The notes under the pieces are model-generated. The model saw only the letters and a program-made list of their open reading frames with translations. It was not told the origin of the DNA and searched no databases. A DNA stretch of 64,000 nucleotides, taken from the NCBI GenBank assembly GCA_051439605.1, contig JBFRWN010000142.1, positions 1 to 64,000 on the forward strand, read 5' to 3'. The translations under genes and the position numbers were made by a program. Shown here one piece after another: positions 1 through 64,000 of the stretch (positions within the stretch are counted from its first letter, which is position 1; each line of letters opens with the position of its first letter). The DNA is from Synechococcus sp. (lineage in GTDB: Bacteria; Cyanobacteriota; Cyanobacteriia; Thermostichales; PCC-7336).

Positions 1-10
1 GGATCCCATC

Positions 11-38
11 AAAAAAGTGCTTCCTATGGGGAAGCACT
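11..38 (-). terminator. Rho-independent terminator of psbA
   Basis: Stem AGTGCTTCC (16-24) pairs with GGAAGCACT (30-38), followed on the minus strand by a U-tract (A run at 11-16), about 30 nt after the psbA stop. Confidence 0.8.
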
Positions 39-68
39 GATATGAACAATTAATCCAGGGATAGAGAT

Positions 69-1169
69 TTAACCAATAGAAGGAGCCTCCATTGCAGTAG
101 AGATCGGAATGGCTTCGCCACTTGCCAGTCTCAAGGGGAAATGGTGCGCGTTAGGAGAGTGCATCACCTGCAATCCCATCGTTGCTCGATTAATCAGGTC
201 GGCTTCCGTACCGATGTATCGTCCGCTGCTATCCAAGATTGACCCGTTGAAATTAAACCCGTTCAAGTTGAAGGCCATAGTACCGATGCCCAGAGCGGCA
301 AACCAGATTCCGACAGTCGGTAAGGTCGCCAGCAACATGTGAATTGAGCGCTTGTTTTGGAATCCCAAACCCCGGAACACTATGCGACCGAGATACCCGT
401 AGTGGCCGGCCAACAGATTGTAGGTTTCTTCGTGCTGCCCAAAGCGGTAACCCTCATTTTCCGATACGAGATCGGAGGTTTCGCGGATCAATGACGAGGT
501 CACCAGCGAACCGTGCATGGCTGCTAGGAACGCTCCTCCGAATACACCGGCAACTCCAAGCATTGCAAACGGGTGCATCAGGATATTATGGTCGGCTTGA
601 AACGCCAGCATAAAATGAAACGTACCGGCAATCCCGAGAGGCAGTCCTTCCGAGAAAGACCCTTGGCCTATGGGATAGATCAGTAGAACTGCGATCGCCG
701 CTGCGACCGGTCCCGAGAAGGCCACAGCGATCCACGGGCGCATCCCCAGTCGGTAGGACAACTCCCACTGCCGTCCCAAATAGCAGACAATCCCAATGAG
801 AAAGTGCAGCACAATCAGCTGGTAGGGACCGCCGTTATAGAGCCACTCCTCCAGAGACGTAGCGGCCCAGACGGGATAGAAGTGCAATCCGATCGCCGCA
901 GAGGTGGGCACAACCGCCGCCGTGATGAGATTGTTGCCACCCATGAGGGAACCGATGACAGGTTCGCGAACCCCGTCCATGTCCACTGGCGGCGCACCGA
1001 TAAAGGCCAGGATAAAGCAAATGGAAGCGGCTAGCAGAGTGGGAATCATCAGCAGGCCGAACCAGCCAATGTAAAGCCGGTTTTCGGTACTGGTGACCCA
1101 CTTACAGTAACGATCCCACATGCTGCCGAGCTCAACTGGCCTGACTCGGCGTTTAGAGATAACAGTCAT
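69..1169 (-). CDS. psbA: Atypical ('rogue', group 2-like) photosystem II D1 protein
   Basis: D1 motifs [51 protein letters not shown]. In standard D1 numbering: D170E, E189D, E333S, D342R, H198A, S264G; Y161, H190, H215, H272, H332, H337 and A344 retained. Confidence 0.95.
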
Positions 1170-1336
1170 AAAGCAATCACCTCTCTCAGAAGGTCGATGA
1201 TGTTCGGTATCCAGACCGAGTGCTTAGACAAGGTTTCAAAATTCAAATCGCAGGAATTAGAAACCGATCCGTTCTAATTCCCCTCCAGCTCTCGAAGCCG
1301 TTAAACACATTGAGGCAACACAAACGATGCAAACAT

Positions 1337-1370
1337 TTAGAAAATTCGACAAGTTAGAAAATTCGACAAG
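1337..1370. repeat. Perfect 17-bp tandem direct repeat upstream of psbA
   Basis: TTAGAAAATTCGACAAG x2 (1337-1353, 1354-1370). Confidence 0.9.
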
Positions 1371-2009
1371 TCAAAATAGCAAACGCAACCTAAGCATTCG
1401 ATCCCTACAATTCATGGTAACAGAGGCAAACGTCAGCGATAACGACATCTAAATGTACGTTGACAAAAGAAACTTCTCATCGATTCGCGGATAGATAATG
1501 TAACCTAAATTGGTGGCTATACATAGTAGAATGAGAGGAGCATGAATTCATTTTAAATTGACTGCAATGGAGAACAGACCTGAAACGTAGGCCCGTCGGT
1601 CTAAGGTATTTAACGTTCGACAACAGGCAGATTTCTTCTGATTAAGAAATTTATCTTTTGATAAAGCATTTTCTCATTCAGATACCAAGAGAAAATCGTC
1701 TAGAAGTGATTTGCCTGAAATTAGGAATGCTTACGCGAATGATTCTACCTTGACAATCTATCAGTGAGTAATACAGGCAACTCGACTGGGTAAATCGAGA
1801 GAAAAAATATATCTATCACCGCACCAATTCCTGTCATAAATATTGATGTAGACCAGTGCGAGGATTGCTCTGCACCACCCCGAATGCCTAGCTTTTATAA
1901 AATTCAGTTGAAAGCAGCTCGCAAGCTGTGTACTTTAGGCAAACACTGACCTGGAGTTTGAGGCGTTCGCCCGGCGTGGCACCAGGCAATTTCCGTGCAA
2001 TACCGATGA

Positions 2010-4154
2010 TTGGGTCGCGCTATGGAATCGATCGCCCCTCTATTTCGACCTCGAACTGTGGTAGTCATTGGAGCCAGCCGCAATCCCGAGTCGATTCCCG
2101 GATGCCTGTTCGCCAACCTGCATCGATCCTTCTCGGGGGTTGTTTATCCCGTAAATCCAGCAGCTCCTCAAGTCCAGGGGGTTTCTGCCTACCCTTCAGT
2201 GTTGGAGATCTCCGGAGAGATCGACTTGGCCTTTATAGCGGTACCGGCTGACAAAGTCCTGACAGTGGCCCATCAGTGCATCGAGAAGGCGATTCCAGTC
2301 CTAGTCGTTGTCTCGGCTGGATTCTCAGAAACAGGCGAGCTCGGAGCGGCTCGGGAACGAGAGCTTGTGAGGTTGACCCGCTCTGCGGGAGTGCGCCTCC
2401 TCGGTCCCAACTGTGTTGGAGTCTTCAATACCGATCCGGCAGGACCGCTGAAGGGCATTTTTTCTCAGGTGGTAGCCATTCCAGGGAATGTCGCTCTGGG
2501 GGCGCAAAGCGGAGCCTTTGGGCTGGTGATTCCCGGAGCATTGGCGGAGCTGGGAGTAGGGATTTCCAGCTTCGTATCGCTGGGCAATAAGGCAGACATT
2601 ACCGAAAACGATCTGCTCGAGTACTGGCAAGGCGATCGGGCAACTGACTGCATTGCACTGTACCTGGAGTCCTTTCAGGAGCCTCGCAGCTTTCTTAAAA
2701 TCGCCCGCCAGGTGGCTCGCCACAGGCCCGTCGTTGTCTTGAAAGGGGGACGGACTGCTACAGGCAGGCGGGCAGCCAGCAGCCACACAGCAGCTCTGGC
2801 GAATCCGGTTACAGCTGCAGATGCATTGATGGCACAAACGGGGGTTGTACAAACCCACACCATTGAGGAGATGTACGAGGCTGCTGCGTTGCTCGCAACC
2901 CAGCCCGTTCCCTGCGGAGCGAGAGTGGCCGTCATTAGCAACGCGGGGGGACCCGCAGTGTTGTGTTCTGACGTTCTAGAGTCCGAGGGTTTGAGGGTTG
3001 TTGAGTTTTCCCCCAAACTGCGCACCCTGCTGCACCAGTTTCTGCCACCGAGAGCGAGACCTGACAATCCTCTCGATCTGGTTGCCTCGGTCGATCCGCA
3101 GCTCTATCAACAGTGTGTCGAGCGCATCCTGGCCAGTGGAGAAGTGGATGCGGCGATCGCCATTTTCGTTCCTCGGGTGTTTGGGACAGCACCCGATGTG
3201 GCTCGAGCTATTCGTACAGCAGCGACTGGCAGTTCGAAGCCGGTCTTGGCCGTCTTTGCCCAGACCGATCCTCCCCTGCAAGAGTTAAGCAGCATCGACC
3301 TCTGCGTTCCCTGCTATCGCTTTCCCGAGCCAGCGGCTGTGGCCTTAGCCCGAGCAGTCCGTTACGGTCAGTGGCGGACGCGTCCCGCAGGGCATATTCC
3401 CCAATTTAGCGACCTCCACCTCGATAAGGTTCTTCGATTGCTGACAAAGGTTCGGGAGCGTCTCGGCGATCGCGGCGGCTGGCTGGAGCCCATAGAAGTT
3501 CAGCAGGTTTTATCTGCAATCGGATTGCCGCAACCCAAGGCGGCTATAGCACTGACCGCTGACGAGGCGGTACAGGTTGCGAGGCAGTACGGCGGTCCGG
3601 TAGCCCTGAAGGTCATCTCTCCCTCAGCGATTCACAAATCGGATGTGGGGGGCGTCGCGATCGCCGTTGAAGGAGACCTTCCCGTGGAGGAAGCCTTTCG
3701 GCGAGTCACTGCTGCGGTTGCAGATGCACGGGGGGCACTTGTGCAGCAAATGGTCCCAGCGGGAGTGGAAGTTCTGATCGGCATCAATCGAGACCCTTTG
3801 TTTGGCCCGCTCGTGGCTTTTGGACTCGGCGGCACGCTGGTGGAACTATTGGAGTCCGTGGTAGTGCGGTTAGCTCCACTGACCGATCGCGATGCAGAAG
3901 AGGCGATCGCCGCAGTTCGTGGCAACAAACTGTTGGAGGGATATCGAGGAAGTCCGCCTGCTGATGTGGAAGCGGTGAAGGAGGCTTTGCTGCGGGTGTC
4001 GGCGATCGCGGAGGCAGTGCCGGAGCTGGCGGAAATGGATCTGAATCCGGTTAAGGTTTTGGCACCAGGTCAAGGAATTACGGTGGTTGACGCCCGCATC
4101 CGGCTGCAAGCGGTAGGCTTGAAAAGCTTGGCAGCCAAAGCAGGAAGAGGGTAG
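2010..4154 (+). CDS. Acetate/acyl-CoA ligase (ADP-forming), fused alpha-beta type
   Basis: CoA-binding N-terminus (VVVIGASR, YPVNP, SAGFSE, LLGPNCVG), SLGNKAD, catalytic-His motif AASSHTAALA, ATP-grasp C-terminus (HKSDVGGV, FGLGG, EMDLNP); no GNAT domain. Start TTG 2010 or ATG 2022. Confidence 0.88.
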   Translation: MGRAMESIAPLFRPRTVVVIGASRNPESIPGCLFANLHRSFSGVVYPVNPAAPQVQGVSAYPSVLEISGEIDLAFIAVPADKVLTVAHQCIEKAIPVLVVVSAGFSETGELGAARERELVRLTRSAGVRLLGPNCVGVFNTDPAGPLKGIFSQVVAIPGNVALGAQSGAFGLVIPGALAELGVGISSFVSLGNKADITENDLLEYWQGDRATDCIALYLESFQEPRSFLKIARQVARHRPVVVLKGGRTATGRRAASSHTAALANPVTAADALMAQTGVVQTHTIEEMYEAAALLATQPVPCGARVAVISNAGGPAVLCSDVLESEGLRVVEFSPKLRTLLHQFLPPRARPDNPLDLVASVDPQLYQQCVERILASGEVDAAIAIFVPRVFGTAPDVARAIRTAATGSSKPVLAVFAQTDPPLQELSSIDLCVPCYRFPEPAAVALARAVRYGQWRTRPAGHIPQFSDLHLDKVLRLLTKVRERLGDRGGWLEPIEVQQVLSAIGLPQPKAAIALTADEAVQVARQYGGPVALKVISPSAIHKSDVGGVAIAVEGDLPVEEAFRRVTAAVADARGALVQQMVPAGVEVLIGINRDPLFGPLVAFGLGGTLVELLESVVVRLAPLTDRDAEEAIAAVRGNKLLEGYRGSPPADVEAVKEALLRVSAIAEAVPELAEMDLNPVKVLAPGQGITVVDARIRLQAVGLKSLAAKAGRG

Positions 4155-4159
4155 GCGGT

Positions 4160-5848
4160 GTGAATCTCCAAGGACAAACTGTTTTAGTACTGGGGGGAGC
4201 GGGGCTGGTTGGAACCGCGGTTTGTCGCCGCCTGCTGAAAGAATCGCCAGCCCACCTCATCGTTGCAGCGGGCCATCAGGCCAGTGCGGAACGCGCGGTC
4301 AAGCTCTTGCGGACAGAGGCTTCACCGGGGGCTCGGATCGATGCCTGTTGGGGAAATATTTTTGTGCGGTGGGAGTACAAGGATTTCAGTTGGGGGGAAA
4401 TTCTGGCCGATCCCGGCAAGCGGCAGCAAGTCTTGAAAGATCTGCTCGATCCTCTGGAGAACAAGCGCAAGGACGAGATACTAGCCCAATCCACCCTGGC
4501 TCGCACGATCGCCCAATACCGACCCCACGCGATCGTCGATTGCATCAATACCGCTACCGCCTTTGCATACCAAGACGTCTACGAGAGCGCGCGCGAACTC
4601 CTGGCCTCCCTTGACGGCCCTCCCGAAACCTATCGGATGGCGGTGGAGCGGCACTTGGTCAAGATGTACACCCCCCAATTAGTCCGCCACATGCAGATTT
4701 TGTACGAGGCGCTGAGCGATGCCGACAATGACTGGCCGGGGGTTCAAGCCTACGTCAAGGTGGGAACGACGGGAACCGGCGGCATGGGATTGAATATCCC
4801 CTATACCCACGGCGAGGAGAAACCTTCGTCAGTGCTGCTCTCCAAAACTGCCGTTGCGGGAGCCCACAGCCTGCTGCTATTTCTCCTGGCTCGCACGCCG
4901 CCCGATCGCCCTGCCGTGAAAGAAATCAAGCCTGCGGCGGCGATTGGCTGGGCTGAAATCGGATACGGTCCCATTTCGCAAAAAGGACGCTCCGTTGCCC
5001 TCTACGACTGCCCGCCAGAATTGGCCTACGACCTTGCAGATGCAAGTGTTCCTACTGGCGAGTTTGGCATCGAGCTTGAGGGAAAGTCTTTGGAGAACGT
5101 CTACATCGACACTGGGGAAAACGGCCTCTATGCTCTGGCAGAGTTCTCCACACTGACGGCCCTGCGTCAGATGGAATTTATCACGGCGGAGGAGGTGGCC
5201 GAGAACGTGGTGTTGGAACTCAAAGGGGGCAATACGGGATACGACATGATTAGCGCCCTAGACCAAGCGGTACTGGGTCCCTCCTACCGAGCAGGTTGGT
5301 TGCGCGGCCAGGCGATCGCCCGCATGCAACACTTGGCTCGGGAGAAGGGGGCGCACAGCATAGCCTTCGAGGCCCTCGGTCCCCCGCGCCTCTCGAAACT
5401 ACTGTTCGAGGCGTACTTACTCCAGCAAGTGAGCCAAAACAGCATTCAACGGGTAAAGGGGATAGACCCCTTGCAGCTGGCGAGAGCCTGTTACGAGGAA
5501 CTGGTGACAGTAGGGGAGTTACGCACACAAGCGATCTCGGTGGGCATTCCCATTCTGCTTCCGGAGGGCGATCGCCTCCTGCGCGGTCCCACCATCAAAG
5601 CGGGCAAAGCAGAACAAGGCTGGATAGACTTGCGCCCCGAAAACATGCGTCTTTGGCAGGAGCGACTGGCGAAAATTTTAGAATTGGCGACTGCGGAACA
5701 ACAGGCGGATGGAGGAATGTATGCTTCCCGTTTCGATCGACTCTTTGTCGATGCCGCTACGGGTCAGATTCGAGACAGTTTTGACATCGGCACTGTTGTC
5801 GGATGGCTGTTCTCGGATGAAGAGCAGGGATTCCGTATGAAATCCTAG
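4160..5848 (+). CDS. Uncharacterised extended NAD(P)-binding Rossmann (SDR-like) protein
   Basis: N-terminal VLVLGGAGLVG dinucleotide-binding motif; 562 aa; begins 5 nt after the acyl-CoA ligase stop. Confidence 0.75.
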   Translation: MNLQGQTVLVLGGAGLVGTAVCRRLLKESPAHLIVAAGHQASAERAVKLLRTEASPGARIDACWGNIFVRWEYKDFSWGEILADPGKRQQVLKDLLDPLENKRKDEILAQSTLARTIAQYRPHAIVDCINTATAFAYQDVYESARELLASLDGPPETYRMAVERHLVKMYTPQLVRHMQILYEALSDADNDWPGVQAYVKVGTTGTGGMGLNIPYTHGEEKPSSVLLSKTAVAGAHSLLLFLLARTPPDRPAVKEIKPAAAIGWAEIGYGPISQKGRSVALYDCPPELAYDLADASVPTGEFGIELEGKSLENVYIDTGENGLYALAEFSTLTALRQMEFITAEEVAENVVLELKGGNTGYDMISALDQAVLGPSYRAGWLRGQAIARMQHLAREKGAHSIAFEALGPPRLSKLLFEAYLLQQVSQNSIQRVKGIDPLQLARACYEELVTVGELRTQAISVGIPILLPEGDRLLRGPTIKAGKAEQGWIDLRPENMRLWQERLAKILELATAEQQADGGMYASRFDRLFVDAATGQIRDSFDIGTVVGWLFSDEEQGFRMKS

Positions 5849-5878
5849 CTCATACGGCCTTGCACCCAGCCCTCTGAT

Positions 5879-6847
5879 TCAAGTCGATTGGGCGGCAGAG
5901 ATCTGAGAGACACTGACTCCTTGCTCTTCCTCTCGATCCGCTGACTGCCAGTAGGCATCGACACGTGCCTGAATCTGCGCTAGCTGCTCTTCCTGAACCG
6001 TTGGCTTGAACAAGTGGCGGAATCTGCGCTGCGGTTCCAGATACTCGCGCACTAGGTGCAGATGGCTGGGAATGTAGGTGTGCCTTACCTGACCCCGAAT
6101 CGCTTCTTTCAGCGGCCAAACCCCCGTTTCAATAGCCAGTCGGGCGATTTCGTCGCTCAGCGCTGGGTCAAACCCCCATCCAGTCGGGCAAACCGCTAAC
6201 GCAACAAATAACTTCGGCCCCCGAAAATCCATCGCTCGCCGCACTTTTTCAGCCAGGTCCACCGGCTCGTGGGAGGAAACAGTAGCAATGTAAGGGGGCT
6301 TCTGAGCTCGCCAGATCTCGAAAATATCCTTCTTGGTCTGCTGCGTCCCCTGCCGCGACGTTGCTGTTGCGGAGCCGAATGGCGAACCCGCCGAGAGTTG
6401 AAAGCCCGTATTGCCATAAGCTTCGTTATCGTAGCAGAGATACCAGAAGTTCAGCCCCCGATGGATGGCTGCCGAGGTGGAGGAGAGTCCCATGTCGTAG
6501 GTGGACCCCTCGCCAGCCAGGACCAGGACGTGCAGGGACTCTTCGGGAAGAATGCGTCCTTTGGCCAGCAGCACGTCTAGGGCATCCCGAATCCCCTGTG
6601 CCCCCGCCGAGGGACTGGCCATGGTGGTATAGAGCCAAGAGGAACGCAGTGGCGTAAAAGGGTAGATGGCCATCAGAGTCATGCAGCCAGCCGCATCCAC
6701 AATGACCACATTTTCTCCCAGGATCTTGTGCATCAACCGCAGCGTCGCCAACCCACCGCAACCGGCACAAAGTGGAGACCCCGGTGCAAGATACTCTTCC
6801 GTCGGTAGATCCTTCAAGCTCTTGTAAAATTCCCGCTTAACCTTCAC
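5879..6847 (-). CDS. porB: 2-oxoacid (pyruvate):ferredoxin oxidoreductase beta subunit, TPP-binding
   Basis: LCAGCG, AGC, TPP motif AGEGS...DNEAYGNTG, CPTGW; its GTG start overlaps the alpha-subunit stop (GTGA). Confidence 0.88.
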   Translation of the reverse strand: MKVKREFYKSLKDLPTEEYLAPGSPLCAGCGGLATLRLMHKILGENVVIVDAAGCMTLMAIYPFTPLRSSWLYTTMASPSAGAQGIRDALDVLLAKGRILPEESLHVLVLAGEGSTYDMGLSSTSAAIHRGLNFWYLCYDNEAYGNTGFQLSAGSPFGSATATSRQGTQQTKKDIFEIWRAQKPPYIATVSSHEPVDLAEKVRRAMDFRGPKLFVALAVCPTGWGFDPALSDEIARLAIETGVWPLKEAIRGQVRHTYIPSHLHLVREYLEPQRRFRHLFKPTVQEEQLAQIQARVDAYWQSADREEEQGVSVSQISAAQST

Positions 6848-8085
6848 GGTTGCTCTCCTTCCGGCCGCTTACCGGCCAGCACTAACTGCCGCTGTACCGT
6901 GTCGCGATCGCCCTCCGTAAACAGCAGCTCTGGCTGGCCGACATAGGACTCGTCTCCAACAGTCGCGAGCCGTTCCAGAACGAAATCGAATTCGGCAGGC
7001 GAGATATCTTTCCCCCCTAACCCACCAACAAAGGATCTCAACACTTTGGGGCGCTGTGGCGAGCTCGCCAGCACGGCGGCCACTTCGCGGTAGAGGATGC
7101 CCCCCAGACCCGGCGAGAGATTTTGGTCCAGCACGGCAACGGCTTGACGGCCCCCCAACACCTCAGCCAGTTCTGCCGCCGGCCAAGGGCGAATCGTGCG
7201 CAGCCGCACTAACCCCACCCGCTTGCCCTGCTCTCGCCAGCGACGGACCGCCGCCTTCCCTTTCGTGGAAAACGAGCCGGCCATGACCAGTAGAGTATCT
7301 GCATCGTCGGCATAGTAGGGGTCGATCGCGCCGTAGCGACGGCCGAACCGCTCGAAGAATTCATCAGCCACTTCTGCGTGCACCTGTGCCGCATTTTCCA
7401 CCGCCCGATGCAGCTGGTAGCGGAAATAGCTGTAGGTGGCTCCCTCCAACACGGCTACTCCCTGTGCCACAGGCTGAGAAGCGCGAAACACGGGGTGCTT
7501 TGGTTGAAAGGCAGGTAGGAAGTCTCGCACCTCGCTCTGGTCGGGTATGTCCACGGGTTCTCGAGTAAACGATAGATAGAACCCATCCAGATTCACCAAT
7601 ACGGGCACCCAAACCCTCGCGTCTTCGGCAATGCGGTAGGCCATCAGGATCGAGTCCAGGACTTCCTGACAGGTTTCTGCATGGATCTGGACGAAGCCGG
7701 TATCCCGTGCAGCCAGCACGTCATTGTGATCGGGACCGAGGGTGATTGGGGCCGACAGACCTCTGGAGACGTTCACCAGCACTAGAGGGACGTGCCAGCC
7801 CGCGATCGTGTAGAGGGCTTCCATGGCATACACCAGCCCCTGGCTGGAGGTGGCCGTGAAGGTGCGCACCCCCGTGGCCGCCGCCGCCCCAGCTGCTGTC
7901 ATCATGGAATGCTCGCTGTCGAGGGTGACGAACTTACCACTCAACGTCCCATCGGCAAACCACTCGGCCAGGGATTCGATAATCTCGGTTTGGGGGGTAA
8001 TCGGAAAGGCCGGGACGTAGTCGATGTCTGCCAGTCTGGCCCCCCAGGCAGCCGCCGCGTTACCGGTCAATAGTTTCCTCACCAT
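6844..8085 (-). CDS. porA: 2-oxoacid (pyruvate):ferredoxin oxidoreductase alpha subunit
   Basis: LTGNAAAAWG, FPITPQTEI, SEHS, TATSSQG, DGFYLS, GGLGGKD; ATG 8085 overlaps the gamma-delta stop. Confidence 0.88.
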   Translation of the reverse strand: MVRKLLTGNAAAAWGARLADIDYVPAFPITPQTEIIESLAEWFADGTLSGKFVTLDSEHSMMTAAGAAAATGVRTFTATSSQGLVYAMEALYTIAGWHVPLVLVNVSRGLSAPITLGPDHNDVLAARDTGFVQIHAETCQEVLDSILMAYRIAEDARVWVPVLVNLDGFYLSFTREPVDIPDQSEVRDFLPAFQPKHPVFRASQPVAQGVAVLEGATYSYFRYQLHRAVENAAQVHAEVADEFFERFGRRYGAIDPYYADDADTLLVMAGSFSTKGKAAVRRWREQGKRVGLVRLRTIRPWPAAELAEVLGGRQAVAVLDQNLSPGLGGILYREVAAVLASSPQRPKVLRSFVGGLGGKDISPAEFDFVLERLATVGDESYVGQPELLFTEGDRDTVQRQLVLAGKRPEGEQP

Positions 8086-8975
8086 GCCCGCACTTCCTTC
8101 TTCCTGGCGATCGCCCGCGCGGGACAGAGCGCCCAACAAATCATGCAACCCTTGCAGTGCTCGTAATCGATAATCGGGTAGCCCTCTTCGTCAAACGCGA
8201 TCGCCCCGTCCGGGCAGCGGGCGAAGCAAAGGCCGCAGCGGGTGCAGAGATCGCGATCGATCTCGGGACGCTCCACCCTCCAAGAGCCCGTTTGACGTAA
8301 CTCTGCATTGCCGGCGGTCAGAATGCTCGGCGTACTGGCCAGCAACCCTTCGTAATTGACAGGGGAGATTTTCGACCAATCGGGCACGTCTCGCGACTGC
8401 AGTTCGAGGCTGGGCAGCCCGTCGAACACCTCGCCAGCCAACGCTAAGTTTTTGGCGATCGCCTCCTGCGCAACGTGCAGGTCCTCCAGTTCTTCGCGCA
8501 CTGCATTGAGGAGGTTGTCTTGCGCGATCGCTCCCGTCAGCTTTGCCGCTGCCGCTGCCAAACCTGCACTGAGCGCTGACGCGGAACCCAGAATTTCCAG
8601 AGCGCGGTTGGTGATGTCCCAAGCGATCGCGCGCGGGCGAAGCGCGTATTTTTCCACCAGTGGGTGCGCAGACTCAGCATTCAGGAAGATCGCTCCGGCT
8701 AATTCCTGACCGGCCAGCACGCCTGCTCCCGGATCCTCCAGCAAGGTTTCATCGCCAACGACAATCAAATCCGGGCAAGCGATCGCCCCCCTTTCCAGAA
8801 TGGGCTCTTGAGCAATTCGCGTAAATGCAACGACTGCCGCGCCACGCCGCTCCGCACCGTACACAGGGGAGTCTTGAACCTGATAGCCCGCAAAGAAAGC
8901 AGCAGTACCAACAATGCGACTGGCAGTCTTGATACCGTGTCCCCCACGGCCGTGAAAACGAATTCGAATCATCAC
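8079..8975 (-). CDS. 2-oxoacid:ferredoxin oxidoreductase fused gamma-delta subunit with 2x[4Fe-4S] domain
   Basis: IRFHGRGGHG, YGAERRGA, then TGSWR...CTRCGLCFARCP and CKGCMICWALCP. Confidence 0.88.
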   Translation of the reverse strand: MMIRIRFHGRGGHGIKTASRIVGTAAFFAGYQVQDSPVYGAERRGAAVVAFTRIAQEPILERGAIACPDLIVVGDETLLEDPGAGVLAGQELAGAIFLNAESAHPLVEKYALRPRAIAWDITNRALEILGSASALSAGLAAAAAKLTGAIAQDNLLNAVREELEDLHVAQEAIAKNLALAGEVFDGLPSLELQSRDVPDWSKISPVNYEGLLASTPSILTAGNAELRQTGSWRVERPEIDRDLCTRCGLCFARCPDGAIAFDEEGYPIIDYEHCKGCMICWALCPARAIARKKEVRAW

Positions 8976-9086
8976 TTTCTCCCTGCGGGAGGGTAGACCG
9001 AGCTACCTGACCGAAGCGTATTTTGACTCCCCTATCACTATTGTAGGTTGCGACTTTGGTCGGTGGTTGCAGCGGGATCGAAGCCT

Positions 9087-9100
9087 TTGATGGCAAGCAA
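9087..9100. promoter_or_regulatory. FNR/Crp-like box in the divergent por/gdh intergenic region
   Basis: TTGAT-GGCA-AGCAA, one mismatch to TTGAT-N4-ATCAA. Confidence 0.35.
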
Positions 9101-9260
9101 AACGTTCTATTTTTTGTCAAACTCGATACATTTGGAGCGAATTCGACCAAGATAGGAATCAAGAGACTCAAGGGTCAAAATCGTACTTTGAGGCTCTCTG
9201 CAATCAGTGGGCAATAGCGCTTTCGAGACAAAACCCTCTGTCGAATTTGGAGCCTTCCAT

Positions 9261-10478
9261 ATGACGAGACTGAGAACAGATCCTGAGTTTTTTTTAACGC
9301 AAAAGCCATCTTTTAACGAACCGATGCAGACCGAAAGAGAGGTGGAGCGATCGCTGTCCGCAGACACCTCCTTCCGGTTTGCCGATGAGTTTGGACCGGC
9401 TAAGGTGAGCCACATTTACGAACCGCTCACGGGGTTAAAGGCTATTCTCGTCGTGGACAACGTAGCTTGCGGTCCATCCATTGGGGGCATCCGCATGGCA
9501 CCGGACGTCACCACCGAAGAAGTTTTTCGGCTGGCCCGAGCCATGACCCTGAAGAATGCTGCTGCCGGACTTCCCCACGGGGGTGGTAAGGCAGCTATCT
9601 TAGCCGATCCGAAGCTACCGCTATCCGACAAAGAACGGTTAATCCGTACTTTTGCCCGCGCCATTCGGGGCGTCACCGAGTACATTCCCGGCCCCAACAT
9701 GGGCACCGACGAGTGCTGCATGGCCTGGATTCAGGACGAGATTGGTCGCGCGGTCGGGCTGCCTCCAGAACTGGGTGGTATTCCCCTCGACGAGATTGGG
9801 GCAACGGGGTTCGGCCTCAGTATTTCGACAGAGGTCGCCAGCCGGTTTTGCGATCTCGACCTAAAAGGAGCCCGACTGGTGGTGCAGGGGTTCGGCTCGG
9901 TGGGCAAGCATGCTGCCCGCTTTTTACAGGAGAAAGGGGTTGTCCTGGTGGGAGCGGCAGATTCTCAAGGAACGCTGTTCGATCCCCACGGCATCGATCT
10001 CGATCGCCTGATATCGCTCAAACGTGCCGGTAAAAGCGTGGTTGACAGTCCGGCAGGGGAGAAACGCGATCGCGATGCAATTGTCGATATCGAATGCGAT
10101 ATTTGGCTACCGGCAGCCAGGCCCGATGTCATTTCTCAAGACAATGTGGCACGGTTGCAAACCAAGCTGGTGGTTCAGGGGGCAAACATTCCGTTTACGA
10201 CAGCGGCAGAGCGCATCTGTCACGAGAGGAACATTCTCATCGTCCCCGATTTCATTGCCAACGCTGGCGGCGTGATCTGTGCTGCTGTTGAGTATCGAGG
10301 GGGCACTCAAATCCTCGCCTTTCAGACCATTAAAGAGAAAGTTCGCACCAATACCGAACTCGTGTTGGAGAAAGCTGCTCGGACAGGCAAACTGCCCCGG
10401 GAGGTTGCTGTCGACCTTGCCGAACAGCGGGTCCGCACTGCAATGGGTTATCGCCACCCGATCTCTTGTGCCTTTTAA
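9261..10478 (+). CDS. Glu/Leu/Phe/Val dehydrogenase family protein
   Basis: GGIRM, LARAMTLK, GGGKA, ATGFG, VQGFGSVG, QGAN, PDFIANAGGV. Start uncertain (9207, 9261 or 9324). Confidence 0.88.
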   Translation: MTRLRTDPEFFLTQKPSFNEPMQTEREVERSLSADTSFRFADEFGPAKVSHIYEPLTGLKAILVVDNVACGPSIGGIRMAPDVTTEEVFRLARAMTLKNAAAGLPHGGGKAAILADPKLPLSDKERLIRTFARAIRGVTEYIPGPNMGTDECCMAWIQDEIGRAVGLPPELGGIPLDEIGATGFGLSISTEVASRFCDLDLKGARLVVQGFGSVGKHAARFLQEKGVVLVGAADSQGTLFDPHGIDLDRLISLKRAGKSVVDSPAGEKRDRDAIVDIECDIWLPAARPDVISQDNVARLQTKLVVQGANIPFTTAAERICHERNILIVPDFIANAGGVICAAVEYRGGTQILAFQTIKEKVRTNTELVLEKAARTGKLPREVAVDLAEQRVRTAMGYRHPISCAF

Positions 10479-10484
10479 ACGAGA

Positions 10485-11306
10485 GTGGACGTAAAACAAT
10501 CGCTCAAAGACAGAGTTATGCAGGCCATCCTCATCGATCTGGACGGTGTAATTTACCAGGGAGAGGACGTCATTCCTGGGGCTGCAGACACGATTGCCTG
10601 GCTGGCAAAGAACCGGATTCCACACCTGTACCTGACCAATACAACCTCACGTCCGCGCAGCGCCCTAGTGCAGAAGCTAGCTGGCATGGGCATTGCAATC
10701 AAAGAGCAACAAATTCTCACCCCTCCTGTCGCTGCCGCGCGATGGCTCGCCGAACATGCACCCGGTCCTGCTGCCCTGTTCGTGCCCCAGCCGACGCTGT
10801 GTGACTTTGCTTCCCTGACCCCCTTTACCGACGGGGACGATACGGCTCCTGCCAGCATCGTCGTGGGAGATTTGGGGGAAGCCTGGGACTTTGCCACTTT
10901 GAATTGTGCTTTTCGACTGTTGATGGCAAAGCCAGCTCCAGCGTTTGTGGCTTTGGGGATGACACGCTATTGGCGAGCTCCAGATGGCTTGAGACTCGAC
11001 GTTGCGCCCTTTGTGGCAGCCCTCGAGTGTGCCTCGGGGCAGCAGGCAGTTGTACTGGGGAAACCAGCGAAGTCCTTCTTTGAAGCAGCGTTACTTTCCA
11101 TCGGTTCCAGCCCATCCAACACAGTGACAATTGGCGACGATATCGTAGGCGACGTTCGAGGGGCTCAACAGGCTGGATTACAAGGCATCTTAGTTCGCAC
11201 CGGAAAATTTCTGGAAACCGATCTGCCTGGCCCCATCCAACCGGATGCCGTTCTCGATTCAATTGCACACCTGCCTTCGTGGTGGAGGCAGCAAGAAGCC
11301 ACTTAG
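10485..11306 (+). CDS. HAD-IIA hydrolase (LHPP/HDHD2-like)
   Basis: DLDGV motif I, LTNTT, LGKP, IGDDIVGDV, VRTGK; start GTG 10485 or ATG 10518. Confidence 0.85.
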   Translation: MDVKQSLKDRVMQAILIDLDGVIYQGEDVIPGAADTIAWLAKNRIPHLYLTNTTSRPRSALVQKLAGMGIAIKEQQILTPPVAAARWLAEHAPGPAALFVPQPTLCDFASLTPFTDGDDTAPASIVVGDLGEAWDFATLNCAFRLLMAKPAPAFVALGMTRYWRAPDGLRLDVAPFVAALECASGQQAVVLGKPAKSFFEAALLSIGSSPSNTVTIGDDIVGDVRGAQQAGLQGILVRTGKFLETDLPGPIQPDAVLDSIAHLPSWWRQQEAT

Positions 11307-11420
11307 CCCCGAAACGCGATTGGCACGAATTCTCCTCTAGCACTCATCTCCACGAAAAGCTCATCTTTGCTTGAGATAATAAATAAGGGACCTCTGCGAC
11401 ACTCGTTGGAGGGTGGAGAT

Positions 11421-11957
11421 ATGAATACAGCCGAACTGATGGAACAATACACTGCCGGTAAGCGAGATTTCCGGGGAATTGAAATCAGTGAATCCGAACT
11501 GAGCGGGGTGGATTTAAGAGACTCGAAACTTGACCAGTCGGATTTGCACGGTACGACTTTTATTCAGGCAAATTTGGCTGGGGTCAGCCTGAGAGCCGCC
11601 AATCTGAGCAGGGCCAACCTGAGCGAGGCGAACCTCAGAGATACCGATCTGAGAGGCAGCTACCTCAGGGATGCCATCCTGGAAGGAGCCGATCTGAACG
11701 AGGCTGACTTGTCCGATTCGTCTTTAGACGGAGCTGACTTACGAGGTAGCGATCTGGAACTGGCCGACCTGACCAATGCCAGTCTCTGCGATGCCGACCT
11801 CAGTGGAGCCAATTTGAGCGGTTCGATTTTAAATGGTGCAGATTTAATCGGTGTAGATTTACATCACGCTCATCTTGAAGGAGCTTGCTACAACAAAGAC
11901 ACGCGCTTCAATCCAAATTTTAATCCGACTACTGCCGGGCTGAATCGAGCCAACTAG
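11421..11957 (+). CDS. Pentapeptide repeat protein
   Basis: ELMEQYTAGKRDF N-terminus and tandem A(D/N)LXX repeats; SD-like GGAG before ATG 11421. Confidence 0.9.
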   Translation: MNTAELMEQYTAGKRDFRGIEISESELSGVDLRDSKLDQSDLHGTTFIQANLAGVSLRAANLSRANLSEANLRDTDLRGSYLRDAILEGADLNEADLSDSSLDGADLRGSDLELADLTNASLCDADLSGANLSGSILNGADLIGVDLHHAHLEGACYNKDTRFNPNFNPTTAGLNRAN

Positions 11958-12333
11958 TATTGGGAACAAGACAATCTGCAGGGAGACAGACGGTGGGCTC
12001 TAGTAAGGGTCTCAGCCAGAAGCTAGTCCGATGAGGGATGGCTTGTAAACAGCGGTAGTTGGATTCGCTTAACAGCCGAGAAACTTAGCAATTTCAGGTC
12101 AATGAATATTAGTTGTCGATCTCCCAATGGCAAACAAGTTGACCGTCGCAAAGTATCCATCGTGCTCGGGGTCGATCTTTCTCGGTCTGTTTCCCACCAT
12201 CAATCACTTGCAATCTTTGAACGAGATGGACAGGCAATACGTCTTACTCGTTGCGAGCGAGGGAAATCGAGTACATTTGTCTCACTCCAAAGCAACTTGA
12301 TGAAATTTTGTTTGATGAAATTGATTCGCTTGC

Positions 12334-12555
12334 TTATGCAGTAGCCCATCCAGCGATATCGAGGATGATGTTTCTCTCAAGGGTTGCTGGGGTGTGACGA
12401 CCAAAGAACTGGATGTCTGCGGGTAAGGTCGCGGGGGACTTAACCGGGCTGATGACGTTGGCCTTACGACCAAGAAATGTTGCTTGCTGTTTGGTCTCAA
12501 CGGTTTCGAATGCAGATGCTTGGCAAGCGATGCCGCGGTAGGTCAAAGAGGCCAT
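12334..12555 (-). CDS. Small DUF4278-like protein
   Basis: LTYRG N-terminal motif plus internal FLGR/FFGR repeats; GGAG upstream. Confidence 0.6.
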   Translation of the reverse strand: MASLTYRGIACQASAFETVETKQQATFLGRKANVISPVKSPATLPADIQFFGRHTPATLERNIILDIAGWATA

Positions 12556-12690
12556 GATGTCTTACTCCAGTAGTGAGTGGGCTGCGCCCTTTGCTTCGAT
12601 ATCCTCAGTATCCCGAAACCTCCGAGCAGAGAAAATCCCGAAAAGTTCAGGAGAAAGTTCAGGTTTGTTCAGGTGCTGAACGAGGATTGA

Positions 12691-12975
12691 CTATTGGGTG
12701 GAGTGGAACCGTCTTTTCTCCCTCATAGGTGTAAGTAATTGAGCTGTTGTGTCGAATGCTTTCTCCGAAGAAGTCAAGGGGGACGGGGACGTCTGAGGCT
12801 CGGTCAATTGAGGAGTTTCCCTCGTTAGAATGGGACCAACGATCGCCGTGATAATGGCTGCCACAACTGTAGCGATACCCGTAATGATGGCTACCGTCAC
12901 GGCGGGGTCTCTTTCTCTGGAAGATGTGGTCTTCTCCGGGGGTCGATCGCTTTTAGATGGTTTTTTGTCTGTCAT
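12691..12975 (-). CDS. Small single-TM hypothetical protein
   Basis: Hydrophobic stretch AVTVAIITGIATVVAAIITAIVG followed by a Pro/Thr/Ser-rich linker; GGAG upstream. Confidence 0.5.
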   Translation of the reverse strand: MTDKKPSKSDRPPEKTTSSRERDPAVTVAIITGIATVVAAIITAIVGPILTRETPQLTEPQTSPSPLTSSEKAFDTTAQLLTPMREKRRFHSTQ

Positions 12976-13108
12976 GAATCATCGCTCCAACGCTCGCTTA
13001 TAGCGAGACTGCGGTCAGGTTTGGATCGGAGTTACGCGGAAAGGGCGGGGAAGAGGTGCTGCCACTCGGAGGGCTTTATGCACATTTGACGCACCAATGA
13101 AGTACCAT

Positions 13109-13131
13109 TTGATTATAGTTACATAATTCAA
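13109..13131. promoter_or_regulatory. Imperfect inverted-repeat operator upstream of umuD
   Basis: TTGATTATAGTTACATAATTCAA, 14 nt before the umuD ATG. Confidence 0.6.
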
Positions 13132-13145
13132 ATGGATACGCCACC

Positions 13146-13748
13146 ATGAAAAATAAACACGGCGGAAAGAGGTCCGGCGCAGGGCGGCCCAAGGGGACAG
13201 GCCGCAAATTCAAAGAGCCCACCGTGGTGAAACGGATCCCCCAAAGCCGCGTACCGGAAGTTGAAGCGCTGATTTCCCAGCCCCAAGAGCAGTTGGGCAT
13301 AAATTCCAATGGGCCGAACATCAACGTGGTGGATATTCGGGTGGCTGCCCCCTCTCCTGGCAAGCAGGAACGTCCCCTGTTTGCCTCCCGAGTACCTGCA
13401 GGCTTTCCTTCTCCAGCAGATGACTATATCGAAATGCATCTCGACCTGAACGAGTATCTCGTCGACCAGCCGGCAGCCACCTATCACGTCCAAGTCAGCG
13501 GGGATTCCATGGTGGGGGCCGGAATTATGGATGGGGACATCCTGGTAGTCAACCGGTCGCAAGAGGCTGCCCACAACGCAATCGTGGTGGCGATCGTCGA
13601 TGGCGAACCCACCGTTAAACGCCTCTACTGGCAGAATTCCGACATTGAACTGCAACCGGAAAACCCCGCCTATCCGGCGATTCGGATTTCCGCAGAACAA
13701 GATTTGCAAATTTGGGGGGTGGTCACAGGTGTCGTCCGCAAACTCTAA
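13146..13748 (+). CDS. umuD: UmuD/LexA-family S24 autopeptidase with basic N-terminal extension (UmuDAb-like)
   Basis: VPAGFPSPADDY cleavage site, GDSM (Ser), TVKRL (Lys); N-terminus HGGKRSGAGRP...EPTVVKRIPQS. Confidence 0.9.
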   Translation: MKNKHGGKRSGAGRPKGTGRKFKEPTVVKRIPQSRVPEVEALISQPQEQLGINSNGPNINVVDIRVAAPSPGKQERPLFASRVPAGFPSPADDYIEMHLDLNEYLVDQPAATYHVQVSGDSMVGAGIMDGDILVVNRSQEAAHNAIVVAIVDGEPTVKRLYWQNSDIELQPENPAYPAIRISAEQDLQIWGVVTGVVRKL

Positions 13749-15018
13749 TCTCCGTTCCCGCCGCATCGCACTGGTGGACTGCAATAACTTTTACTGCTCC
13801 TGCGAACGGGTGTTTCAACCTCAATGGGCGCATCGACCGATCGCCGTTCTCAGCAATAACGACGGATGTATCGTGGCCCGCTCCAACGAACTCAAGGACC
13901 TCAAAGTCCCGATGGGGGCCCCCTACTTCAAGTGGAAGACCTTTCTCAGTCGCCACAACGCGGTGGTGGTGTCCAGCAACTACAGCCTCTACGGGGATAT
14001 GTCCGCCAGAGTGATGAGTACGTTGGGTCGCTTCACCCCCGATATGGACATCTATTCCATCGACGAGGCTTGGTTGGATCTGACCCACTTCAATCCCGCG
14101 AGTCTAGATGCCTACGGTCGGGACATCGTGCTGACCGTGAGGCAATGGACGGGCATCCCCGTCTCAATCGGCATAGCCCCCACCCGAGTCTTGGCAAAAA
14201 TTGCCAACCGCATCGCCAAGAAGCGCAAGATCTCCGGTGGGGTGTTCAACTTGGGTGGGGCCGAGCATCTAGAAGACGTTTTGGAAACGATCGCGGTGGA
14301 GGATATCTGGGGCATCGGCCGTCGCTGGGGTCGGCGCTTGCGCAGCATCGGAATCCAGTCGGCGCAAGAGTTACGGGCAGCCGATCTCGAGATGATCCGC
14401 AAGCGTTTTGGGGTGGTGATGCAGCGGATTGTGTTTGAGCTGCGAGGAATTAACTGCATCGAAGCGGAGGCGTTTGCTCCCAAACAGCAAATAATGTGTT
14501 CCCGTTCCTTCGGCCAGCGGGTGACGTCCCTGGAACACCTACGGCAGTCGGTCACGATGCATGTCAGCCGTGCGGCTGAGAAGCTGCGCTCCCAAAACTC
14601 CATTTGCGGATTGGCCCAGGTGTTTATTCGCACGGGACTGTTCAATCCACAAGAACCTACTTACAGCCAGCACGCCATCGTTCAATTCCCCGTTCCTACC
14701 TCAGATACCCGTTCTATAGCTAGTGGAGCGTTGCAGGCTCTGGATTCCATCTATCGCGAGGGATTCCGCTATGCCAAGGCAGGAGTGATTCTGATGGATC
14801 TTTCCTCATCCGAGGGGGTGCAATCGGATTTATTTCACCCTGCCGACAGCAAGCGATCGCAGGTGTTGATGCAAACGGTCGACTCCATCAATCAGAGAAT
14901 GGGACGGCGATCGGTGTTCTTTGGAGGGGAGGGGACGCAGCGGGTCTGGTTGATGAAGCGGGGGATGACGACCAAAGCCTACACCACCCGTTGGTCTGAA
15001 TTGCTGGTGGTACGGTGA
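13729..15018 (+). CDS. umuC: Y-family translesion DNA polymerase V subunit
   Basis: ALVDCNNFYCSCE, VLSNNDGC, SSNYSLYGDMS, YSIDE, IWGIG, SRSFG and C-terminal YTTRW; likely GTG start at 13729 overlapping the umuD end. Confidence 0.92.
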   Translation: MSSANSNLRSRRIALVDCNNFYCSCERVFQPQWAHRPIAVLSNNDGCIVARSNELKDLKVPMGAPYFKWKTFLSRHNAVVVSSNYSLYGDMSARVMSTLGRFTPDMDIYSIDEAWLDLTHFNPASLDAYGRDIVLTVRQWTGIPVSIGIAPTRVLAKIANRIAKKRKISGGVFNLGGAEHLEDVLETIAVEDIWGIGRRWGRRLRSIGIQSAQELRAADLEMIRKRFGVVMQRIVFELRGINCIEAEAFAPKQQIMCSRSFGQRVTSLEHLRQSVTMHVSRAAEKLRSQNSICGLAQVFIRTGLFNPQEPTYSQHAIVQFPVPTSDTRSIASGALQALDSIYREGFRYAKAGVILMDLSSSEGVQSDLFHPADSKRSQVLMQTVDSINQRMGRRSVFFGGEGTQRVWLMKRGMTTKAYTTRWSELLVVR

Positions 15019-15056
15019 CGGGTCGGGTAGCAGGCTCGTATTGCTATCCGACCCGT
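15018..15056. terminator. Hairpin between the convergent umuC and secreted-protein genes
   Basis: ACGGGTCGGGTAGCA ... TGCTATCCGACCCGT inverted repeat. Confidence 0.7.
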
Positions 15057-15066
15057 TAGAAGTCCG

Positions 15067-15651
15067 CTAGGAGCAGGAGTGGTTAACGAACACGTTCACC
15101 GTGCGGGAGTTATTTGAGGGGTTGCTATCCCCATCCGGTGTGACAGTGGCGTTGAGATCGTAGCTAAACACCTCGGGGAAATCGACGGTCGTAAATTCAA
15201 TCCAAGTGTGTTGACCGGCTGGAATGGCACTAAAGGATCGGGTGTAAGTCACATCGACAGTCGGAGCGTTGAAATAATCGGAATCGTCGATGGGTTCGGG
15301 AACTGTAAGAGTGACAGTACCGTTGGGGCCAACCGTTTCGCCGATGTTGCTGACTAAAACTCTGACGACATTATTGCAATTACCGTATTTCCAAATCCCT
15401 TGGGGACCGCTGGTGGGAGCACTGGGAGCAAACGCTTGATAGTCGTAGCCACCGCTATTGTTGAGGGGCTGAACGGTGTTGGAGCGTTGAGGTTGCCGGC
15501 GAGGGATAGTTCGCTGCACCTGTAATTGGGAACCTTGGCGCAGGGATTGGGTAGAGAGGAAAGGACGGGCTTGGACGATGGGAGTAGCTAAGAGGCTCAA
15601 ACCAATAAAGGCGAAAACCTTAGATGCGGTGGAGTGGAAGGTCACGGTCAA
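15067..15651 (-). CDS. Secreted hypothetical protein with CARDB/Ig-like C-terminus
   Basis: Signal peptide (FAFIGLSLLATPIVQA), VSNIG, and a C-terminal DSNPSNNS motif. Confidence 0.6.
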   Translation of the reverse strand: MTVTFHSTASKVFAFIGLSLLATPIVQARPFLSTQSLRQGSQLQVQRTIPRRQPQRSNTVQPLNNSGGYDYQAFAPSAPTSGPQGIWKYGNCNNVVRVLVSNIGETVGPNGTVTLTVPEPIDDSDYFNAPTVDVTYTRSFSAIPAGQHTWIEFTTVDFPEVFSYDLNATVTPDGDSNPSNNSRTVNVFVNHSCS

Positions 15652-15865
15652 TCTCTCAGAAACTTCATGAATTCAGCCTATTTCGACCGCCCACAGAACT
15701 CAGCGATCGCAATCTACAGCCGCCTGCGATCGCGATCGCTTGACCTCAATTGAGAAGATTGGCCCGTTGAGCTTGAAGGAGAAGAAGAATGAAAACCATC
15801 GATTTAGACGGCATGTAACTTCTCGATGGATTGCGCTGACATGGGGGGTCTTCAGAGGGTAAGAA

Positions 15866-15950
15866 AGGCAACGATTCTGGCGAATGAAGCAGAGGATGAC
15901 GACGCCAAGCCTACACAACTCGCTGATCTGAACTGCTGGTGGTACGGTGA
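15866..15950 (+). pseudogene. Decayed second copy of the umuC 3' end
   Basis: 15884-15950 aligns to 14953-15018 with about 8 mismatches, a 1-nt insertion and TGG->TGA; reads ...WRMKQRMTT/QAYTTR*SELLVVR*. Confidence 0.85.
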
Positions 15951-15984
15951 GCGATGTGTCACCTATCCATGTGGAGTGAAGCCA

Positions 15985-16656
15985 GTGTGCGGTCGCTATT
16001 CCCTGACCAGTTCTGCAGAGGAGGTGGCGGAACATTTTGGTTTGGAGCAGCTGCCACCCGTTCTGCCGCGTTACAACATCGCTCCTTCCCAACCCATTGC
16101 AACGATCCGCAGCAATTTGAGAGGAGAACAAGAGTTTGCGTTTGCCCTCTGGGGGCTAATTCCCATTTGGTCGAAGACTCTCGATGACAAAGGGCCGCGT
16201 CCGATTAATGCTAGATCGGAAACGATCGCCGAGAAGAAAATGTTTAAGGGGATTCTGCGCCACAGACGCTGTTTGATTCCGGCGGATGGCTTTTACGAGT
16301 GGAAGAAAGAAGGGAAGGTCAAACACCCGTATCACATTCACTTCAAAGATCGGCGACCCTTTGCGTTTGCTGGGCTGTGGAGTTTGTGGTCCGGTCCCAA
16401 TGGTGAGGAATTAGAGTCCTGCACCATCATGACTACTGCTGCGAACAAAACGATGCGGGAAGTTCACGAGCGAATGCCTGTGATATTGGCTCGGGAGAGT
16501 TACGGCGATTGGCTAGATAGTCAGCGACAGAGTACTTCTGAAGCCGCCAAGATACTTCAGAACATCGAGCGCGAACCGTTGGTGCTGACGGAAGTGAGTA
16601 GTCTGGTGAATAACCCCCGCAACGATGTGGAGGGGTGCTTAACTCCGGTTTCTTGA
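15985..16656 (+). CDS. SOS response-associated peptidase (SRAP/HMCES-YedK family)
   Basis: A GTG start gives the MCGRY N-terminus (Cys2); also RYNIAPSQ, WGLIP, INARSET, RCLIPADGFYEW, HERMPVIL. Confidence 0.92.
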   Translation: MCGRYSLTSSAEEVAEHFGLEQLPPVLPRYNIAPSQPIATIRSNLRGEQEFAFALWGLIPIWSKTLDDKGPRPINARSETIAEKKMFKGILRHRRCLIPADGFYEWKKEGKVKHPYHIHFKDRRPFAFAGLWSLWSGPNGEELESCTIMTTAANKTMREVHERMPVILARESYGDWLDSQRQSTSEAAKILQNIEREPLVLTEVSSLVNNPRNDVEGCLTPVS

Positions 16657-16745
16657 GGCTATTACATAGAGGGTGAACGAAACCGGAAGAATCCATATAT
16701 GGCAAAGCGATAGCGATAGCCTTGGCGCAGTTTCCTGTCCTAAAA

Positions 16746-17378
16746 CTAGTTAAGGGTTTCCTTCAACTGCGCGGATAGCTCTAAATATTGCTGATAGTAG
16801 TCAATCGCTTCGCGGTATCTCCCTAGTTCTCCGTAAGCAGCTCCCAAATTCTCTAGAGCAGTCGCTTCCCCCTCACGGTCTTCCAGCTCTCGGAAGAGCT
16901 CTAAGGCTTGCTGAAGGTAGCCAACTGCCTTTCTATCGTTCTCGAGCAATCGGTTAGAAATCCCCAAAGTTCCAAGGGAATTTGCTTCAATCTCACGATT
17001 GCCAATCCTACGAGCTATTGTCAGAGCCTTTTTTGTCGATTCGATAGAATCTTGGAACTGAGACAGAAACTGGAAGGCAATCCCCACATTCTTTAATGCC
17101 CGTGCCTCCATCTCTTCATTTTCAACCAGGGAAAATTCCTCCGCCGCTGCGTTACATGCTTCAAGGGCATAGTCAGCTTCACCATCCCTCAAATGCTGCC
17201 TACACAGCTCAAAAAACTGCTCTCCTCTTGAGGCCATAGCCGTTTGTGCAGTCACCTCCCCAGTAAGGAAAAACTGCAGAGGCAGAGGATTCAATAAGGC
17301 AAAAGACAGGAAAAACACCAAAAACCTTTGAGCCGTTAATCCCTTAAGCCAATATCGCTGCTCAGAGAATGCCTTCAT
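16746..17378 (-). CDS. Secreted tetratricopeptide repeat protein
   Basis: Hydrophobic signal region followed by TPR repeats (EANSLGTLG, EATALENLGAAY); start uncertain (17378 or 17477). Confidence 0.75.
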   Translation of the reverse strand: MKAFSEQRYWLKGLTAQRFLVFFLSFALLNPLPLQFFLTGEVTAQTAMASRGEQFFELCRQHLRDGEADYALEACNAAAEEFSLVENEEMEARALKNVGIAFQFLSQFQDSIESTKKALTIARRIGNREIEANSLGTLGISNRLLENDRKAVGYLQQALELFRELEDREGEATALENLGAAYGELGRYREAIDYYQQYLELSAQLKETLN

Positions 17379-17503
17379 GTTAAAACACTCAAACAAATCA
17401 GATAAATCATGAAAGAAGGAACGGAACATCGAACATTGTGTGAACGCCCCAAACCGATACAATCCAATATAAGCCAATTAAATAAAGCCCAATTTTCACC
17501 TCT

Positions 17504-19525
17504 TTATAGTGAGTTTGTATCGACCCATTTAACCATTCCTGTTCTATCCTTAACTTCGTTGTACATATGAGCGGTCCCCCCAGGACCGTCTCCACCTTCA
17601 CCATTCCAAAGACAAATAAACCTAACTTTCTCAGTCCCAAATGAGAGCGTAGTAAAGAGCAACCACAAGTTGCATCGTTCGTAGGAATAATAGGCTCCAA
17701 ATCTGGGCGGAGTAGAGCCAAGACTTTGGGGCGCCGAGCGAATCGGTAGCTTCTCTATATCCAGTTTTTCCTTGGCAGCAAAATAACGATCGCGCCATTC
17801 CGGACCACCGCGATCTACTGAACGCTGGATAAACTCCGGCTCATCAAAGGGTTGCATCCATTGGACCTTGACACCGAGCTTTTGGCAGGCTTCAGTAAAG
17901 ATTAGATCTCCACCACAAGCCCCTTGTGTCAGCGCAAGATCGTTTGGCCCTGCCCCCATTTCTACGAGGGCTTCTTCAATTTTACGGAAAGCGATCGCAG
18001 CTTTTTCATTAGGAAATCTCGGTGTCTTGCGATCCTGCTCATCAACCATATGTCCGCTAAATAGAAAGACTTGCTTGGGTTCCCATCGCTCCTCTGGTTT
18101 AGTCAACCGATTGATGGCTCGACTCAATGTCTCAATCCCCGCGTCAACGTTATCTGGCCGGAATCCTAGGGTTTTCAAGAGTTGGAGTTGAGAACGAGCG
18201 GAATCAAGATTAAACCAATTTTTTCCATTGTTAGCGATCGCGTCACTATAAGCTCTCTTTACCGTTTGCGGCGTACCAACCAAAACCTCTAAATCTCCAA
18301 GGGTTACCTTAGCCCAATAGAGTCGAGCGGCATTAGTTTCACATGTAGCAGAAAAGCGAACAGCACCCTGCAACATATCCATTCGATCTTCATAGTCTGC
18401 TTCCGCAGTTAAATCCTGGAAGAGATGCATCAAGGTCAACGCACTAATCCCAGAATAATAGTATTTAGGTTCCCGAGAATATCCCTGGTAATAGCTTTCT
18501 ATAGCCGATCTAAGAAGGGCATCTTCTTCAGCAGCTTTCGCTCTCCTCTCATTTATAGAGAGATTTGGCTCGCTCCAAGATTCAATCCAAACATCTTTAT
18601 CAACCCGAGCGAGCAATGCCCAAGTTTCAGAATCATTAGGATAGGTTTTCAACATTTTTTGATAGTGCTTTTTCACTCTATCAATGCTATAATTTTTCCA
18701 CTTTTTTTGAGCTAGTTTTTGAAGGCAAATGCCTTTCTTTTGAAGAGCATTGAGACAATCAGGTTCGATATCTAAACCTCGCTGAAGCTGTTCTAATGCA
18801 AAGTCATACTGTTTGGTATTCAATAATGCAACTCCTGCTTGAATCCAAGCATCGGCTTGGAAAGCTGCAACGGGAGCTTCCTCTGAGAGGACTAAGATAT
18901 CGCCTACAAGAGGTGGTTTGGATTTCCGTGCCAGTTCCAAACGATTTTCCCAACGGTCATGATTTTTCCAGTACTCACGCGCATCACCTACACGGAGTGA
19001 CTTCCAGTCAGGCTCCTGGAGGTGAGGCATTAAATTAAATACGGGGCTGATCTTACGGCCTTTCCAGGACTCCAAAGTCTCTTTCACCATCTGGGTAAGA
19101 GCCACGATGTCCTCATTTAATGTATCTGGATTGGGTTCAGAAATATCTGGATGAGTCACACCCTTTACAAGTTGATAACGCAATTTATGCTCGGATTGAA
19201 GATCGAAGGCTGTCGTAATTTTGCCACCACATACAATGACAACCCCTCTAGCTCGTAGCGCATGGCGTACCCCTATTTCATACCAAACATTAGGATGGTT
19301 AATGGTCAGATCGGCCACCACGAGATCGGCCAATACTAGCTCTTGAAACATATCCTTACGGATATCTCCTGCTCGTTGTTCTCGCTCTGCACAAATAACC
19401 TCAACGTTCGCAGCAACTAACGCAGGTTCGATATAGTTTTGATACACCTTATCAAAATCAATCTTGCCTCCTCTAGAGTCATCTTTTTGACCAAAGGGCA
19501 TTGCCACAAACACATGGGGTTTCAT
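17504..19525 (-). CDS. DUF4071 / ASK-type deoxyribohydrolase-like N-terminal domain + TPR + SLOG-like C-terminal domain protein
   Basis: N-terminus FVAMPFG...ADLVVADLT..PNVWYEIGVRHALR; central TPRs (YSGISA, YWAKVTLGD); C-terminus FSGHMVD...RFP...GACGGDL...WNGEGGDGPGGT. Confidence 0.75.
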   Translation of the reverse strand: MKPHVFVAMPFGQKDDSRGGKIDFDKVYQNYIEPALVAANVEVICAEREQRAGDIRKDMFQELVLADLVVADLTINHPNVWYEIGVRHALRARGVVIVCGGKITTAFDLQSEHKLRYQLVKGVTHPDISEPNPDTLNEDIVALTQMVKETLESWKGRKISPVFNLMPHLQEPDWKSLRVGDAREYWKNHDRWENRLELARKSKPPLVGDILVLSEEAPVAAFQADAWIQAGVALLNTKQYDFALEQLQRGLDIEPDCLNALQKKGICLQKLAQKKWKNYSIDRVKKHYQKMLKTYPNDSETWALLARVDKDVWIESWSEPNLSINERRAKAAEEDALLRSAIESYYQGYSREPKYYYSGISALTLMHLFQDLTAEADYEDRMDMLQGAVRFSATCETNAARLYWAKVTLGDLEVLVGTPQTVKRAYSDAIANNGKNWFNLDSARSQLQLLKTLGFRPDNVDAGIETLSRAINRLTKPEERWEPKQVFLFSGHMVDEQDRKTPRFPNEKAAIAFRKIEEALVEMGAGPNDLALTQGACGGDLIFTEACQKLGVKVQWMQPFDEPEFIQRSVDRGGPEWRDRYFAAKEKLDIEKLPIRSAPQSLGSTPPRFGAYYSYERCNLWLLFTTLSFGTEKVRFICLWNGEGGDGPGGTAHMYNEVKDRTGMVKWVDTNSL

Positions 19526-20373
19526 GCCTTTTTCTCCTGACTAGAAGGTTTATAATGCCCTTTGATGTCATTCAAGGCATCAAACAAGCGAGATTTAAGG
19601 GCGAGAGAGCAGAGTTGACACTGGGAATTAACATCTGTAGTAGTGAGTTTCCAAGACCTAGGAAATTTGATATTTTGAGGCCACATCTATGAATACCTTT
19701 TTAAAATCACCAACAAAGAGTAATTCATTATTAGCCAATAATACATAAGTCTTAGAGAACGACGAGTATAGTAACGCTGCTCTTCACGACGAATCAACAA
19801 AACAGAGATCTGAACTAAAAACAAAAACAACAGTTACGATCCAACATAGATCCTAGTCAGGTTAACGGTTGCTTACAGATATTGAGGAAAGGAGATCGCC
19901 TAGATTATGTTGATAAAAGTAGAACAAAGTCTTCAAGATGCTCGGATTATATCTAGTTCCTCGCGATTGACTGTTCGATTTGATAGAAATTGCCAAGATT
20001 TAAACGATCTCCCAAAATAGGTATCAATGAACCATTTGATTCCAACAAATAATCCAAATAGGCCTGACATCAGCGTTATATGTAACGAGGATAGCGAGTC
20101 ATATTCTCAGAGGGACTCCTGCTTCAATACACCGAAATGTCTCGGGCACAATTTACTAATTTTTGGGCCAATTGAGCCTCCCACTACAAGCTCAATCTGT
20201 TCTGTCTAACCTTGGAATCACCTTCTTTTCCCTATTCTTCACTCTCACAATTAATCGATAGTCCGTATCAAGTCGTCCATCTCTGCTGACTATGCCTCCT
20301 TTGTGATAACTGATTTCCAGCTGATAATATGCCCACGAAAGACATAAACGGCAGCGATATCAACACAAAGAAC

Positions 20374-21390
20374 CTACTGATTGGTTGTTGTGTCAGTCCG
20401 GTCTTCAAAATAGAGGATGTCATCCATAAAGTAAGAGCGGTGTGTACTTGTCGATAAATGGGGGAAAGACGCCCAATCAGGTTTATAAATTCCATGTTTA
20501 ACAAAGGGGGCAATGGAATCGTTATACGTGTTAGGTCCTCGGCGATCTAGCTCAAGAACGCCATTCCTCCACATCTTGAGGATGCCGTCACCTCGGTAGC
20601 TCCACTTAATTTCAAATTTCCACTCAACCCATTGTCCTTTGACTAATTTGTCCTGCCAAACATTCCAGCTTCCGTTAAGGTTTTTACGATCGGAAATGCG
20701 ATTTGCATCCCACCACACTCCAAGCATCATGTTGTTACCCTGAATATTCAGTGAGACCGGAGGTCTTCGCCAGGGTTCACCTAAGTGAGCATCAGGTGGG
20801 CTGTGCCACTGAGTAATGTGTTCGCCCGACCCGTCATTCTGCCAATCTTCGGGAATATAAGTGCGGAAAGAATAGATATAAGTGGTACCGAACTGGATAT
20901 CTTCTCTGGGGATTTTGGGCACAATCTCGGTCCTGTGAGATATCCCAGCCCATAGGGGGTCGGTTCTGCGTAAATCAAATTGGACAACTCTACCGTTCCC
21001 TTCGGGATTCTCGACAATGTTAATACCGTGATTGGAGGTAGTTTGGAGACGGAAATCTTGGAGTTCGCCACTGTTCAAGTCTGAGCGAAAGATTACCGGA
21101 AGGAAAACGGCATTCTCAGACTGAGTAACAGATTCGTTGAACGCATCAGCAGCTACAGGGTATCCGCTAAAGCTCATGTTCGACAATTGTGTGCGAGGAT
21201 TGCCTGTTTGAGAACGTCCCAAAGAGGATTCCGCTTGGAAATCAGATTGCCTATTAACTAATGAGTAGGTTGCTCTAGTAAAACAAAAAACACTCAATAG
21301 ACTGACTGCACTTGCCAGTCCTATCCTCAACACCTTCAACAATGCTATCGAGCGAGTCACGTTCATCGATCGAGTTACTTCCGTATTCAA
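20374..21390 (-). CDS. Secreted polysaccharide lyase-like (PL20/PF14099-type) protein
   Basis: Signal peptide; HRTEI, ITQWH, GILKMWRNG, FVKHGIYK motifs. Confidence 0.7.
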   Translation of the reverse strand: MNTEVTRSMNVTRSIALLKVLRIGLASAVSLLSVFCFTRATYSLVNRQSDFQAESSLGRSQTGNPRTQLSNMSFSGYPVAADAFNESVTQSENAVFLPVIFRSDLNSGELQDFRLQTTSNHGINIVENPEGNGRVVQFDLRRTDPLWAGISHRTEIVPKIPREDIQFGTTYIYSFRTYIPEDWQNDGSGEHITQWHSPPDAHLGEPWRRPPVSLNIQGNNMMLGVWWDANRISDRKNLNGSWNVWQDKLVKGQWVEWKFEIKWSYRGDGILKMWRNGVLELDRRGPNTYNDSIAPFVKHGIYKPDWASFPHLSTSTHRSYFMDDILYFEDRTDTTTNQ

Positions 21391-21830
21391 GACTAATGTG
21401 TTCTATGAATCGATGCTCCTAGCTGTCGCTACTGCTTGAATCGTGACAAACACGCCGACCCCCCTTATAAAGATGAAGCAGCAAAGATTCACCGGAAGTC
21501 AGAAATCGTGGCTGTTGTTACAGAAAGGCAGATAGAATCTCACCCCTGGGCATTCTCTAAAACCCTTTCTAGTAGCAATGTATTGAAGTGGAACTATAGA
21601 TATTCTATTAAGGGCTCGAGGCAAACGCACACTCAATCGGAGAGTACGAGCGAAAGATCGTCACTGTCATATCCTGCCTTGAGGCGTTTGGCTTCGATCC
21701 GCTCTTTGGCTGAGGAGTCCTTAAGTAAGAGGATGAAAGTCATATGCCGCCAAATCAAAGCTCGATTTTCATGTGCATTGTCGTTACGAACACCTGATGC
21801 ATTGATTGAAAGCTTGCCATACTTGTCTTA

Positions 21831-21858
21831 GCGCCTGAAGTTGTCTAACTTCAGGCGC
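21831..21858. terminator. Hairpin immediately downstream of the DUF4347-lyase gene
   Basis: GCGCCTGAAGTT-GTCT-AACTTCAGGCGC, perfect 12-bp stem. Confidence 0.7.
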
Positions 21859-21868
21859 AGCAGAGCTA

Positions 21869-23653
21869 CTAGACTGAAGTGACTCTCATCCAATCGATAT
21901 TGGCTGAACCATTACCAAGGCCTTCAAGCCTGATAGTGTTTTCACCAGCCTCTAGATACACTCTTTGGCCCGTTGTTCGCCAATTATTCCAACGCCCAGT
22001 ATTGGAGAATGCAACGTTCTCCGAGCGGTCCCCGTTCACGAATAGACCCAAAGGAGCATTACGTGCATAACCCCTTGCGAGTGCATATCTCCAATCAAGC
22101 TGATAGAAACCAGCAGTTGGGACGTCGATGCTCCAGTCCAGTCCATCTCTCTGGGATCTGGATGTCGACTTCCACAAATGTGCGTAACGCCCGCTAGCAT
22201 TGAATCCACGTTTTACAGAAGCTCTTTGTCGATCGGCGTTCTCGGCCTGGTAAATTCTTTGAAAATTGCCACTGCTGACAACATTGTTACTGCTAGGCTC
22301 CTCCTGAATGGGTGTCGTGGCGGTGTTAACGGTAGGCTCCTCCTGAACGGTTGAAGGGGCCACCGTGCCTCGAAAATGCTGGATGTCATCCATAAAGTAA
22401 TGGCGGCGGTTAGTAGTCGACAGTTCGGGATCGTCACTCCACTCAGGCTTGTATAGGCCATGCTTGACAAAGGGTCCGTTCGAGTCGTTATAGGCATTCG
22501 CCCCCCTGCGATTTAATACAAGCTCGCCATTGCGCCACGCCCTGATGACGCCGTTGTTATTGAAGCTCCACGTCATTTCAAACTGCCATTCTTCCCATCT
22601 CCCTTTGGTTAAGTTCCCTGACCAAACAGTCCCCCCGGTCATACTTCTGGTAGTTGAGATACGTCTTGGATCGGAGAACACATCGAGCTGGAATTGGTTA
22701 CCCCTCACGTTCAGTGAAACCGGAGGTCTGCGCCAGGGTTCCCCTGAGTCGGGTCGAGAGTGCCACTGGGTAATGTGTTCGAGCGTCGGATCGTTCTGCC
22801 AATCTTGGGGAATGAACGTGCGGAAGGTGTAAGTGTAAGTTTGGCCGTAATTGATATTCATACCTCTGGGCACAATCTCGGCTCTGTGCTTCCCATTCCA
22901 AAGGGGATCGTTTCTGCGGAGATCGAAGTGGATAGCCCTACCATCTCCTTGGGGGTTATTGACAACCTGAATCCCGCGATTGGTAGTGGTTTGAAGGTTG
23001 ACATTCGAGAGTCTGCCAGTTTCGGTGGTATCGCTAAAAATTGCCTGGGGCAGAATGGCGTTGTAAGACTGAGCAACAGATTCGTTGAACGCACCAGCAG
23101 ATTCAATGGGGCCGTTGGAAAATTCAAGCTCCCAATCCCCTCCGAGTGAACTACTGCCAGTCAGATCATCGGAGGCTGCAATATCTGCCCCCGTAAGGCT
23201 GCTCAACTGATTCAGAAACTCTATGCCCTCCTGACCTGCGGCAATGTCGCATCCGTAAAACAGAATGTCTGCATCCTGCGTAAGGGACTGCTGCCAGGAC
23301 TGTAACTGAGTTTCGTAATTTGCCAGTTGGCTGGCATCGAGGGTGGTAGTGCCTAATTGAAATGCACCCGAGGCGCCATGAGACACAAAATGAAGGCTAG
23401 AGATATTTTCATAGTTGGCCAGAGTCTCTGTAACTTGAGCGATGCCGTCGAGGCTGTCATCCAAGACAATGACTTCAATACCATCCTTAACTTCGGAGAC
23501 AAGTGCATCGAGCTGCTCCACGGAGGAATCCACAAACATCAAGCTTACGCCCGACGATTGCGTCAGGGCATTGTCTTCTTGGGAGGTTCCTAACGAAGAT
23601 TCCGCGTAGAAATCGGATTGCTCGTTAACTAATACTTCCGGAGTCATAACCAA
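21869..23653 (-). CDS. DUF4347 + polysaccharide lyase-like + CBM35/CBM6-like protein
   Basis: DUF4347 (LHFVSHG, ILFYGC, ASDDLTG, GGDWELE), lyase (HRAEI, ITQWH, FVKHGLYK), CBM (YQAE, TGRWNNW, LEAGENTI, NIDW). Confidence 0.8.
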   Translation of the reverse strand: MVMTPEVLVNEQSDFYAESSLGTSQEDNALTQSSGVSLMFVDSSVEQLDALVSEVKDGIEVIVLDDSLDGIAQVTETLANYENISSLHFVSHGASGAFQLGTTTLDASQLANYETQLQSWQQSLTQDADILFYGCDIAAGQEGIEFLNQLSSLTGADIAASDDLTGSSSLGGDWELEFSNGPIESAGAFNESVAQSYNAILPQAIFSDTTETGRLSNVNLQTTTNRGIQVVNNPQGDGRAIHFDLRRNDPLWNGKHRAEIVPRGMNINYGQTYTYTFRTFIPQDWQNDPTLEHITQWHSRPDSGEPWRRPPVSLNVRGNQFQLDVFSDPRRISTTRSMTGGTVWSGNLTKGRWEEWQFEMTWSFNNNGVIRAWRNGELVLNRRGANAYNDSNGPFVKHGLYKPEWSDDPELSTTNRRHYFMDDIQHFRGTVAPSTVQEEPTVNTATTPIQEEPSSNNVVSSGNFQRIYQAENADRQRASVKRGFNASGRYAHLWKSTSRSQRDGLDWSIDVPTAGFYQLDWRYALARGYARNAPLGLFVNGDRSENVAFSNTGRWNNWRTTGQRVYLEAGENTIRLEGLGNGSANIDWMRVTSV

Positions 23654-24825
23654 TGTGTCCTTTGACTAAATAATTTGCGCTACTGAAAAGAGGTAAATTG
23701 CGAACAACGGACGAACGGATTGAGCAGACAAAAGGTCTGCAGCGAATGCCTATTGATGACTAAAACCCTTGTCTACACAGTGAAACCAAGGGAAATGAAG
23801 CAGCGGGTGCCTCACTTCCACAAGGGGTTCCCAATAGATAGCGGGAGAAAAGCGCTAGGCGCAGAAACTCGAGAAAATAAGCTGCTTGTAGTACCTGTTC
23901 AACAAGATGTCCCTACAAATTCCCGTTCAGATGTGCGTGTGACATCCGCACAAAGATGCACTGGCCCAATGGCGAGGGTATCCGGCAATCAAAACAGGGG
24001 CTTGGGAAACTGGGTTTGCCGGGTTCTACAAAAAATTGACCGATGCTATCAGTATCGAAAGGTAGAAGTTGCGATTGATTCAGTAGTTAGAGGAACGGTA
24101 GGATAAAGTATGACGTTGTCGTAACGCGAACATTGAGTATTCGCAGTTGAGATAGCGTCACCTAACTGATTGATGGCTGTCGGGGGCCTAATTACGTATA
24201 GATAGAAGCTCATAAACCTGATGGATCTAGGTGGGAACATAAATGTCTGTGCGGCAATGCTTGCAAAGACTGAATCAACTCATAAACAACGAGCAAATCC
24301 GCAGAACTTAATGCGCACATAAGTATTGACGTAAATTGTAACGCTTTTGTTTCGTGAACTAACACTTGTTCCCTTATTCATGTAGCCTGTTTATCTCCCA
24401 TATGCCCGACTTAGTATCGTGGGGTCTCAGCATATTCAATAATTTACAAGCAGATGCTTTCCCTCGCCCAGAATGCAGGAATGATAGGGGCTGCACCTGT
24501 TGTTGATTGAGAGACAGACAGTACAGATTCATCCGGTTAACGAACACAATCCACTCAATCCACAGCCCCCTAAGAAGGTAAAATATTTACGAAAGTTTGC
24601 CATTACACTACAAGAACGCTTAGCAAAGTCGTAAGCAATATTGCGCTTGTGCGTAAACTAGTGTTTGCCTGACTGCAATCAAGCCTACAAGGTTCACTTA
24701 TGCCCCCCTCATAGAGTCCAGATTTAGCTAGCTTGCCGAAAATGACAGTGGTTATGCTTGCTTAACTATATGTGTATCTGCTTATCTAGGTTTTGATTGG
24801 CCAAATCTACCGAGACTTACTCTAT

Positions 24826-25230
24826 CTAACCCAGCCAGCCAGTGACCCGCTCGATGGCCTGCTGCTTTCCAGTTTTTGTCTTCACGCTGCCGCTGGTAAG
24901 GGCATTGAATCCATGCACGAGTCCTTTCCCCCCCAAAGCCACCAAGGTAACGGAGTGAGTTTGCCCTGGCTCGAAGCGGACAGCATTGCCAGAAGGAATA
25001 TTGAGGCGCATGCCAAAACTTTGGGAGCGCTCGAAGCGCAACGCTCGATTAACCTCAAAAAAATGAAAATGGGAGCCCACTTGAATAGGGCGATCGCCTG
25101 TATTGGTAACATCTAACGTCACAGTAGGGCGACCGACATTGGCTTCGATCGGTTGGGACTCGACCCATATTTGACCGGGAATCATCTGCTCTGACTGAGG
25201 TTGCGTGCCTGTCTGTTTACTTCCCGCCAT
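24826..25230 (-). CDS. ureB: Urease subunit beta
   Basis: MIPG...NTGDRPIQVGSHFHFFEVN...GMRLNIPSGNAVRFEPG. Confidence 0.93.
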   Translation of the reverse strand: MAGSKQTGTQPQSEQMIPGQIWVESQPIEANVGRPTVTLDVTNTGDRPIQVGSHFHFFEVNRALRFERSQSFGMRLNIPSGNAVRFEPGQTHSVTLVALGGKGLVHGFNALTSGSVKTKTGKQQAIERVTGWLG

Positions 25231-25426
25231 GCCTTCATCCTGCGAGCAATTAACGCGATTAAAGCACGAATTTTTTTGCCAAGACAGTATTGTGGGTCCA
25301 AAACTGGGGGGGGCTCTTTCGCTTACCCGTGCACCTAGACTAATGTGATAAGTAGAGGCAATTGCTTGAAATCCCTTGAGGAAGGCAGTTGCACGTTTAC
25401 AATTTTATGTTTGCGCCACTGCTTCT

Positions 25427-25708
25427 ATGGAAACTGACATCTACGTATGTGTTGAGGCGGCAACCCTCACCATCATTGCGATTGAGATTGAGGCGCGTGG
25501 CTACGTGCGCAAGGACGATCCTTACTTCAACCGCGGCAGCAAAGCCTATCTCAATCAGGAATTTTTCCCCATCGGTACGGTTCTAACCGAATCCCAACTC
25601 GCAGAATGGGAGCCGTACAAAACGAATGCCAACGATCGCGACATACTCTACAAGTTAGAGGGGCCAAAGATTTCCACTAGCGTTCATATTGATGGATTCA
25701 AAGCCTAG
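25427..25708 (+). CDS. Hypothetical protein
   Basis: 93-aa ORF from ATG 25427 with protein-like composition, divergent from ureB. Confidence 0.5.
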   Translation: METDIYVCVEAATLTIIAIEIEARGYVRKDDPYFNRGSKAYLNQEFFPIGTVLTESQLAEWEPYKTNANDRDILYKLEGPKISTSVHIDGFKA

Positions 25709-25935
25709 CCGCCCAATAGTATTGGGTGCTGGTATCGGGGTTGGCTCCCCAATCAATTGCAGCCCTAGTGATGGCAATAGCTCTAGCTCCACTGCCTAAA
25801 GCGCCATGGACGCAGCAAGCAATCGCAGATTTTGACAAGATTGATTCTAAACACCCTTCGCTCTAACTGTTTTGAACTGGCATGGGCAAGCGCTAGGGCT
25901 GTTGCACATGCATCCCAAAAAATGTGAAGACAGAT

Positions 25936-26112
25936 TTAGGATGCAGCCCGATGCAATTGCAGCAGGAGATAAGCGATCGTCGCGGGAAAGGCGGCCACCA
26001 AAATCACCTGCGGCAAGATTTGCATCACCCCTACTAGGGCAGGTCCCAACAAGAAATATGAAGCAATCGACACCGAGAGCGCCCAGGTGCGCACCAGCTT
26101 ACCAATATTCAT
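25936..26112 (-). CDS. Small hydrophobic membrane protein (58 aa, below the ORF-track cutoff)
   Basis: MNIGKLVRTWALSVSIASYFLLGPALVGVMQILPQVILVAAFPATIAYLLLQLHRAAS*; two hydrophobic segments. Confidence 0.45.
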   Translation of the reverse strand: MNIGKLVRTWALSVSIASYFLLGPALVGVMQILPQVILVAAFPATIAYLLLQLHRAAS

Positions 26113-26198
26113 GATTCACAAGATTTAGTTTGAGATTAACTGTGCTGAAGTCTGTAGCACCGACCAATGTAAATGCAGATTGCATCAACTTGAACAAA

Positions 26199-26231
26199 AA
26201 AGCCACTACTAAAGCTATAAGTAGTGGCTTT
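26199..26231 (-). terminator. Rho-independent terminator (minus strand)
   Basis: 12-bp stem AAAGCCACTACT / AGTAGTGGCTTT with a U-tract on the minus strand. Confidence 0.7.
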
Positions 26232-26925
26232 GGTTTGACATTAGATTGGTCGAATTAGCCTCTAAACATAAGTTGCCCTTTTTTATATGAAAATTACAGT
26301 GGGGTCTGTTGAAAAATAGTTTGCGCAAAAGCACAGTCGTTTCAGGGTTCTCCCTTATAAAATCCGCGAATATACTGGATAATGGTTGGGGAGAAATGGA
26401 ATGCTGGCAGTCAAAAACAGAAGGCAGTCAAGGTTTATCCCGAGTCAGGCTCAATAGTCCTGCTACAAGATTAGCAATGCTATCGAGTTGCTCCTGTTAT
26501 CTTTCCCTGGTATTGGTCGACACCCAATCCTCAAAGATCGATATATTTAAACTTATTGACGATTGCCATATATCGATCTCAGTTGTGGCATTTGGATATA
26601 AATTACAGGGATAGATATAGATGTTGAACGGATGAGATAGGCGGAACTTGTATTCTTGAGATGAAGGGGTTGACTGAACAACCATTTAAGAGAGTTAGTT
26701 ATCTCTCGCACAATGTTTGGCAAGAACTTTTTGTGGCCATAAATGGCTATCAAGCCCCTCGAGATATGTCATCCTCGAACTCTACAGCGTTCGTCAAGTC
26801 GGCTAGGACATCTCAGCACACCAGCATCCTTACCGTGCAAAGAACTTGCTGCCCTAACTAAGACTAAATTAGCTATATCTTGAGTATTGACCCACGGCCC
26901 GAATTAAACTTTTCGCTGCCGAAAG

Positions 26926-28788
26926 TTACACTTTCTCTAAAATATAGTTTTCCAGCGAGCGGGCGATCGCGACTGCTGTTCGTTGCTGGTGCTCAGGGGA
27001 GGAAATAAGTTCAAATTCCTGAGGGTTAATGGCAAAGCCTAACTCCAGCAAGACCGAGGGACAGGTGCTAGCCCGAATAACCGCGAAACTGGAAAAGAAA
27101 TGACCGTAGTCTGGCTGTCCTAACTCACGTGCAAGATCGAGATGGAGCGCGGTAGCCAGAGGTTGGCTGTGGGGAAAATACCAAAAACTACCAATGCCGC
27201 TGGTGTTTTCGGCATCGCCATTATCCGGAAGGGCGTTGTAGTGCAGGCTGACAAATAGGTGCGGCTCCTCCTCCGTCTGTATCTTGGCGCGATCGGCTAA
27301 GGGCACAAACGAATCGTCAGTGCGGGTCATCAGCACCTCTGCCCCCCGCTGACGCAACAGATCTGCTAACTGCTGAGACAGGAGCATCACCAAGTCTTTT
27401 TCGGGAACACCGTTGGGCCCCCGCGTTCCTAAATCTTGCACACCACCGTGGCCAGGATCGATCGCCACCTTCAACCCCTGCAACGGTGCACTAGCATCCA
27501 CATTAGGGCTATGACGGACCCGCAACACCAGGGTCGTGCCCTCGTAATTGACGTCATACCCCCAGGCATAATCTCGCGTCAGATGCAAAATGTACCGGAC
27601 GCGATCTTCACTGAGCTGCGACCAACTCACCGTTTTCACCAAAGGATTTTCTGGGTCGAGCTTAAAAAAGTCCGTCTGCAGCTGGGCCCCATCCACATCC
27701 AAAACAATGCGCCCCGGCTCCTCCATGACGTTGTAAGGCAAACGCACGGTCATGGGCAGGTGTAGCTCCGTCCACTCACCGCGACGACGCAATTCGGTAC
27801 TGCCAATACCACTTGAAGGAGGCTCGGGAGCCGCAACAATATCCGCCTGCGAGCTGGCAATCCAGCGTTCGGAAGCTGTGTGCAACCAATCATTTTCCCG
27901 ACCCACAATGGCCGATTGCGTGCCTTTGGGCCAAGGGGAGTAGCGAATGTAGTTGCTATTGGGGCCGTTGCGGGCGATCGCGTTGTCAGTATTGGCTTGT
28001 GCCACCAGGATCGTGTTTAGGTCGAGAACCCTCAGGGGAGCTGTGGGCTTTACAACCTGGATACCCTCAAACTCCAAAATTAGCTGAGGAATCGTTTCCT
28101 TGCCTGCCAGATCGGGAGAAAGTTGAGCACAGCCCCGATATTGACCCAGCTGAGCCAGCACACTGGCCGCGGCTGGCCCCGTCAAAATGGCATTGGCTGC
28201 AGGCAATGCCGCTTGACTGGTTTGCTCGCGTAAAGGAACCGTTTCCCCCCATAGCTGAACGGTCACAGTGGCATCGGGGGTACCGATGGCCTCGAAACAA
28301 GCAATGTCCCCAGGCGATTTCCACAGTTCCGTGCTGGGATGAATGGTGTCTTCCAAGATGTTGGCCACCACTGGTGCCGTCCGCACCGGACTGCGGCGGG
28401 TGACTTCACGGGTGAACTGCTGGGTTTGGCCGGTGGAGGAGCGAAGACCAATCGTAAAGCGGTTCTCCCCGATCGCCAAAGGAAAGCTGGGGGCAAAGTG
28501 CCCGGCTGGACTGCGGCGCACTGTTTGACCGTTAATGGTGACCTGGGTATCGGCCGGCGCACTGCCAATCATGAAAATAGAAGGGGCCAGGGTGGTGTGC
28601 CCCTCAGGAGGATACACAATCGGATCGGTCTGAGTGGGAGAGACCTGAGTGGCAGGGACCGGCGGATCTGTCTGAGCTGTAGTGAAGGAGGAGAACAACA
28701 ACCCAACCAGCACCACAGCGAGGGCTACCAGCCACATCTGCAATTGTCGACTTCGAGCTACTGGCCAAACCTTGTCTTTTTTCATCAC
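26926..28788 (-). CDS. N-acetylmuramoyl-L-alanine amidase (Amidase_3, AMIN-like domain)
   Basis: Signal/TM N-terminus; IDPGHGG, PEKD, SLHYNA, LLELGF zinc/catalytic motifs. Confidence 0.9.
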   Translation of the reverse strand: MMKKDKVWPVARSRQLQMWLVALAVVLVGLLFSSFTTAQTDPPVPATQVSPTQTDPIVYPPEGHTTLAPSIFMIGSAPADTQVTINGQTVRRSPAGHFAPSFPLAIGENRFTIGLRSSTGQTQQFTREVTRRSPVRTAPVVANILEDTIHPSTELWKSPGDIACFEAIGTPDATVTVQLWGETVPLREQTSQAALPAANAILTGPAAASVLAQLGQYRGCAQLSPDLAGKETIPQLILEFEGIQVVKPTAPLRVLDLNTILVAQANTDNAIARNGPNSNYIRYSPWPKGTQSAIVGRENDWLHTASERWIASSQADIVAAPEPPSSGIGSTELRRRGEWTELHLPMTVRLPYNVMEEPGRIVLDVDGAQLQTDFFKLDPENPLVKTVSWSQLSEDRVRYILHLTRDYAWGYDVNYEGTTLVLRVRHSPNVDASAPLQGLKVAIDPGHGGVQDLGTRGPNGVPEKDLVMLLSQQLADLLRQRGAEVLMTRTDDSFVPLADRAKIQTEEEPHLFVSLHYNALPDNGDAENTSGIGSFWYFPHSQPLATALHLDLARELGQPDYGHFFSSFAVIRASTCPSVLLELGFAINPQEFELISSPEHQQRTAVAIARSLENYILEKV

Positions 28789-28912
28789 CCAGCATCACCT
28801 TTATGCCTTACTGGGTACGGTTTTAGCGCGATCTGAGGCAATCGGCTAGAGCACTAGAGATAGATTCTCGCCATCAGGCAACCGTCAAGTCGCTATATGC
28901 GCGCATGCTTCA

Positions 28913-30010
28913 CTAGCCGTTCAGTTGCACTCGAACGAGAGATACATCGTCTTTCCATCCATCACTGTGTGTGTGACGCACCCGCTCTAACCAGCTGGAT
29001 AAAACGCGATCGCTCGATTCCTGTTGGTGAGCTGCAACCAAAATTTGAGTTGAAGCATCGGATGGTTCCCCCGCTAGCAGTCCAGCACTATGGAGATAGA
29101 GCACGTTACTTGGCCCTACCTCAAGGGAAACTTGCTCGTACTGGGTGCTGTCGTCGCTGCCAAGAGCTGGATAGGGCGTGTTGAGTGGCTGCAAGCCATC
29201 ACCGTCAAGCAAGAAGGCTGGTGGATGACCTGCGCTGGCATAGGTAGCGGTCATGTGATTGAGGTTGTACACCCCGTACCAAATACTTGTACGGCGAGCG
29301 CGTTCTCGCAAATAGTGATGTAAAGCCTGCAGCACCTGAGCTGGCTGGACAAAGTCAATATCCGCTAGCGATCGACTCTTAAGGAGATCCATCAACTTGG
29401 CCGCCTGCAAAGCCGACCCAATTCCATCCCCTTCTACATCCAGCATGAAGACAACAAATGTATCGTCATCTAGCCAGTATCCTTGAAAGCCATTCCCCCC
29501 TAAATGCGGTGTCGGGAGATATTCCCACGTCAGATCGATCCGGCCCGACATCGGCACGGGCAATAGCGATCGCACGTAATTTGCAGTTTCCGCCAACCCC
29601 ACTTCCAGAGCTTTAGTTTTCGCCTGTAACCCCCGCTTGAGTTCGTAGGAACGACAGCCGGTGCGAATGCGAGCCTGTAATTCTGCGACGTTGGGGGGCT
29701 TCGTCAAAAAGTCATCTGCACCAGCATCTAGGCCATGCACGAGATCCTCAACGGTATCGAACGCAGTCAGCAAAATAAAAAAGCTGGCCGAAAGTTGGGG
29801 GATGGCTTTCACTCGCCGACAGACCTCCGGCCCCGACAGACCAGGCATCATCCAATCGCAAATAATCGCCGCAGGTTTTAAGGCAATGGCTCGCTCTAGA
29901 CCCGTTCTACCGTCTGCTGCGATCGCCACTTCGTACCCCTGCTTTCGCAAAAGACGCTTCAGTGTGAGCTGAATTGTGATGTCATCATCAATCACCAAAA
30001 TTGTATGCAT
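28913..30010 (-). CDS. Response regulator with SpoIIE/PP2C-like output domain
   Basis: REC domain (IDDD, CDWMMP, LTA, GADDFLTKP) plus PP2C-like domain (SAGHPP, DDVS). Confidence 0.85.
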   Translation of the reverse strand: MHTILVIDDDITIQLTLKRLLRKQGYEVAIAADGRTGLERAIALKPAAIICDWMMPGLSGPEVCRRVKAIPQLSASFFILLTAFDTVEDLVHGLDAGADDFLTKPPNVAELQARIRTGCRSYELKRGLQAKTKALEVGLAETANYVRSLLPVPMSGRIDLTWEYLPTPHLGGNGFQGYWLDDDTFVVFMLDVEGDGIGSALQAAKLMDLLKSRSLADIDFVQPAQVLQALHHYLRERARRTSIWYGVYNLNHMTATYASAGHPPAFLLDGDGLQPLNTPYPALGSDDSTQYEQVSLEVGPSNVLYLHSAGLLAGEPSDASTQILVAAHQQESSDRVLSSWLERVRHTHSDGWKDDVSLVRVQLNG

Positions 30011-30212
30011 GTCCCAGCAAAACTCTAGATCGGTGCGTTAAACACTGTACTGTCCCAAAAAAAAATGCTGCAGCGACACACTATCGAACAGCATTTTAAA
30101 ACGGATGAATAGTGCCAATAACCGTACGGATGGATCGGAAAATCGTTCCAGAATTCACCCCAACAGTCACCGACTCGGGTATCGGCAGCCATTTTGGTTA
30201 CAGGCTTTGTGG

Positions 30213-30626
30213 CTAGGCAGCCATTTCACCGTTGTCACCATCGTTGGACATTGAGTCTGGCTCGGAAGTCACTGAAGAATCGTCAAGGGTGTACACGGTC
30301 GAGGAAGGTTTACGGTAGTCGACAATCTTCCCGCGAATTGCTTGAATCAATTGGTCGGTTTTCTCGTTTAAGTTTTTTTCGTAATACAGCGCATTTGCTT
30401 GCTTACCTAGCTCTACTGCCTGGGTGCCAGTTTCATTTAGCCAACGGAACAGTGCGACCGAAGACTTGCCCGTGAAGTAAACAATCAACGCCACGATGTC
30501 AATGACACCAGCAACATATTCCGTTGTTTTAGAAACCGCTTCAGCATAGGCCGGATCGGCTTTATAGTCCCAGAGATCCTGGGTTGTGCTGACAATAATG
30601 TTTCCGCCTTTTCCGTCTTCGCTCAT
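30213..30626 (-). CDS. Hypothetical protein
   Basis: ORF with ATG at 30626 and one hydrophobic segment. Confidence 0.55.
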   Translation of the reverse strand: MSEDGKGGNIIVSTTQDLWDYKADPAYAEAVSKTTEYVAGVIDIVALIVYFTGKSSVALFRWLNETGTQAVELGKQANALYYEKNLNEKTDQLIQAIRGKIVDYRKPSSTVYTLDDSSVTSEPDSMSNDGDNGEMAA

Positions 30627-31030
30627 TACGCGCCTCAACAATCACTCTGTTACAGCTTGATTCCTAGTCTTTTTCCCATCTTCTCCGACCCATGCAGTTC
30701 GGGCAATGGGCGGGGTAGACCTCGACAGAGGTATCAATAGTGATATCCCTGAAATTGAGGGTTACATTACACATGGGTAATGTCCCCCCCCGTAGCACCC
30801 AAATTCTAACGTGGTCATGAAGAATGACACCAACAATAAGCTCAAGATCTACGGTGTTTCTATTATCCAAGGAATTTAACAATACGGCGATTTCCTGAAG
30901 GATGCCTGAAGATTTACCCAAGATTCTCTTTACGAATATTCAGGAGGGCAGGTGCTGGGATTGTTTTACTAAAAAGGTACGCAACTCCACTCCGTACGAT
31001 CGCTGCCCTTCCTTGTTGGGGCAGCATTTT

Positions 31031-34000
31031 CTAGCCCCTAGGCATAGTTGCATGGGTTTCTGGGCCCCACCCCCCTCCCCCAGGGGTGGCAATCTCGATG
31101 ATGTCTCCAGGCTGAACTTCCACGCGATCGCAACTGCGCAACACCTCGGCCGTGCCATCGTGCCTGATTAAGCGCGTCCGCCCCACAGAACCATTCCCTC
31201 CACCCGCCAAACCCGGAGGCTCTACTAAGCGATGCCCAGAGAGGATGCCTGCTGTAGCTGGCTGCAAAAACTTCAGTTTGCGCAAGACTCCATTTCCTCC
31301 GCAAAAATGACCCTGACCTCCGCTATGTAGTCGGATGGAAAACTCTTGCAACAGGACCGGAAAACGCCATTCCAACACTTCCGGATCGGTTAGCCGCGAA
31401 TTGGTCATGTGGGTTTGAACGGCATCGGTACCATGAAAGGTAGGGCCTGCGCCAGAACCGCCGCAGATGGTCTCGTAATACTGGAACTGATCGCTGCCAA
31501 ACGTGAAGTTATTCATAGTTCCCTGTCCTGCAGCCATCACCCCGAGTGCGCCGTAGAGGGCATTGACGATCGCTTGCGAGGTTTCTACATTGCCCGCCAC
31601 CACAGCAGCCGGATAGTGGGGATTAAGCATGCAGCCTTCTGGAATAAGTAATTTTAAGGGGGTTAGGCATCCGGCATTGAGGGGAATATCGTCGTCCACC
31701 AGAGTGCGGAAAACATACAGCACGGCAGCTTTGGTGACCGCAAGGGGGGTATTGAAGTTGGTAGGTAATTGGGGGGAAGTACCGGTGAAATCAATTTGGG
31801 CCGATCTTGTGGAAGCATCCAGCTTCACTTGTACTCGGATCCTAGCGCCGCCATCCATCGGGTAAACATATGGTGGAAAAATATGGGTTGGAACTGCGCC
31901 ATCACTTTGCTGTTCCTGTTGGTGTTGAACAGCTTGGTTTGGCAAATTTTGGGCCACCAAGGTAGCGATCGCTCTTCGCACGGATTCTTCTGCGTTGGCT
32001 TGCACGTGGCCCATATAGACCTGCACGATGGAGAGGCCCAATTGCTCGATCGTGCGTTGCAATTCCTGTGCCCCTCGTTTGTTAGCGGCAATTTGGGCTT
32101 GTATATCCGCCAGGTTTTGGGCGGGATTGCGGGCGGGGTAGGGACCGGATGCAAGTTTCTCCAGCAGCTCCTCCTCGCGAAACTCCCCCCGAGATACCAG
32201 CAGAAAGTTATCCAGCAAAATTCCTTCTTGGTCAACGGAGGTGCTGTCCGGGGGCATAGAACCGGGGGTGGTGCCCCCAATGTCGGCATGATGCCCGCGG
32301 GAGGCCACATAGAACAGAACGGATATCCCTTCCGCATCAAAGATAGGACTAATGACAGTGATGTCGGGGAGGTGGGTGCCACCGTTGTAGGGGTTGTTGA
32401 GCAGATAGACATCTCCTGGCTGGAGAAGATGGCCCTTGGCCCGCATCAGGCTTTGGACGCTCTCGCTCATGGAGCCCAGGTGCACGGGGATGTGGGGAGC
32501 ATTAGCCACCAATTGCCCTTTTTCATCAAATAGAGCACAGGAAAAATCCAGTCGCTCCTTGATATTGACGGAGGAGCTGGTGTTTTGCAGGGCAATTCCC
32601 ATTTCTTCGGCGATCGCCCGAAACACATTGTTGAAGATTTCTAGCAGAACAGGATCGGGGGAGTTGTCGCTGGTTGCCGCGTCGATGGCTTTGAAGGGGA
32701 CTAATGCGGGATCAATGGCTGTGGGGAATTCAGCAGGTTGCCGGATATCTCTAGAGAATACGCTCGCGCGAGGCCGCTGTTCGGTTTTGCCGAGCGTCCG
32801 GGTCAATAGGAGGTCTAGCCGCTCGCTTGCGGTAGCCTGCCAATCCGCTTCGATAACGTTGGTCCCTGCAGCTTCCAAAACGATAGCTGGCCCATCAATC
32901 GTGTCTCCAGGCCGCAGATGCTCTCTGCGGTAAACCGGTGTCTCTTGCCATGACCCTTGGAAAAAAACTGGGACATTGGCGATGGGTTCTAGACTATTCC
33001 CATCGCGGCGTGGGGTAGCAGTGGGCTGGTGTAGGGGTGGCATCCGTCCGACAGACTCTACAGAAAGAGATTCCACGACTAAGGCCTTCTCTGACATCAC
33101 AAACCCGTAGCGCTCTAGATGTAACTGCTCGAACTGCGATCGCATTTCTGCCACACCACCGCAGTCCACCAACAAGGGGATGTCGGTGCCCGCATATTTC
33201 ACTCTTGCTTTGGGGAGAACTTCAATTTGGTGGGTCTCCACCCCCTCTGCCAGCAATTCCTGTCGACCTGACTGGGTTAGCTGCTGCACCTCTGCATCCA
33301 TCTGCGGGATCCACTCGGGGCGAAGTTCCTCTTCAATCGCCTTTTCCCGCAGCACTCGTAAATCCGCTAACCCCATGCCATAAGCTGACAAAACGCCGGC
33401 ATAGGGGTGAATGGTAATCTGCGGAATTCCCAATGCAGAGGCAATCGCACAGGCATGTTGCCCCCCCGCTCCGCCAAAGGAGCAGAGCACGTAGTCCGCT
33501 AGGTTATGGCCCCGCTGAATTGATATCTTTTTGATGGCATTGGCCATCTTCTCGACAGCAATGGCCAAGAATCCGGCAGCCACTTCTTCAGGTGAGCGAT
33601 CGTTGCCCGTCTCTTTTCGAATTTTATTAGCCATCTCGGCAAATCGCTGCCGTACAGTGTCCGCGTCCAGTGGCAAATCCCCGTCGGACCCGAAAACCTG
33701 CGGGAAAAACTGCGGCTGCAGCTTGCCCAGCATGACATTGGCATCCGTTACCGTCAGCGGTCCGCCATTGCGATAGCAGGCAGGCCCCGGATAGGCTCCG
33801 GCTGATGTTGGCCCCACGCGATAGCGAGAGCCGTCAAAAGCCAAGATAGATCCCCCCCCAGCGGCAATGGTGTGGATTGACATAACTGGAGCCCGCAATC
33901 GCACACCTGCAATTTCAGTTTCAAAGGCCCGCTCGTATACGCCACGGTAATGGGAGACATCGGTTGAGGTTCCCCCCATGTCGAACCCAATCACCCGCTG

Positions 34001-34855
34001 GAACCCAGCCATTTCGCAGGTTTTAACGGCCCCCACCACACCTCCCGCAGGACCCGATAAAATACTGTCTTTGCCGCGAAACCAACGAGCATCGGCCAAC
34101 CCTCCACTAGACTGCATAAACAACAATCGCGCTTTCCCCAACTCCCGAGCAACGCGATCGACATACCGCCGCAGTATGGGGGAGAGATAAGCATCAACAA
34201 CCGTCGTATCCCCCCGGCTAACGAGCTTCATCAGTGGGCTGACCTCGTAGGATGCGGAGATTTGGGTAAACCCAATCTCTTCGGCGATGGCTGCTACCCT
34301 CTGCTCGTGAGTGGGATAGCGATACCCATGCATGCAGGCGATCGCAATCGACCGTATCCCCGCCTCGTAAGCCTGCTGCAGCCGCTGTCGCGTCTCTTCC
34401 TCATGCAACGGTTGGAGCGTTTCTCCTCGAGCCAAAATGCGCTCGGGAATTTCCACCACCTGTTCGTACAGCATCTCGGGTAACACAATTTCCCGAGCGA
34501 AGATATCCGGACGATGTTGATAACCAATTCTGAGGACGTCCCGAAAGCCCTGGGTAACCGCAAACACCGTCCGATCGCCCTGACGTTCTAAAAGGGCATT
34601 TGTAGCTACCGTCGTGCCCATCTTGACCGCATCAATGCATTCGGTAGGAATGGGTTGCCTTGATTCCAGCCCCAGACAATCGCGGATTCCCTGTAGAGCT
34701 GCATCGCTGTAGCGATCGGGGTTTTCTGACAGCAGTTTGCGTAACTGTATCGTCCCGTCAGGCTGCTGGGCCACGATATCGGTGAAGGTGCCGCCGCGAT
34801 CGATCCAAAATTGCCAGCCACGGTCTGGGTTAGAGGCAGAGATATTTACCGTCAT
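31031..34855 (-). CDS. 5-oxoprolinase (ATP-hydrolysing), fused hydantoinase A/B
   Basis: [61 protein letters not shown]; probable ATG at 34855. Confidence 0.93.
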
Positions 34856-35478
34856 ATCCAATTGGGTTAGATGCTGAACCTGTCGAAGAGCCCTATCCAT
34901 CAGGGTAACGGTTGGGAGAAGAGGGACTCGCTTTTTGGCCGATCGTTCAGTCAAGATTGTGAATTAAGTCCAGCCTTGGAGTATGAAACCGTGCCAGATC
35001 CACAGGGTCTTCAAGGTCCCTAGCCGATAAAAAGGGGAGGACGGACAATTTTACCCATCAGGCAAAACACCCTAGGGTTCCCCCGTAGCCATAGCATGGT
35101 TGACTTCCCCCCTCCTTAGAAATACGGATTACTGATATCCGTAGACACGCGGTTCACAATGGGCTGCAACGCCCAGTTCAATAGGTACAGTCCTGAGCAA
35201 TACATCAGAACTCTGCCATCCACTGTCCGACATCGGCGACATTCTCGCTCCATTTCGCTATCCCCAGCCCTCTTTTATCTGTTGTACAGCTATTGCTAGC
35301 CAATGCTTCTGCCTTAATCAGCACCGAACTAAACCTCGATCGCATACGCTTCACACAACCATCTCACTTCATCTGAAATAAATAATTTTGATGGGGAAAA
35401 TCCCCGTCTAGATTCACAACTGATTCACATTCAATCTTTAGATTAGGAGCTGTCAGAGAACAGATTCGGTGACGGGCA

Positions 35479-35673
35479 ATGACCATCAAGCAACTTGTTG
35501 AGCAAACCTTCCTTGACTCCATTTTGACCACAGAGGTAGAAGAGCGAATCAACTTGCTGTTGTGGAGTAATCAGTTTGATACCGAAGATATTTCTGCGTT
35601 AGACGAGTTAGTCGTTGCCCTACAACTTAACGAGATCTCCGTTCCCAATTACAGTGCCTACGTTTCTGCTTAA
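35479..35673 (+). CDS. Small conserved cyanobacterial hypothetical protein
   Basis: The MTIKQLVEQ...LT.EVE..I..LL...ED..AL..L pattern resembles a common small cyanobacterial family. Confidence 0.6.
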   Translation: MTIKQLVEQTFLDSILTTEVEERINLLLWSNQFDTEDISALDELVVALQLNEISVPNYSAYVSA

Positions 35674-36027
35674 AGCTTTGCGTTCAGTTGGATACCAGAG
35701 ATGAATTGTTGAATTCTCCTCCTGATGACTCTCGTGTGCTGTATGTCTTCCCCTGCTTCGTAGGGGATTTTTTTGAACTCTTGCGATCGTATACGGCTAA
35801 GTTTCACCCGTTATACTATCTAGCCTCATCTAAACAAGTAGCACAGGTATCTAAACTGATGCCGATTTGCAGGCAGAATAACTCCACGCATTATCCTGTG
35901 GCCCCATCTGACGGCTGCCATCCAGTGAAATTTCACGATTTGACAGCGATCGGCATCACAAGAGTATGGTTTCTCAAGCCCCAGGTTTTATGATGTTGGA
36001 ACGCTATGCTGCTATGGCAGCTAGGCA

Positions 36028-36702
36028 ATGTTTCGAGCCCATCGTATGACTGCACCCATTGCTTCCCCTTCCCTCGAGATACTGGCTGAAATTGATTCCT
36101 TTGCTTATGACGAGAAAGGACTGATTCCGGCAGTTATTCAGGATTATCTTGACGGCACCGTATTAATGGTTGCCTGGATGAATCGGGAATCACTGAGAAA
36201 AACGCTTGAAAGTGGGGACACTTGGTTTTGGAGTCGGTCCCGGAAACAGCTTTGGCATAAAGGAGCGACATCCGGGCACACTCAACACGTACGGGAACTT
36301 CGATACGACTGCGATCGCGACACGCTTTTGGTGTTGGTTGAGCAACAGGGGGATGTTGCCTGCCATACAGGGGAACGGAGTTGCTTTTTCACCCCTTTGC
36401 ATTCGGTTTCTGAAGTTGCCGCTGCTGCGGACACCCTTTCACAAGTATTTGCCGTCATTAAAGATCGTCAAGCTCATCCCCAACCTGATTCCTACACGAA
36501 TCAGTTGTTTGCAAAGGGCGATAACGGCATATTGAAAAAAATCGGAGAGGAAGCCGCAGAGGTCGTCATGGCTGCAAAGGATGACGACGCTGACGCTCTA
36601 GCGGGCGAAGTTGCTGACCTCTGGTACCACTGTCTCGTTACACTGGCCCACCACCAAGTTGATATTAAGGATGTCTATCGCAAGCTCCAAACCCGCCGCT
36701 AA
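36028..36702 (+). CDS. hisIE: Bifunctional phosphoribosyl-AMP cyclohydrolase / phosphoribosyl-ATP pyrophosphatase
   Basis: [52 protein letters not shown]. Confidence 0.95.
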
Positions 36703-36712
36703 CAACGCTTCC

Positions 36713-37282
36713 ATGGCAAACGCCGTAAAAGAGGAAAAGCAGAGCCGCATGCACCTAAGGGTGTATGCCAATCAAGCTGGGGAAGTGGATATGTCTACCC
36801 CACTTGCCCCATTATCGGACTATCTTCGCCAGCACGAGCAGTGGATTGAAACGTGCTTTCAACCCCTTAAGGTCACTCCCCTATCAACCGATTCCTACAT
36901 GCTCAAGTTTTTCCGCATGGGAGCCTTGGGATTCGACTTAGAGCCCTGCTTTGGGATTCAGATTGGCTCTAAAGGCGATCGCCTGTTCTACCTTCATTCC
37001 ATCCCGTTATCTGGTGATAGCGATCTACCCTACACCGTCGACTGCACCTCAGAATTCCGGTTAGATGAAGTGGGTGGTCAGGATGGCCCCACCACCCGCG
37101 TCTACTGGACGTTACATCTCGATATCGAGGTCGAGCTCCCTCGTTTTCTTCAAGTTCTGCCCCGCAATCGGGTCCGGTCTGTGGCGGAGGCATTGGTCAA
37201 CCAAGTGGCTCGCCGCATGTGCAACCGCCTGACTCAAAATATTTGCCAAGACTATGACGGTTGGCGAGACGCGAACTTCTAA
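36713..37282 (+). CDS. DUF1997 family protein
   Basis: DYLRQHEQWIETCFQPL...GALGFDLEP...W.L.L...LP.FL pattern; lies directly after hisIE. Confidence 0.65.
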   Translation: MANAVKEEKQSRMHLRVYANQAGEVDMSTPLAPLSDYLRQHEQWIETCFQPLKVTPLSTDSYMLKFFRMGALGFDLEPCFGIQIGSKGDRLFYLHSIPLSGDSDLPYTVDCTSEFRLDEVGGQDGPTTRVYWTLHLDIEVELPRFLQVLPRNRVRSVAEALVNQVARRMCNRLTQNICQDYDGWRDANF

Positions 37283-37306
37283 GACAAAGCAATAACACTT
37301 GCGAGT

Positions 37307-37756
37307 TCAAAACGCGCAGGATTTGGGCAGTGGGGGCTGGTCGGCCAATTGAAGAGCAAAATCTGCCTCAAGGGCGATCGCGGAGAAGCCATCGTCGATG
37401 CTGCCGCTGAAGGCATGGGGGCTGTAGCCGTCTGGATGCATGTGGATGCGGACTATGAGGGGTTCATTTCCCGCTACGTCTACGGGACCACCAGAGCGAG
37501 TGAAGGGTTGTTCGTTGACATGGCTGTGTAATAGAACTCGACGATAAAGAAGTTTGCCTTCGGGGGTAATGACTTCCCACCAATCGGCATAGCGATCGCA
37601 GCCGGTGTCGGGACTGCTGATGGTGACGGAGAAGCTTGTCCCGGAGGTGGTGACGCCTAGGACTTTCGCTTCGGAGGCAGCGGAGACGGGTTGAGTCATG
37701 GGAGCGAGACAAAGCAGGGAGATAAATAGGAGTCGACCGAGATTATTCGGCGTCAT
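37307..37756 (-). CDS. Secreted conserved hypothetical protein
   Basis: Signal peptide; SPDTGCDRYADWWEV...RVLLHSHVNEQPFTRSGGP. Confidence 0.7.
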   Translation of the reverse strand: MTPNNLGRLLFISLLCLAPMTQPVSAASEAKVLGVTTSGTSFSVTISSPDTGCDRYADWWEVITPEGKLLYRRVLLHSHVNEQPFTRSGGPVDVAGNEPLIVRIHMHPDGYSPHAFSGSIDDGFSAIALEADFALQLADQPPLPKSCAF

Positions 37757-37936
37757 GGGAGCGGGTTGAGTCTGGGACTGTATGAGGATAGCTAATTTTT
37801 TTCTTTGAGAAGTTGACCTCTGCTGCGGCCTATTGTTGCAATTGGGCAAGTCGGCACTGACTGGTAGGTCAAGCAATTGAACAACTTGTACGGTTTCGTC
37901 AACGCAATCGACAGGGTAAGCCCGAGCCCCAGAGAG

Positions 37937-38392
37937 TTAACTGGTACGATCCTCTTTTCCATCTGGCAAGATTGTCACCAATCCTCGAATTTCAAACTGG
38001 TACAAGATCCCGCCATCATCTGTCACATCAAACGTGCCATCAAACTCCCGCACACATCGATCCAAATAGGCCTTCGCCTCATCCCCCTCAACACGAGCTT
38101 CCATTGCCATCTGCAACACGCTCACCGAGCCGTCCCCAGACTTCACAAGCTGATAAAACACCTGCTGCAACCGAGCCTGCCGCTCCCGTAAATGTTGCTG
38201 TCTTAATCCCCATGCCAGCCAGCCTCCGGCCCCCAAGGCGGGAGCCCCAAAAATCATAAATGCTGGAATTGCGGACTTTCGAGTGAGTTCTTTCTCATCC
38301 AGAGACATTCCTACGGCGATCGCCCCTATCAACAACGCCCAAAACAGCAACACCCCCGATGCTGCTTTGCGAATGACCTTCATAACCCACAT
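37937..38392 (-). CDS. Two-TM hypothetical protein with wHTH-like C-terminus
   Basis: Two TM helices; C-terminal EAKAYLD...F...DDGGILYQF. Confidence 0.7.
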   Translation of the reverse strand: MWVMKVIRKAASGVLLFWALLIGAIAVGMSLDEKELTRKSAIPAFMIFGAPALGAGGWLAWGLRQQHLRERQARLQQVFYQLVKSGDGSVSVLQMAMEARVEGDEAKAYLDRCVREFDGTFDVTDDGGILYQFEIRGLVTILPDGKEDRTS

Positions 38393-38594
38393 CCACTCAT
38401 CATGAGGAAATTGTACTTCCGGGATTTTTCCGATTCCGAGTCAAATTAGCCAATCTCTCAATCAACAGAATCACGAGCAAGGAACCTGGGCAAGAGTGCC
38501 ACAGTTTTCCGTCTCATTTTCCACACCTCCCAGTGCGGCCCAAGTCCCACTCTCCATCGACAAGGTTAAACAAAACTCTTCAGACCGTTCACCC

Positions 38595-41500
38595 TCACTC
38601 CCAATGTCGCAAAGCCGCCGACCAAGACTGAAATGTCTGCATCGTGCTATCTCGCCGAGCCTCGAAGGTAGCAGCAATCCAAATCAGCGTTACACCCAAG
38701 GCAATTCCAATGCTCCATAATGCAACGGACGCATCAGAAATCGCCAACCAAGTCTGACGCAACAGGGCGATCGCAAACACAGCACTCCCCACGTACAAAT
38801 AAGCCCGCACCCGTAACCCCAACCCAGCGATCGCCACCCCCAACCCCAACCCCACCCCCGCCCACACTTGACCGGTGGAAGTCTCCAGCTCGATAGCACA
38901 AGTGAGACAGATTAAAGCCACCAGCAAGCAACGCAACCAATGGCGCGTTTCCCGTTGCTCAGGCGTAGCAATAGCAGGATCCACCTGAGCAGCGTACAAT
39001 CCCGCACCACCCAGCACGAACACCGCCCAAAAGGCATCCAGCCAACCGGCTGTCCCCAACAACTGCAACAGCCCCCAATCTGCAAATAGCAGAGCTATGT
39101 AGCTGAGGCGAATGCGGCGCGATCGCAAAGCCAGCCAAGCGTAATCAGCCGCCACCAATAGCAAACTTTGCCAACCAATCGCCGTAGCTGTAATACCCAC
39201 CACTAACCCCGGCAGCACAATCGCAGACCGATGCCACGGATGCGGCAACCATCCCCACCTCTGCCAGGGCAACAGCCACAGGGGCAGACAACTCGCAGCT
39301 GCGATCGCCCCACCCCATTCGAACAGCAGGGTCGGTTCCGGAAGCATCCACACCAGACTGTAGGCAATGGCGATCGCCCCCCAAACAATGCCGCCATAGG
39401 TCCACCCATCTGCAACGATCTCGCTCTTATTTGCCTCATCGCTCGGCGATCTTTCTCGTCCTCGTGCAACGGCAGAGGTAGCTGCCACCACTGCCGAACC
39501 CACCCAAATCCAGCGTCCCGTATCGCTTGCTGATAGGGACAGAGCTGCTAGCAGCAACAGGGAACCCGTCCCCCAATGAATGCCGCCACCGATAGACAAG
39601 GTGGATCGACTGAACCGCAGGTAGCGACCGATCGCATCGGGCAACAATTGATATATGCAGGCAATTACAATCGCCACACCGGCCAATATTCCGACGCCAT
39701 CCCCCAGTTCTCCTCCACTGACTCGCAGCAGCTGATCCATCACCCATTGATAAGCGGCCAACGAGATGGCAGCCAATCCGGCGATCGTGAGCGGTTTGAG
39801 ATGGGGGAGGCGACGACCCAACCCCACAAATACCACTGCCAGGACCAACGTATAGAGACCGCTGTAGGGACCGAACTGACTTAAGGACAGCAAGAATCCC
39901 CAACTGGCGTAGATTGCGGGTATGACGTGCGAACTAGTGGCGTAGGATTGCCGGGTTCGTTGCACCCACAGATCGCCCCCCATCTGCATCGCCAGAGCCA
40001 ACCCCAGATTGAATATTGCCAGCGGAATCAACTCGGCACTCGCCAGCGAGATCGCGCTAGCCCCCGCTAACTCAACACTCACCGCCAATCCCAAAGCTTC
40101 TAGCCACCCGAACTGTTTGCTAGCGCGAACAGCGATCGCCACCACTATCAATCCAGCTGCTCCCACCTGCACTCCATTGGCAGACAGTTGATTGACATAC
40201 AGCCCCACCGTATAAGACAGCAACAGTAAAAGATTTAGACTGGCCAAGGCAGTTGCCCATCCGTGGGAGGCAACTCCCAGAACTGTCCCTAACTTCCCTC
40301 GAATGTCAATCCTCCCCTGCAGAATCCACAGCAACAGAGCCACCGCAGATAGAGCCAGCATCCATGCAGTCATTTCGGGGGGATTGGGGGGCATCTGCCA
40401 AAAACCAGCAGCGGCAAACGCCAGACCAAAGCCAATCGCCAATGATGCAAACTCAGTTTTGGGTTGACGGAGAGTCAACCCTGCCATCACCGTCATCCCA
40501 ATGGCCAACCCCGTCAATCGAGGCTCCGGCGACCCCAATGTCAACAGTTGCCCCAGCAGCAATCCAGCAATCGTCACCACAATCGGCGAAATTCGAAACA
40601 CCTCCGAAACCCTTTGCGACAGGAGGGCAGCAGTTACGGGTACCGCCAGCCACAGCAGCCCCCATGTGTTACCATCCGAAAGCGCTGCCACGAAGAAGGC
40701 AGAATAGCCTACGAACCCCAGTGCCAATCCCACGTACCAAGCACTGCGTCGCCAAGACACGAACTTGGCAGAGTGGGCAATGGATATGAATTCCGCAATT
40801 GCCAGCCCCACCAAGATCGTCCCCCAGCTTTGAGGTCCAATCTCCGGCAGCATGGCATCAATGCCAGACAGCACCGTTAACAAACCGGCAATATGGGTGA
40901 GATAGATTGCAAACAGTGTTGCAGGCGATTGGCGACGGGTCACCACAGCTAACGTTCCGGCAGACAGTAGCAAGTGGAGCGATCGCACGCCGGGGTTCCA
41001 TAGAGCCAGCAGCGTCAACACCCCGCCAAATCCCAACGTCACCCTATCTAGCCATACAGCCAGCCTGGACTGCTGTTGACCCTTCAACCACTCCGCTCCC
41101 GCTACAGAAACCCAAACCATTGGCAATAACCCCAACCCCACTAAGGCAGTCGGCATTCCAATCGGTCCAAAAAGCTGCACCGATCCTTCCAGCACCCACT
41201 GACGGAAGATGGCGGGTAAGCTTTGCCACACCAACAGCCACCCCTGCACAGTTACCGCAAACAGCAACAGCAAATCTGCGACTTGCCACATCCGCCGCAG
41301 GCGATCGCCCAACAGCCACAGCACCAAGGCACTAATGACTAACGCCTGTAGGGGCACTTCAAGCACTGTTAACCGCCATCCCACCAGCGAAGCTATCCCC
41401 GAGATCGCCAGCCAAAGCTGCGGTTGAGGCCGAGATCGGGCTAGCCACCCCACCTGCCAGCCAAACATACCGATTGCCAACCCCAATTGGGCAATCGCAA

Positions 41501-42419
41501 TCTGCGGATCGAGGACAGCCCTAGCCAACAGCAGCAGCATCCCCACCGTCAGAATGGAGCGACCCAGCACAGAAGCATTGGGATACCGAGCCATCTGAGG
41601 GGATAACGGAGTTCTAGAAAAGGCACGATCGGAAATCCAGAATCCGAGGGAAGCAAACAGCGCTCCCAAATACGTTGCCACCAACGGCCAACCAGAAAGT
41701 CCCCATCCCCAATGCAGACCGCAGAGCATAAGCCCGCACCCCCATACCGGCATCGGCAATCTAGGACGGAGCAACCAGACCTCCAGTGAAATGAGGCTTG
41801 CGGTGGCGATCGCCGTCAGCCCCCACCCCCAACCGCTATTCCAGAGGTTCAGTCCGTCCGCTGCCCAAAAGTTCAACGGAACGAGAAACAACGCAGCCGC
41901 CCGCACCATCCGACTGGTCAAGCGCAACTTTTCGGACCGCCCCGTCCACCAGCCAGCCCCCCAAAATGCCAGAGTATAGCTCCACAAAATGGCGTATTGC
42001 CCAATATTGGAAACCCGCTGCCACTGACTGGCCGCCAACGCCCCTGACGACACCACCACCACAAACACCCCCAGCGCCAGCAGCCAGTTGAGGCTAAATT
42101 CAGCAGCTAACGATGCGCCTAAAGCTTCGAGGGGAGTTGGTTCGGTAGATCTAGAAGCCTGAGGGGGCATTGCAGTCGCTGCACTCAGACGACTGGTTGG
42201 AGCGGATACTCCTTGTGGTACAGGAGACGCCACGAGTGGACAGGTGAAGAATTCGCTACATTGGCGGCGTACCTCAGCATCGGAAATCAGTCCTAACTCC
42301 AGCCACCGCTCCAGTCCAGCAAGAAATAACTGGGGCGATCTGCGGGGATCGATCGCCAGTTTGAGCCAAATGGAAACATCAGACTGCATGAGAGAGCACC
42401 TGGCTGGATGTGTTCCCAA
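38595..42419 (-). CDS. Large polytopic membrane protein (DUF2157-like)
   Basis: 1274 aa with many TM segments; GLERWLELGLIS, LLALGVFVVVVSSG N-terminus; start probably ATG 42389. Confidence 0.75.
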   Translation of the reverse strand: MGTHPARCSLMQSDVSIWLKLAIDPRRSPQLFLAGLERWLELGLISDAEVRRQCSEFFTCPLVASPVPQGVSAPTSRLSAATAMPPQASRSTEPTPLEALGASLAAEFSLNWLLALGVFVVVVSSGALAASQWQRVSNIGQYAILWSYTLAFWGAGWWTGRSEKLRLTSRMVRAAALFLVPLNFWAADGLNLWNSGWGWGLTAIATASLISLEVWLLRPRLPMPVWGCGLMLCGLHWGWGLSGWPLVATYLGALFASLGFWISDRAFSRTPLSPQMARYPNASVLGRSILTVGMLLLLARAVLDPQIAIAQLGLAIGMFGWQVGWLARSRPQPQLWLAISGIASLVGWRLTVLEVPLQALVISALVLWLLGDRLRRMWQVADLLLLFAVTVQGWLLVWQSLPAIFRQWVLEGSVQLFGPIGMPTALVGLGLLPMVWVSVAGAEWLKGQQQSRLAVWLDRVTLGFGGVLTLLALWNPGVRSLHLLLSAGTLAVVTRRQSPATLFAIYLTHIAGLLTVLSGIDAMLPEIGPQSWGTILVGLAIAEFISIAHSAKFVSWRRSAWYVGLALGFVGYSAFFVAALSDGNTWGLLWLAVPVTAALLSQRVSEVFRISPIVVTIAGLLLGQLLTLGSPEPRLTGLAIGMTVMAGLTLRQPKTEFASLAIGFGLAFAAAGFWQMPPNPPEMTAWMLALSAVALLLWILQGRIDIRGKLGTVLGVASHGWATALASLNLLLLLSYTVGLYVNQLSANGVQVGAAGLIVVAIAVRASKQFGWLEALGLAVSVELAGASAISLASAELIPLAIFNLGLALAMQMGGDLWVQRTRQSYATSSHVIPAIYASWGFLLSLSQFGPYSGLYTLVLAVVFVGLGRRLPHLKPLTIAGLAAISLAAYQWVMDQLLRVSGGELGDGVGILAGVAIVIACIYQLLPDAIGRYLRFSRSTLSIGGGIHWGTGSLLLLAALSLSASDTGRWIWVGSAVVAATSAVARGRERSPSDEANKSEIVADGWTYGGIVWGAIAIAYSLVWMLPEPTLLFEWGGAIAAASCLPLWLLPWQRWGWLPHPWHRSAIVLPGLVVGITATAIGWQSLLLVAADYAWLALRSRRIRLSYIALLFADWGLLQLLGTAGWLDAFWAVFVLGGAGLYAAQVDPAIATPEQRETRHWLRCLLVALICLTCAIELETSTGQVWAGVGLGLGVAIAGLGLRVRAYLYVGSAVFAIALLRQTWLAISDASVALWSIGIALGVTLIWIAATFEARRDSTMQTFQSWSAALRHWE

Positions 42420-42728
42420 GTTAAAGGGAACAAAAAGCGGACCCCATTAAAACTGTGTCAATTTCTCAATTGCCCCCTGTGACATCTGCCCGTTAACGAT
42501 ATGCACCAACGAGAGCCTGAAGAAAGCACCTAGGCAGGCTTTCCTCATACAGAGCCGCAGTCCTAATCGCTATGCTAAGAGGAGCCCATCCCACATCCGC
42601 AGTAAATCATCCTTAACCTGCGCCCGAGCGCGAATACTAAGATGTGAGCGATCGCCTCAACTGACGATTGCTCACCATTAAAACAAGGCAATTCTCAATT
42701 TGAATACAGCAGAAATCTAGAGCTGAGC

Positions 42729-42941
42729 CTAGCCTCCTCCGACTAACGCCCCAAGCAAAGAGAACAGAATTCCCAAAGCAAAGATAATCAGAAAGACAAT
42801 CAATTGTGCTTGGGCAAAGCTCTTCTTCGAAGCCTTAGCACCAGACCCAAATGCCCAGACAAACAGCATGATAATGCCAACAATGGGTATCACCATAATC
42901 AGAAAGGTGATAAGCCATTCTCCAACAGAGACTGGTTCCAT
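42729..42941 (-). CDS. Small two-TM membrane protein
   Basis: MEPVSVGEWLITFLIMVIPIVGIIMLFVWAFG...KKSFAQAQL. Confidence 0.7.
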   Translation of the reverse strand: MEPVSVGEWLITFLIMVIPIVGIIMLFVWAFGSGAKASKKSFAQAQLIVFLIIFALGILFSLLGALVGGG

Positions 42942-43173
42942 CTGTTCACCCCAAAATAAAAAACTTCGTCTGCGAACGGAATCGTTCACGAGCAATTTAA
43001 TCAGAGTTATTTACTCGATGCACGTATTGTTATTGAATGAAAAGTGAACCGGGCAATCGCAACCCCATGCAAGAATCCAGCCTCCTTCAAGTACGTGAAT
43101 CAGCGATCAGCATGGCATTGATAATATTGGACGATCCGATCTGTGTCTCCACATATCCCAAATCAATTCGTAA

Positions 43174-45738
43174 CTAAATTCCCGGTTCTTTCTGGAATGC
43201 CTGATGCAATGGCATCATTTCAGCGGGGGTAGAAAAGGGGACAAGAGGCGTACTGGCCAAAAAACTTTCAGCATCTTGGACACCAAGGGGTTTGGAAATG
43301 AAGTAGCCCTGAAGGTAACTACATCCCAAAGTGACGAGCTTAGCCACCTGGTCAGAATCCTCGACTCCCTCGGAGATTGTATAGATGCCCATGCTCTTGG
43401 CCAAGGTGAGGATCGTTTTCACAATCTTCCAATTATTACCGTCAGAACGAGTAGCGCTGATAAAGGAGCGATCGATTTTGATGGCATTGATGGGCAATTG
43501 ATTTAAGTAGCTGAAGGAGGAGTAGCCGATGCCAAAATCGTCGATATAAATTTGGATTCCTAACTGCTTGAGTGCTGAGAGTTGTGCGAAAGCCAGCTCG
43601 AAATCTTGCATCAAAATGGTTTCGGTAATTTCTAACTTCAATTGCTCTGGAGCAAAGCCGGTGTTGCCAAGAATACGCTCGACCCGCTCCACAAGGTCGG
43701 ACTGAGCAATTTGCTTGCCCGATAGATTGACGCTTAAACAAGGAGGGGCGGATAGTTGAAACTTCTCCTGCCAAGTCACCATCTGCTGGCACCCCTCATG
43801 TAACACCCACAATCCAATCGAGCGAATTGCTCCGCTTTCTTCTGCAATGGGAATGAATTCTGCAGGTAGGACCGTCCCCCGATCGGGGTGTTGCCATCGC
43901 AACAGGGCTTCAAACCCTACAAGCGCCTTCGTGTCGCTGGCAACTATGGGTTGATAGTTCAAGGAAAATTCCCGCAGTTCGAGCGCTCGCTTCAGATCCT
44001 GTTCGAGTTGTACATGCAGGAGGGCTCTATACCCCATCTCAGCGTTGAAGACGCTATATTGACCTTTCCCGGCCGCTTTCGCACAGTGCATCGCAATATC
44101 GGCATCGCGGAGGATATCCCCCGCCGCCTCATGATCTGTAGTACTCAGCACAACCCCAATACTGGCTGTAATAGCCACCCGGTGACCGTGCAAATAAAAC
44201 GGGGAAGATAATTGTTGAAGGATGCAATCGCACATCCCAGTAGCCTGGTCGAGGCTCTCGATGTTCTCTATCACAACCGAGAACTCGTCCCCCCCAAAAC
44301 GGGCCAAGAAATCGGTTTCGCGAATACATGTTTGTAAACGACGGGCAATGTTCTCTAGTAATAGATCTCCAATGTCGTGCCCTAAACTATCGTTGATGAC
44401 CTTGAAGCGGTCAAAGTCTATAAACAACAGCGCAAAGGGGGCTCTATTGCCACGCTTAAACCGTTGAAAGGATTCCTGCAAGCATAGATTCAACCCACTG
44501 CGATTGAGCAAACCGGTAAGAGAGTCGTGCAACGCCTCGTATCTTAGTTGCCCTTCCATCCGCTTGCGCTCGGTGATGTCTTGCACGATCGCCGTAAAAA
44601 AGGTCACTCCTTCCACATCCATACAGCTGATGGACAAATCTGCATCGAAAAACTGCCCATCGTGGCGCAGGGCACGAATCTCTTTCCATTGACCCACTAG
44701 GTCTTTCGGTGTTCCCGAGACATCCCCCTCGAGCTCGGCGCACAACCGTTCGCGCCATGGTCCGGCGATCGCCAACTCCGCAAGGCTTTTTCCAAGAACT
44801 TCCTCACGTTGGTATAAAAACAACTGCTCAGCAGCATCGTTAAATGCCACAATCCTGCCATCGGCATCCAGAGTGGTAATGGGAGTGGGCAGGTGCTTGA
44901 ACAGTACTCCACTTCGCAGCAAATTGAGGTGTAGCTGCCCCGTCATCTGGTTCAATACAGGATTCGAGTTTTCCAGCTCCGCGCCACTGGTGTTCTCCAA
45001 CCGCCGAGTCAGATCTCCGTCCCCCTTGTCTTGGGTTACTAGCATCCTGTTTTGCAAAGAAAAAGCCAGGCGTTTGCAAATGAGTAAGGCTAGGATCGTT
45101 CCTGTAACAATGGACGCGATAGCCACTTGAAGCCCTTGCTGCCAAGATTTATAAATCTGCTCTTGCAAATCTGCCGTCGATAGTTCGAGGCTCATGGCAC
45201 CCAATACCTCTTTGTTGACGGCGATGACTCTGCCGACGATTAATTGTTCGCGTTCCCACTGATAAGTAATCTCGCCATTTTCCAGCAGCTTTTGAGCCAA
45301 AGGATCGGGCTCTGGTACAGCCAAATTAACGGGTTCACCAGCATCCCCAATCACCCGCCCTTGCTTGTCAAAAATGCGTCCCCCCAGTACAAGTGAAGAC
45401 TCGCGATCGATCGCCTGAATCAGTTTGTTCAAAAAATCCCTATCTCCAGAAGACAAGGCATCTGCAACAGAAACGTCCAATGTTTCAAGCAAAATTTCTG
45501 CTTGATATTGAAGACTTTGCTGGAAGGATTGCTTGTGGCGATTGACTGACAGCCACGTCACTCCAGCGATTGAGAGTGCCACCAATCCAGTCATTGTCGC
45601 TGCCAGCTTGACTGCCAACGAAAGTCGGTCAAGGTTCCATACAGATCTACGATTTAGCGTTATAGGGTTCAATTGAAGTCCATGAATGACTTTAGGCAGA
45701 AACCTGGTTGAGCCAGCAAACACTGTAGCTATTGCCAT
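43174..45738 (-). CDS. Membrane-bound PAS-GGDEF-EAL diguanylate cyclase/phosphodiesterase
   Basis: Two TM segments, PAS (FNDAAEQLF...DITERK), HDSLTGLLNR, RFGGDEF, FEALLRW, IDDFGIGYSS, KIDRSF. Confidence 0.93.
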   Translation of the reverse strand: MAIATVFAGSTRFLPKVIHGLQLNPITLNRRSVWNLDRLSLAVKLAATMTGLVALSIAGVTWLSVNRHKQSFQQSLQYQAEILLETLDVSVADALSSGDRDFLNKLIQAIDRESSLVLGGRIFDKQGRVIGDAGEPVNLAVPEPDPLAQKLLENGEITYQWEREQLIVGRVIAVNKEVLGAMSLELSTADLQEQIYKSWQQGLQVAIASIVTGTILALLICKRLAFSLQNRMLVTQDKGDGDLTRRLENTSGAELENSNPVLNQMTGQLHLNLLRSGVLFKHLPTPITTLDADGRIVAFNDAAEQLFLYQREEVLGKSLAELAIAGPWRERLCAELEGDVSGTPKDLVGQWKEIRALRHDGQFFDADLSISCMDVEGVTFFTAIVQDITERKRMEGQLRYEALHDSLTGLLNRSGLNLCLQESFQRFKRGNRAPFALLFIDFDRFKVINDSLGHDIGDLLLENIARRLQTCIRETDFLARFGGDEFSVVIENIESLDQATGMCDCILQQLSSPFYLHGHRVAITASIGVVLSTTDHEAAGDILRDADIAMHCAKAAGKGQYSVFNAEMGYRALLHVQLEQDLKRALELREFSLNYQPIVASDTKALVGFEALLRWQHPDRGTVLPAEFIPIAEESGAIRSIGLWVLHEGCQQMVTWQEKFQLSAPPCLSVNLSGKQIAQSDLVERVERILGNTGFAPEQLKLEITETILMQDFELAFAQLSALKQLGIQIYIDDFGIGYSSFSYLNQLPINAIKIDRSFISATRSDGNNWKIVKTILTLAKSMGIYTISEGVEDSDQVAKLVTLGCSYLQGYFISKPLGVQDAESFLASTPLVPFSTPAEMMPLHQAFQKEPGI

Positions 45739-46343
45739 CTATAGCGGTTTCTGAATGCATGAAGTACACCTGATCCCTGGCTAGACAAAAGTTGCAGATG
45801 TGGAGCTGTACTTCACTCTAATGAAAACCGCTATATGCACGGGCAGAAAGAGCTTTACTCAGCCAGAGTTCTCAATAGCTGACATGTCTTGAGAGACCTT
45901 TCGGTCGCTGCAGCTGACGATTCAATCGAACCAGACAAACGTGAATTTTTTGTAAATCCTAGAAGAGTGTCAGGATCGTCTTGGCCGTATCTTTACATTT
46001 CACTCCATTTCGTGGCTGCATACATTACTCGTGCGAGGCTATTACGATCGAGCAGTGAATAGCTGAAGGGATTATCCTTAACTTTCAAATCTGCTCTGGA
46101 TATCGGGATATCTCAGCAAGCCAGAGCCCTTACCGGAGGCAGATCTCGCTTTCCCGTATACCAAGATCCAGCAATCTATTTAGCAATCCATGCACTATCG
46201 TACTTTCAGGTTGAAAGGAACTGACTCAAGTCATGAGCAAATGTACTTGGTCACAATCTAGTTCTTTAGAAGGTTCATGCCCAGTTAGAGGGCTGAATGG
46301 CTGAGATGCTCGCAGTGACTTGACGGATGAACTATGTGCAGGG

Positions 46344-46838
46344 CTAATAGAGGTCTTTTTTCATCTCTACTATAGGAATCTCAATGTCCTCAAACTGGCC
46401 GTAGAAAGTTGTGGAAGCCTTGATGCGTTCGTACCCACAGGAGCGGTAGAAACCTTCTGCATTCAATGAGGCGGAGACCCTTAAATATCTGGCTAATCGA
46501 GCCTTTGCCCGATTTTCGAGTTCCCCGATTAGCTTGCGGCCAATCCCTCTGCGGGTGAAGAACGGACTAACGTATATTGCTTGAATAGACGTTCCATAGA
46601 GGGAGGCATAGCCCACAATTTGGCGATCGCATTCTGCCACCAGAGTTAAGTTGGATGAATATCGGCGAGGGTTATTCGTTCTCAGCAAAACTTGTAATTG
46701 TTGGGGGTTATAGCACCTCGAACATTGGGCGATTGTGGCTTCTTCAAACACAGTCGCCACTTGATCTTTCTCTCTCCATCGGCGGCGACGAACGATCACC
46801 GTATCGAGAAGTTCTGTCGAATCGAAGCGATCGAGCAC
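46344..46838 (-). CDS. GNAT family acetyltransferase
   Basis: IYVSP..RRGIGRKL, ASLNAEGFYRSCGY. Confidence 0.8.
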   Translation of the reverse strand: MLDRFDSTELLDTVIVRRRRWREKDQVATVFEEATIAQCSRCYNPQQLQVLLRTNNPRRYSSNLTLVAECDRQIVGYASLYGTSIQAIYVSPFFTRRGIGRKLIGELENRAKARLARYLRVSASLNAEGFYRSCGYERIKASTTFYGQFEDIEIPIVEMKKDLY

Positions 46839-47036
46839 TGTTGAAATAGCATACGAGCAATAGGCTCATATTACATCGACATGTTGTCTCGCTAGGGGGA
46901 AATCATCTCCAAAAAAAGACTGTCCTGGTTTTTGCGTATGAAAATAAAGAATAAGAAACCTAACGATATTTTTTGATGTTACTGAGGAACTCTTTGTGGG
47001 GGATTTGATTTTCAGTTTCATTCAAACACCCAAGTT

Positions 47037-47645
47037 TCAGATGAGTGAGCTGCTTCTTCTCTGCATCAGGCGCATTCGCTCTCTCCCGAGACGCTTGGGA
47101 TAAGCATGCTGAGGTTGCCAGTCCTCCATCGTGTAGAAAAAAGGGCCAAAACATTCGTCCAGCTGCTTGGGGGAAACGCGATGGGGTGGACCAGAATTGT
47201 CATGGGCCGGATCGATGTAGAAAACTGCCAGTAAATGACCACCTGGCTTCAGTGCTTTGACCACTGAATCGACGTATTGGGGCCTTAGGACAACATCGAT
47301 CGCGCAAAAGCAGGTGTGTTCGAAGATGTAGTCAAATTGCCCTATATACCAGTCTGGCAGTTCAAAGAAGTCCAGGACCTCGTACTGCTCCTCATTCACT
47401 ACCGGAAACTGTCGGGCGGCGGCGATCGCGCTTGGGGCTAGATCGATTCCGGTGACTTTTCCCCCCTTTCTCGCAATAGCCCGGACATCGTGGCCCATGC
47501 CGCAGCCGGGAACTAACACGCTGCCCTGTAAGGGCTGCGTCTGTAAATAATCCACCAGCCCTGGAGACGCCTCCCCTTTATCCCAAGGGGTATCGCCATC
47601 TCGATATCGCTGTTCCCAGTCCATCGGTAGCCTTCCTTCTCGCAT
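47037..47645 (-). CDS. Thiopurine S-methyltransferase family SAM-dependent methyltransferase
   Basis: WEQRY...TPWD, LVPGCGMGHD, EHTCFCAI, GPP. Confidence 0.88.
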   Translation of the reverse strand: MREGRLPMDWEQRYRDGDTPWDKGEASPGLVDYLQTQPLQGSVLVPGCGMGHDVRAIARKGGKVTGIDLAPSAIAAARQFPVVNEEQYEVLDFFELPDWYIGQFDYIFEHTCFCAIDVVLRPQYVDSVVKALKPGGHLLAVFYIDPAHDNSGPPHRVSPKQLDECFGPFFYTMEDWQPQHAYPKRLGRERMRLMQRRSSSLI

Positions 47646-47655
47646 CCTTAATGAA

Positions 47656-47856
47656 CTAGTTGGGGGGATACCCGGCGGCAGTCAACACCTGGCGAAGATC
47701 GGTTTCGGGGCGATCGCTAGTGACTTTCACCACTTTGGTCTTGGGGTCTGCTTCAATTGCAGCACTGCTGTCCAACTCTTGTACCGCTTTGGTGACGTTG
47801 TTGACACATACCTGACAAGCCAGCTTAGGCACTGTAAATTCCACTGTTGCAGCCAT
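47656..47856 (-). CDS. HMA-domain copper chaperone (CopZ/Atx1-like)
   Basis: LACQVC metal-binding motif; C-terminal AAGY. Confidence 0.85.
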   Translation of the reverse strand: MAATVEFTVPKLACQVCVNNVTKAVQELDSSAAIEADPKTKVVKVTSDRPETDLRQVLTAAGYPPN

Positions 47857-47936
47857 GGCCGATACCCCAAAACTCCGTCCGCCATCATATCGTTCATCTT
47901 TAGTGGTCGTGTAGAAATGTTGGTTATTGGGAAGAG

Positions 47937-49865
47937 ATGACCGGTTTATCCAGTCCCGTTACCCATCGAAGAATCGTTCTAGGCCATTTGGATCGGCCAA
48001 CTGCTTTTCGAGGGTTAACAATGGATCAGCCTCGCGATTCAGTCCCTTTTCGTCCTGTGAGTACCCGCTCTATGCCTGCTTCCTCACTTGCTCAACAGCC
48101 CCCGTTAAAGAGGCTAATTCGCTATTCCAACCACTATCGCCTGCAGATTTGGGCTGCGGCCATTTGTTCGGTGCTAAATAAGCTGTTCGACTTGGCTCCT
48201 CCCGCTCTGATTGGGATAGCAGTCAATGTGGTGGTGGAAAAAGACCGATCGTTTCTAGCTCAGCTGGGAATAGAGTCCATTTTCAATCAGTTGTTGGCGC
48301 TGTCGGTTCTAACTCTGATCGTGTGGGGGTTGGAATCTGCCTTTGAATACGCCTACGCCCGACTGTGGAGGAATTTAGCTCAACAAATTCAGAACGATTT
48401 GCGATTGGAGGCTTACGCTCATCTGCAAGAGCTGGAGATGGCCTATTTCGAACAGCGCAGTACGGGAGAGTTGATGTCCGTGCTGAACGATGATGTCAAC
48501 CAGCTAGAGCGGTTTTTGGACGGTGGTGCTAACGACCTGATTCAGGTGACGACAACGGTCATCATCGTGGGAACTACGTTTTTTGTACTGACCCCATCGG
48601 TGGCCTGGATGGCGATGCTGCCGATGCCCTTCATTTTATGGGGGTCGCTGATGTTTCAGCGCAAGCTTGCTCCTCTGTATGGCGACGTGCGCGAAAAAGT
48701 GGGGCTATTGGCCACCCGGTTGGCCAATAACTTGGGGGGAATTGCCACAATAAAAAGCTTTACGGCAGAAGCCTTCGAAATCGATCGCCTGCGAACAGAA
48801 AGCGAAGCCTACCGCCTCAGCAACCGTCGGGCGATCGCCGTCAGTGCGGCTTTTGTACCCCTAATCCGCATCGTGATCCTGATTGGCTTCACCGCCACCT
48901 TGTTGATGGGGGGCATGCAGGCGGCGAGTGGAGCGTTGGATGTGGGGATTTACAGCACGCTGGTGTTTTTGACCCAACGCCTGTTGTGGCCTCTGACCCG
49001 ACTGGGAGCAACACTGGATGGATATCGGCGGGCGATGGCGTCCACCACACGCATCCTGAACCTACTCGATACCCCGATCGCCATTCGGGCAGGCGAGAAG
49101 GCTTTGCCCTCCGCAGCAGTTCGAGGGGACCTGCAGTTCCACGACGTCACCTTTGCGTATCCGGGGCGATCGCCCGTGGTGCAGCATCTGTCTTTACACG
49201 TGCCTGCCGGACAGACCATTGCTGTAGTCGGTCCCACTGGCTCTGGGAAAAGCACGCTGGTGAAGCTGCTGTTGAGGTTCTACGAAATCGATCGCGGGCA
49301 TATCGCGCTGGATGGTCAAGAACTCAAGGACCTAAAGCTGAAGGATTTACGGCGTGCCATTGGCTTGGTCAGTCAAGATGTGTTTTTATTTCAAGGGTCG
49401 GTGGCTGACAACATTCGCTACGGCAGTTTTGAGGCCACAGATGCTGAGGTAATACAGGCGGCAAAACAGGCAGAGGCCCACGACTTTATTAAGATGTTGC
49501 CGCAGGGGTACGACACCATTGTTGGAGAACGGGGGCAAAGACTGTCTGGCGGGCAGCGGCAGCGGTTGGCGATCGCCCGTGCCATCCTTAAAGATCCGCC
49601 TATTTTGATTTTGGATGAAGCCACATCGGCGGTGGATAACGAAACGGAAGCGGCGATTCAGCGATCCTTAGACACCATTTCCAAAGGACGGACGGTGATT
49701 GCGATCGCCCACCGGCTGTCCACTATTCGCAATGCCGATCGAATCTACGTGATGGAAAATGGAAGATTGACAGAAGAAGGACGACACGAGGAATTAGTTG
49801 CCCAAAAAGGGTTATATTCCACCCTGTGGAGCGTTCAAATGGGGAATTCCATACCAACTCGTTAA
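47937..49865 (+). CDS. ABC transporter, fused permease/ATP-binding
   Basis: TMD plus [30 protein letters not shown]; the true start may lie downstream. Confidence 0.92.
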
Positions 49866-49893
49866 TTTTTTCTTGTTGAACCAGAAAGACCGC

Positions 49894-49916
49894 ACCCGCC
49901 CCGTCTCGGGGCGGGT
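49894..49916. terminator. Bidirectional hairpin between the convergent ABC and glgB genes
   Basis: ACCCGCCCCG-TCT-CGGGGCGGGT. Confidence 0.75.
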
Positions 49917-49949
49917 ATTGAGTGACTTCGGACTCCTGACCAAACCGAG

Positions 49950-52250
49950 CTAGTCTTGTGCTGCGGCGGACAATGGGTCTACCCGCTTGGGTTTGAGCAT
50001 GATCGTGGAAAGGGGTGGCAAGCACAAGTCGATAGAATATCCTTGACCGTGGTAAGCCCATTCATCAGAATGCTTGCCGCCTAAATTCCCCTTACCGGAG
50101 CCCCAAAATTCAACGGCATCCGAGTTCAACAGTTCTTCGTAGAAGCAATGCTCGGGTACCCCAATCCGGTAGTTGCTACGCTCCACAGGAGAGAAGTTGC
50201 ACACCACAACAATGTAATCACCGGAATCTTTAGCACGGCGAATGAAGGACACGATACCGGAGGTGTCGTGGCAATCGATCCACTGGAAACCAGAGGCATC
50301 GAAGTCATTATCGTGCAGAGCCGGTTCCTGCTTGTAGACCTTATTCAAGACTTCAATGTAGGTTGTCAGCTTTGCATGAGGATCGTACTGCAGTAGCTCC
50401 CAGCTCAAGTCATCCCACACGTTCCATTCGCTCCACTGGCCAAACTCCATGCTCATAAATAGAGTTTTCTTACCAGGGTGTCCGTACATGAAGCCGTAGA
50501 GCGATCGCATGCTGGCCAACTTGCCCCATTCATCCCCAGCCATCTTGCCGATAATGTTGCTCTTTCCATGCACGATCTCGTCGTGGGAGAGAGCCAACAT
50601 ATAGTTCTCGCTGTAGACGTACATAATCGAGAACGTGACCAAATTCTGGTTGAATTGGCGGAACCAGGGGTCCATGCTGAAGTAATCCAGCATGTCGTGC
50701 ATCCAACCCATATTCCATTTCAGGTTGAATCCCAATCCGCCAATGTGGGTGGGCCAAGTGACCATCGGCCAAGCGGTGGATTCCTCAGCGATGGAGAGCA
50801 CGCCGGGGAAATAATCAAAGATGACGTGGTTGAGGCTCTTGAGGAATTCAATTGCCTCTATGTTCTCGCGACCGCCATATTCGTTGGCGACCCATTCTCC
50901 ATCCTCGCGATCGTAGTCTAGGTAAAGCATGGAAGCGACCGCATCCACCCGAATGCCGTCAATGTGGTACTTATCGAACCAGAACACTGCGTTGGCCAGC
51001 AGGTAATTGCGCACCTCGTTGCGGCTGTAGTTGAAAATCAGTGTTCCCCAACCCTTGTGTTCCCCTTTGCGCGGGTCAGCATGTTCGTACAGGTGGGTGC
51101 CGTCAAAGTTGGCCAAACCGTGACCGTCTTTGGGGAAGTGACCGGGAACCCAGTCCACAATCACCCCAATGCCCGCTTGGTGGCAGCGATCGATGAAGTA
51201 CATCAGATCCTGCGGAGAGCCGTAGCGGGAGGTAGCCGCAAAGTGGCCGATGACTTGATAGCCCCAAGAACCGTCAAAGGGGTGCTCCGCTACCGGCAAC
51301 AGTTCGATGTGGGTGAAGCCAAGTTCCTTGACGTAGGGAATCAGGTCGTCCGCTAATTCCCGATAGGACTTAAAGCGGGTGTTTTCCTTGTAGTCAATGA
51401 ACGCCAGCTCGGTATCGATTTCTCCACTGGTCAGCGGAGTATCGGCAGATTCGTGCTTCCAAGAGCCCAAATGCACCTCGTATACCGAAATGGGCTTGCT
51501 TAGAGGGTCGCCAGTTTGGCGCTGTTTCATCCATGTTTCGTCCCCCCAAACATAGGTATTCAGATCGACCACCTCGGAGCTGGTCTTTGGGCGGGGCTCC
51601 TGCTTAAAACCATAAGGGTCAGTCTTTTCATAAATGTGGCCGGATTGATTCTTGATTTCGTATTTGTAGAAGGAGCCGACGGTAACGTCTGGAATGAATA
51701 GCTGCCAAATACCGCTATCCCCCAGCAGTTGCATCTGATGTTGGCGGCCATCCCACAGATTGAAATCCCCCAAAACACTGACGTTACGAGCATTGGGAGC
51801 CCAGACGGCAAAGTTAACCCCCACGACCCCTTCGGAAACAGTGGGATGCGCCCCTAGCTTTTCGTAAATGCGATGGTGGTTTCCCTCTCGAAACAGGTGG
51901 ATGTCAAATTCAGACAGGCGAGGGGTGCGATAGCGGTAAGGGTCGAACAGGATGTCAATGCGGCCTGCTCGCTCGATTTTAAATTGATACTCCGGCAACT
52001 CTTGTCCGGCAGGAAATTGGAATTCGAAGTACCCTTCGCACCCCTCAATCGAACTTTGCTCCATTGGATGAGCCGTTTGCGTACCCAGATCGAGCAGGAC
52101 TACCGATTCGGCATTAGGAAATACTGCCCGCACCGTCCACTGTTTTTTGCCATTGCTGCTGACTTCGTGAGGACCTAAATAATCAAAAGGATTGGAGAAC
52201 TGGTTGTACACCAACTGCCCAATTTGCTCTGGGGATAGAGTTGCAGCCAT
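49950..52250 (-). CDS. glgB: 1,4-alpha-glucan branching enzyme
   Basis: FAVWAPNA, YEVHLGSW, SWGYQ, DWVPGHF, GIRVDAVASMLY, AEEST, LSHDE. Confidence 0.97.
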   Translation of the reverse strand: MAATLSPEQIGQLVYNQFSNPFDYLGPHEVSSNGKKQWTVRAVFPNAESVVLLDLGTQTAHPMEQSSIEGCEGYFEFQFPAGQELPEYQFKIERAGRIDILFDPYRYRTPRLSEFDIHLFREGNHHRIYEKLGAHPTVSEGVVGVNFAVWAPNARNVSVLGDFNLWDGRQHQMQLLGDSGIWQLFIPDVTVGSFYKYEIKNQSGHIYEKTDPYGFKQEPRPKTSSEVVDLNTYVWGDETWMKQRQTGDPLSKPISVYEVHLGSWKHESADTPLTSGEIDTELAFIDYKENTRFKSYRELADDLIPYVKELGFTHIELLPVAEHPFDGSWGYQVIGHFAATSRYGSPQDLMYFIDRCHQAGIGVIVDWVPGHFPKDGHGLANFDGTHLYEHADPRKGEHKGWGTLIFNYSRNEVRNYLLANAVFWFDKYHIDGIRVDAVASMLYLDYDREDGEWVANEYGGRENIEAIEFLKSLNHVIFDYFPGVLSIAEESTAWPMVTWPTHIGGLGFNLKWNMGWMHDMLDYFSMDPWFRQFNQNLVTFSIMYVYSENYMLALSHDEIVHGKSNIIGKMAGDEWGKLASMRSLYGFMYGHPGKKTLFMSMEFGQWSEWNVWDDLSWELLQYDPHAKLTTYIEVLNKVYKQEPALHDNDFDASGFQWIDCHDTSGIVSFIRRAKDSGDYIVVVCNFSPVERSNYRIGVPEHCFYEELLNSDAVEFWGSGKGNLGGKHSDEWAYHGQGYSIDLCLPPLSTIMLKPKRVDPLSAAAQD

Positions 52251-52418
52251 AACGGTACCGGGTTGTCTAAAACAGGGGATTTATGGAAAGAGTCTTAAGC
52301 TCCCTTTGAATGTAGCGTCTTATCGTCAGATTTGAAGCGATTGAAAAGCGATGCGAATGTTGGCAAGACCACTCCGCAATCGCGCCAACATCCAGCGACA
52401 TTGGGAAATCAAAACGTG

Positions 52419-52460
52419 AGGGATTGAAGGTATCAGGGATTGACGGTATCAGGGATTGAC
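52419..52460. repeat. 16-bp tandem repeat (about 2.6 copies) spanning the stop codon of the PPOX-like gene
   Basis: AGGGATTGAAGGTATC / AGGGATTGACGGTATC / AGGGATTGAC. Confidence 0.85.
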
Positions 52461-53030
52461 TGAGGTTGTTTGCCAGCATCCATCCACTTGGACAAACAGG
52501 GTTCGGTTTTGCGGATTTCCCCTCAGTTGCAACCGATCGACCTCGTCAACATCAAATAGCAGCAGCACAAAAGTAACTGGAGGGTTGAGGGAATCAGCCG
52601 GTGGGCTGCTGGGGAAGGGAAGCGAGACATCGCGATCGCCTTTGGGGTGGGGCCAGTACCACAGCGATTTCGACTCTTCCGACAATCTGCCCCACAAACC
52701 TAGACGACTCAGCTGTTGCTCCCGATCGGGAGAATCCGCTTCAACAATGGTCATCTTGCCTGCGAGACGAAACTGCTCTCGGGTTTTGGAGAAATACCAG
52801 CAAATGGCAGCGTAGGGGTTCTGCCGCAATTGATCCAGCTTCTCGCTGCGGCTGTCCACTGCCAGCATTAGGGTTTCACTGCCCTCAACAAAGCCGCGAA
52901 ACACCACAGTGCGGTTGCGGGGACGATTGCGAACGTCGACGGTTGCTAGCTGTAGGAAGCGGACACCTTTATCGCTGCGATTACGATGCAATGCCGCCAA
53001 AATTAGCGACTTCCAATGACTTTCACTCAT
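52449..53030 (-). CDS. FMN-binding pyridoxamine 5'-phosphate oxidase-like protein
   Basis: QLATV...PRNRTVVFRGF, DSRSEK, CWYF..TREQFR, C-terminal VNP. Confidence 0.85.
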   Translation of the reverse strand: MSESHWKSLILAALHRNRSDKGVRFLQLATVDVRNRPRNRTVVFRGFVEGSETLMLAVDSRSEKLDQLRQNPYAAICWYFSKTREQFRLAGKMTIVEADSPDREQQLSRLGLWGRLSEESKSLWYWPHPKGDRDVSLPFPSSPPADSLNPPVTFVLLLFDVDEVDRLQLRGNPQNRTLFVQVDGCWQTTSVNP

Positions 53031-53064
53031 GCTTGTTGGCGATTGATTTTTCGGCTAAATGACA

Positions 53065-54129
53065 TTAACGGGATACCGATTGACCGATTTCAACTGGCTC
53101 GCGGGCCATTTCCTCATCTGTAGCTTGGCTATCGTTAGTTAGGTTTTCGTTCGCAAACCCTTCTCCCTGCGATCTCTCACCTAAACGCAGCCGATCCACG
53201 ATCGATTCGCGCTGGTGAATGCAGTAGACACTAGCGAGAGTGACGGCAGCTCCCAACCATTGGACGTTAGTCAAGGTTTCGTGCAGAAAAATATTCCCCA
53301 ATAGCAACGCAAAGACAGGGGTGAGAAACGTGAGAGAGCTGAATTGGGTCAGGTTTTCGCGAGAGGCGCAGTAGAAAAATAAGGCGTAAGCCAGCGCACT
53401 GGTGAAAAAGGCAATGTAGACAACCCCCCACCAAGCCTCTGGAGCTAGCTGGTCCCACTGGTGGGTTTCCGTTTTCAGCGACCACAGAATCAGGGGGACG
53501 CTGCCCACTAGCATGTGCCATCCGGTGGCCACAATCGGGTCAACGTACTTTTGAATTTGGCGCATCATCACTGTGGCGATCGCCATCGACAGTGCCGCCA
53601 GCAACATCAGAACCGTCCCGCTAGATAGCGTGACATCGGATAACAGCAGACCGGACGCCCCCCATTCTGGGGCTAAACCAATGGTGATAATTCCCGATAT
53701 ACCGCAAGCCATAGCCAGCCAGCCTAACCAGCCAATGTGCTCGCCATAGAAGACGGCCGCCATCACCGCCACCGCAATGGGTTGAGTATCGATCAGGACT
53801 GACCCCAAACCGGCTCCAGTGTCCTGAAGCCCTTCAATTAAAAACCCTTCAAATAGCGCCCCGTCGATAATTCCGAAGGCGATTACCCAGACCCAAGCTT
53901 TCCAACCTTTCGGTACTAAGTCTTTGCGCTCGAACCCCAGCCATTCCTGAGCTACCCACATCGTCATCAGTACGATCAGCCCAGCGGGGAGTAGGCGCAT
54001 AGTGGCAATAAACATTGGGGATGCCGCTGCCAGCGGCCCCTTCATCACCACCATCCCAGATCCCCACAGCACAAAAGGCATAAACGGAATCAGCTGCTGC
54101 CAGAAGGGCGGGGATGAATGCTGCTGCAT
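53065..54129 (-). CDS. DMT/EamA family transporter
   Basis: About 10 TM segments; PFVLWG, RLLPAG, AGLGSVLIDTQP, TFLTPVFAL. Confidence 0.88.
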   Translation of the reverse strand: MQQHSSPPFWQQLIPFMPFVLWGSGMVVMKGPLAAASPMFIATMRLLPAGLIVLMTMWVAQEWLGFERKDLVPKGWKAWVWVIAFGIIDGALFEGFLIEGLQDTGAGLGSVLIDTQPIAVAVMAAVFYGEHIGWLGWLAMACGISGIITIGLAPEWGASGLLLSDVTLSSGTVLMLLAALSMAIATVMMRQIQKYVDPIVATGWHMLVGSVPLILWSLKTETHQWDQLAPEAWWGVVYIAFFTSALAYALFFYCASRENLTQFSSLTFLTPVFALLLGNIFLHETLTNVQWLGAAVTLASVYCIHQRESIVDRLRLGERSQGEGFANENLTNDSQATDEEMAREPVEIGQSVSR

Positions 54130-54708
54130 GTGCGATCGTGTGTGTCTTCAAACTTATGTTAAGCAATCTGTCCGATAAAGTCTCATTCATGGAGACTTTT
54201 TTGCCTGATTTTCGCAACAAATGCACGATTCAATCCGAACCACATAGGTAACGATCTTTCAGTTAGTACTGCAAGCTCCTCGCCCAGCTGGACTTCGGTT
54301 CGTTGAGATGGAGATTGAGATGTCTTAAGCGACTTTAAGCTGCCATCAAAGACTGAAATCCCATTGTGCTGTTGCGGTCCTCAGCAACCCAGTTTGAACT
54401 ATTCATCGCGTTAGACAATGGACTCTGGCGCACGATCCGCAGCAAAGTCCTCCCAGATTCGCGATGAATGACAACAGCAACTTCATAACCACCGAATGCT
54501 CGGAGGTTAGCATCAGCAATCTTTCTTGTATCTATAAGAAGAAACAATTGAATCTAGATAAGAAAATAACTGGTACTTAATGATATGATTCGGCCATAGG
54601 ATTTATGAGACCAATAAATGGTCGAGTATAGATTTTTATTTATGTATGTAATCGTTACTTTTCTAGCTTGCTGTTGAAAGCGCAGATCGTCATAAGGACC
54701 CATTCCCA

Positions 54709-56397
54709 ATGACCCTCACCTATTTCATCAATCGAATTCACTTCCAAAATTTACGCGGTGACTTTTTCGGAGGCATCGCTGCGGCAATTGTTTCATTACC
54801 GATGGCCTTGGCCTTCGGAGTGGCCTCTGGCGCAGGTCCCGCTGCTGGACTCTACGGTGCCATCATCATTGGCTTTTTTGCTTCGCTGTTTGGTGGCACC
54901 CCCACCCTGATTTCAGAACCCACTGGTCCTATGACGGTGGTAATGACGGCAGTTGTTGCGTCCCTGATGGCTGCCAATCCAGAAAATGGTATGGCGATGG
55001 CCTTCACCGTTGTGATGCTGGCCGGTGTCTTTCAGATCGTCTTTGGTTTGCTGAAGCTGGGAAAATACGTCACCCTAATGCCCTATTCCGTGATTTCGGG
55101 CTTCATGTCCGGGATAGGGTTTTTGCTGATTATTTTGCAGATGGCTCCGCTATTTGGCTTCTCGAACTCTGGCGGGGGAGCCATTGGAGCGATTCAAACA
55201 TGGCCGGAGATGATTCGAGATTTCAACTTCCCTGAGTTTTCTCTGGGAGCTGTCACCATTGCTATCTTGTTTCTGACTCCTCGCAAGATCAGAACGCTAA
55301 TGCCACCTCAGCTGTTGGCACTCATCCTTGCCACAGTATTGTCTTTGCTGGCGTTTCAAGGGGTCGACATCGATCGCATTGGTGCCTTTGAAGTTGGCAT
55401 TCCCGAACTGACGGTGCCCACATTTACCTTGGCTCAAGCACGTATCATTTTCGTAGATAGTCTAGTCTTGGGGATGCTGGGCTGCATCGACTCGCTGTTG
55501 ACCTCTGTCGTTGCTGATAGCTTAACTCGCACTCAACACAACTCGAATAAGGAGCTTGTCGGTCAAGGGATTGGCAATATTATTTCTGGCCTGTTGGGGG
55601 GATTACCAGGGGCTGGTGCCACCATGGGAACAGTGGTCAACATTCAAACTGGGGGACGCACCATTCTCTCCGGCTTGATTCGATCCGCTATTTTATTGAC
55701 AGTGGTCGTCCTCGCCTCTGGCGTTACCTCGGTGATTCCCAAAGCCGTGCTAGCAGGCATTGCCATTCGAGTGGGAATTGGCTGTGTAGATTGGGGATTT
55801 CTGAAGCGTTCTCTGTTTGTTTCTCGCAAAGCTGCTGCCATTACCTACTGCACAATTGCCATCACTGTGTTCGGCGATCTGATTACCGCCGTGGCAATCG
55901 GGGTATTTGTGGCTAATGTACTCACCATCGAACGACTGACTGAACTGCGAGTTGAGTCATTTACTGCAGTAACCGATGCAGATGATGAAATACTGTTGAC
56001 AGACGAAGAAAATCTCTTGCTTAAGCGCGGTGATAACCGTATTCTGCTGTTCCATCTAGACGGCCCGATGATTTTCGGGGTCGCGAAGGCGATTGAACGC
56101 GAGCAGGCAGCATTAGACGGAAAAGACGTCTTGGTGGTAGATCTCAGCGATGTTCCTATGATGGGGGTAACCTCTTCACTGGCGATTGAGAATACCATCG
56201 AGCAGGCTCTCGATAAAGGGTTAGAGGTATTCATCGTCGGGGCCTCTGGTTCGGTCCAGAAACGTCTGGAAAAATTCGGCATTTTTGAAACGATTCCGTC
56301 CCAAAATCAAGTTGTTAGGCGGGTGGATGCATTGAGGCGCGCGGTGGAGATTGTCAGCCAAAAAACTGGCATGCCAACTTCAGTTCGAACCTTATAG
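54709..56397 (+). CDS. bicA: SulP family Na+-dependent bicarbonate transporter with STAS domain
   Basis: NLRGDFFGG, LPMALAFGVASG, ISEPTGPMTV, IDSLLT, GAGATMGT, GPMIFGVAKAI. Confidence 0.88.
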   Translation: MTLTYFINRIHFQNLRGDFFGGIAAAIVSLPMALAFGVASGAGPAAGLYGAIIIGFFASLFGGTPTLISEPTGPMTVVMTAVVASLMAANPENGMAMAFTVVMLAGVFQIVFGLLKLGKYVTLMPYSVISGFMSGIGFLLIILQMAPLFGFSNSGGGAIGAIQTWPEMIRDFNFPEFSLGAVTIAILFLTPRKIRTLMPPQLLALILATVLSLLAFQGVDIDRIGAFEVGIPELTVPTFTLAQARIIFVDSLVLGMLGCIDSLLTSVVADSLTRTQHNSNKELVGQGIGNIISGLLGGLPGAGATMGTVVNIQTGGRTILSGLIRSAILLTVVVLASGVTSVIPKAVLAGIAIRVGIGCVDWGFLKRSLFVSRKAAAITYCTIAITVFGDLITAVAIGVFVANVLTIERLTELRVESFTAVTDADDEILLTDEENLLLKRGDNRILLFHLDGPMIFGVAKAIEREQAALDGKDVLVVDLSDVPMMGVTSSLAIENTIEQALDKGLEVFIVGASGSVQKRLEKFGIFETIPSQNQVVRRVDALRRAVEIVSQKTGMPTSVRTL

Positions 56398-56423
56398 GGA
56401 TATGAATTGACCGATCGAAGCCT

Positions 56424-56678
56424 ATGGAGAACTCCGATACGAGTGAGCAATTCGATCGCCTTGATGGCCAAAAACCGTTGTTAACGGTCGTGCTGGCTGC
56501 GCTCGCACTGTTCTTGGGAATGACCGAGCCGTACACTCAGCTCAAAGCTCCTTCTGCTCGTCCTAAACCCGCTGCAGCTCGCAAATTGGCGAAGGCTTAT
56601 CCTTTGGCGGATCGCAAATATAACAGCGCGATGGGCAAGCGCTCTCCTTTTCATACCACCGAGAGGGTCATCCGTTAG
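56424..56678 (+). CDS. Possible small single-TM protein
   Basis: ATG 26 nt after bicA; hydrophobic LLTVVLAALALFLGM. Confidence 0.35.
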   Translation: MENSDTSEQFDRLDGQKPLLTVVLAALALFLGMTEPYTQLKAPSARPKPAAARKLAKAYPLADRKYNSAMGKRSPFHTTERVIR

Positions 56679-56697
56679 TCTGGGGATTCGTTACATT

Positions 56698-56731
56698 GGT
56701 TAAGTCTCCCCCGAGGTTAAGTCTCCCCCGA
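56698..56731. repeat. Perfect 17-bp tandem repeat
   Basis: GGTTAAGTCTCCCCCGA x2. Confidence 0.9.
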
Positions 56732-56920
56732 TTGGATGTTAATGCTACCAAGAGTTCCCACCTTGTTGACATCTAGGCATCCATACCGTTAGCGACTAAC
56801 GCCGCCTTCAACGACTTCTCACTTTAGAATTTCATCAACCTCATGGAAAGGGCGATCGCGAGATCGTCCTTTTATCACATCATTGTCTTGCCACCTACCT
56901 ACCTGTGATTTCAGAAGCCT

Positions 56921-58996
56921 ATGGATTTTTTGCTCGAGAAAGTTGCCGACACCCCCCTTTTGGGCTTCACGTTATTGCTTTTGGTCGTACTGACCCTACC
57001 GCCTTTGTTCGAGCGGTTGAAGCTACCGGGGCTGGTGGGTCTGCTATTGGCGGGTATGGCATTAGGACCCTGGGGACTGCAGGTGCTGGATCCAAAAGGG
57101 GAAACCATGACGCTGATGTCAGACATTGGCAAGATATACCTGATGTTTGTGGCCGGTCTCGAGATTGACCTAGAGGATTTCCGGAGGCAAAAAAATCAGG
57201 CCTTGGGGTTTGGGTTTGCAACGTTTATTTTCCCCTTGGTGGCTGGGGTATGGGTGGGGCAAGCCTTTGGATATGGCTGGAACGCATCGATTTTGCTTGG
57301 GTCTTTACTGGCTTCCCATACGTTGCTGGGCTATCCAATTGTTCGCAAGTTTGGGGTGGCGGGGAGTTCTGCCGTTACCGCCACCATCGGGGCGACGATT
57401 TTTACAGATATTGCAGCTCTATTGGTGCTGGCCATCTGTATCTCCATCCATGCGGGAGACTTTACCGCCTCCACGTTAGTGCTGCAGTTGGCCGCACTGG
57501 GAAGTTATGCTGCCCTTGTATTGTTCGGGTTGGACTGGGCGGGGAAAAAGTACTTCCAACAGGTGGGAGACGAGGAAGGCAATCAATTTTTGTTCGTTCT
57601 ACTGGCTGTGTTTATCGCTTCCGCAGGCGCACAGGCCATCAATGTAGACAAGATTGTGGGGGCTTTTTTGGCGGGGTTGGCCATTAATGACGTTGTCGGC
57701 CACAGTCCGGTGGAAGACAAAGTGGTGTTTGTGGGCAGTACTTTGTTCATCCCATTTTTCTTCGTGGGGATGGGGTTACTGGTGGATATCCCGGCCTTCA
57801 TTCAGGCATTGGGGTCAGAGTTGGGGCTTATTCTGGCCATTGTGGCTGCCCTGTTCGGAGGGAAATTATTGGCCACCCTAGCGGCGCGCTTTGCCTACGG
57901 GTATGACTGGAACGAATCCATGACAATGTGGTCGCTATCGCTGCCCCAGGTGGCGGCGACGCTGGCGGCGGCTTTGGCAGGATTCAATGCAGGGTTGTTG
58001 CCCCAGCCGGTATTCAGTGCAGTCATCGTGCTGATGCTGGTCACGGCGATTGTTGGACCGGTACTCACCTCTAGGTTTGCTCCCCGTATTGCTTTGGTTG
58101 CTGAGGGCAAAGGTCAAGATCGCGACTTCGATCCCGAGCAGGATACTTTCCTCAATACCCGTCCGGGGAAGCCTTTTACGGTGGTGGTTCCCGTTGCTAA
58201 CCCCACAACTGAACGCAACTTGATCGAGTTAGGGGCATTGCTGGTCAAACACGAGAGTGGTTCTTTGGGGGCGTTGTCGATTGTAAAGGGACACCAAAGA
58301 ATGGATGCCCCCGAGCTGGACCTGGGGCTGGAGCGGGGACGAGCATTGTTGCAACAAGCCAGTGAGGTGGGGGAGGAGTTTGGGGTGCGGACTCGGCCTT
58401 TGATACGTATCAGCGACGATATTGCACGGGGAATCAGTCGTTCTGCTAAAGAAGCCGGGGCCGATTTGTTGCTGATGGGCTGGAGCGATAACACCCAATT
58501 GATGGCTCGCTTGGTGGGCAGCATTGTGGATAGCGTATTTTGGTCTGCCCACTGTCCGGTGGCGGTAGTGCGGTTGCTGAAAGAACCGGTGGATATCGAT
58601 CGCATTTTGGTACCGGTGCGGGATCTATCGGCCAAGTCCCGCCATGCCATCAAATTTGCCCTGCTGTTTGCCGATACTCACAACGCAAAAGTTACCCTGC
58701 TACACGTTTACGAAAACCCTACCTCTAAGGAGGTCAGCACTGCCTTCAAGGAAAAACTAGAGGATGTCGCGCGAACTTGTCAGTTGCCTGTGCAAACCAC
58801 TACCAAGATTATGCAGGGGACTGAGGTGGCTAGAACGGTTGTGAAAGAAGCCCAAAAGCACGACATGGTCATGCTGCGGTCTGTGCGCCGCACCACTATT
58901 GGTGGATTGGCAGTGAGCGACACTTCAAATAAAGTGCTGAGAAAGATATCTTGCTCCTTTGTTCTCTTAGGGGAGCCAGAGCATCACAGTGTTTAA
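56921..58996 (+). CDS. Cation:proton antiporter (CPA2) with C-terminal universal-stress domains
   Basis: LMFVAGLEID, ASHTL.GYP, FTDI, GAFLAG, LPQVAATLAA; USP-like VVVPVANP and RILVP. Confidence 0.88.
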   Translation: MDFLLEKVADTPLLGFTLLLLVVLTLPPLFERLKLPGLVGLLLAGMALGPWGLQVLDPKGETMTLMSDIGKIYLMFVAGLEIDLEDFRRQKNQALGFGFATFIFPLVAGVWVGQAFGYGWNASILLGSLLASHTLLGYPIVRKFGVAGSSAVTATIGATIFTDIAALLVLAICISIHAGDFTASTLVLQLAALGSYAALVLFGLDWAGKKYFQQVGDEEGNQFLFVLLAVFIASAGAQAINVDKIVGAFLAGLAINDVVGHSPVEDKVVFVGSTLFIPFFFVGMGLLVDIPAFIQALGSELGLILAIVAALFGGKLLATLAARFAYGYDWNESMTMWSLSLPQVAATLAAALAGFNAGLLPQPVFSAVIVLMLVTAIVGPVLTSRFAPRIALVAEGKGQDRDFDPEQDTFLNTRPGKPFTVVVPVANPTTERNLIELGALLVKHESGSLGALSIVKGHQRMDAPELDLGLERGRALLQQASEVGEEFGVRTRPLIRISDDIARGISRSAKEAGADLLLMGWSDNTQLMARLVGSIVDSVFWSAHCPVAVVRLLKEPVDIDRILVPVRDLSAKSRHAIKFALLFADTHNAKVTLLHVYENPTSKEVSTAFKEKLEDVARTCQLPVQTTTKIMQGTEVARTVVKEAQKHDMVMLRSVRRTTIGGLAVSDTSNKVLRKISCSFVLLGEPEHHSV

Positions 58997-59098
58997 TCGA
59001 ATTGATAGAGAATAAAGATTGATATTAAAATAATCTTTATACCAAGCAAATTAAGAAAAAATTGATTGGAAGATATGTTTCAAATTGGTTGTTTGAAA

Positions 59099-59794
59099 TC
59101 ACAGCTTGTCTAAAAATTCTTTGAATAGAGCGATCGCCTGCGGGGGAATTTCATGCATGGCATCGACCTCGTAAAACCTTAAGTTAACTTGCATCGATTC
59201 CAACTTGCGTTTTGTATTGTGGGCGTAGGCAATTGGTACCACCGGATCGCGAGAACCATGCACCATCAATACAGGGGGAAAAGGAGAGTTGGCGTCAGCC
59301 ACAAGGGGTTCCCCCACCCAAAATCCGCTCAAGCACACCAGTCCAGCCAAGCGAGGCTGAATCCCCAATCCCACTCGCAGAGTCATGGCTCCCCCCTGAG
59401 AAAACCCTGCCAAAACCGTTCGTTCTAGGGGAATGCCCGAGCGTTCCTCTAGCGTTAACAACCAGTTCTGCAAGAGTTCCGCGCTCTCATCAGCCCCTTC
59501 CAAACCCTCTAAACCAAACCAAGATTGACCTCCGGGAACCTGGGGATGAGGTAAGGGGGCATTGGGAAACCAGTAATGGCAATCGGGCTTGCCCAATGCC
59601 TGGGCCACTGGTACCAGATCGCGGCAGTTCGCTCCCCAGCCATGCAGTAAAACCAGTTGCGCAACCTTGGACTCTGGTGAAGATGGGGCTTGAGGAACAG
59701 CGTCGGAAGAATGACTAAGGGGACGAGGGGGTAAATCAATGGACTGCAGCATCAGGCAGGGCAGAATCTGAGGAACTAAGGATAATCGTCTCAT
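59099..59794 (-). CDS. Phospholipase/carboxylesterase (alpha/beta hydrolase)
   Basis: LHGWG, GFSQGG nucleophile, HGSRDPVV, MHEI; start may be ATG 59752. Confidence 0.88.
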   Translation of the reverse strand: MRRLSLVPQILPCLMLQSIDLPPRPLSHSSDAVPQAPSSPESKVAQLVLLHGWGANCRDLVPVAQALGKPDCHYWFPNAPLPHPQVPGGQSWFGLEGLEGADESAELLQNWLLTLEERSGIPLERTVLAGFSQGGAMTLRVGLGIQPRLAGLVCLSGFWVGEPLVADANSPFPPVLMVHGSRDPVVPIAYAHNTKRKLESMQVNLRFYEVDAMHEIPPQAIALFKEFLDKL

Positions 59795-60268
59795 CTCAGC
59801 CGAACGCTCGCTTGAAGGGCGGCGCGGTCAGTCTCAAATCGATAAGGAGGTTTACATGACAGTCATTCACTAACATTAAAAAAATACCTATCTCTGAGCG
59901 ATCCCTAACAGATACAGTGCTAGCTTGAAATTCTAAGGAGGGGCGCTCGTAAGGACTCAAAGTCAATGTCCAAGGGTGTTTCTTGAGTAGAAGTCAGATG
60001 ACAAAGTAGACGGCATGTTAATTTCTTGCAAGATTTGTATCGACACTTTACGGACTGGGCACTGGTCAATCGATAGGTGCATAATGGCAGAATCCTTAGT
60101 TCGGGATCGCTTTTTTATGTGGTCGATCTTGTGAGGTATGGCGTAAAATAAGGGAGTAATAGAAATATGAGAGTTGAAAAATAAATCACATCAAAAAACT
60201 CTCTCTATTACTACAGTAGTAACTAAATAAGGCTCTTAATTACCATTGTGAATGGAGGAGGCATTCCT

Positions 60269-60844
60269 ATGCTGAAAATGGTTGTTCAAGGTAGAAATAT
60301 AGACATTACAGATTCCATTCACGGCTACGTCCAGGAAAAGATAGAGAAAGCGGTCAGCCACTTCTCCCATCTTACGAGCGAAGTTGATATTAATTTGTCG
60401 GTCGAACGAAACCCCCGTATTAGTAATAACCATTCTGCAGAGGTCACAATTTACGCCAACGGCAAAGTGATTCGCGCCCACGAGAGTAGCGAAAACATGT
60501 ATGCCAGCATCGATCGCGTAGCGGATAAAATTGCTCGACAATTGCGAAAATTCAAAGAGCGTAACGGCCGCGATCGCAACAAGCACAAGCCCAAAACCTC
60601 TGTGGCGGTGGGCTGGCAGCCGATAGAAAATCCCCCCAATGCCGAACGCGAACCTCAGCTTCCCCCAGAAGTGGTGCGCTCGAAATACTTTTCGATGCCC
60701 CCCATGACGGTGGAAGAAGCGCTTCATCAGCTGGAACTCGTGGATCATGACTTCTTCATGTTCCGCAATGCCGATACCAGCGAGATCAATGTTATCTACG
60801 AACGCAATCATGGAGGGTTCGGGGTAATTTGCCCGAGAAACTAG
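60269..60844 (+). CDS. hpf: Ribosome hibernation promoting factor (long HPF, LrtA)
   Basis: [31 protein letters not shown]...DHDFFMF...INVIYER. Confidence 0.93.
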
Positions 60845-61112
60845 CAGGGCATTGATTCCGGATGCTCTGCGAGAGTTGCTGACCTTGCTCCTACAGTTTA
60901 AGTAGATCTTTTCTTAAATAGATCTTTTCTCCACCCAAGCGTTACGCTGCTGGGTGGAGTTTCTAATGCTTTATTTTTCTGGAATGAGTTGATTGAACGG
61001 AGTGTTTCAGTTATTTCAGTTCTCATACCTACAAGGGTTTCAGGCCTGAGATCTCTCCCAGGCGGATTGATAGCTGCGATCGCTCTCCTCTGCAAATATC
61101 ACCCAATTACCC

Positions 61113-61862
61113 ATGCGCTCATTATTAGCCGCCATTGCCTTTTACACCGTGATTCCTTTACCCAAAAAACTGTCCCTCAATTTTGAGCGAGTGGCCCGCT
61201 GGCTGCCTGTTGTAGGTTTGGGACTTGGAGGCATTTTGGCTGGGGTAGATGCACTGTTGGGGTGGGTGCTTGCCCCAGCAATGCGATCGCTGTTGGTGCT
61301 GTGTTTTTGGTTGGGGATTACAGGAGGGCTGCATCTGGATGGGGCGATGGATACCGCTGACGGACTTGCCGCTGGCGATCGCACGGTACGGGGGACTGAG
61401 CGGCGATTAGAGGCCATGTCCGATAGCTATACCGGTGCGTTTGGGGTGATGGTGGCGATCGTACTGCTGCTGTTGAAATTTGTTTCAGTCATGCATTTAC
61501 CTCAACCCCGCTGGATTTGGCTGCTGCTTACCCCCATGTGGGGGCGGTGGGCACAGTTGGGGGCTATTGCCTTCTACCCCTATCTCAAACCACAGGGCAA
61601 AGGACGGTTTCTGAAGGACAGTACCTCCTTAACAGAATTTGTCGTCCCGACGGGATCCGTAGTGGTGGTTTGTGCCATAACGCGGTTGCTGACAAAGCAG
61701 ACGCAGACACCTGCTGTTGCCCTCTGGATGCTGATTTCTGCAGCGATCGCGTTGGGGGTGGGGGCATGGTTCAATCGCCAGTTTGGGGGGCATACCGGCG
61801 ACACCTACGGGGCTACGGTGGAATGGACAGAGGCGATCGTATTGGTGATAGCTACGTTGTAA
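61113..61862 (+). CDS. cobS: Adenosylcobinamide-GDP ribazoletransferase (cobalamin synthase)
   Basis: ITGGLHLDGAMDTADGL, MSDS.TGAFG, GGHTGDTYGA. Confidence 0.93.
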   Translation: MRSLLAAIAFYTVIPLPKKLSLNFERVARWLPVVGLGLGGILAGVDALLGWVLAPAMRSLLVLCFWLGITGGLHLDGAMDTADGLAAGDRTVRGTERRLEAMSDSYTGAFGVMVAIVLLLLKFVSVMHLPQPRWIWLLLTPMWGRWAQLGAIAFYPYLKPQGKGRFLKDSTSLTEFVVPTGSVVVVCAITRLLTKQTQTPAVALWMLISAAIALGVGAWFNRQFGGHTGDTYGATVEWTEAIVLVIATL

Positions 61863-62050
61863 GCTTCCATGCCATTGTGTCTATGCCAATTGTCAGATTC
61901 ATAGCCAGGCGCATTACTTTAGAAGTTATCTGGTAGCAAAATTGCTATCTATATCTTAGAGAAAGTCTCTTATTGATCCATGAATTCTCCTTTCACTGGA
62001 ATCCAAAGCTCTATGCAACAATTGCGTAGAACTGTGTCATTCATTACGTT

Positions 62051-63508
62051 TTGCTGGGCATGCCCATCCAACAGAAGCTGAAGCCTGCTCTGCGTGCGCT
62101 GGCGGTTTCGGCACGTCCCCTAGCGACCTTATCAGTATTGGTGGCCACGGACCTGGCGGCCCTGGCCCTAGCGGCTGTGGTCAGCGTGTGGGGACGGCTG
62201 TGGTTGGGGGGGAGTTACTCTCCCTCGCTGTACTGGCCGATGTGGCCGTTGCTAGGTCTATTTTTGTTGGGGTACAGCATTGTGGGGCTGTATGCAGGCG
62301 TGGCCCTTAGCCCTGCAGATGAATTGCGTCGCACCACCGTTACCACCACCTTGATTTTCGTAGCGTTGGGAACGGCGACATTCTTGCTCAGAAACATCGA
62401 TATCAATGTCTATTCTCGCGGTGTTTTTCTTCTGGCTTGGTTGATGTCTGTAGCTGCTGTGCCTCTGGGTCGGGGCTTGGTGCGTCAACTGTTTGCTTCT
62501 CAGCCCTGGTGGGGTTATCCAGTTTTAGTGCTGGGGGCAGGAAAAACAGGCTCTATGGTCATCGAGACACTCCGTGCCCGACCTGAAATTGGCCTTAAAC
62601 CTGTTGCGGTATTGGATGACGATCCAAGCAAGCACGGTTCGCTGATGGGGATTCCGGTGGTAGGCAAGGTGAGTCGAGCTCCAGAACTGGCCCGCCGACT
62701 GCATTTGACCTATGCGATTGTGGCGATGCCTGGGGTCACTAGCTCACAGGTAGTGAACCTGTTAGAGAAGTACGGCCAGCTGTTTCGCCATGTCTTGTTT
62801 ATTCCCGATCTGTTTGGCTTTTCCAGTTTGTGGGTGGTTGCTAGAGATATGGGGGGGGTGCTGGGCCTAGAGGTGCGACAACAGCTCCTGCTGCCTGGGC
62901 CGCAATTGCTTAAGGTGTGTTTAAACATGCTGCTGACCTTGGTGAGTGGCCTGCTGATCTTCCCCTTGATTGTGGTGTGTGCACTGGCGATTAAGCTTGA
63001 TTCCCACGGACCGGTGTTTTACGGCCATACTCGCATCGGCAAAGGACGACAGCATTTTACCGCCTGGAAATTCCGCTCGATGTACCTGGATAGCGATCGC
63101 ATTTTGGCAGAATATCTGCAAGCCCACCCAGAAATGCAGGAGGAGTGGAAACAGGAGCGCAAGCTCAAGGACGATCCGCGTATTACTCGGGTCGGTAAAT
63201 TTCTGCGACGGACTAGTCTAGATGAGCTTCCACAGCTGTGGAACGTTTTGTTGGGGGAAATGAGTTTAGTAGGACCGCGACCGATTGTGGACGATGAAGT
63301 ACCTCTGTACGGCGACAAGTTTGACTTGTATCTGAAGGTATTGCCTGGCATTACGGGATTGTGGCAGGTGTCCGGTCGCAGCGATACAACCTATAACCAA
63401 CGGGTCAAATTAGATGAGTATTACGTGCGTAATTGGTCTGTTTGGTTGGATATTTACATTTTGACGAAAACCATTTGGGTGGCCCTGCGAGCTAAAGGGG
63501 CTTACTAG
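62051..63508 (+). CDS. wbaP: Undecaprenyl-phosphate galactose/glucose phosphotransferase
   Basis: Four N-terminal TM segments, CoA_binding_3-like LGAG, KFRSM, DDPRITRVG.FLRRTSLDELPQ, PGITGLWQVSGR. Confidence 0.85.
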   Translation: MLGMPIQQKLKPALRALAVSARPLATLSVLVATDLAALALAAVVSVWGRLWLGGSYSPSLYWPMWPLLGLFLLGYSIVGLYAGVALSPADELRRTTVTTTLIFVALGTATFLLRNIDINVYSRGVFLLAWLMSVAAVPLGRGLVRQLFASQPWWGYPVLVLGAGKTGSMVIETLRARPEIGLKPVAVLDDDPSKHGSLMGIPVVGKVSRAPELARRLHLTYAIVAMPGVTSSQVVNLLEKYGQLFRHVLFIPDLFGFSSLWVVARDMGGVLGLEVRQQLLLPGPQLLKVCLNMLLTLVSGLLIFPLIVVCALAIKLDSHGPVFYGHTRIGKGRQHFTAWKFRSMYLDSDRILAEYLQAHPEMQEEWKQERKLKDDPRITRVGKFLRRTSLDELPQLWNVLLGEMSLVGPRPIVDDEVPLYGDKFDLYLKVLPGITGLWQVSGRSDTTYNQRVKLDEYYVRNWSVWLDIYILTKTIWVALRAKGAY

Positions 63509-63877
63509 CTTTCTGGATCTCCTTCATGTCAGCTCAACTAAGACTTGTTCGGCCAATCTCAACTTCCCGATTGGATCCTATTCATTGCTTTATTTGATGT
63601 AAGTAAGGAGTGTTCAGCAGATGTTGTAGCTTGACATAAGGATAACAATTTTAAAATGCTCCTGAAAGCAACTACTCTCTTAGTATTTGATTCATTCGGA
63701 GTTTTGTAAATGAGTGATAATATACGTAAGTCATTGTTAGGATCCTGATGTCATAGCCTATTGATCTTGAGACGTTATTTCTGGTTTTATACTTATCTAT
63801 ATCTAATCAAATATTGCCAAGGTTCATATACAATATGTAAACCCTAAAATTTAGTCAGCACCAACGATCTAGAATCA

Positions 63878-64000
63878 ATGAAACTAACAATTTTTAATTC
63901 CTGGCGTAAGTCTGCATCTGTCATAATTTTATCAACAACTCTAATTCGTCTTTTGACTCTAGGTGCATATCCTCTAACAGATAGAACTGAGGCCCGCTAT
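63878..64000 (+). CDS. N-terminus (runs off the window) of a probable ArnT/PMT-family glycosyltransferase
   Basis: MKLTIFNSWRKSASVIILSTTLIRLLTLGAYPLTDRTEARY: TM1 followed by a D-x-x-E-A-R-Y motif. Confidence 0.6.
   Translation, partial: MKLTIFNSWRKSASVIILSTTLIRLLTLGAYPLTDRTEARY

Follow-up and report, generated by a model that had tools for sequence, protein, structure and literature searches.

Fermentation in cyanobacteria is usually described as leading from glycogen to pyruvate and proceeding through NifJ, acetate kinase, and Hox. The route of the Thermococcales includes aminotransferase or glutamate dehydrogenase (GDH), the oxidoreductases POR, VOR, IOR, and KGOR, and the ADP-forming synthetases ACS I and II. 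Group 2 D1 proteins, also called rogue or sentinel D1, are represented by PsbA4 of Cyanothece ATCC 51142 (Cardona et al. 2015), and the residues E170, D189, H332, S333, P334, N335, Q329, E65, H252 with a one-residue insertion, G264, N298, and N322, given in PMC4408414, are common to that group and to the D1 protein described here. The gene for this protein is located in the first 64,000 nucleotides of contig JBFRWN010000142.1 of Synechococcus sp. (GCA_051439605.1), a stretch referred to below as the window, where it is adjacent to genes for a split 2-oxoacid:ferredoxin oxidoreductase and an ADP-forming acyl-CoA ligase. We consider it probable that a resident Group 2 psbA has come to lie beside a likely horizontally acquired cassette predicted to ferment 2-oxoacids to acids and ATP under anoxia, and that the adjacency is an accident of insertion rather than an arrangement for shared control.

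The Group 2 D1 and the layout of the locus

The psbA gene (positions 69–1169, minus strand) encodes a 366-residue-long D1 (TIGR01151, 617.6 bits with a cut-off of 596). A terminator-like hairpin, which is a consensus match only, is positioned 3′ of the gene on the same strand, close to the contig end (16–38). According to the residue table, the protein contains the substitutions D170E, E189D, E333S, R334P, D342R, S264G, and H198A. The earlier note described this psbA as lacking the ligands of the Mn cluster, which is correct for some of them; however, H332, H337, and A344 are retained. The protein has the features of Group 2: E333 replaced by A, S, or G next to a retained H332 (H337 and S338 in its own numbering), the usual E at 170, D at 189, and P at 334, a non-liganding residue at 342, and H252 kept together with a one-residue insertion near G253 and A or G at 264. 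Group 1 D1 (ChlF), which is recognized by the absence of H332 and H252, W at 256, and changed N298 and N322, is ruled out, as the protein has H332, H252, G256, N298, and N322. The product of psbA is predicted not to make oxygen.

The loss of H198 corresponds to a sub-lineage of early-branching Synechococcus described in PMC4408414. The protein differs from the Group 2 D1 in the available sections of that paper in Arg342 and Ala198, which are outside the residues listed there, and in keeping E244; the genome differs in having two Group 2 copies and no nif genes. The gene is resident, with orthologues at 84–85% in two congeners. The second Group 2 psbA of the genome (on C121) has no cassette beside it. 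The absence of nif genes, previously remarked on for the window, extends to the whole assembly, in which no nifD or nifH scored above the family cut-off. With two Group 2 copies and no nif genes, this genome joins the known cases in which protection of nitrogenase cannot be the reason for a rogue D1.

All eight genes between positions 69 and 11,306 were confirmed by the list of open reading frames and family profile searches, which bore out the identities proposed earlier, with corrections for the reductase and the dehydrogenase. The AT-rich region 1170–2021 separates psbA from the divergent ligase gene (2022–4154, plus strand). The gap is 840 bp long, as the earlier note stated, when the ligase starts at the TTG at 2010, and 852 bp long when it starts at the ATG, which is the start used in the two closest homologues. 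The reductase gene (4160–5848, plus strand) begins 5 bp past the end of the ligase gene. The genes porB (5879–6847), porA (reading frame 6844–8148, with a likely start at 8085, giving 6844–8085), and a fused porC-porD (8079–8975) are on the minus strand. A second divergent intergenic region (8976–9323, for a dehydrogenase start placed at 9324) separates them from the dehydrogenase gene (reading frame 9207–10,478, plus strand), which is followed by that of a HAD-IIA hydrolase (10,485–11,306, plus strand; TIGR01458, 189.3 bits with a cut-off of 176). The por genes are therefore convergent with the ligase–reductase pair and divergent from the dehydrogenase–HAD pair, an orientation omitted from the earlier note. 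The stretch is made up of at least four transcription units. A single operon is ruled out by the gene strands. A search of positions 1–20,000 against Rfam returned no matches.

Enzymes of the cassette and their proposed pathway

The oxidoreductase contains alpha, beta (TPP and 4Fe-4S), gamma, and delta modules, with two 4Fe-4S motifs in the fused gamma-delta chain, which is above the cut-offs of TIGR02175 and TIGR02179. Separate alpha and beta subunits, gamma and ferredoxin-like delta parts, conserved cysteines, and the substrate-site residues, of which Thr, Glu, and Arg are conserved in porA, are shared with the POR and VOR of Pyrococcus and Thermotoga (relatives with solved structures are 9bt4, a PFOR, and 5c4i, an oxalate oxidoreductase). 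By contrast, gamma and delta are fused here, all equivalog cut-offs are missed, and the TPP motif of the beta subunit is GEG. This motif is GDG in 75 of 75 homologues, and the Asp is also present in G764, the only other cyanobacterial genome found to carry the cassette. Glutamate is tolerated at this position in some TPP enzymes. The scores of porA were 395.9 bits for PorA (cut-off 550), 295.7 for VOR (646), 273.2 for OOR (500), and 38.7 for IOR (650.9). The best-scoring alpha model is thus that of pyruvate synthase, ahead of ketoisovalerate with both under their cut-offs, and therefore the porA score does not favor a non-pyruvate substrate.

A single-chain NifJ of about 1200 residues is ruled out by the three reading frames and by a TIGR02176 score of 138 bits, compared with a cut-off of 911. 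Cyanobacterial NifJ, which this genome also encodes on C46, belongs to the same superfamily, with about 29% identity across the alpha region; however, the window enzyme has split subunits and a separate ancestry. Surveys of the phylum agree with the earlier statement that the split type is unusual in cyanobacteria: porB and the ligase were each found in none of 400 other genomes of the phylum, and porA in 0 of 71 and 1 of 173.

The ligase is an alpha-beta fusion with the CoA-binding, ligase, and ATP-grasp domains (Pfam CoA_binding, Succ_CoA_lig, and ATP-grasp_5) and catalytic His of an ADP-forming acyl-CoA synthetase, and has no GNAT domain. Its residues H254 and H537, presumably the phospho-His positions, are invariant in all eight aligned sequences, and its scores are under every NCBIfam equivalog cut-off.

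The 562-residue-long product of the next gene, previously called a Rossmann protein, does have a Rossmann/SDR-type fold and can now be placed in the Ind2-like 2-oxoacid reductase family PF27054 (Beta_methylindole_red_C, a name that we take to refer to Ind2). The Pfam label was present on all 120 matches listed, the Atlas score was 0.99, and the PF27054 domain is combined with an N-terminal Rossmann fold, which in a model with a pLDDT of 85.7 has SDR-like structural matches. Ind2 is described in PMC8246080 as an NADH-dependent 3-methyl-indolepyruvate reductase of indolmycin synthesis; the likeness is in the family label and the SDR-like N-terminal fold, and, unlike the setting of Ind2, the window has no indolmycin-type genes. 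From the family name and gene context, the protein is predicted to be an Ind2-like 2-oxoacid reductase. The ligase-then-reductase order recurs in G764, and members of the family are downstream of an aminotransferase in three of four planctomycete-phylum matches; the reductase was not found in a plasmid collection. Through the cassette, the large PF27054 family acquires a role in primary metabolism that can be put to the test.

The designation of the next enzyme as an amino-acid dehydrogenase holds at the level of the Glu/Leu/Phe/Val family; however, the protein is not of the glutamate type. Ile and Ala replace Lys and Ser (GPSIGG and NAGGVICA, compared with GPAKGG and NAGGVTVS in 2tmg) at the positions K89 and S380, which we assume confer glutamate specificity by binding the gamma-carboxylate. 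Glutamate dehydrogenase is ruled out by the missing Lys and Ser. In the literature searched, the role of Asp165 had one passing mention, and those of K89 and S380 had none. The position of the catalytic Asp, presumably D165 in Clostridium numbering, is occupied by Asn164; Asn is also present in G764, whereas the remaining 10 of the 12 rows of the subfamily have Asp. The enzyme may thus have an altered function or no catalytic one, and, because of this Asn, the step from amino acid to 2-oxoacid proposed earlier is doubtful. Both Asn164 and the GEG motif of the beta subunit may be signs of impaired enzymes. An intact paralogue is encoded on C46, behind indolepyruvate/phenylpyruvate-decarboxylase-like and aldehyde dehydrogenase genes. 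A HAD-IIA gene was near por in none of 79 non-cyanobacterial por loci, and its best match in G764 (39%) is on another contig; its inclusion in a conserved cassette is unsupported.

The gene content makes the anaerobic, substrate-level route to ATP suggested in the earlier note plausible. The oxidoreductase would convert a 2-oxoacid and CoA to acyl-CoA, CO2, and reduced ferredoxin, and the ligase would use the acyl-CoA with ADP and phosphate to form the acid and ATP. The reductase would turn a second 2-oxoacid into a 2-hydroxyacid, re-oxidizing NAD(P)H, and the electrons of ferredoxin would pass to the Hox hydrogenase encoded elsewhere (hoxH is present). If the dehydrogenase is non-catalytic, aminotransferases or the intact paralogue could supply the 2-oxoacid. 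Since NifJ and acetate kinase (two ackA genes) are encoded elsewhere in the genome, the cassette likely ferments 2-oxoacids other than pyruvate, and its substrate is likely hydrophobic, that is, aromatic or branched. The missing glutamate-specificity residues of the dehydrogenase, the context of its paralogue on C46, and the PF27054 reductase are further pointers to a non-pyruvate substrate. The combination of a split oxidoreductase with an ADP-forming acyl-CoA synthetase, which could yield acid and ATP, is shared with peptide fermentation in the Thermococcales. By contrast, the cassette has a single oxidoreductase and an additional Ind2-like reductase, its dehydrogenase is without the catalytic Asp and not of the glutamate type, and the closest relatives are bacterial rather than from the Thermococcales. 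An old, selected cassette that combines these three enzymes, the split oxidoreductase, the ADP-forming ligase, and the Ind2-like reductase, in two cyanobacterial families would widen cyanobacterial fermentation to other 2-oxoacids.

It is possible, although unlikely, that the cassette operates in reverse: in anoxic light, the ligase would activate organic acids from the sediment, and ferredoxin reduced by photosystem I would drive carboxylation of the acyl-CoA by the oxidoreductase, providing 2-oxoacids and amino acids by photo-assimilation. The oxidoreductase family is reversible, as stated in PMC13768988. In Nitrospira marina, a four-subunit-type POR increases when O2 is low, and CO2 fixation has been proposed as its role (PMC8115632). 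The por subfamily is spread over Planctomycetota, Verrucomicrobiota, Nitrospira, Scalindua, and Nitrososphaerota, the last three providing close autotrophic relatives, and AMP-binding ligases of the AMP-forming type flank por in two loci (L011 and L014). However, ADP-forming ligases usually release acids, a 2-oxoacid reductase is better suited to the role of an electron sink, and the Asn of the dehydrogenase argues against ordinary reductive amination.

Conservation and control of the psbA–cassette adjacency

The ligase, reductase, por, and HAD genes were near Group 2 psbA in none of 26 loci from 26 other genomes (12 from one genus; 22 with at least 8.9 kb upstream), a survey that covers neither of two long contigs (82,831 and 307,781 bp) probably carrying the cassette. 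The sole cassette-type match was one GDH at 29%, and the neighbors were mixed. None of the 79 non-cyanobacterial por loci had psbA nearby. In G764, por, the ligase, the reductase, and a sister dehydrogenase are distributed over C445, C430, and C140, and the Group 2 psbA is on C385, where no cassette gene occurs in the 9.5 kb on its upstream side or the 5.2 kb on its downstream side; this genome is broken into about 650 contigs at 83% completeness, and C445 stops about 400 bp beyond the porCD start. Among the genomes sampled, the linkage was thus seen in this one only and not in more than one lineage. In a congener (G001), the same psbA is 2.5–3.5 kb from ureB and its neighbor, compared with about 24 kb here (24,826–25,708), which suggests an insertion; in another (G002), psbA is not near ureB, and synteny in the genus is generally poor. 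The survey bears on the function of rogue D1, as the gene neighborhood gives no general support for a partnership with fermentation. A lineage-specific co-option of the adjacency would look equally unconserved. The cassette itself merits study, and its position beside psbA is likely due to chance.

The earlier note proposed one co-regulated locus that disables water oxidation and supplies fermentative ATP independently of nitrogenase. On this reading, the divergent region would control both psbA and the cassette when cells are dark or anoxic, water oxidation would be silenced while the O2-sensitive oxidoreductase contributes to fermentative ATP, and the adjacency would be selected, at least in this lineage. 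We regard this as improbable. It agrees with the head-to-head layout, seen in strains from three studies, with the lack of nitrogenase in the assembly, and with the alternative ATPase operons found close to Group 2 psbA in G002 and G764. Dark induction of Group 2 psbA is reported in several species, including some where nitrogenase is absent (PMC4408414), and the low-O2 POR of N. marina (PMC8115632) is similar by type. However, PMC9640542 describes dark changes of photosystem II in Cyanothece as independent of PsbA4, a scarce protein. The linkage is unconserved, the por operon is driven from the other intergenic region, about 7 kb away, and the second rogue psbA is elsewhere in the genome; the claim of one co-regulated locus is therefore unsupported. 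Moreover, photosystem II produces no O2 in darkness anyway. If dark or anoxic control were shared, rogue D1 would protect fermentation enzymes rather than nitrogenase. The broader idea that a few benthic cyanobacteria ferment aromatic and branched skeletons at night and have kept the cassette beside rogue D1 through one such control region also appears doubtful.

Only about 35 bp of the psbA–ligase region, beside psbA, are conserved with the congener, and the region contains a 17-nt tandem duplication (1337–1370). Alignment of ten upstream regions and a search with patterns of NtcA, CRP/FNR, LexA, Rre1, and RpaB, a weak test, revealed scattered short matches and no common motif. Promoter and terminator scans gave counts not above those of shuffled sequences; for terminator-like hairpins, including that at 16–38, there were 11, compared with 12.7 in shuffles. 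An RNA run (X12) provided 12 contigs over 8 of 30 bins, from psbA and scattered pieces of the cassette, as contigs only and not as levels. Under the preferred reading of an accidental insertion, psbA and the cassette may both be expressed at night, each from its own promoter.

Origin and integrity of the cassette

The GC content of the cassette is 58.1%, compared with 51.4%, a value reached by 0.4% of 452 windows, and its tetranucleotides are atypical. Its enzymes are closest to the planctomycete type and related to planctomycete, verrucomicrobial, and Nitrospirota enzymes. In quick trees, a clade of porA from the window and G764 with three cyanobacterial NifJ rows was rejected (p-AU 2.6e-42), which rules out an origin by splitting of cyanobacterial NifJ. 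Composition and relationships indicate that the cassette was likely acquired horizontally. The reductase was found in none of five por-carrying non-cyanobacterial genomes; therefore, a single donor of the full set is not established. A plasmid collection contained no close porA (40 records, all below 60%). A metagenome scan with P0125 yielded 80 loci, none in the close clade and none with psbA or the por type of the cassette, four having weak por-domain matches only.

HIP1 sites occur throughout the cassette at twice the genome average, with 16 in 9.3 kb, whereas 14 por regions from outside the cyanobacteria, 46.2 kb in all, contain 5; on this measure, the cassette is shown to have long resided in a HIP1-type genome. 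Comparison with G764 gave dN of 0.11–0.25 and dS of at least 2, which corresponds to purifying selection.

Read depth was 34–43x in 30 of 30 bins in run X1, a possible source run, and positions 981–2222 are tiled by contigs that overlap one another and come from runs of three studies, although none spans them alone. A chimeric origin of the adjacency is unlikely. Derivation of the cassette from a sediment organism outside the cyanobacteria, through contamination or mis-assembly, which could be suspected from the metagenome-derived assembly (4.12% contamination), the composition of the cassette, and the lack of a single independent contig running from psbA to the ligase, is very hard to reconcile with the even depth, the overlapping contigs of other studies, the HIP1 frequency, and the presence of a sister cassette in G764.

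Gene layout and integrity of the locus

The eight genes of the locus have been confirmed by open reading frame calls and family matches at the positions described in the earlier note. The gene for rogue D1, a Group 2 psbA product predicted not to evolve oxygen, occupies positions 69–1169 of the minus strand and points leftwards. The adjoining cassette (about 2022–11306) comprises the ligase and Rossmann-protein genes, which point rightwards; porCD-porA-porB, which point leftwards and converge with the Rossmann-protein gene; and the dehydrogenase and HAD genes, which point rightwards. Because of these orientations, there are at least four transcription units, with two divergent regions at 1170–2021 and 8976–9323. 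The region driving the oxygen-sensitive por genes is separate from that shared with psbA.

The contig (98,008 bp) belongs to a 4.9-Mb assembly of 143 contigs, G000, rated 99.98% complete with 4.12% contamination. All 13 public sequencing runs sharing words with the window are recorded as marine sediment metagenomes, and six of them have been aligned to it. Run X1 is a possible source of the assembly and covers all 30 bins at a depth of 34–43. The psbA–ligase junction is tiled by contigs at 981–1316, 1303–1453, 1412–1569, and 1546–2222 from runs X2, X6, and X4 of three studies, with strain-level differences; no single contig reaches from psbA into the ligase gene. The HIP1 motif (GCGATCGC) is enriched in most cyanobacteria, as described in the relevant part of PMC3497702. 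The 9.3-kb cassette contains 16 HIP1 sites (1.72 per kb versus 0.86 genome-wide), and 14 selected non-cyanobacterial por regions contain five in 46.2 kb. The even depth of X1, the tiling contigs of three studies, and the HIP1 sites make it unlikely that the junction is a chimera. Position 9992, a third codon position in the dehydrogenase gene, is C in the window and A in contigs of X1, X2, and X4; the C is likely an assembly error or a minor allele. Further along the window, a 1274-residue open reading frame (38595–42419) has no Pfam matches and a strong base skew.

Rogue D1 and its linkage to the cassette

Relative to the genome's own standard D1, the window D1 has the changes D170E, E189D, E333S, R334P, D342R, S264G, E329Q, and H198A and an insertion near residue 253, and it retains Y161, H190, H215, H252, H272, H332, H337, and A344. 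These residues fit the Group 2 description in the part of PMC4408414 on which the comparison is based and, by the same description, rule out Group 1. On sequence grounds, orthologues with 84–85% identity in the congeners G001 and G002 mark the window psbA as a resident gene. The substituted H198, the PD1 chlorophyll ligand (residue 202 in the protein's own numbering), is Gln in the congeners and Ser in most aligned relatives from the same order. A second Group 2 psbA of the assembly (C121:15491–16588; L259:3492–4589) is 70% identical to the window copy and lies next to a pentapeptide-repeat gene and ccmP; in its product, H198 is retained, and residues 333 and 342 are Ala and Val. The earlier observation that the window lacks nif genes extends to the whole assembly, in which a family search found no nifD or nifH over the cut-off. 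Group 2 psbA in non-diazotrophs is already known (PMC4408414, section 13).

The interpretation in the earlier note holds in part; its proposal that psbA and the fermentation genes form one co-regulated module for darkness or anoxia has not been borne out. In 26 other genomes, none of 26 Group 2 loci has the ligase, reductase (Rossmann protein), por, or HAD genes near psbA; one has a glutamate dehydrogenase at 29% identity, and one weak ligase match (E 6e-6) is a carbamoyl-phosphate synthase. Sixteen of these loci came from an orthologue search, one from a separate search, and nine from a motif search (9 of 231 genomes) that is blind to Group 2 variants with other residues; 12 are from a single genus, and four have less than 8.9 kb upstream. 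The neighbours of Group 2 psbA are mixed among 55 selected reading frames scanned. Among 79 por loci of other phyla, 32 include a ligase and six a dehydrogenase, and none includes psbA, the reductase, or HAD. In G764, the second cyanobacterial genome with the cassette and the one read for linkage, the parts are on separate contigs: its Group 2 psbA (C385) neighbours an FTR1 permease gene and an ATPase operon, and the 15.9 kb covered there contain no cassette genes.

The distance between psbA and the ureB pair is 2.5–3.5 kb for the orthologue in G001 versus about 24 kb in the window; the proximity is not kept in G002. The simplest reading is that the cassette was inserted upstream of a resident psbA, and the cassette is probably linked to rogue D1 only by chance. 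Group 2 genes are induced in the dark in several species (PMC4408414, section 13), and, in the part of PMC9640542 dealing with a Cyanothece psbA4 deletion, photosystem II changes in the dark without the need for psbA4. Therefore, rogue D1 and the cassette may both be night genes, yet without forming a single module.

The psbA–ureB interval also contains umuD, umuC, and SRAP genes directly after the cassette (13146–16656), which are typical of variable or mobile regions, and two polysaccharide-lyase-domain genes (20374–23653), one with DUF4347 and CBM6 domains. Two of the 26 Group 2 loci have a second ATPase operon beside or near psbA: V/A-type in G002 (L120:15514–20000 and L121:1–3010), and F-type, presumably an N-ATPase, with a Na/H exchanger in G764 (L225:10052–15690). 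In two genomes from one family, Group 2 psbA is in tandem with another psbA variant (L229:7323–12765 and L231:7360–12619), followed by genes for a 4Fe-4S protein and an SQR-like flavoprotein (Pyr_redox_2); psbA variants close to sqr have been noted before (passage in PMC5061849).

Origin and distribution of the cassette

The GC content of the cassette is 58.1% versus a mean of 51.4%. A quick 45-row tree places the window porA with P0246–P0250 (support 99), of which only P0249 has a cyanobacterial label. The group sits among Planctomycetota, Verrucomicrobiota, and Nitrospirota rows, with no exact donor singled out. Monophyly of the window porA with NifJ was rejected by a tree test. Relative to G764, the cassette genes have dN of 0.11–0.25 with dS of at least 2 or saturated, a divergence indicating that they are old and constrained.

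Matches to porA occur in 11 of 40 relatives, all at 30–34% identity, and ten are in frames of 1219–1311 residues corresponding to NifJ. In overlapping samples of cyanobacterial genomes, porB was found in none of 400 others from the phylum (E 1e-30), the ligase clade in none of 400 from the class (E 1e-150), the reductase in two of 400, both from outside the class (46–48% identity), and porA, in family searches, in none of 71 and one of 173, the one being G764. A protein encoded by G764 has the source label Leptolyngbyaceae MAG. Contig C445 of G764 carries porCD-porA-porB, three inserted genes, then the ligase and the first part of the reductase, where the contig stops; the remaining part lies at one end of C430. 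A sister dehydrogenase (77–79%) is on C140. Beyond the cassette, L224:863–12671 includes xanthine-dehydrogenase-like, D-2-hydroxyacid dehydrogenase, M20 peptidase, and gamma-glutamyltranspeptidase genes, and the sister dehydrogenase is near an adenine deaminase gene; these surroundings point to a wider nitrogen-compound catabolic context. Equal lengths of the source contigs of several matches suggest further copies, with ligase, reductase, and porA on a contig of 82,831 bp and ligase and porA on one of 307,781 bp; the linkage comparison excludes both, which is the weightiest gap in the argument against linkage. A literature search covering few subscription journals and no supplements, whose annotation tables could name the genes, found neither a cyanobacterial split oxidoreductase with an ADP-forming ligase nor a link of these to Group 2 psbA. 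In cyanobacteria, the cassette is a rare and apparently undescribed version of fermentation chemistry that is already known.

Predicted chemistry

The split oxidoreductase contains every module; no substrate-specific model passed, and the pyruvate model scored best. Among solved structures, it is closest to oxalate oxidoreductase (5c4i) and PFOR (9bt4). The TPP motif of porB (6509–6511) is GEG, in agreement with run X1 only, the possible source of the assembly, and is GDG in G764 and in 75 of 75 non-cyanobacterial homologues. The ligase joins the alpha and beta parts in one chain, retains the two His positions, and lacks a GNAT domain. The dehydrogenase has Ile and Ala in place of the glutamate-binding Lys and Ser of Thermotoga glutamate dehydrogenase. 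At the catalytic Asp position (9696–9698), the two cassette copies carry Asn; of the 12 subfamily rows, the other 10 carry Asp. Since the Asn is shared with G764, it is not an assembly error, and it suggests an altered or regulatory protein.

The Rossmann protein, with a predicted SDR-like N-terminal domain, carries PF27054 (Beta_methylindole_red_C), a name that presumably corresponds to Ind2. Ind2 of indolmycin synthesis is characterized, in the portion of PMC8246080 concerned, as an NADH-dependent reductase of 3-methyl-indolepyruvate. Among 121 genomes of a planctomycete's phylum, the reductase has four matches; three of these have an aminotransferase gene upstream and in the same orientation, directly adjacent in one and within 1.4–2.5 kb in two.

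Elsewhere, the assembly encodes NifJ, two acetate kinases, and Hox, and an intact dehydrogenase paralogue follows genes for an indolepyruvate/phenylpyruvate-decarboxylase-like protein and an aldehyde dehydrogenase, both below the cut-off (C46:58262–62644; L257). Together with the enzyme features and the PF27054/Ind2 family, this gene context favours two branches acting on hydrophobic 2-oxoacids: an oxidative branch would convert the 2-oxoacid to acyl-CoA and then to acid and ATP, and a balancing reductive branch would yield the 2-hydroxyacid. Assimilatory use of the cassette, with the reactions run in reverse, appears less likely. The three-gene row is a predicted Ehrlich-type cluster, possibly auxin-forming; its aldehyde dehydrogenase–dehydrogenase pair is also present in three congeners.

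What the first reader, a model, noticed from the sequence alone, without database searches (positions are those of the whole stretch)
564..566. D1 His198, the axial ligand of the P_D1 chlorophyll, is naturally replaced by Ala
Seen: [11 protein letters not shown] (codon GCA at 566-564) instead of canonical NILMHPFHMLG. His to Ala(GCA) needs three base changes, so a single sequencing error is unlikely. Known: H198 ligates P_D1 and, to my knowledge, is kept in nearly all D1 forms including most rogue and ChlF types. Inference: the primary-donor properties are altered, or this D1 has a non-photochemical or placeholder role.
Basis: partly seen in the sequence, partly recalled or inferred. Interest (0 to 1): 0.75.

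Follow-up and report, generated by a model that had tools for sequence, protein, structure and literature searches.

The report
Rogue D1 lacking its chlorophyll histidine

Summary
Confirmed. Window 1169-69 (-) encodes an intact 366-aa D1; codon GCA (566-564) puts Ala at D1-198. Contigs from two other studies bridge the codon unchanged, and an 89%-identical protein (P0121) also has Ala. It is not a sequencing error.

The protein is a Group 2 ('rogue'/'sentinel') D1: D170E, E189D, E333S, D342R and the insertion after H252. It is under purifying selection (dN/dS about 0.14). The Ala pair nests among Gln198 orthologues (codon CAA, two changes from GCA), so His to Gln to Ala is likely. Cardona 2015 already lists H198Q (PCC 7336) and H198S in Group 2. 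The lab H198A mutant is reported to separate charge, probably with a water ligand, and to keep 50-70% of O2 evolution.

Best reading: a placeholder D1 without a Mn cluster, in which a lower-potential P_D1 costs nothing. I found no report of natural Ala198 in the papers searched; it was 1 of 340 listed clusters. The genome also has a His198 Group 2 paralogue and standard D1 genes, and no nifH/nifD above cut-off. The scan had noted a Group 2 D1 on other DNA, not this substitution.

The parts
69..1169 (-). psbA gene for a Group 2 (rogue/sentinel) D1, 366 aa, intact
   Evidence: ORF; TIGR01151 617.6 bits (cut-off 596.05); residue table; trees
564..566 (-). Codon GCA = Ala at D1-198 (residue 202), normally the His axial ligand of P_D1
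   Evidence: bridged unchanged by contigs of X4 and X7
16..38 (-). Intrinsic-terminator-like hairpin with T-run just downstream of the gene
   Evidence: Consensus match only: 2 found against a shuffle mean of 2.2
1177..1186 (-). Purine-rich, Shine-Dalgarno-like stretch (GAGAGAGGTG) a few bases before the ATG
   Evidence: read from the sequence; not tested

Best explanation
The gene encodes a conserved Group 2 ('rogue') D1 with Ala in place of His198 that lacks several manganese-cluster ligands; it likely fills photosystem II as a non-water-splitting placeholder, with the P_D1 chlorophyll predicted to stay bound through a water molecule. Shown here: the substitution; the Mn-ligand changes (D170E, E189D, E333S, D342R); retention of TyrZ161, H190, H118, T179, Y126, Q130, H215, H252 and H272; purifying selection; and nesting of the Ala pair among Gln198 orthologues. 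Inferred: (1) the order His to Gln to Ala; (2) a water ligand to the P_D1 Mg, a stabilised (lower-potential) P+ and faster recombination, as reported for the lab mutant; (3) this is tolerated because a D1 without a Mn cluster need not keep P680+ strongly oxidising, so the site is relaxed while the rest of the protein is not; (4) use in darkness or low oxygen, as reported for other Group 2 D1. Nitrogenase protection is unlikely here, as no nifH or nifD above cut-off was found in the genome.
For: Residue table matches the Group 2 features in PMC4408414 (passages). Tree: the Ala pair (SH-aLRT 97-98) lies inside a clade of Gln198 proteins (96; 91 with residues 196-198 masked), and one Gln protein branches first (support 89). 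Codons CAA against GCA. dN 0.113, dS 0.80 against the G002 orthologue. Four of the 5 differences in the X4 strain contig are synonymous. Three different small or polar residues (A, Q, S) occupy the site in one order, and one genome (G010) has His within the Ser clade, which fits a tolerant site. The helix around 198 is otherwise canonical. Lab H198A: probable water ligand, higher radical-pair yield, faster recombination, 50-70% O2 evolution (PMC7443915 section 4, citing Diner 2001, which I did not read). H198Q PSII still forms P+ with a 3-nm shift (bioRxiv 10.1101/2024.02.15.580457, part 1 of 2 read).
Against: Most Group 2 proteins keep His198 (116 of 122) although they too lack the Mn ligands, and so does this genome's second Group 2 paralogue. 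Loss of the cluster alone therefore does not free the site. Gln and Ser are each stable within their clades, which could mean selection rather than drift. Nothing here shows that the protein is made, assembled, or binds P_D1. Lab data come from a standard-D1 background. Deleting the Group 2 gene in Cyanothece had only small effects and its role remains unsettled (PMC9640542 passages).
Confidence: 0.65

Rival explanations
1. Selected tuning: replacing His198 deliberately lowers the P680 potential and speeds harmless charge recombination, making a safer idle reaction centre for dark-to-light or anoxic-to-oxic shifts in mats and sediments.
For: Non-His residues are fixed in two lineages of one order (Gln/Ala in family f1; Ser in 12 of 13 family-f2 genomes read) and are rare elsewhere. 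The lab mutant shows a stabilised P+ and much faster recombination.
Against: A single origin of the two losses is not rejected (p-AU 0.114), so convergence is not shown. G010 appears to have regained His. No site-level selection test was run.
Confidence: 0.2
2. P_D1 is absent or changed, and this paralogue is a non-photochemical scaffold or an enzyme-like complex (in the manner of ChlF), while the His198 paralogue on C121 does the ordinary Group 2 job.
For: The genome holds two Group 2 genes about 69% identical, one with and one without His198; G001 has the same pair. An unidentified enzymatic role for Group 2 complexes has been suggested (PMC9640542).
Against: All other cofactor residues checked are kept (TyrZ, H190, T179, H118, H215, H272). 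Lab H198A and H198Q centres still form P+. The Group 1/ChlF signature residues are absent.
Confidence: 0.1
3. Decaying redundant paralogue or assembly error.
For: A second Group 2 gene and standard D1 genes are present; the genome is from a metagenome.
Against: Intact frame; dN/dS about 0.14; the same Ala in an 89%-identical protein and in contigs of two other studies.
Confidence: 0.03

Closest known systems
Group 2 D1 of Synechococcus sp. PCC 7336 (P0010, WP_017328392.1), H198Q; noted in Cardona et al. 2015, PMC4408414
   Same: 84% identical; same clade; same Mn-ligand losses (E170, D189, R342); His198 also lost
   Different: Gln rather than Ala at 198 (Ala has no side chain that could bind Mg or a Mg-bound water; established chemistry); Ala rather than Ser at 333
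Group 2 D1 of hot-spring Synechococcus JA-3-3Ab / JA-2-3B'a (Thermostichus), H198S; PMC4408414
   Same: Group 2, same order, His198 replaced by a small residue
   Different: Separate clade, about 75% identical, with a remodelled motif HPxSW (197 and 199 also changed); one origin or two is unresolved (p-AU 0.114)
Sentinel/rogue D1 PsbA4 of Cyanothece ATCC 51142 (Wegener 2015 as cited in PMC4408414 and PMC9640542; original not held)
   Same: Group 2 features; proposed inactive placeholder used in the dark
   Different: By PMC4408414 the Group 2 proteins outside the three named strains keep His198; that host fixes nitrogen, whereas this genome has no nifH/nifD above cut-off
Laboratory D1-H198A mutant of Synechocystis PCC 6803 (Diner 2001, as summarised in PMC7443915)
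   Same: Identical substitution at the same site
   Different: Made in a standard water-splitting D1; this is a natural allele in a D1 lacking Mn ligands

Membership tests
Group 2 (rogue) D1 | D170 mostly E; E189 mostly D | tested here: met
   E170, D189; features from PMC4408414
Group 2 (rogue) D1 | E333 absent (A, S or G); R334 mostly P; N335 kept | tested here: met
   H332-S-P-N-A-H337
Group 2 (rogue) D1 | D342 replaced by a non-ligand | tested here: met
   R342; Arg is not among the residues listed in the passage read, but is shared by the whole Gln/Ala clade
Group 2 (rogue) D1 | H252 kept, with a one-residue insertion at about G253 | tested here: met
   GHYGYLGR against AH-GYFGR; Tyr is among the listed inserts
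Group 2 (rogue) D1 | Q, L or M at 130; altered QB site | tested here: met
   Q130, L255, G264, I271
Group 2 (rogue) D1 | Phylogenetic placement apart from Groups 3 and 4 | tested here: met
   Falls with the atypical D1, SH-aLRT 99 against the three-row standard-type outgroup, and beside P0010; no Group 1 row was in the tree
Group 2 (rogue) D1 | Expressed in the dark or at low O2; PSII with little or no O2 evolution | not testable with these tools
   RNA-library contigs cover the gene but also upstream DNA, so transcription is not shown
Group 1 D1 (ChlF, super-rogue) | D170 A/S, H252 Q/R, W256, N335 P/H/Q, E333 D/E | tested here: not met
   E170, H252, G256, N335, S333
Standard water-splitting D1 (Groups 3 and 4) | Full Mn4CaO5 ligand set D170, E189, H332, E333, D342, A344, and His198 | tested here: not met
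   4 of 6 ligands changed, plus A198

The most novel reading that the evidence does not exclude
Early-branching cyanobacteria of this order have rewired the primary donor of their rogue D1, possibly twice (His to Ser; His to Gln to Ala). The result is a low-potential or P_D1-altered photosystem II subtype with a job of its own, such as safe charge dissipation or oxidation of a low-potential donor in anoxic sediment, kept beside a second His-bearing rogue D1 in the same cell. The His/Ala paralogue pair would be a natural experiment on what rogue D1 does.
Probability: 0.2. Interest if true: 0.65.

Novelty: new variant of a known kind. Interest (0 to 1): 0.3.

Why it matters
The function of Group 2 D1 is still unsettled. 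A natural allele matching a well-studied lab mutant, fixed in a conserved gene and sitting beside a His198 paralogue in an apparently non-nitrogen-fixing genome, gives a ready test pair for whether rogue photosystem II needs photochemistry at all. The surprise is modest: loss of this ligand in the same clade has been in print since 2015, and the lab mutant is functional.

Tried and rejected
Sequencing or assembly error: rejected. Pseudogene: rejected. ChlF/Group 1: rejected on residues.

Wider spread of Ala198: an exact degenerate pattern for Ala at 198 in metagenome contigs gave 7 hits, 0 of them D1. A pattern for any 198 codon not starting with C in genome contigs gave 16 hits, 6 of them D1, all Ser. 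Region-focused protein searches added no Ala cluster among the top 120 rows each (of 2289 and 588 hits); unlisted hits were not read.

One origin or two for His loss: AU test inconclusive (p 0.114, quick LG+G4 tree, 43 rows).

Conserved gene neighbourhood: none with G001 or G002. The neighbouring oxidoreductase alpha subunit was not found with this query in 4 of 4 family relatives, so no functional link to the D1 gene is claimed.

Nitrogenase link: nifD and nifH above cut-off in 2 of 5 genomes (G001, G007), not in G000, G002 or G003. Sulfide:quinone reductase: not identified among 8 of 12 flavoprotein matches scanned, one of which had no family at the threshold used; this does not show absence.

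D2-His197 could not be checked, as psbD is present only as contig-end fragments. No sigma-70 promoter match. No structure model was obtained.

Sheridan 2020, Wegener 2015, Saito 2012 and Schlodder 2008 were not held. Sheridan 2020 or the supplements of later D1 surveys, which I did not read, could already list an Ala198.

Full report
Observation. The minus strand of the window, 1169-69, is an intact 366-codon psbA (TIGR01151 617.6 bits against a cut-off of 596.05). Residue 202 is Ala, codon GCA at 566-564, and it aligns without gaps to His198 of solved D1 chains and of the genome's standard D1. Contigs of four runs were laid on 1-2000. X4 (study P2) has a contig over 338-739 whose 5 differences are all listed and all outside the codon; four are synonymous and one is Ile to Val. 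The RNA-library run X7 (study P3) has a contig over 485-679 with 2 differences, both outside the codon. X2 spans it but one of its 7 differences is not shown, and the X8 pieces shown do not bridge it. The second member of the protein's cluster, P0121 (324/366 identical), also has HPFAMLG. The best-holding runs are marine sediment metagenomes.

What the protein is. In standard numbering it has E170, D189, H332, S333, H337, R342 and A344 on the donor side. It has Q130, L255, G264, I271 and a Tyr inserted after H252 on the acceptor side. It keeps Y161, H190, H118, T179, Y126, H215 and H272. These match the Group 2 ('rogue') features and fail the Group 1 (ChlF) features given in PMC4408414 (passages read). 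The genome has a second Group 2 gene on C121 that keeps His198 (about 69% identical), two complete standard D1 genes, and further psbA fragments at contig ends. The Ala198 protein is therefore not the cell's working water-splitting D1.

Distribution and history. The closest hits are P0009 and P0010 (Synechococcus sp. PCC 7336), both 84% identical and both Gln198. Orthologues in same-genus genomes G001 and G002 have Gln, codon CAA; for G003 (85% complete) I read only a His-bearing paralogue fragment. In the other sampled family of the order (f2), 12 of the 13 Group 2 genes read have Ser (AGT/AGC, motif HPxSW) and one (G010) has His. Among 340 cluster representatives listed by three protein searches (top 120 rows each, of 3599, 2289 and 588 hits), 334 have His, 3 Ser, 2 Gln and 1 Ala; among the 122 classed as Group 2, 116 have His. 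Pattern scans found no other Ala198 D1: 0 of 7 metagenome hits were D1, and the 6 D1 among 16 genome hits were all Ser. These exact patterns miss motif variants. In a 152-row quick tree the two Ala proteins are sisters (SH-aLRT 97) inside a Gln clade (96), with one Gln protein branching first (89). A 43-row tree with residues 196-198 masked gives the same shape (98, 91, 89). The likely path is His to Gln to Ala, and CAA to GCA is two base changes rather than three. The Ser clade is separate in both trees, but a single origin is not rejected (p-AU 0.114). The gene is under purifying selection: dN 0.113 and dS 0.80 against G002, with synonymous sites saturated against G001.

Literature. PMC4408414 states that H198 is conserved in all D1 except Group 2 sequences of Synechococcus JA-2-3B'a and JA-3-3Ab (Ser) and PCC 7336 (Gln), calls these secondary derived changes, and notes lab H198A and H198K mutants. 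PMC7443915 section 4 (passages) summarises H198A: probably a water ligand on Mg, a stabilised P+, higher primary radical-pair yield, much faster recombination, and O2 evolution 50-70% of wild type. I did not read the primary papers. bioRxiv 10.1101/2024.02.15.580457 (part 1 of 2) shows H198Q PSII forming P+ with a 3-nm blue shift. PMC9640542 (passages) describes Group 2 D1 as a dark-expressed placeholder and finds only small effects of deleting it. PMC11304991 (passages) reports Group 2 psbA in Thermostichales without mentioning H198; PMC12096807 (passages) had nothing on the site. Six searches returned no paper naming a natural Ala198, but Sheridan 2020 was not held and no supplements were read.

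Mechanism. Shown: the substitution, the lost Mn ligands, the kept redox residues, conservation of the gene, and nesting among Gln orthologues. Inferred: a PSII built on this D1 would have no Mn4CaO5 cluster, would keep P_D1 through a water ligand, and would have a somewhat lower-potential P+ with faster recombination. That costs a water-splitting centre 30-50% of its activity but should cost a placeholder little, so the site could drift (0.65). Against this, most Group 2 proteins keep His, so selected tuning (0.2) or a non-photochemical role for this paralogue (0.1) remain open. Protection of nitrogenase is unlikely: nifD and nifH above cut-off were found in 2 of 5 genomes, not in G000 (99.98% complete). 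The adjacent genes (an acetate-CoA-ligase-like gene and an archaeal-type 2-oxoacid:ferredoxin oxidoreductase cluster) suggest a dark, anoxic metabolism, but the neighbourhood is not conserved and no link is claimed. Transcription is not shown, as the RNA-library contigs also cover upstream DNA. D2-His197 could not be checked, and no structure model was obtained.

Verdict. A real, rare, apparently unreported natural allele, but a variant of a published phenomenon in the same clade, with a known and fairly mild effect in the lab mutant. Interest 0.3.

Noticed in passing
G000:C121:15491-16588 (L062:7492-8589): Second Group 2 D1 in the same genome, keeping His198 (HPLHMAG), on a long branch and next to a pentapeptide-repeat gene; orthologues in G001 (same neighbour) and G003. 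Two rogue D1 paralogues in a genome with no nifH/nifD above cut-off.
   Followed up: partly
L013 (G010:C2:111521-112561): A Group 2 D1 in the Ser198 clade has His198 (HPLHQLAV). Against G016, 46 of 62 base differences fall in one 100-codon patch around this site, which suggests recombination brought His back.
   Followed up: partly
window 2010-10478: Cluster beside the D1 gene: acetate/acyl-CoA-ligase-like gene, unknown 562-aa ORF, archaeal-type 2-oxoacid:ferredoxin oxidoreductase (gamma-delta fusion, alpha, beta) and a Glu/Leu/Phe/Val-type dehydrogenase. The alpha subunit was not found with this query in 4 of 4 family relatives; possibly an acquired fermentation cluster.
   Followed up: partly
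window 1338-1371: 17-nt tandem duplication upstream of psbA; one X4 contig lacks 17 bases here, so copy number seems to vary between strains.
   Followed up: no
P0088, P0096, P0102, P0110, P0113: Some Group 2 D1 have Asn in place of His195, and P0042 has changes at H272 and H332; further site losses within Group 2.
   Followed up: no
window 13146-15018: umuD-umuC-like error-prone polymerase pair.
   Followed up: no
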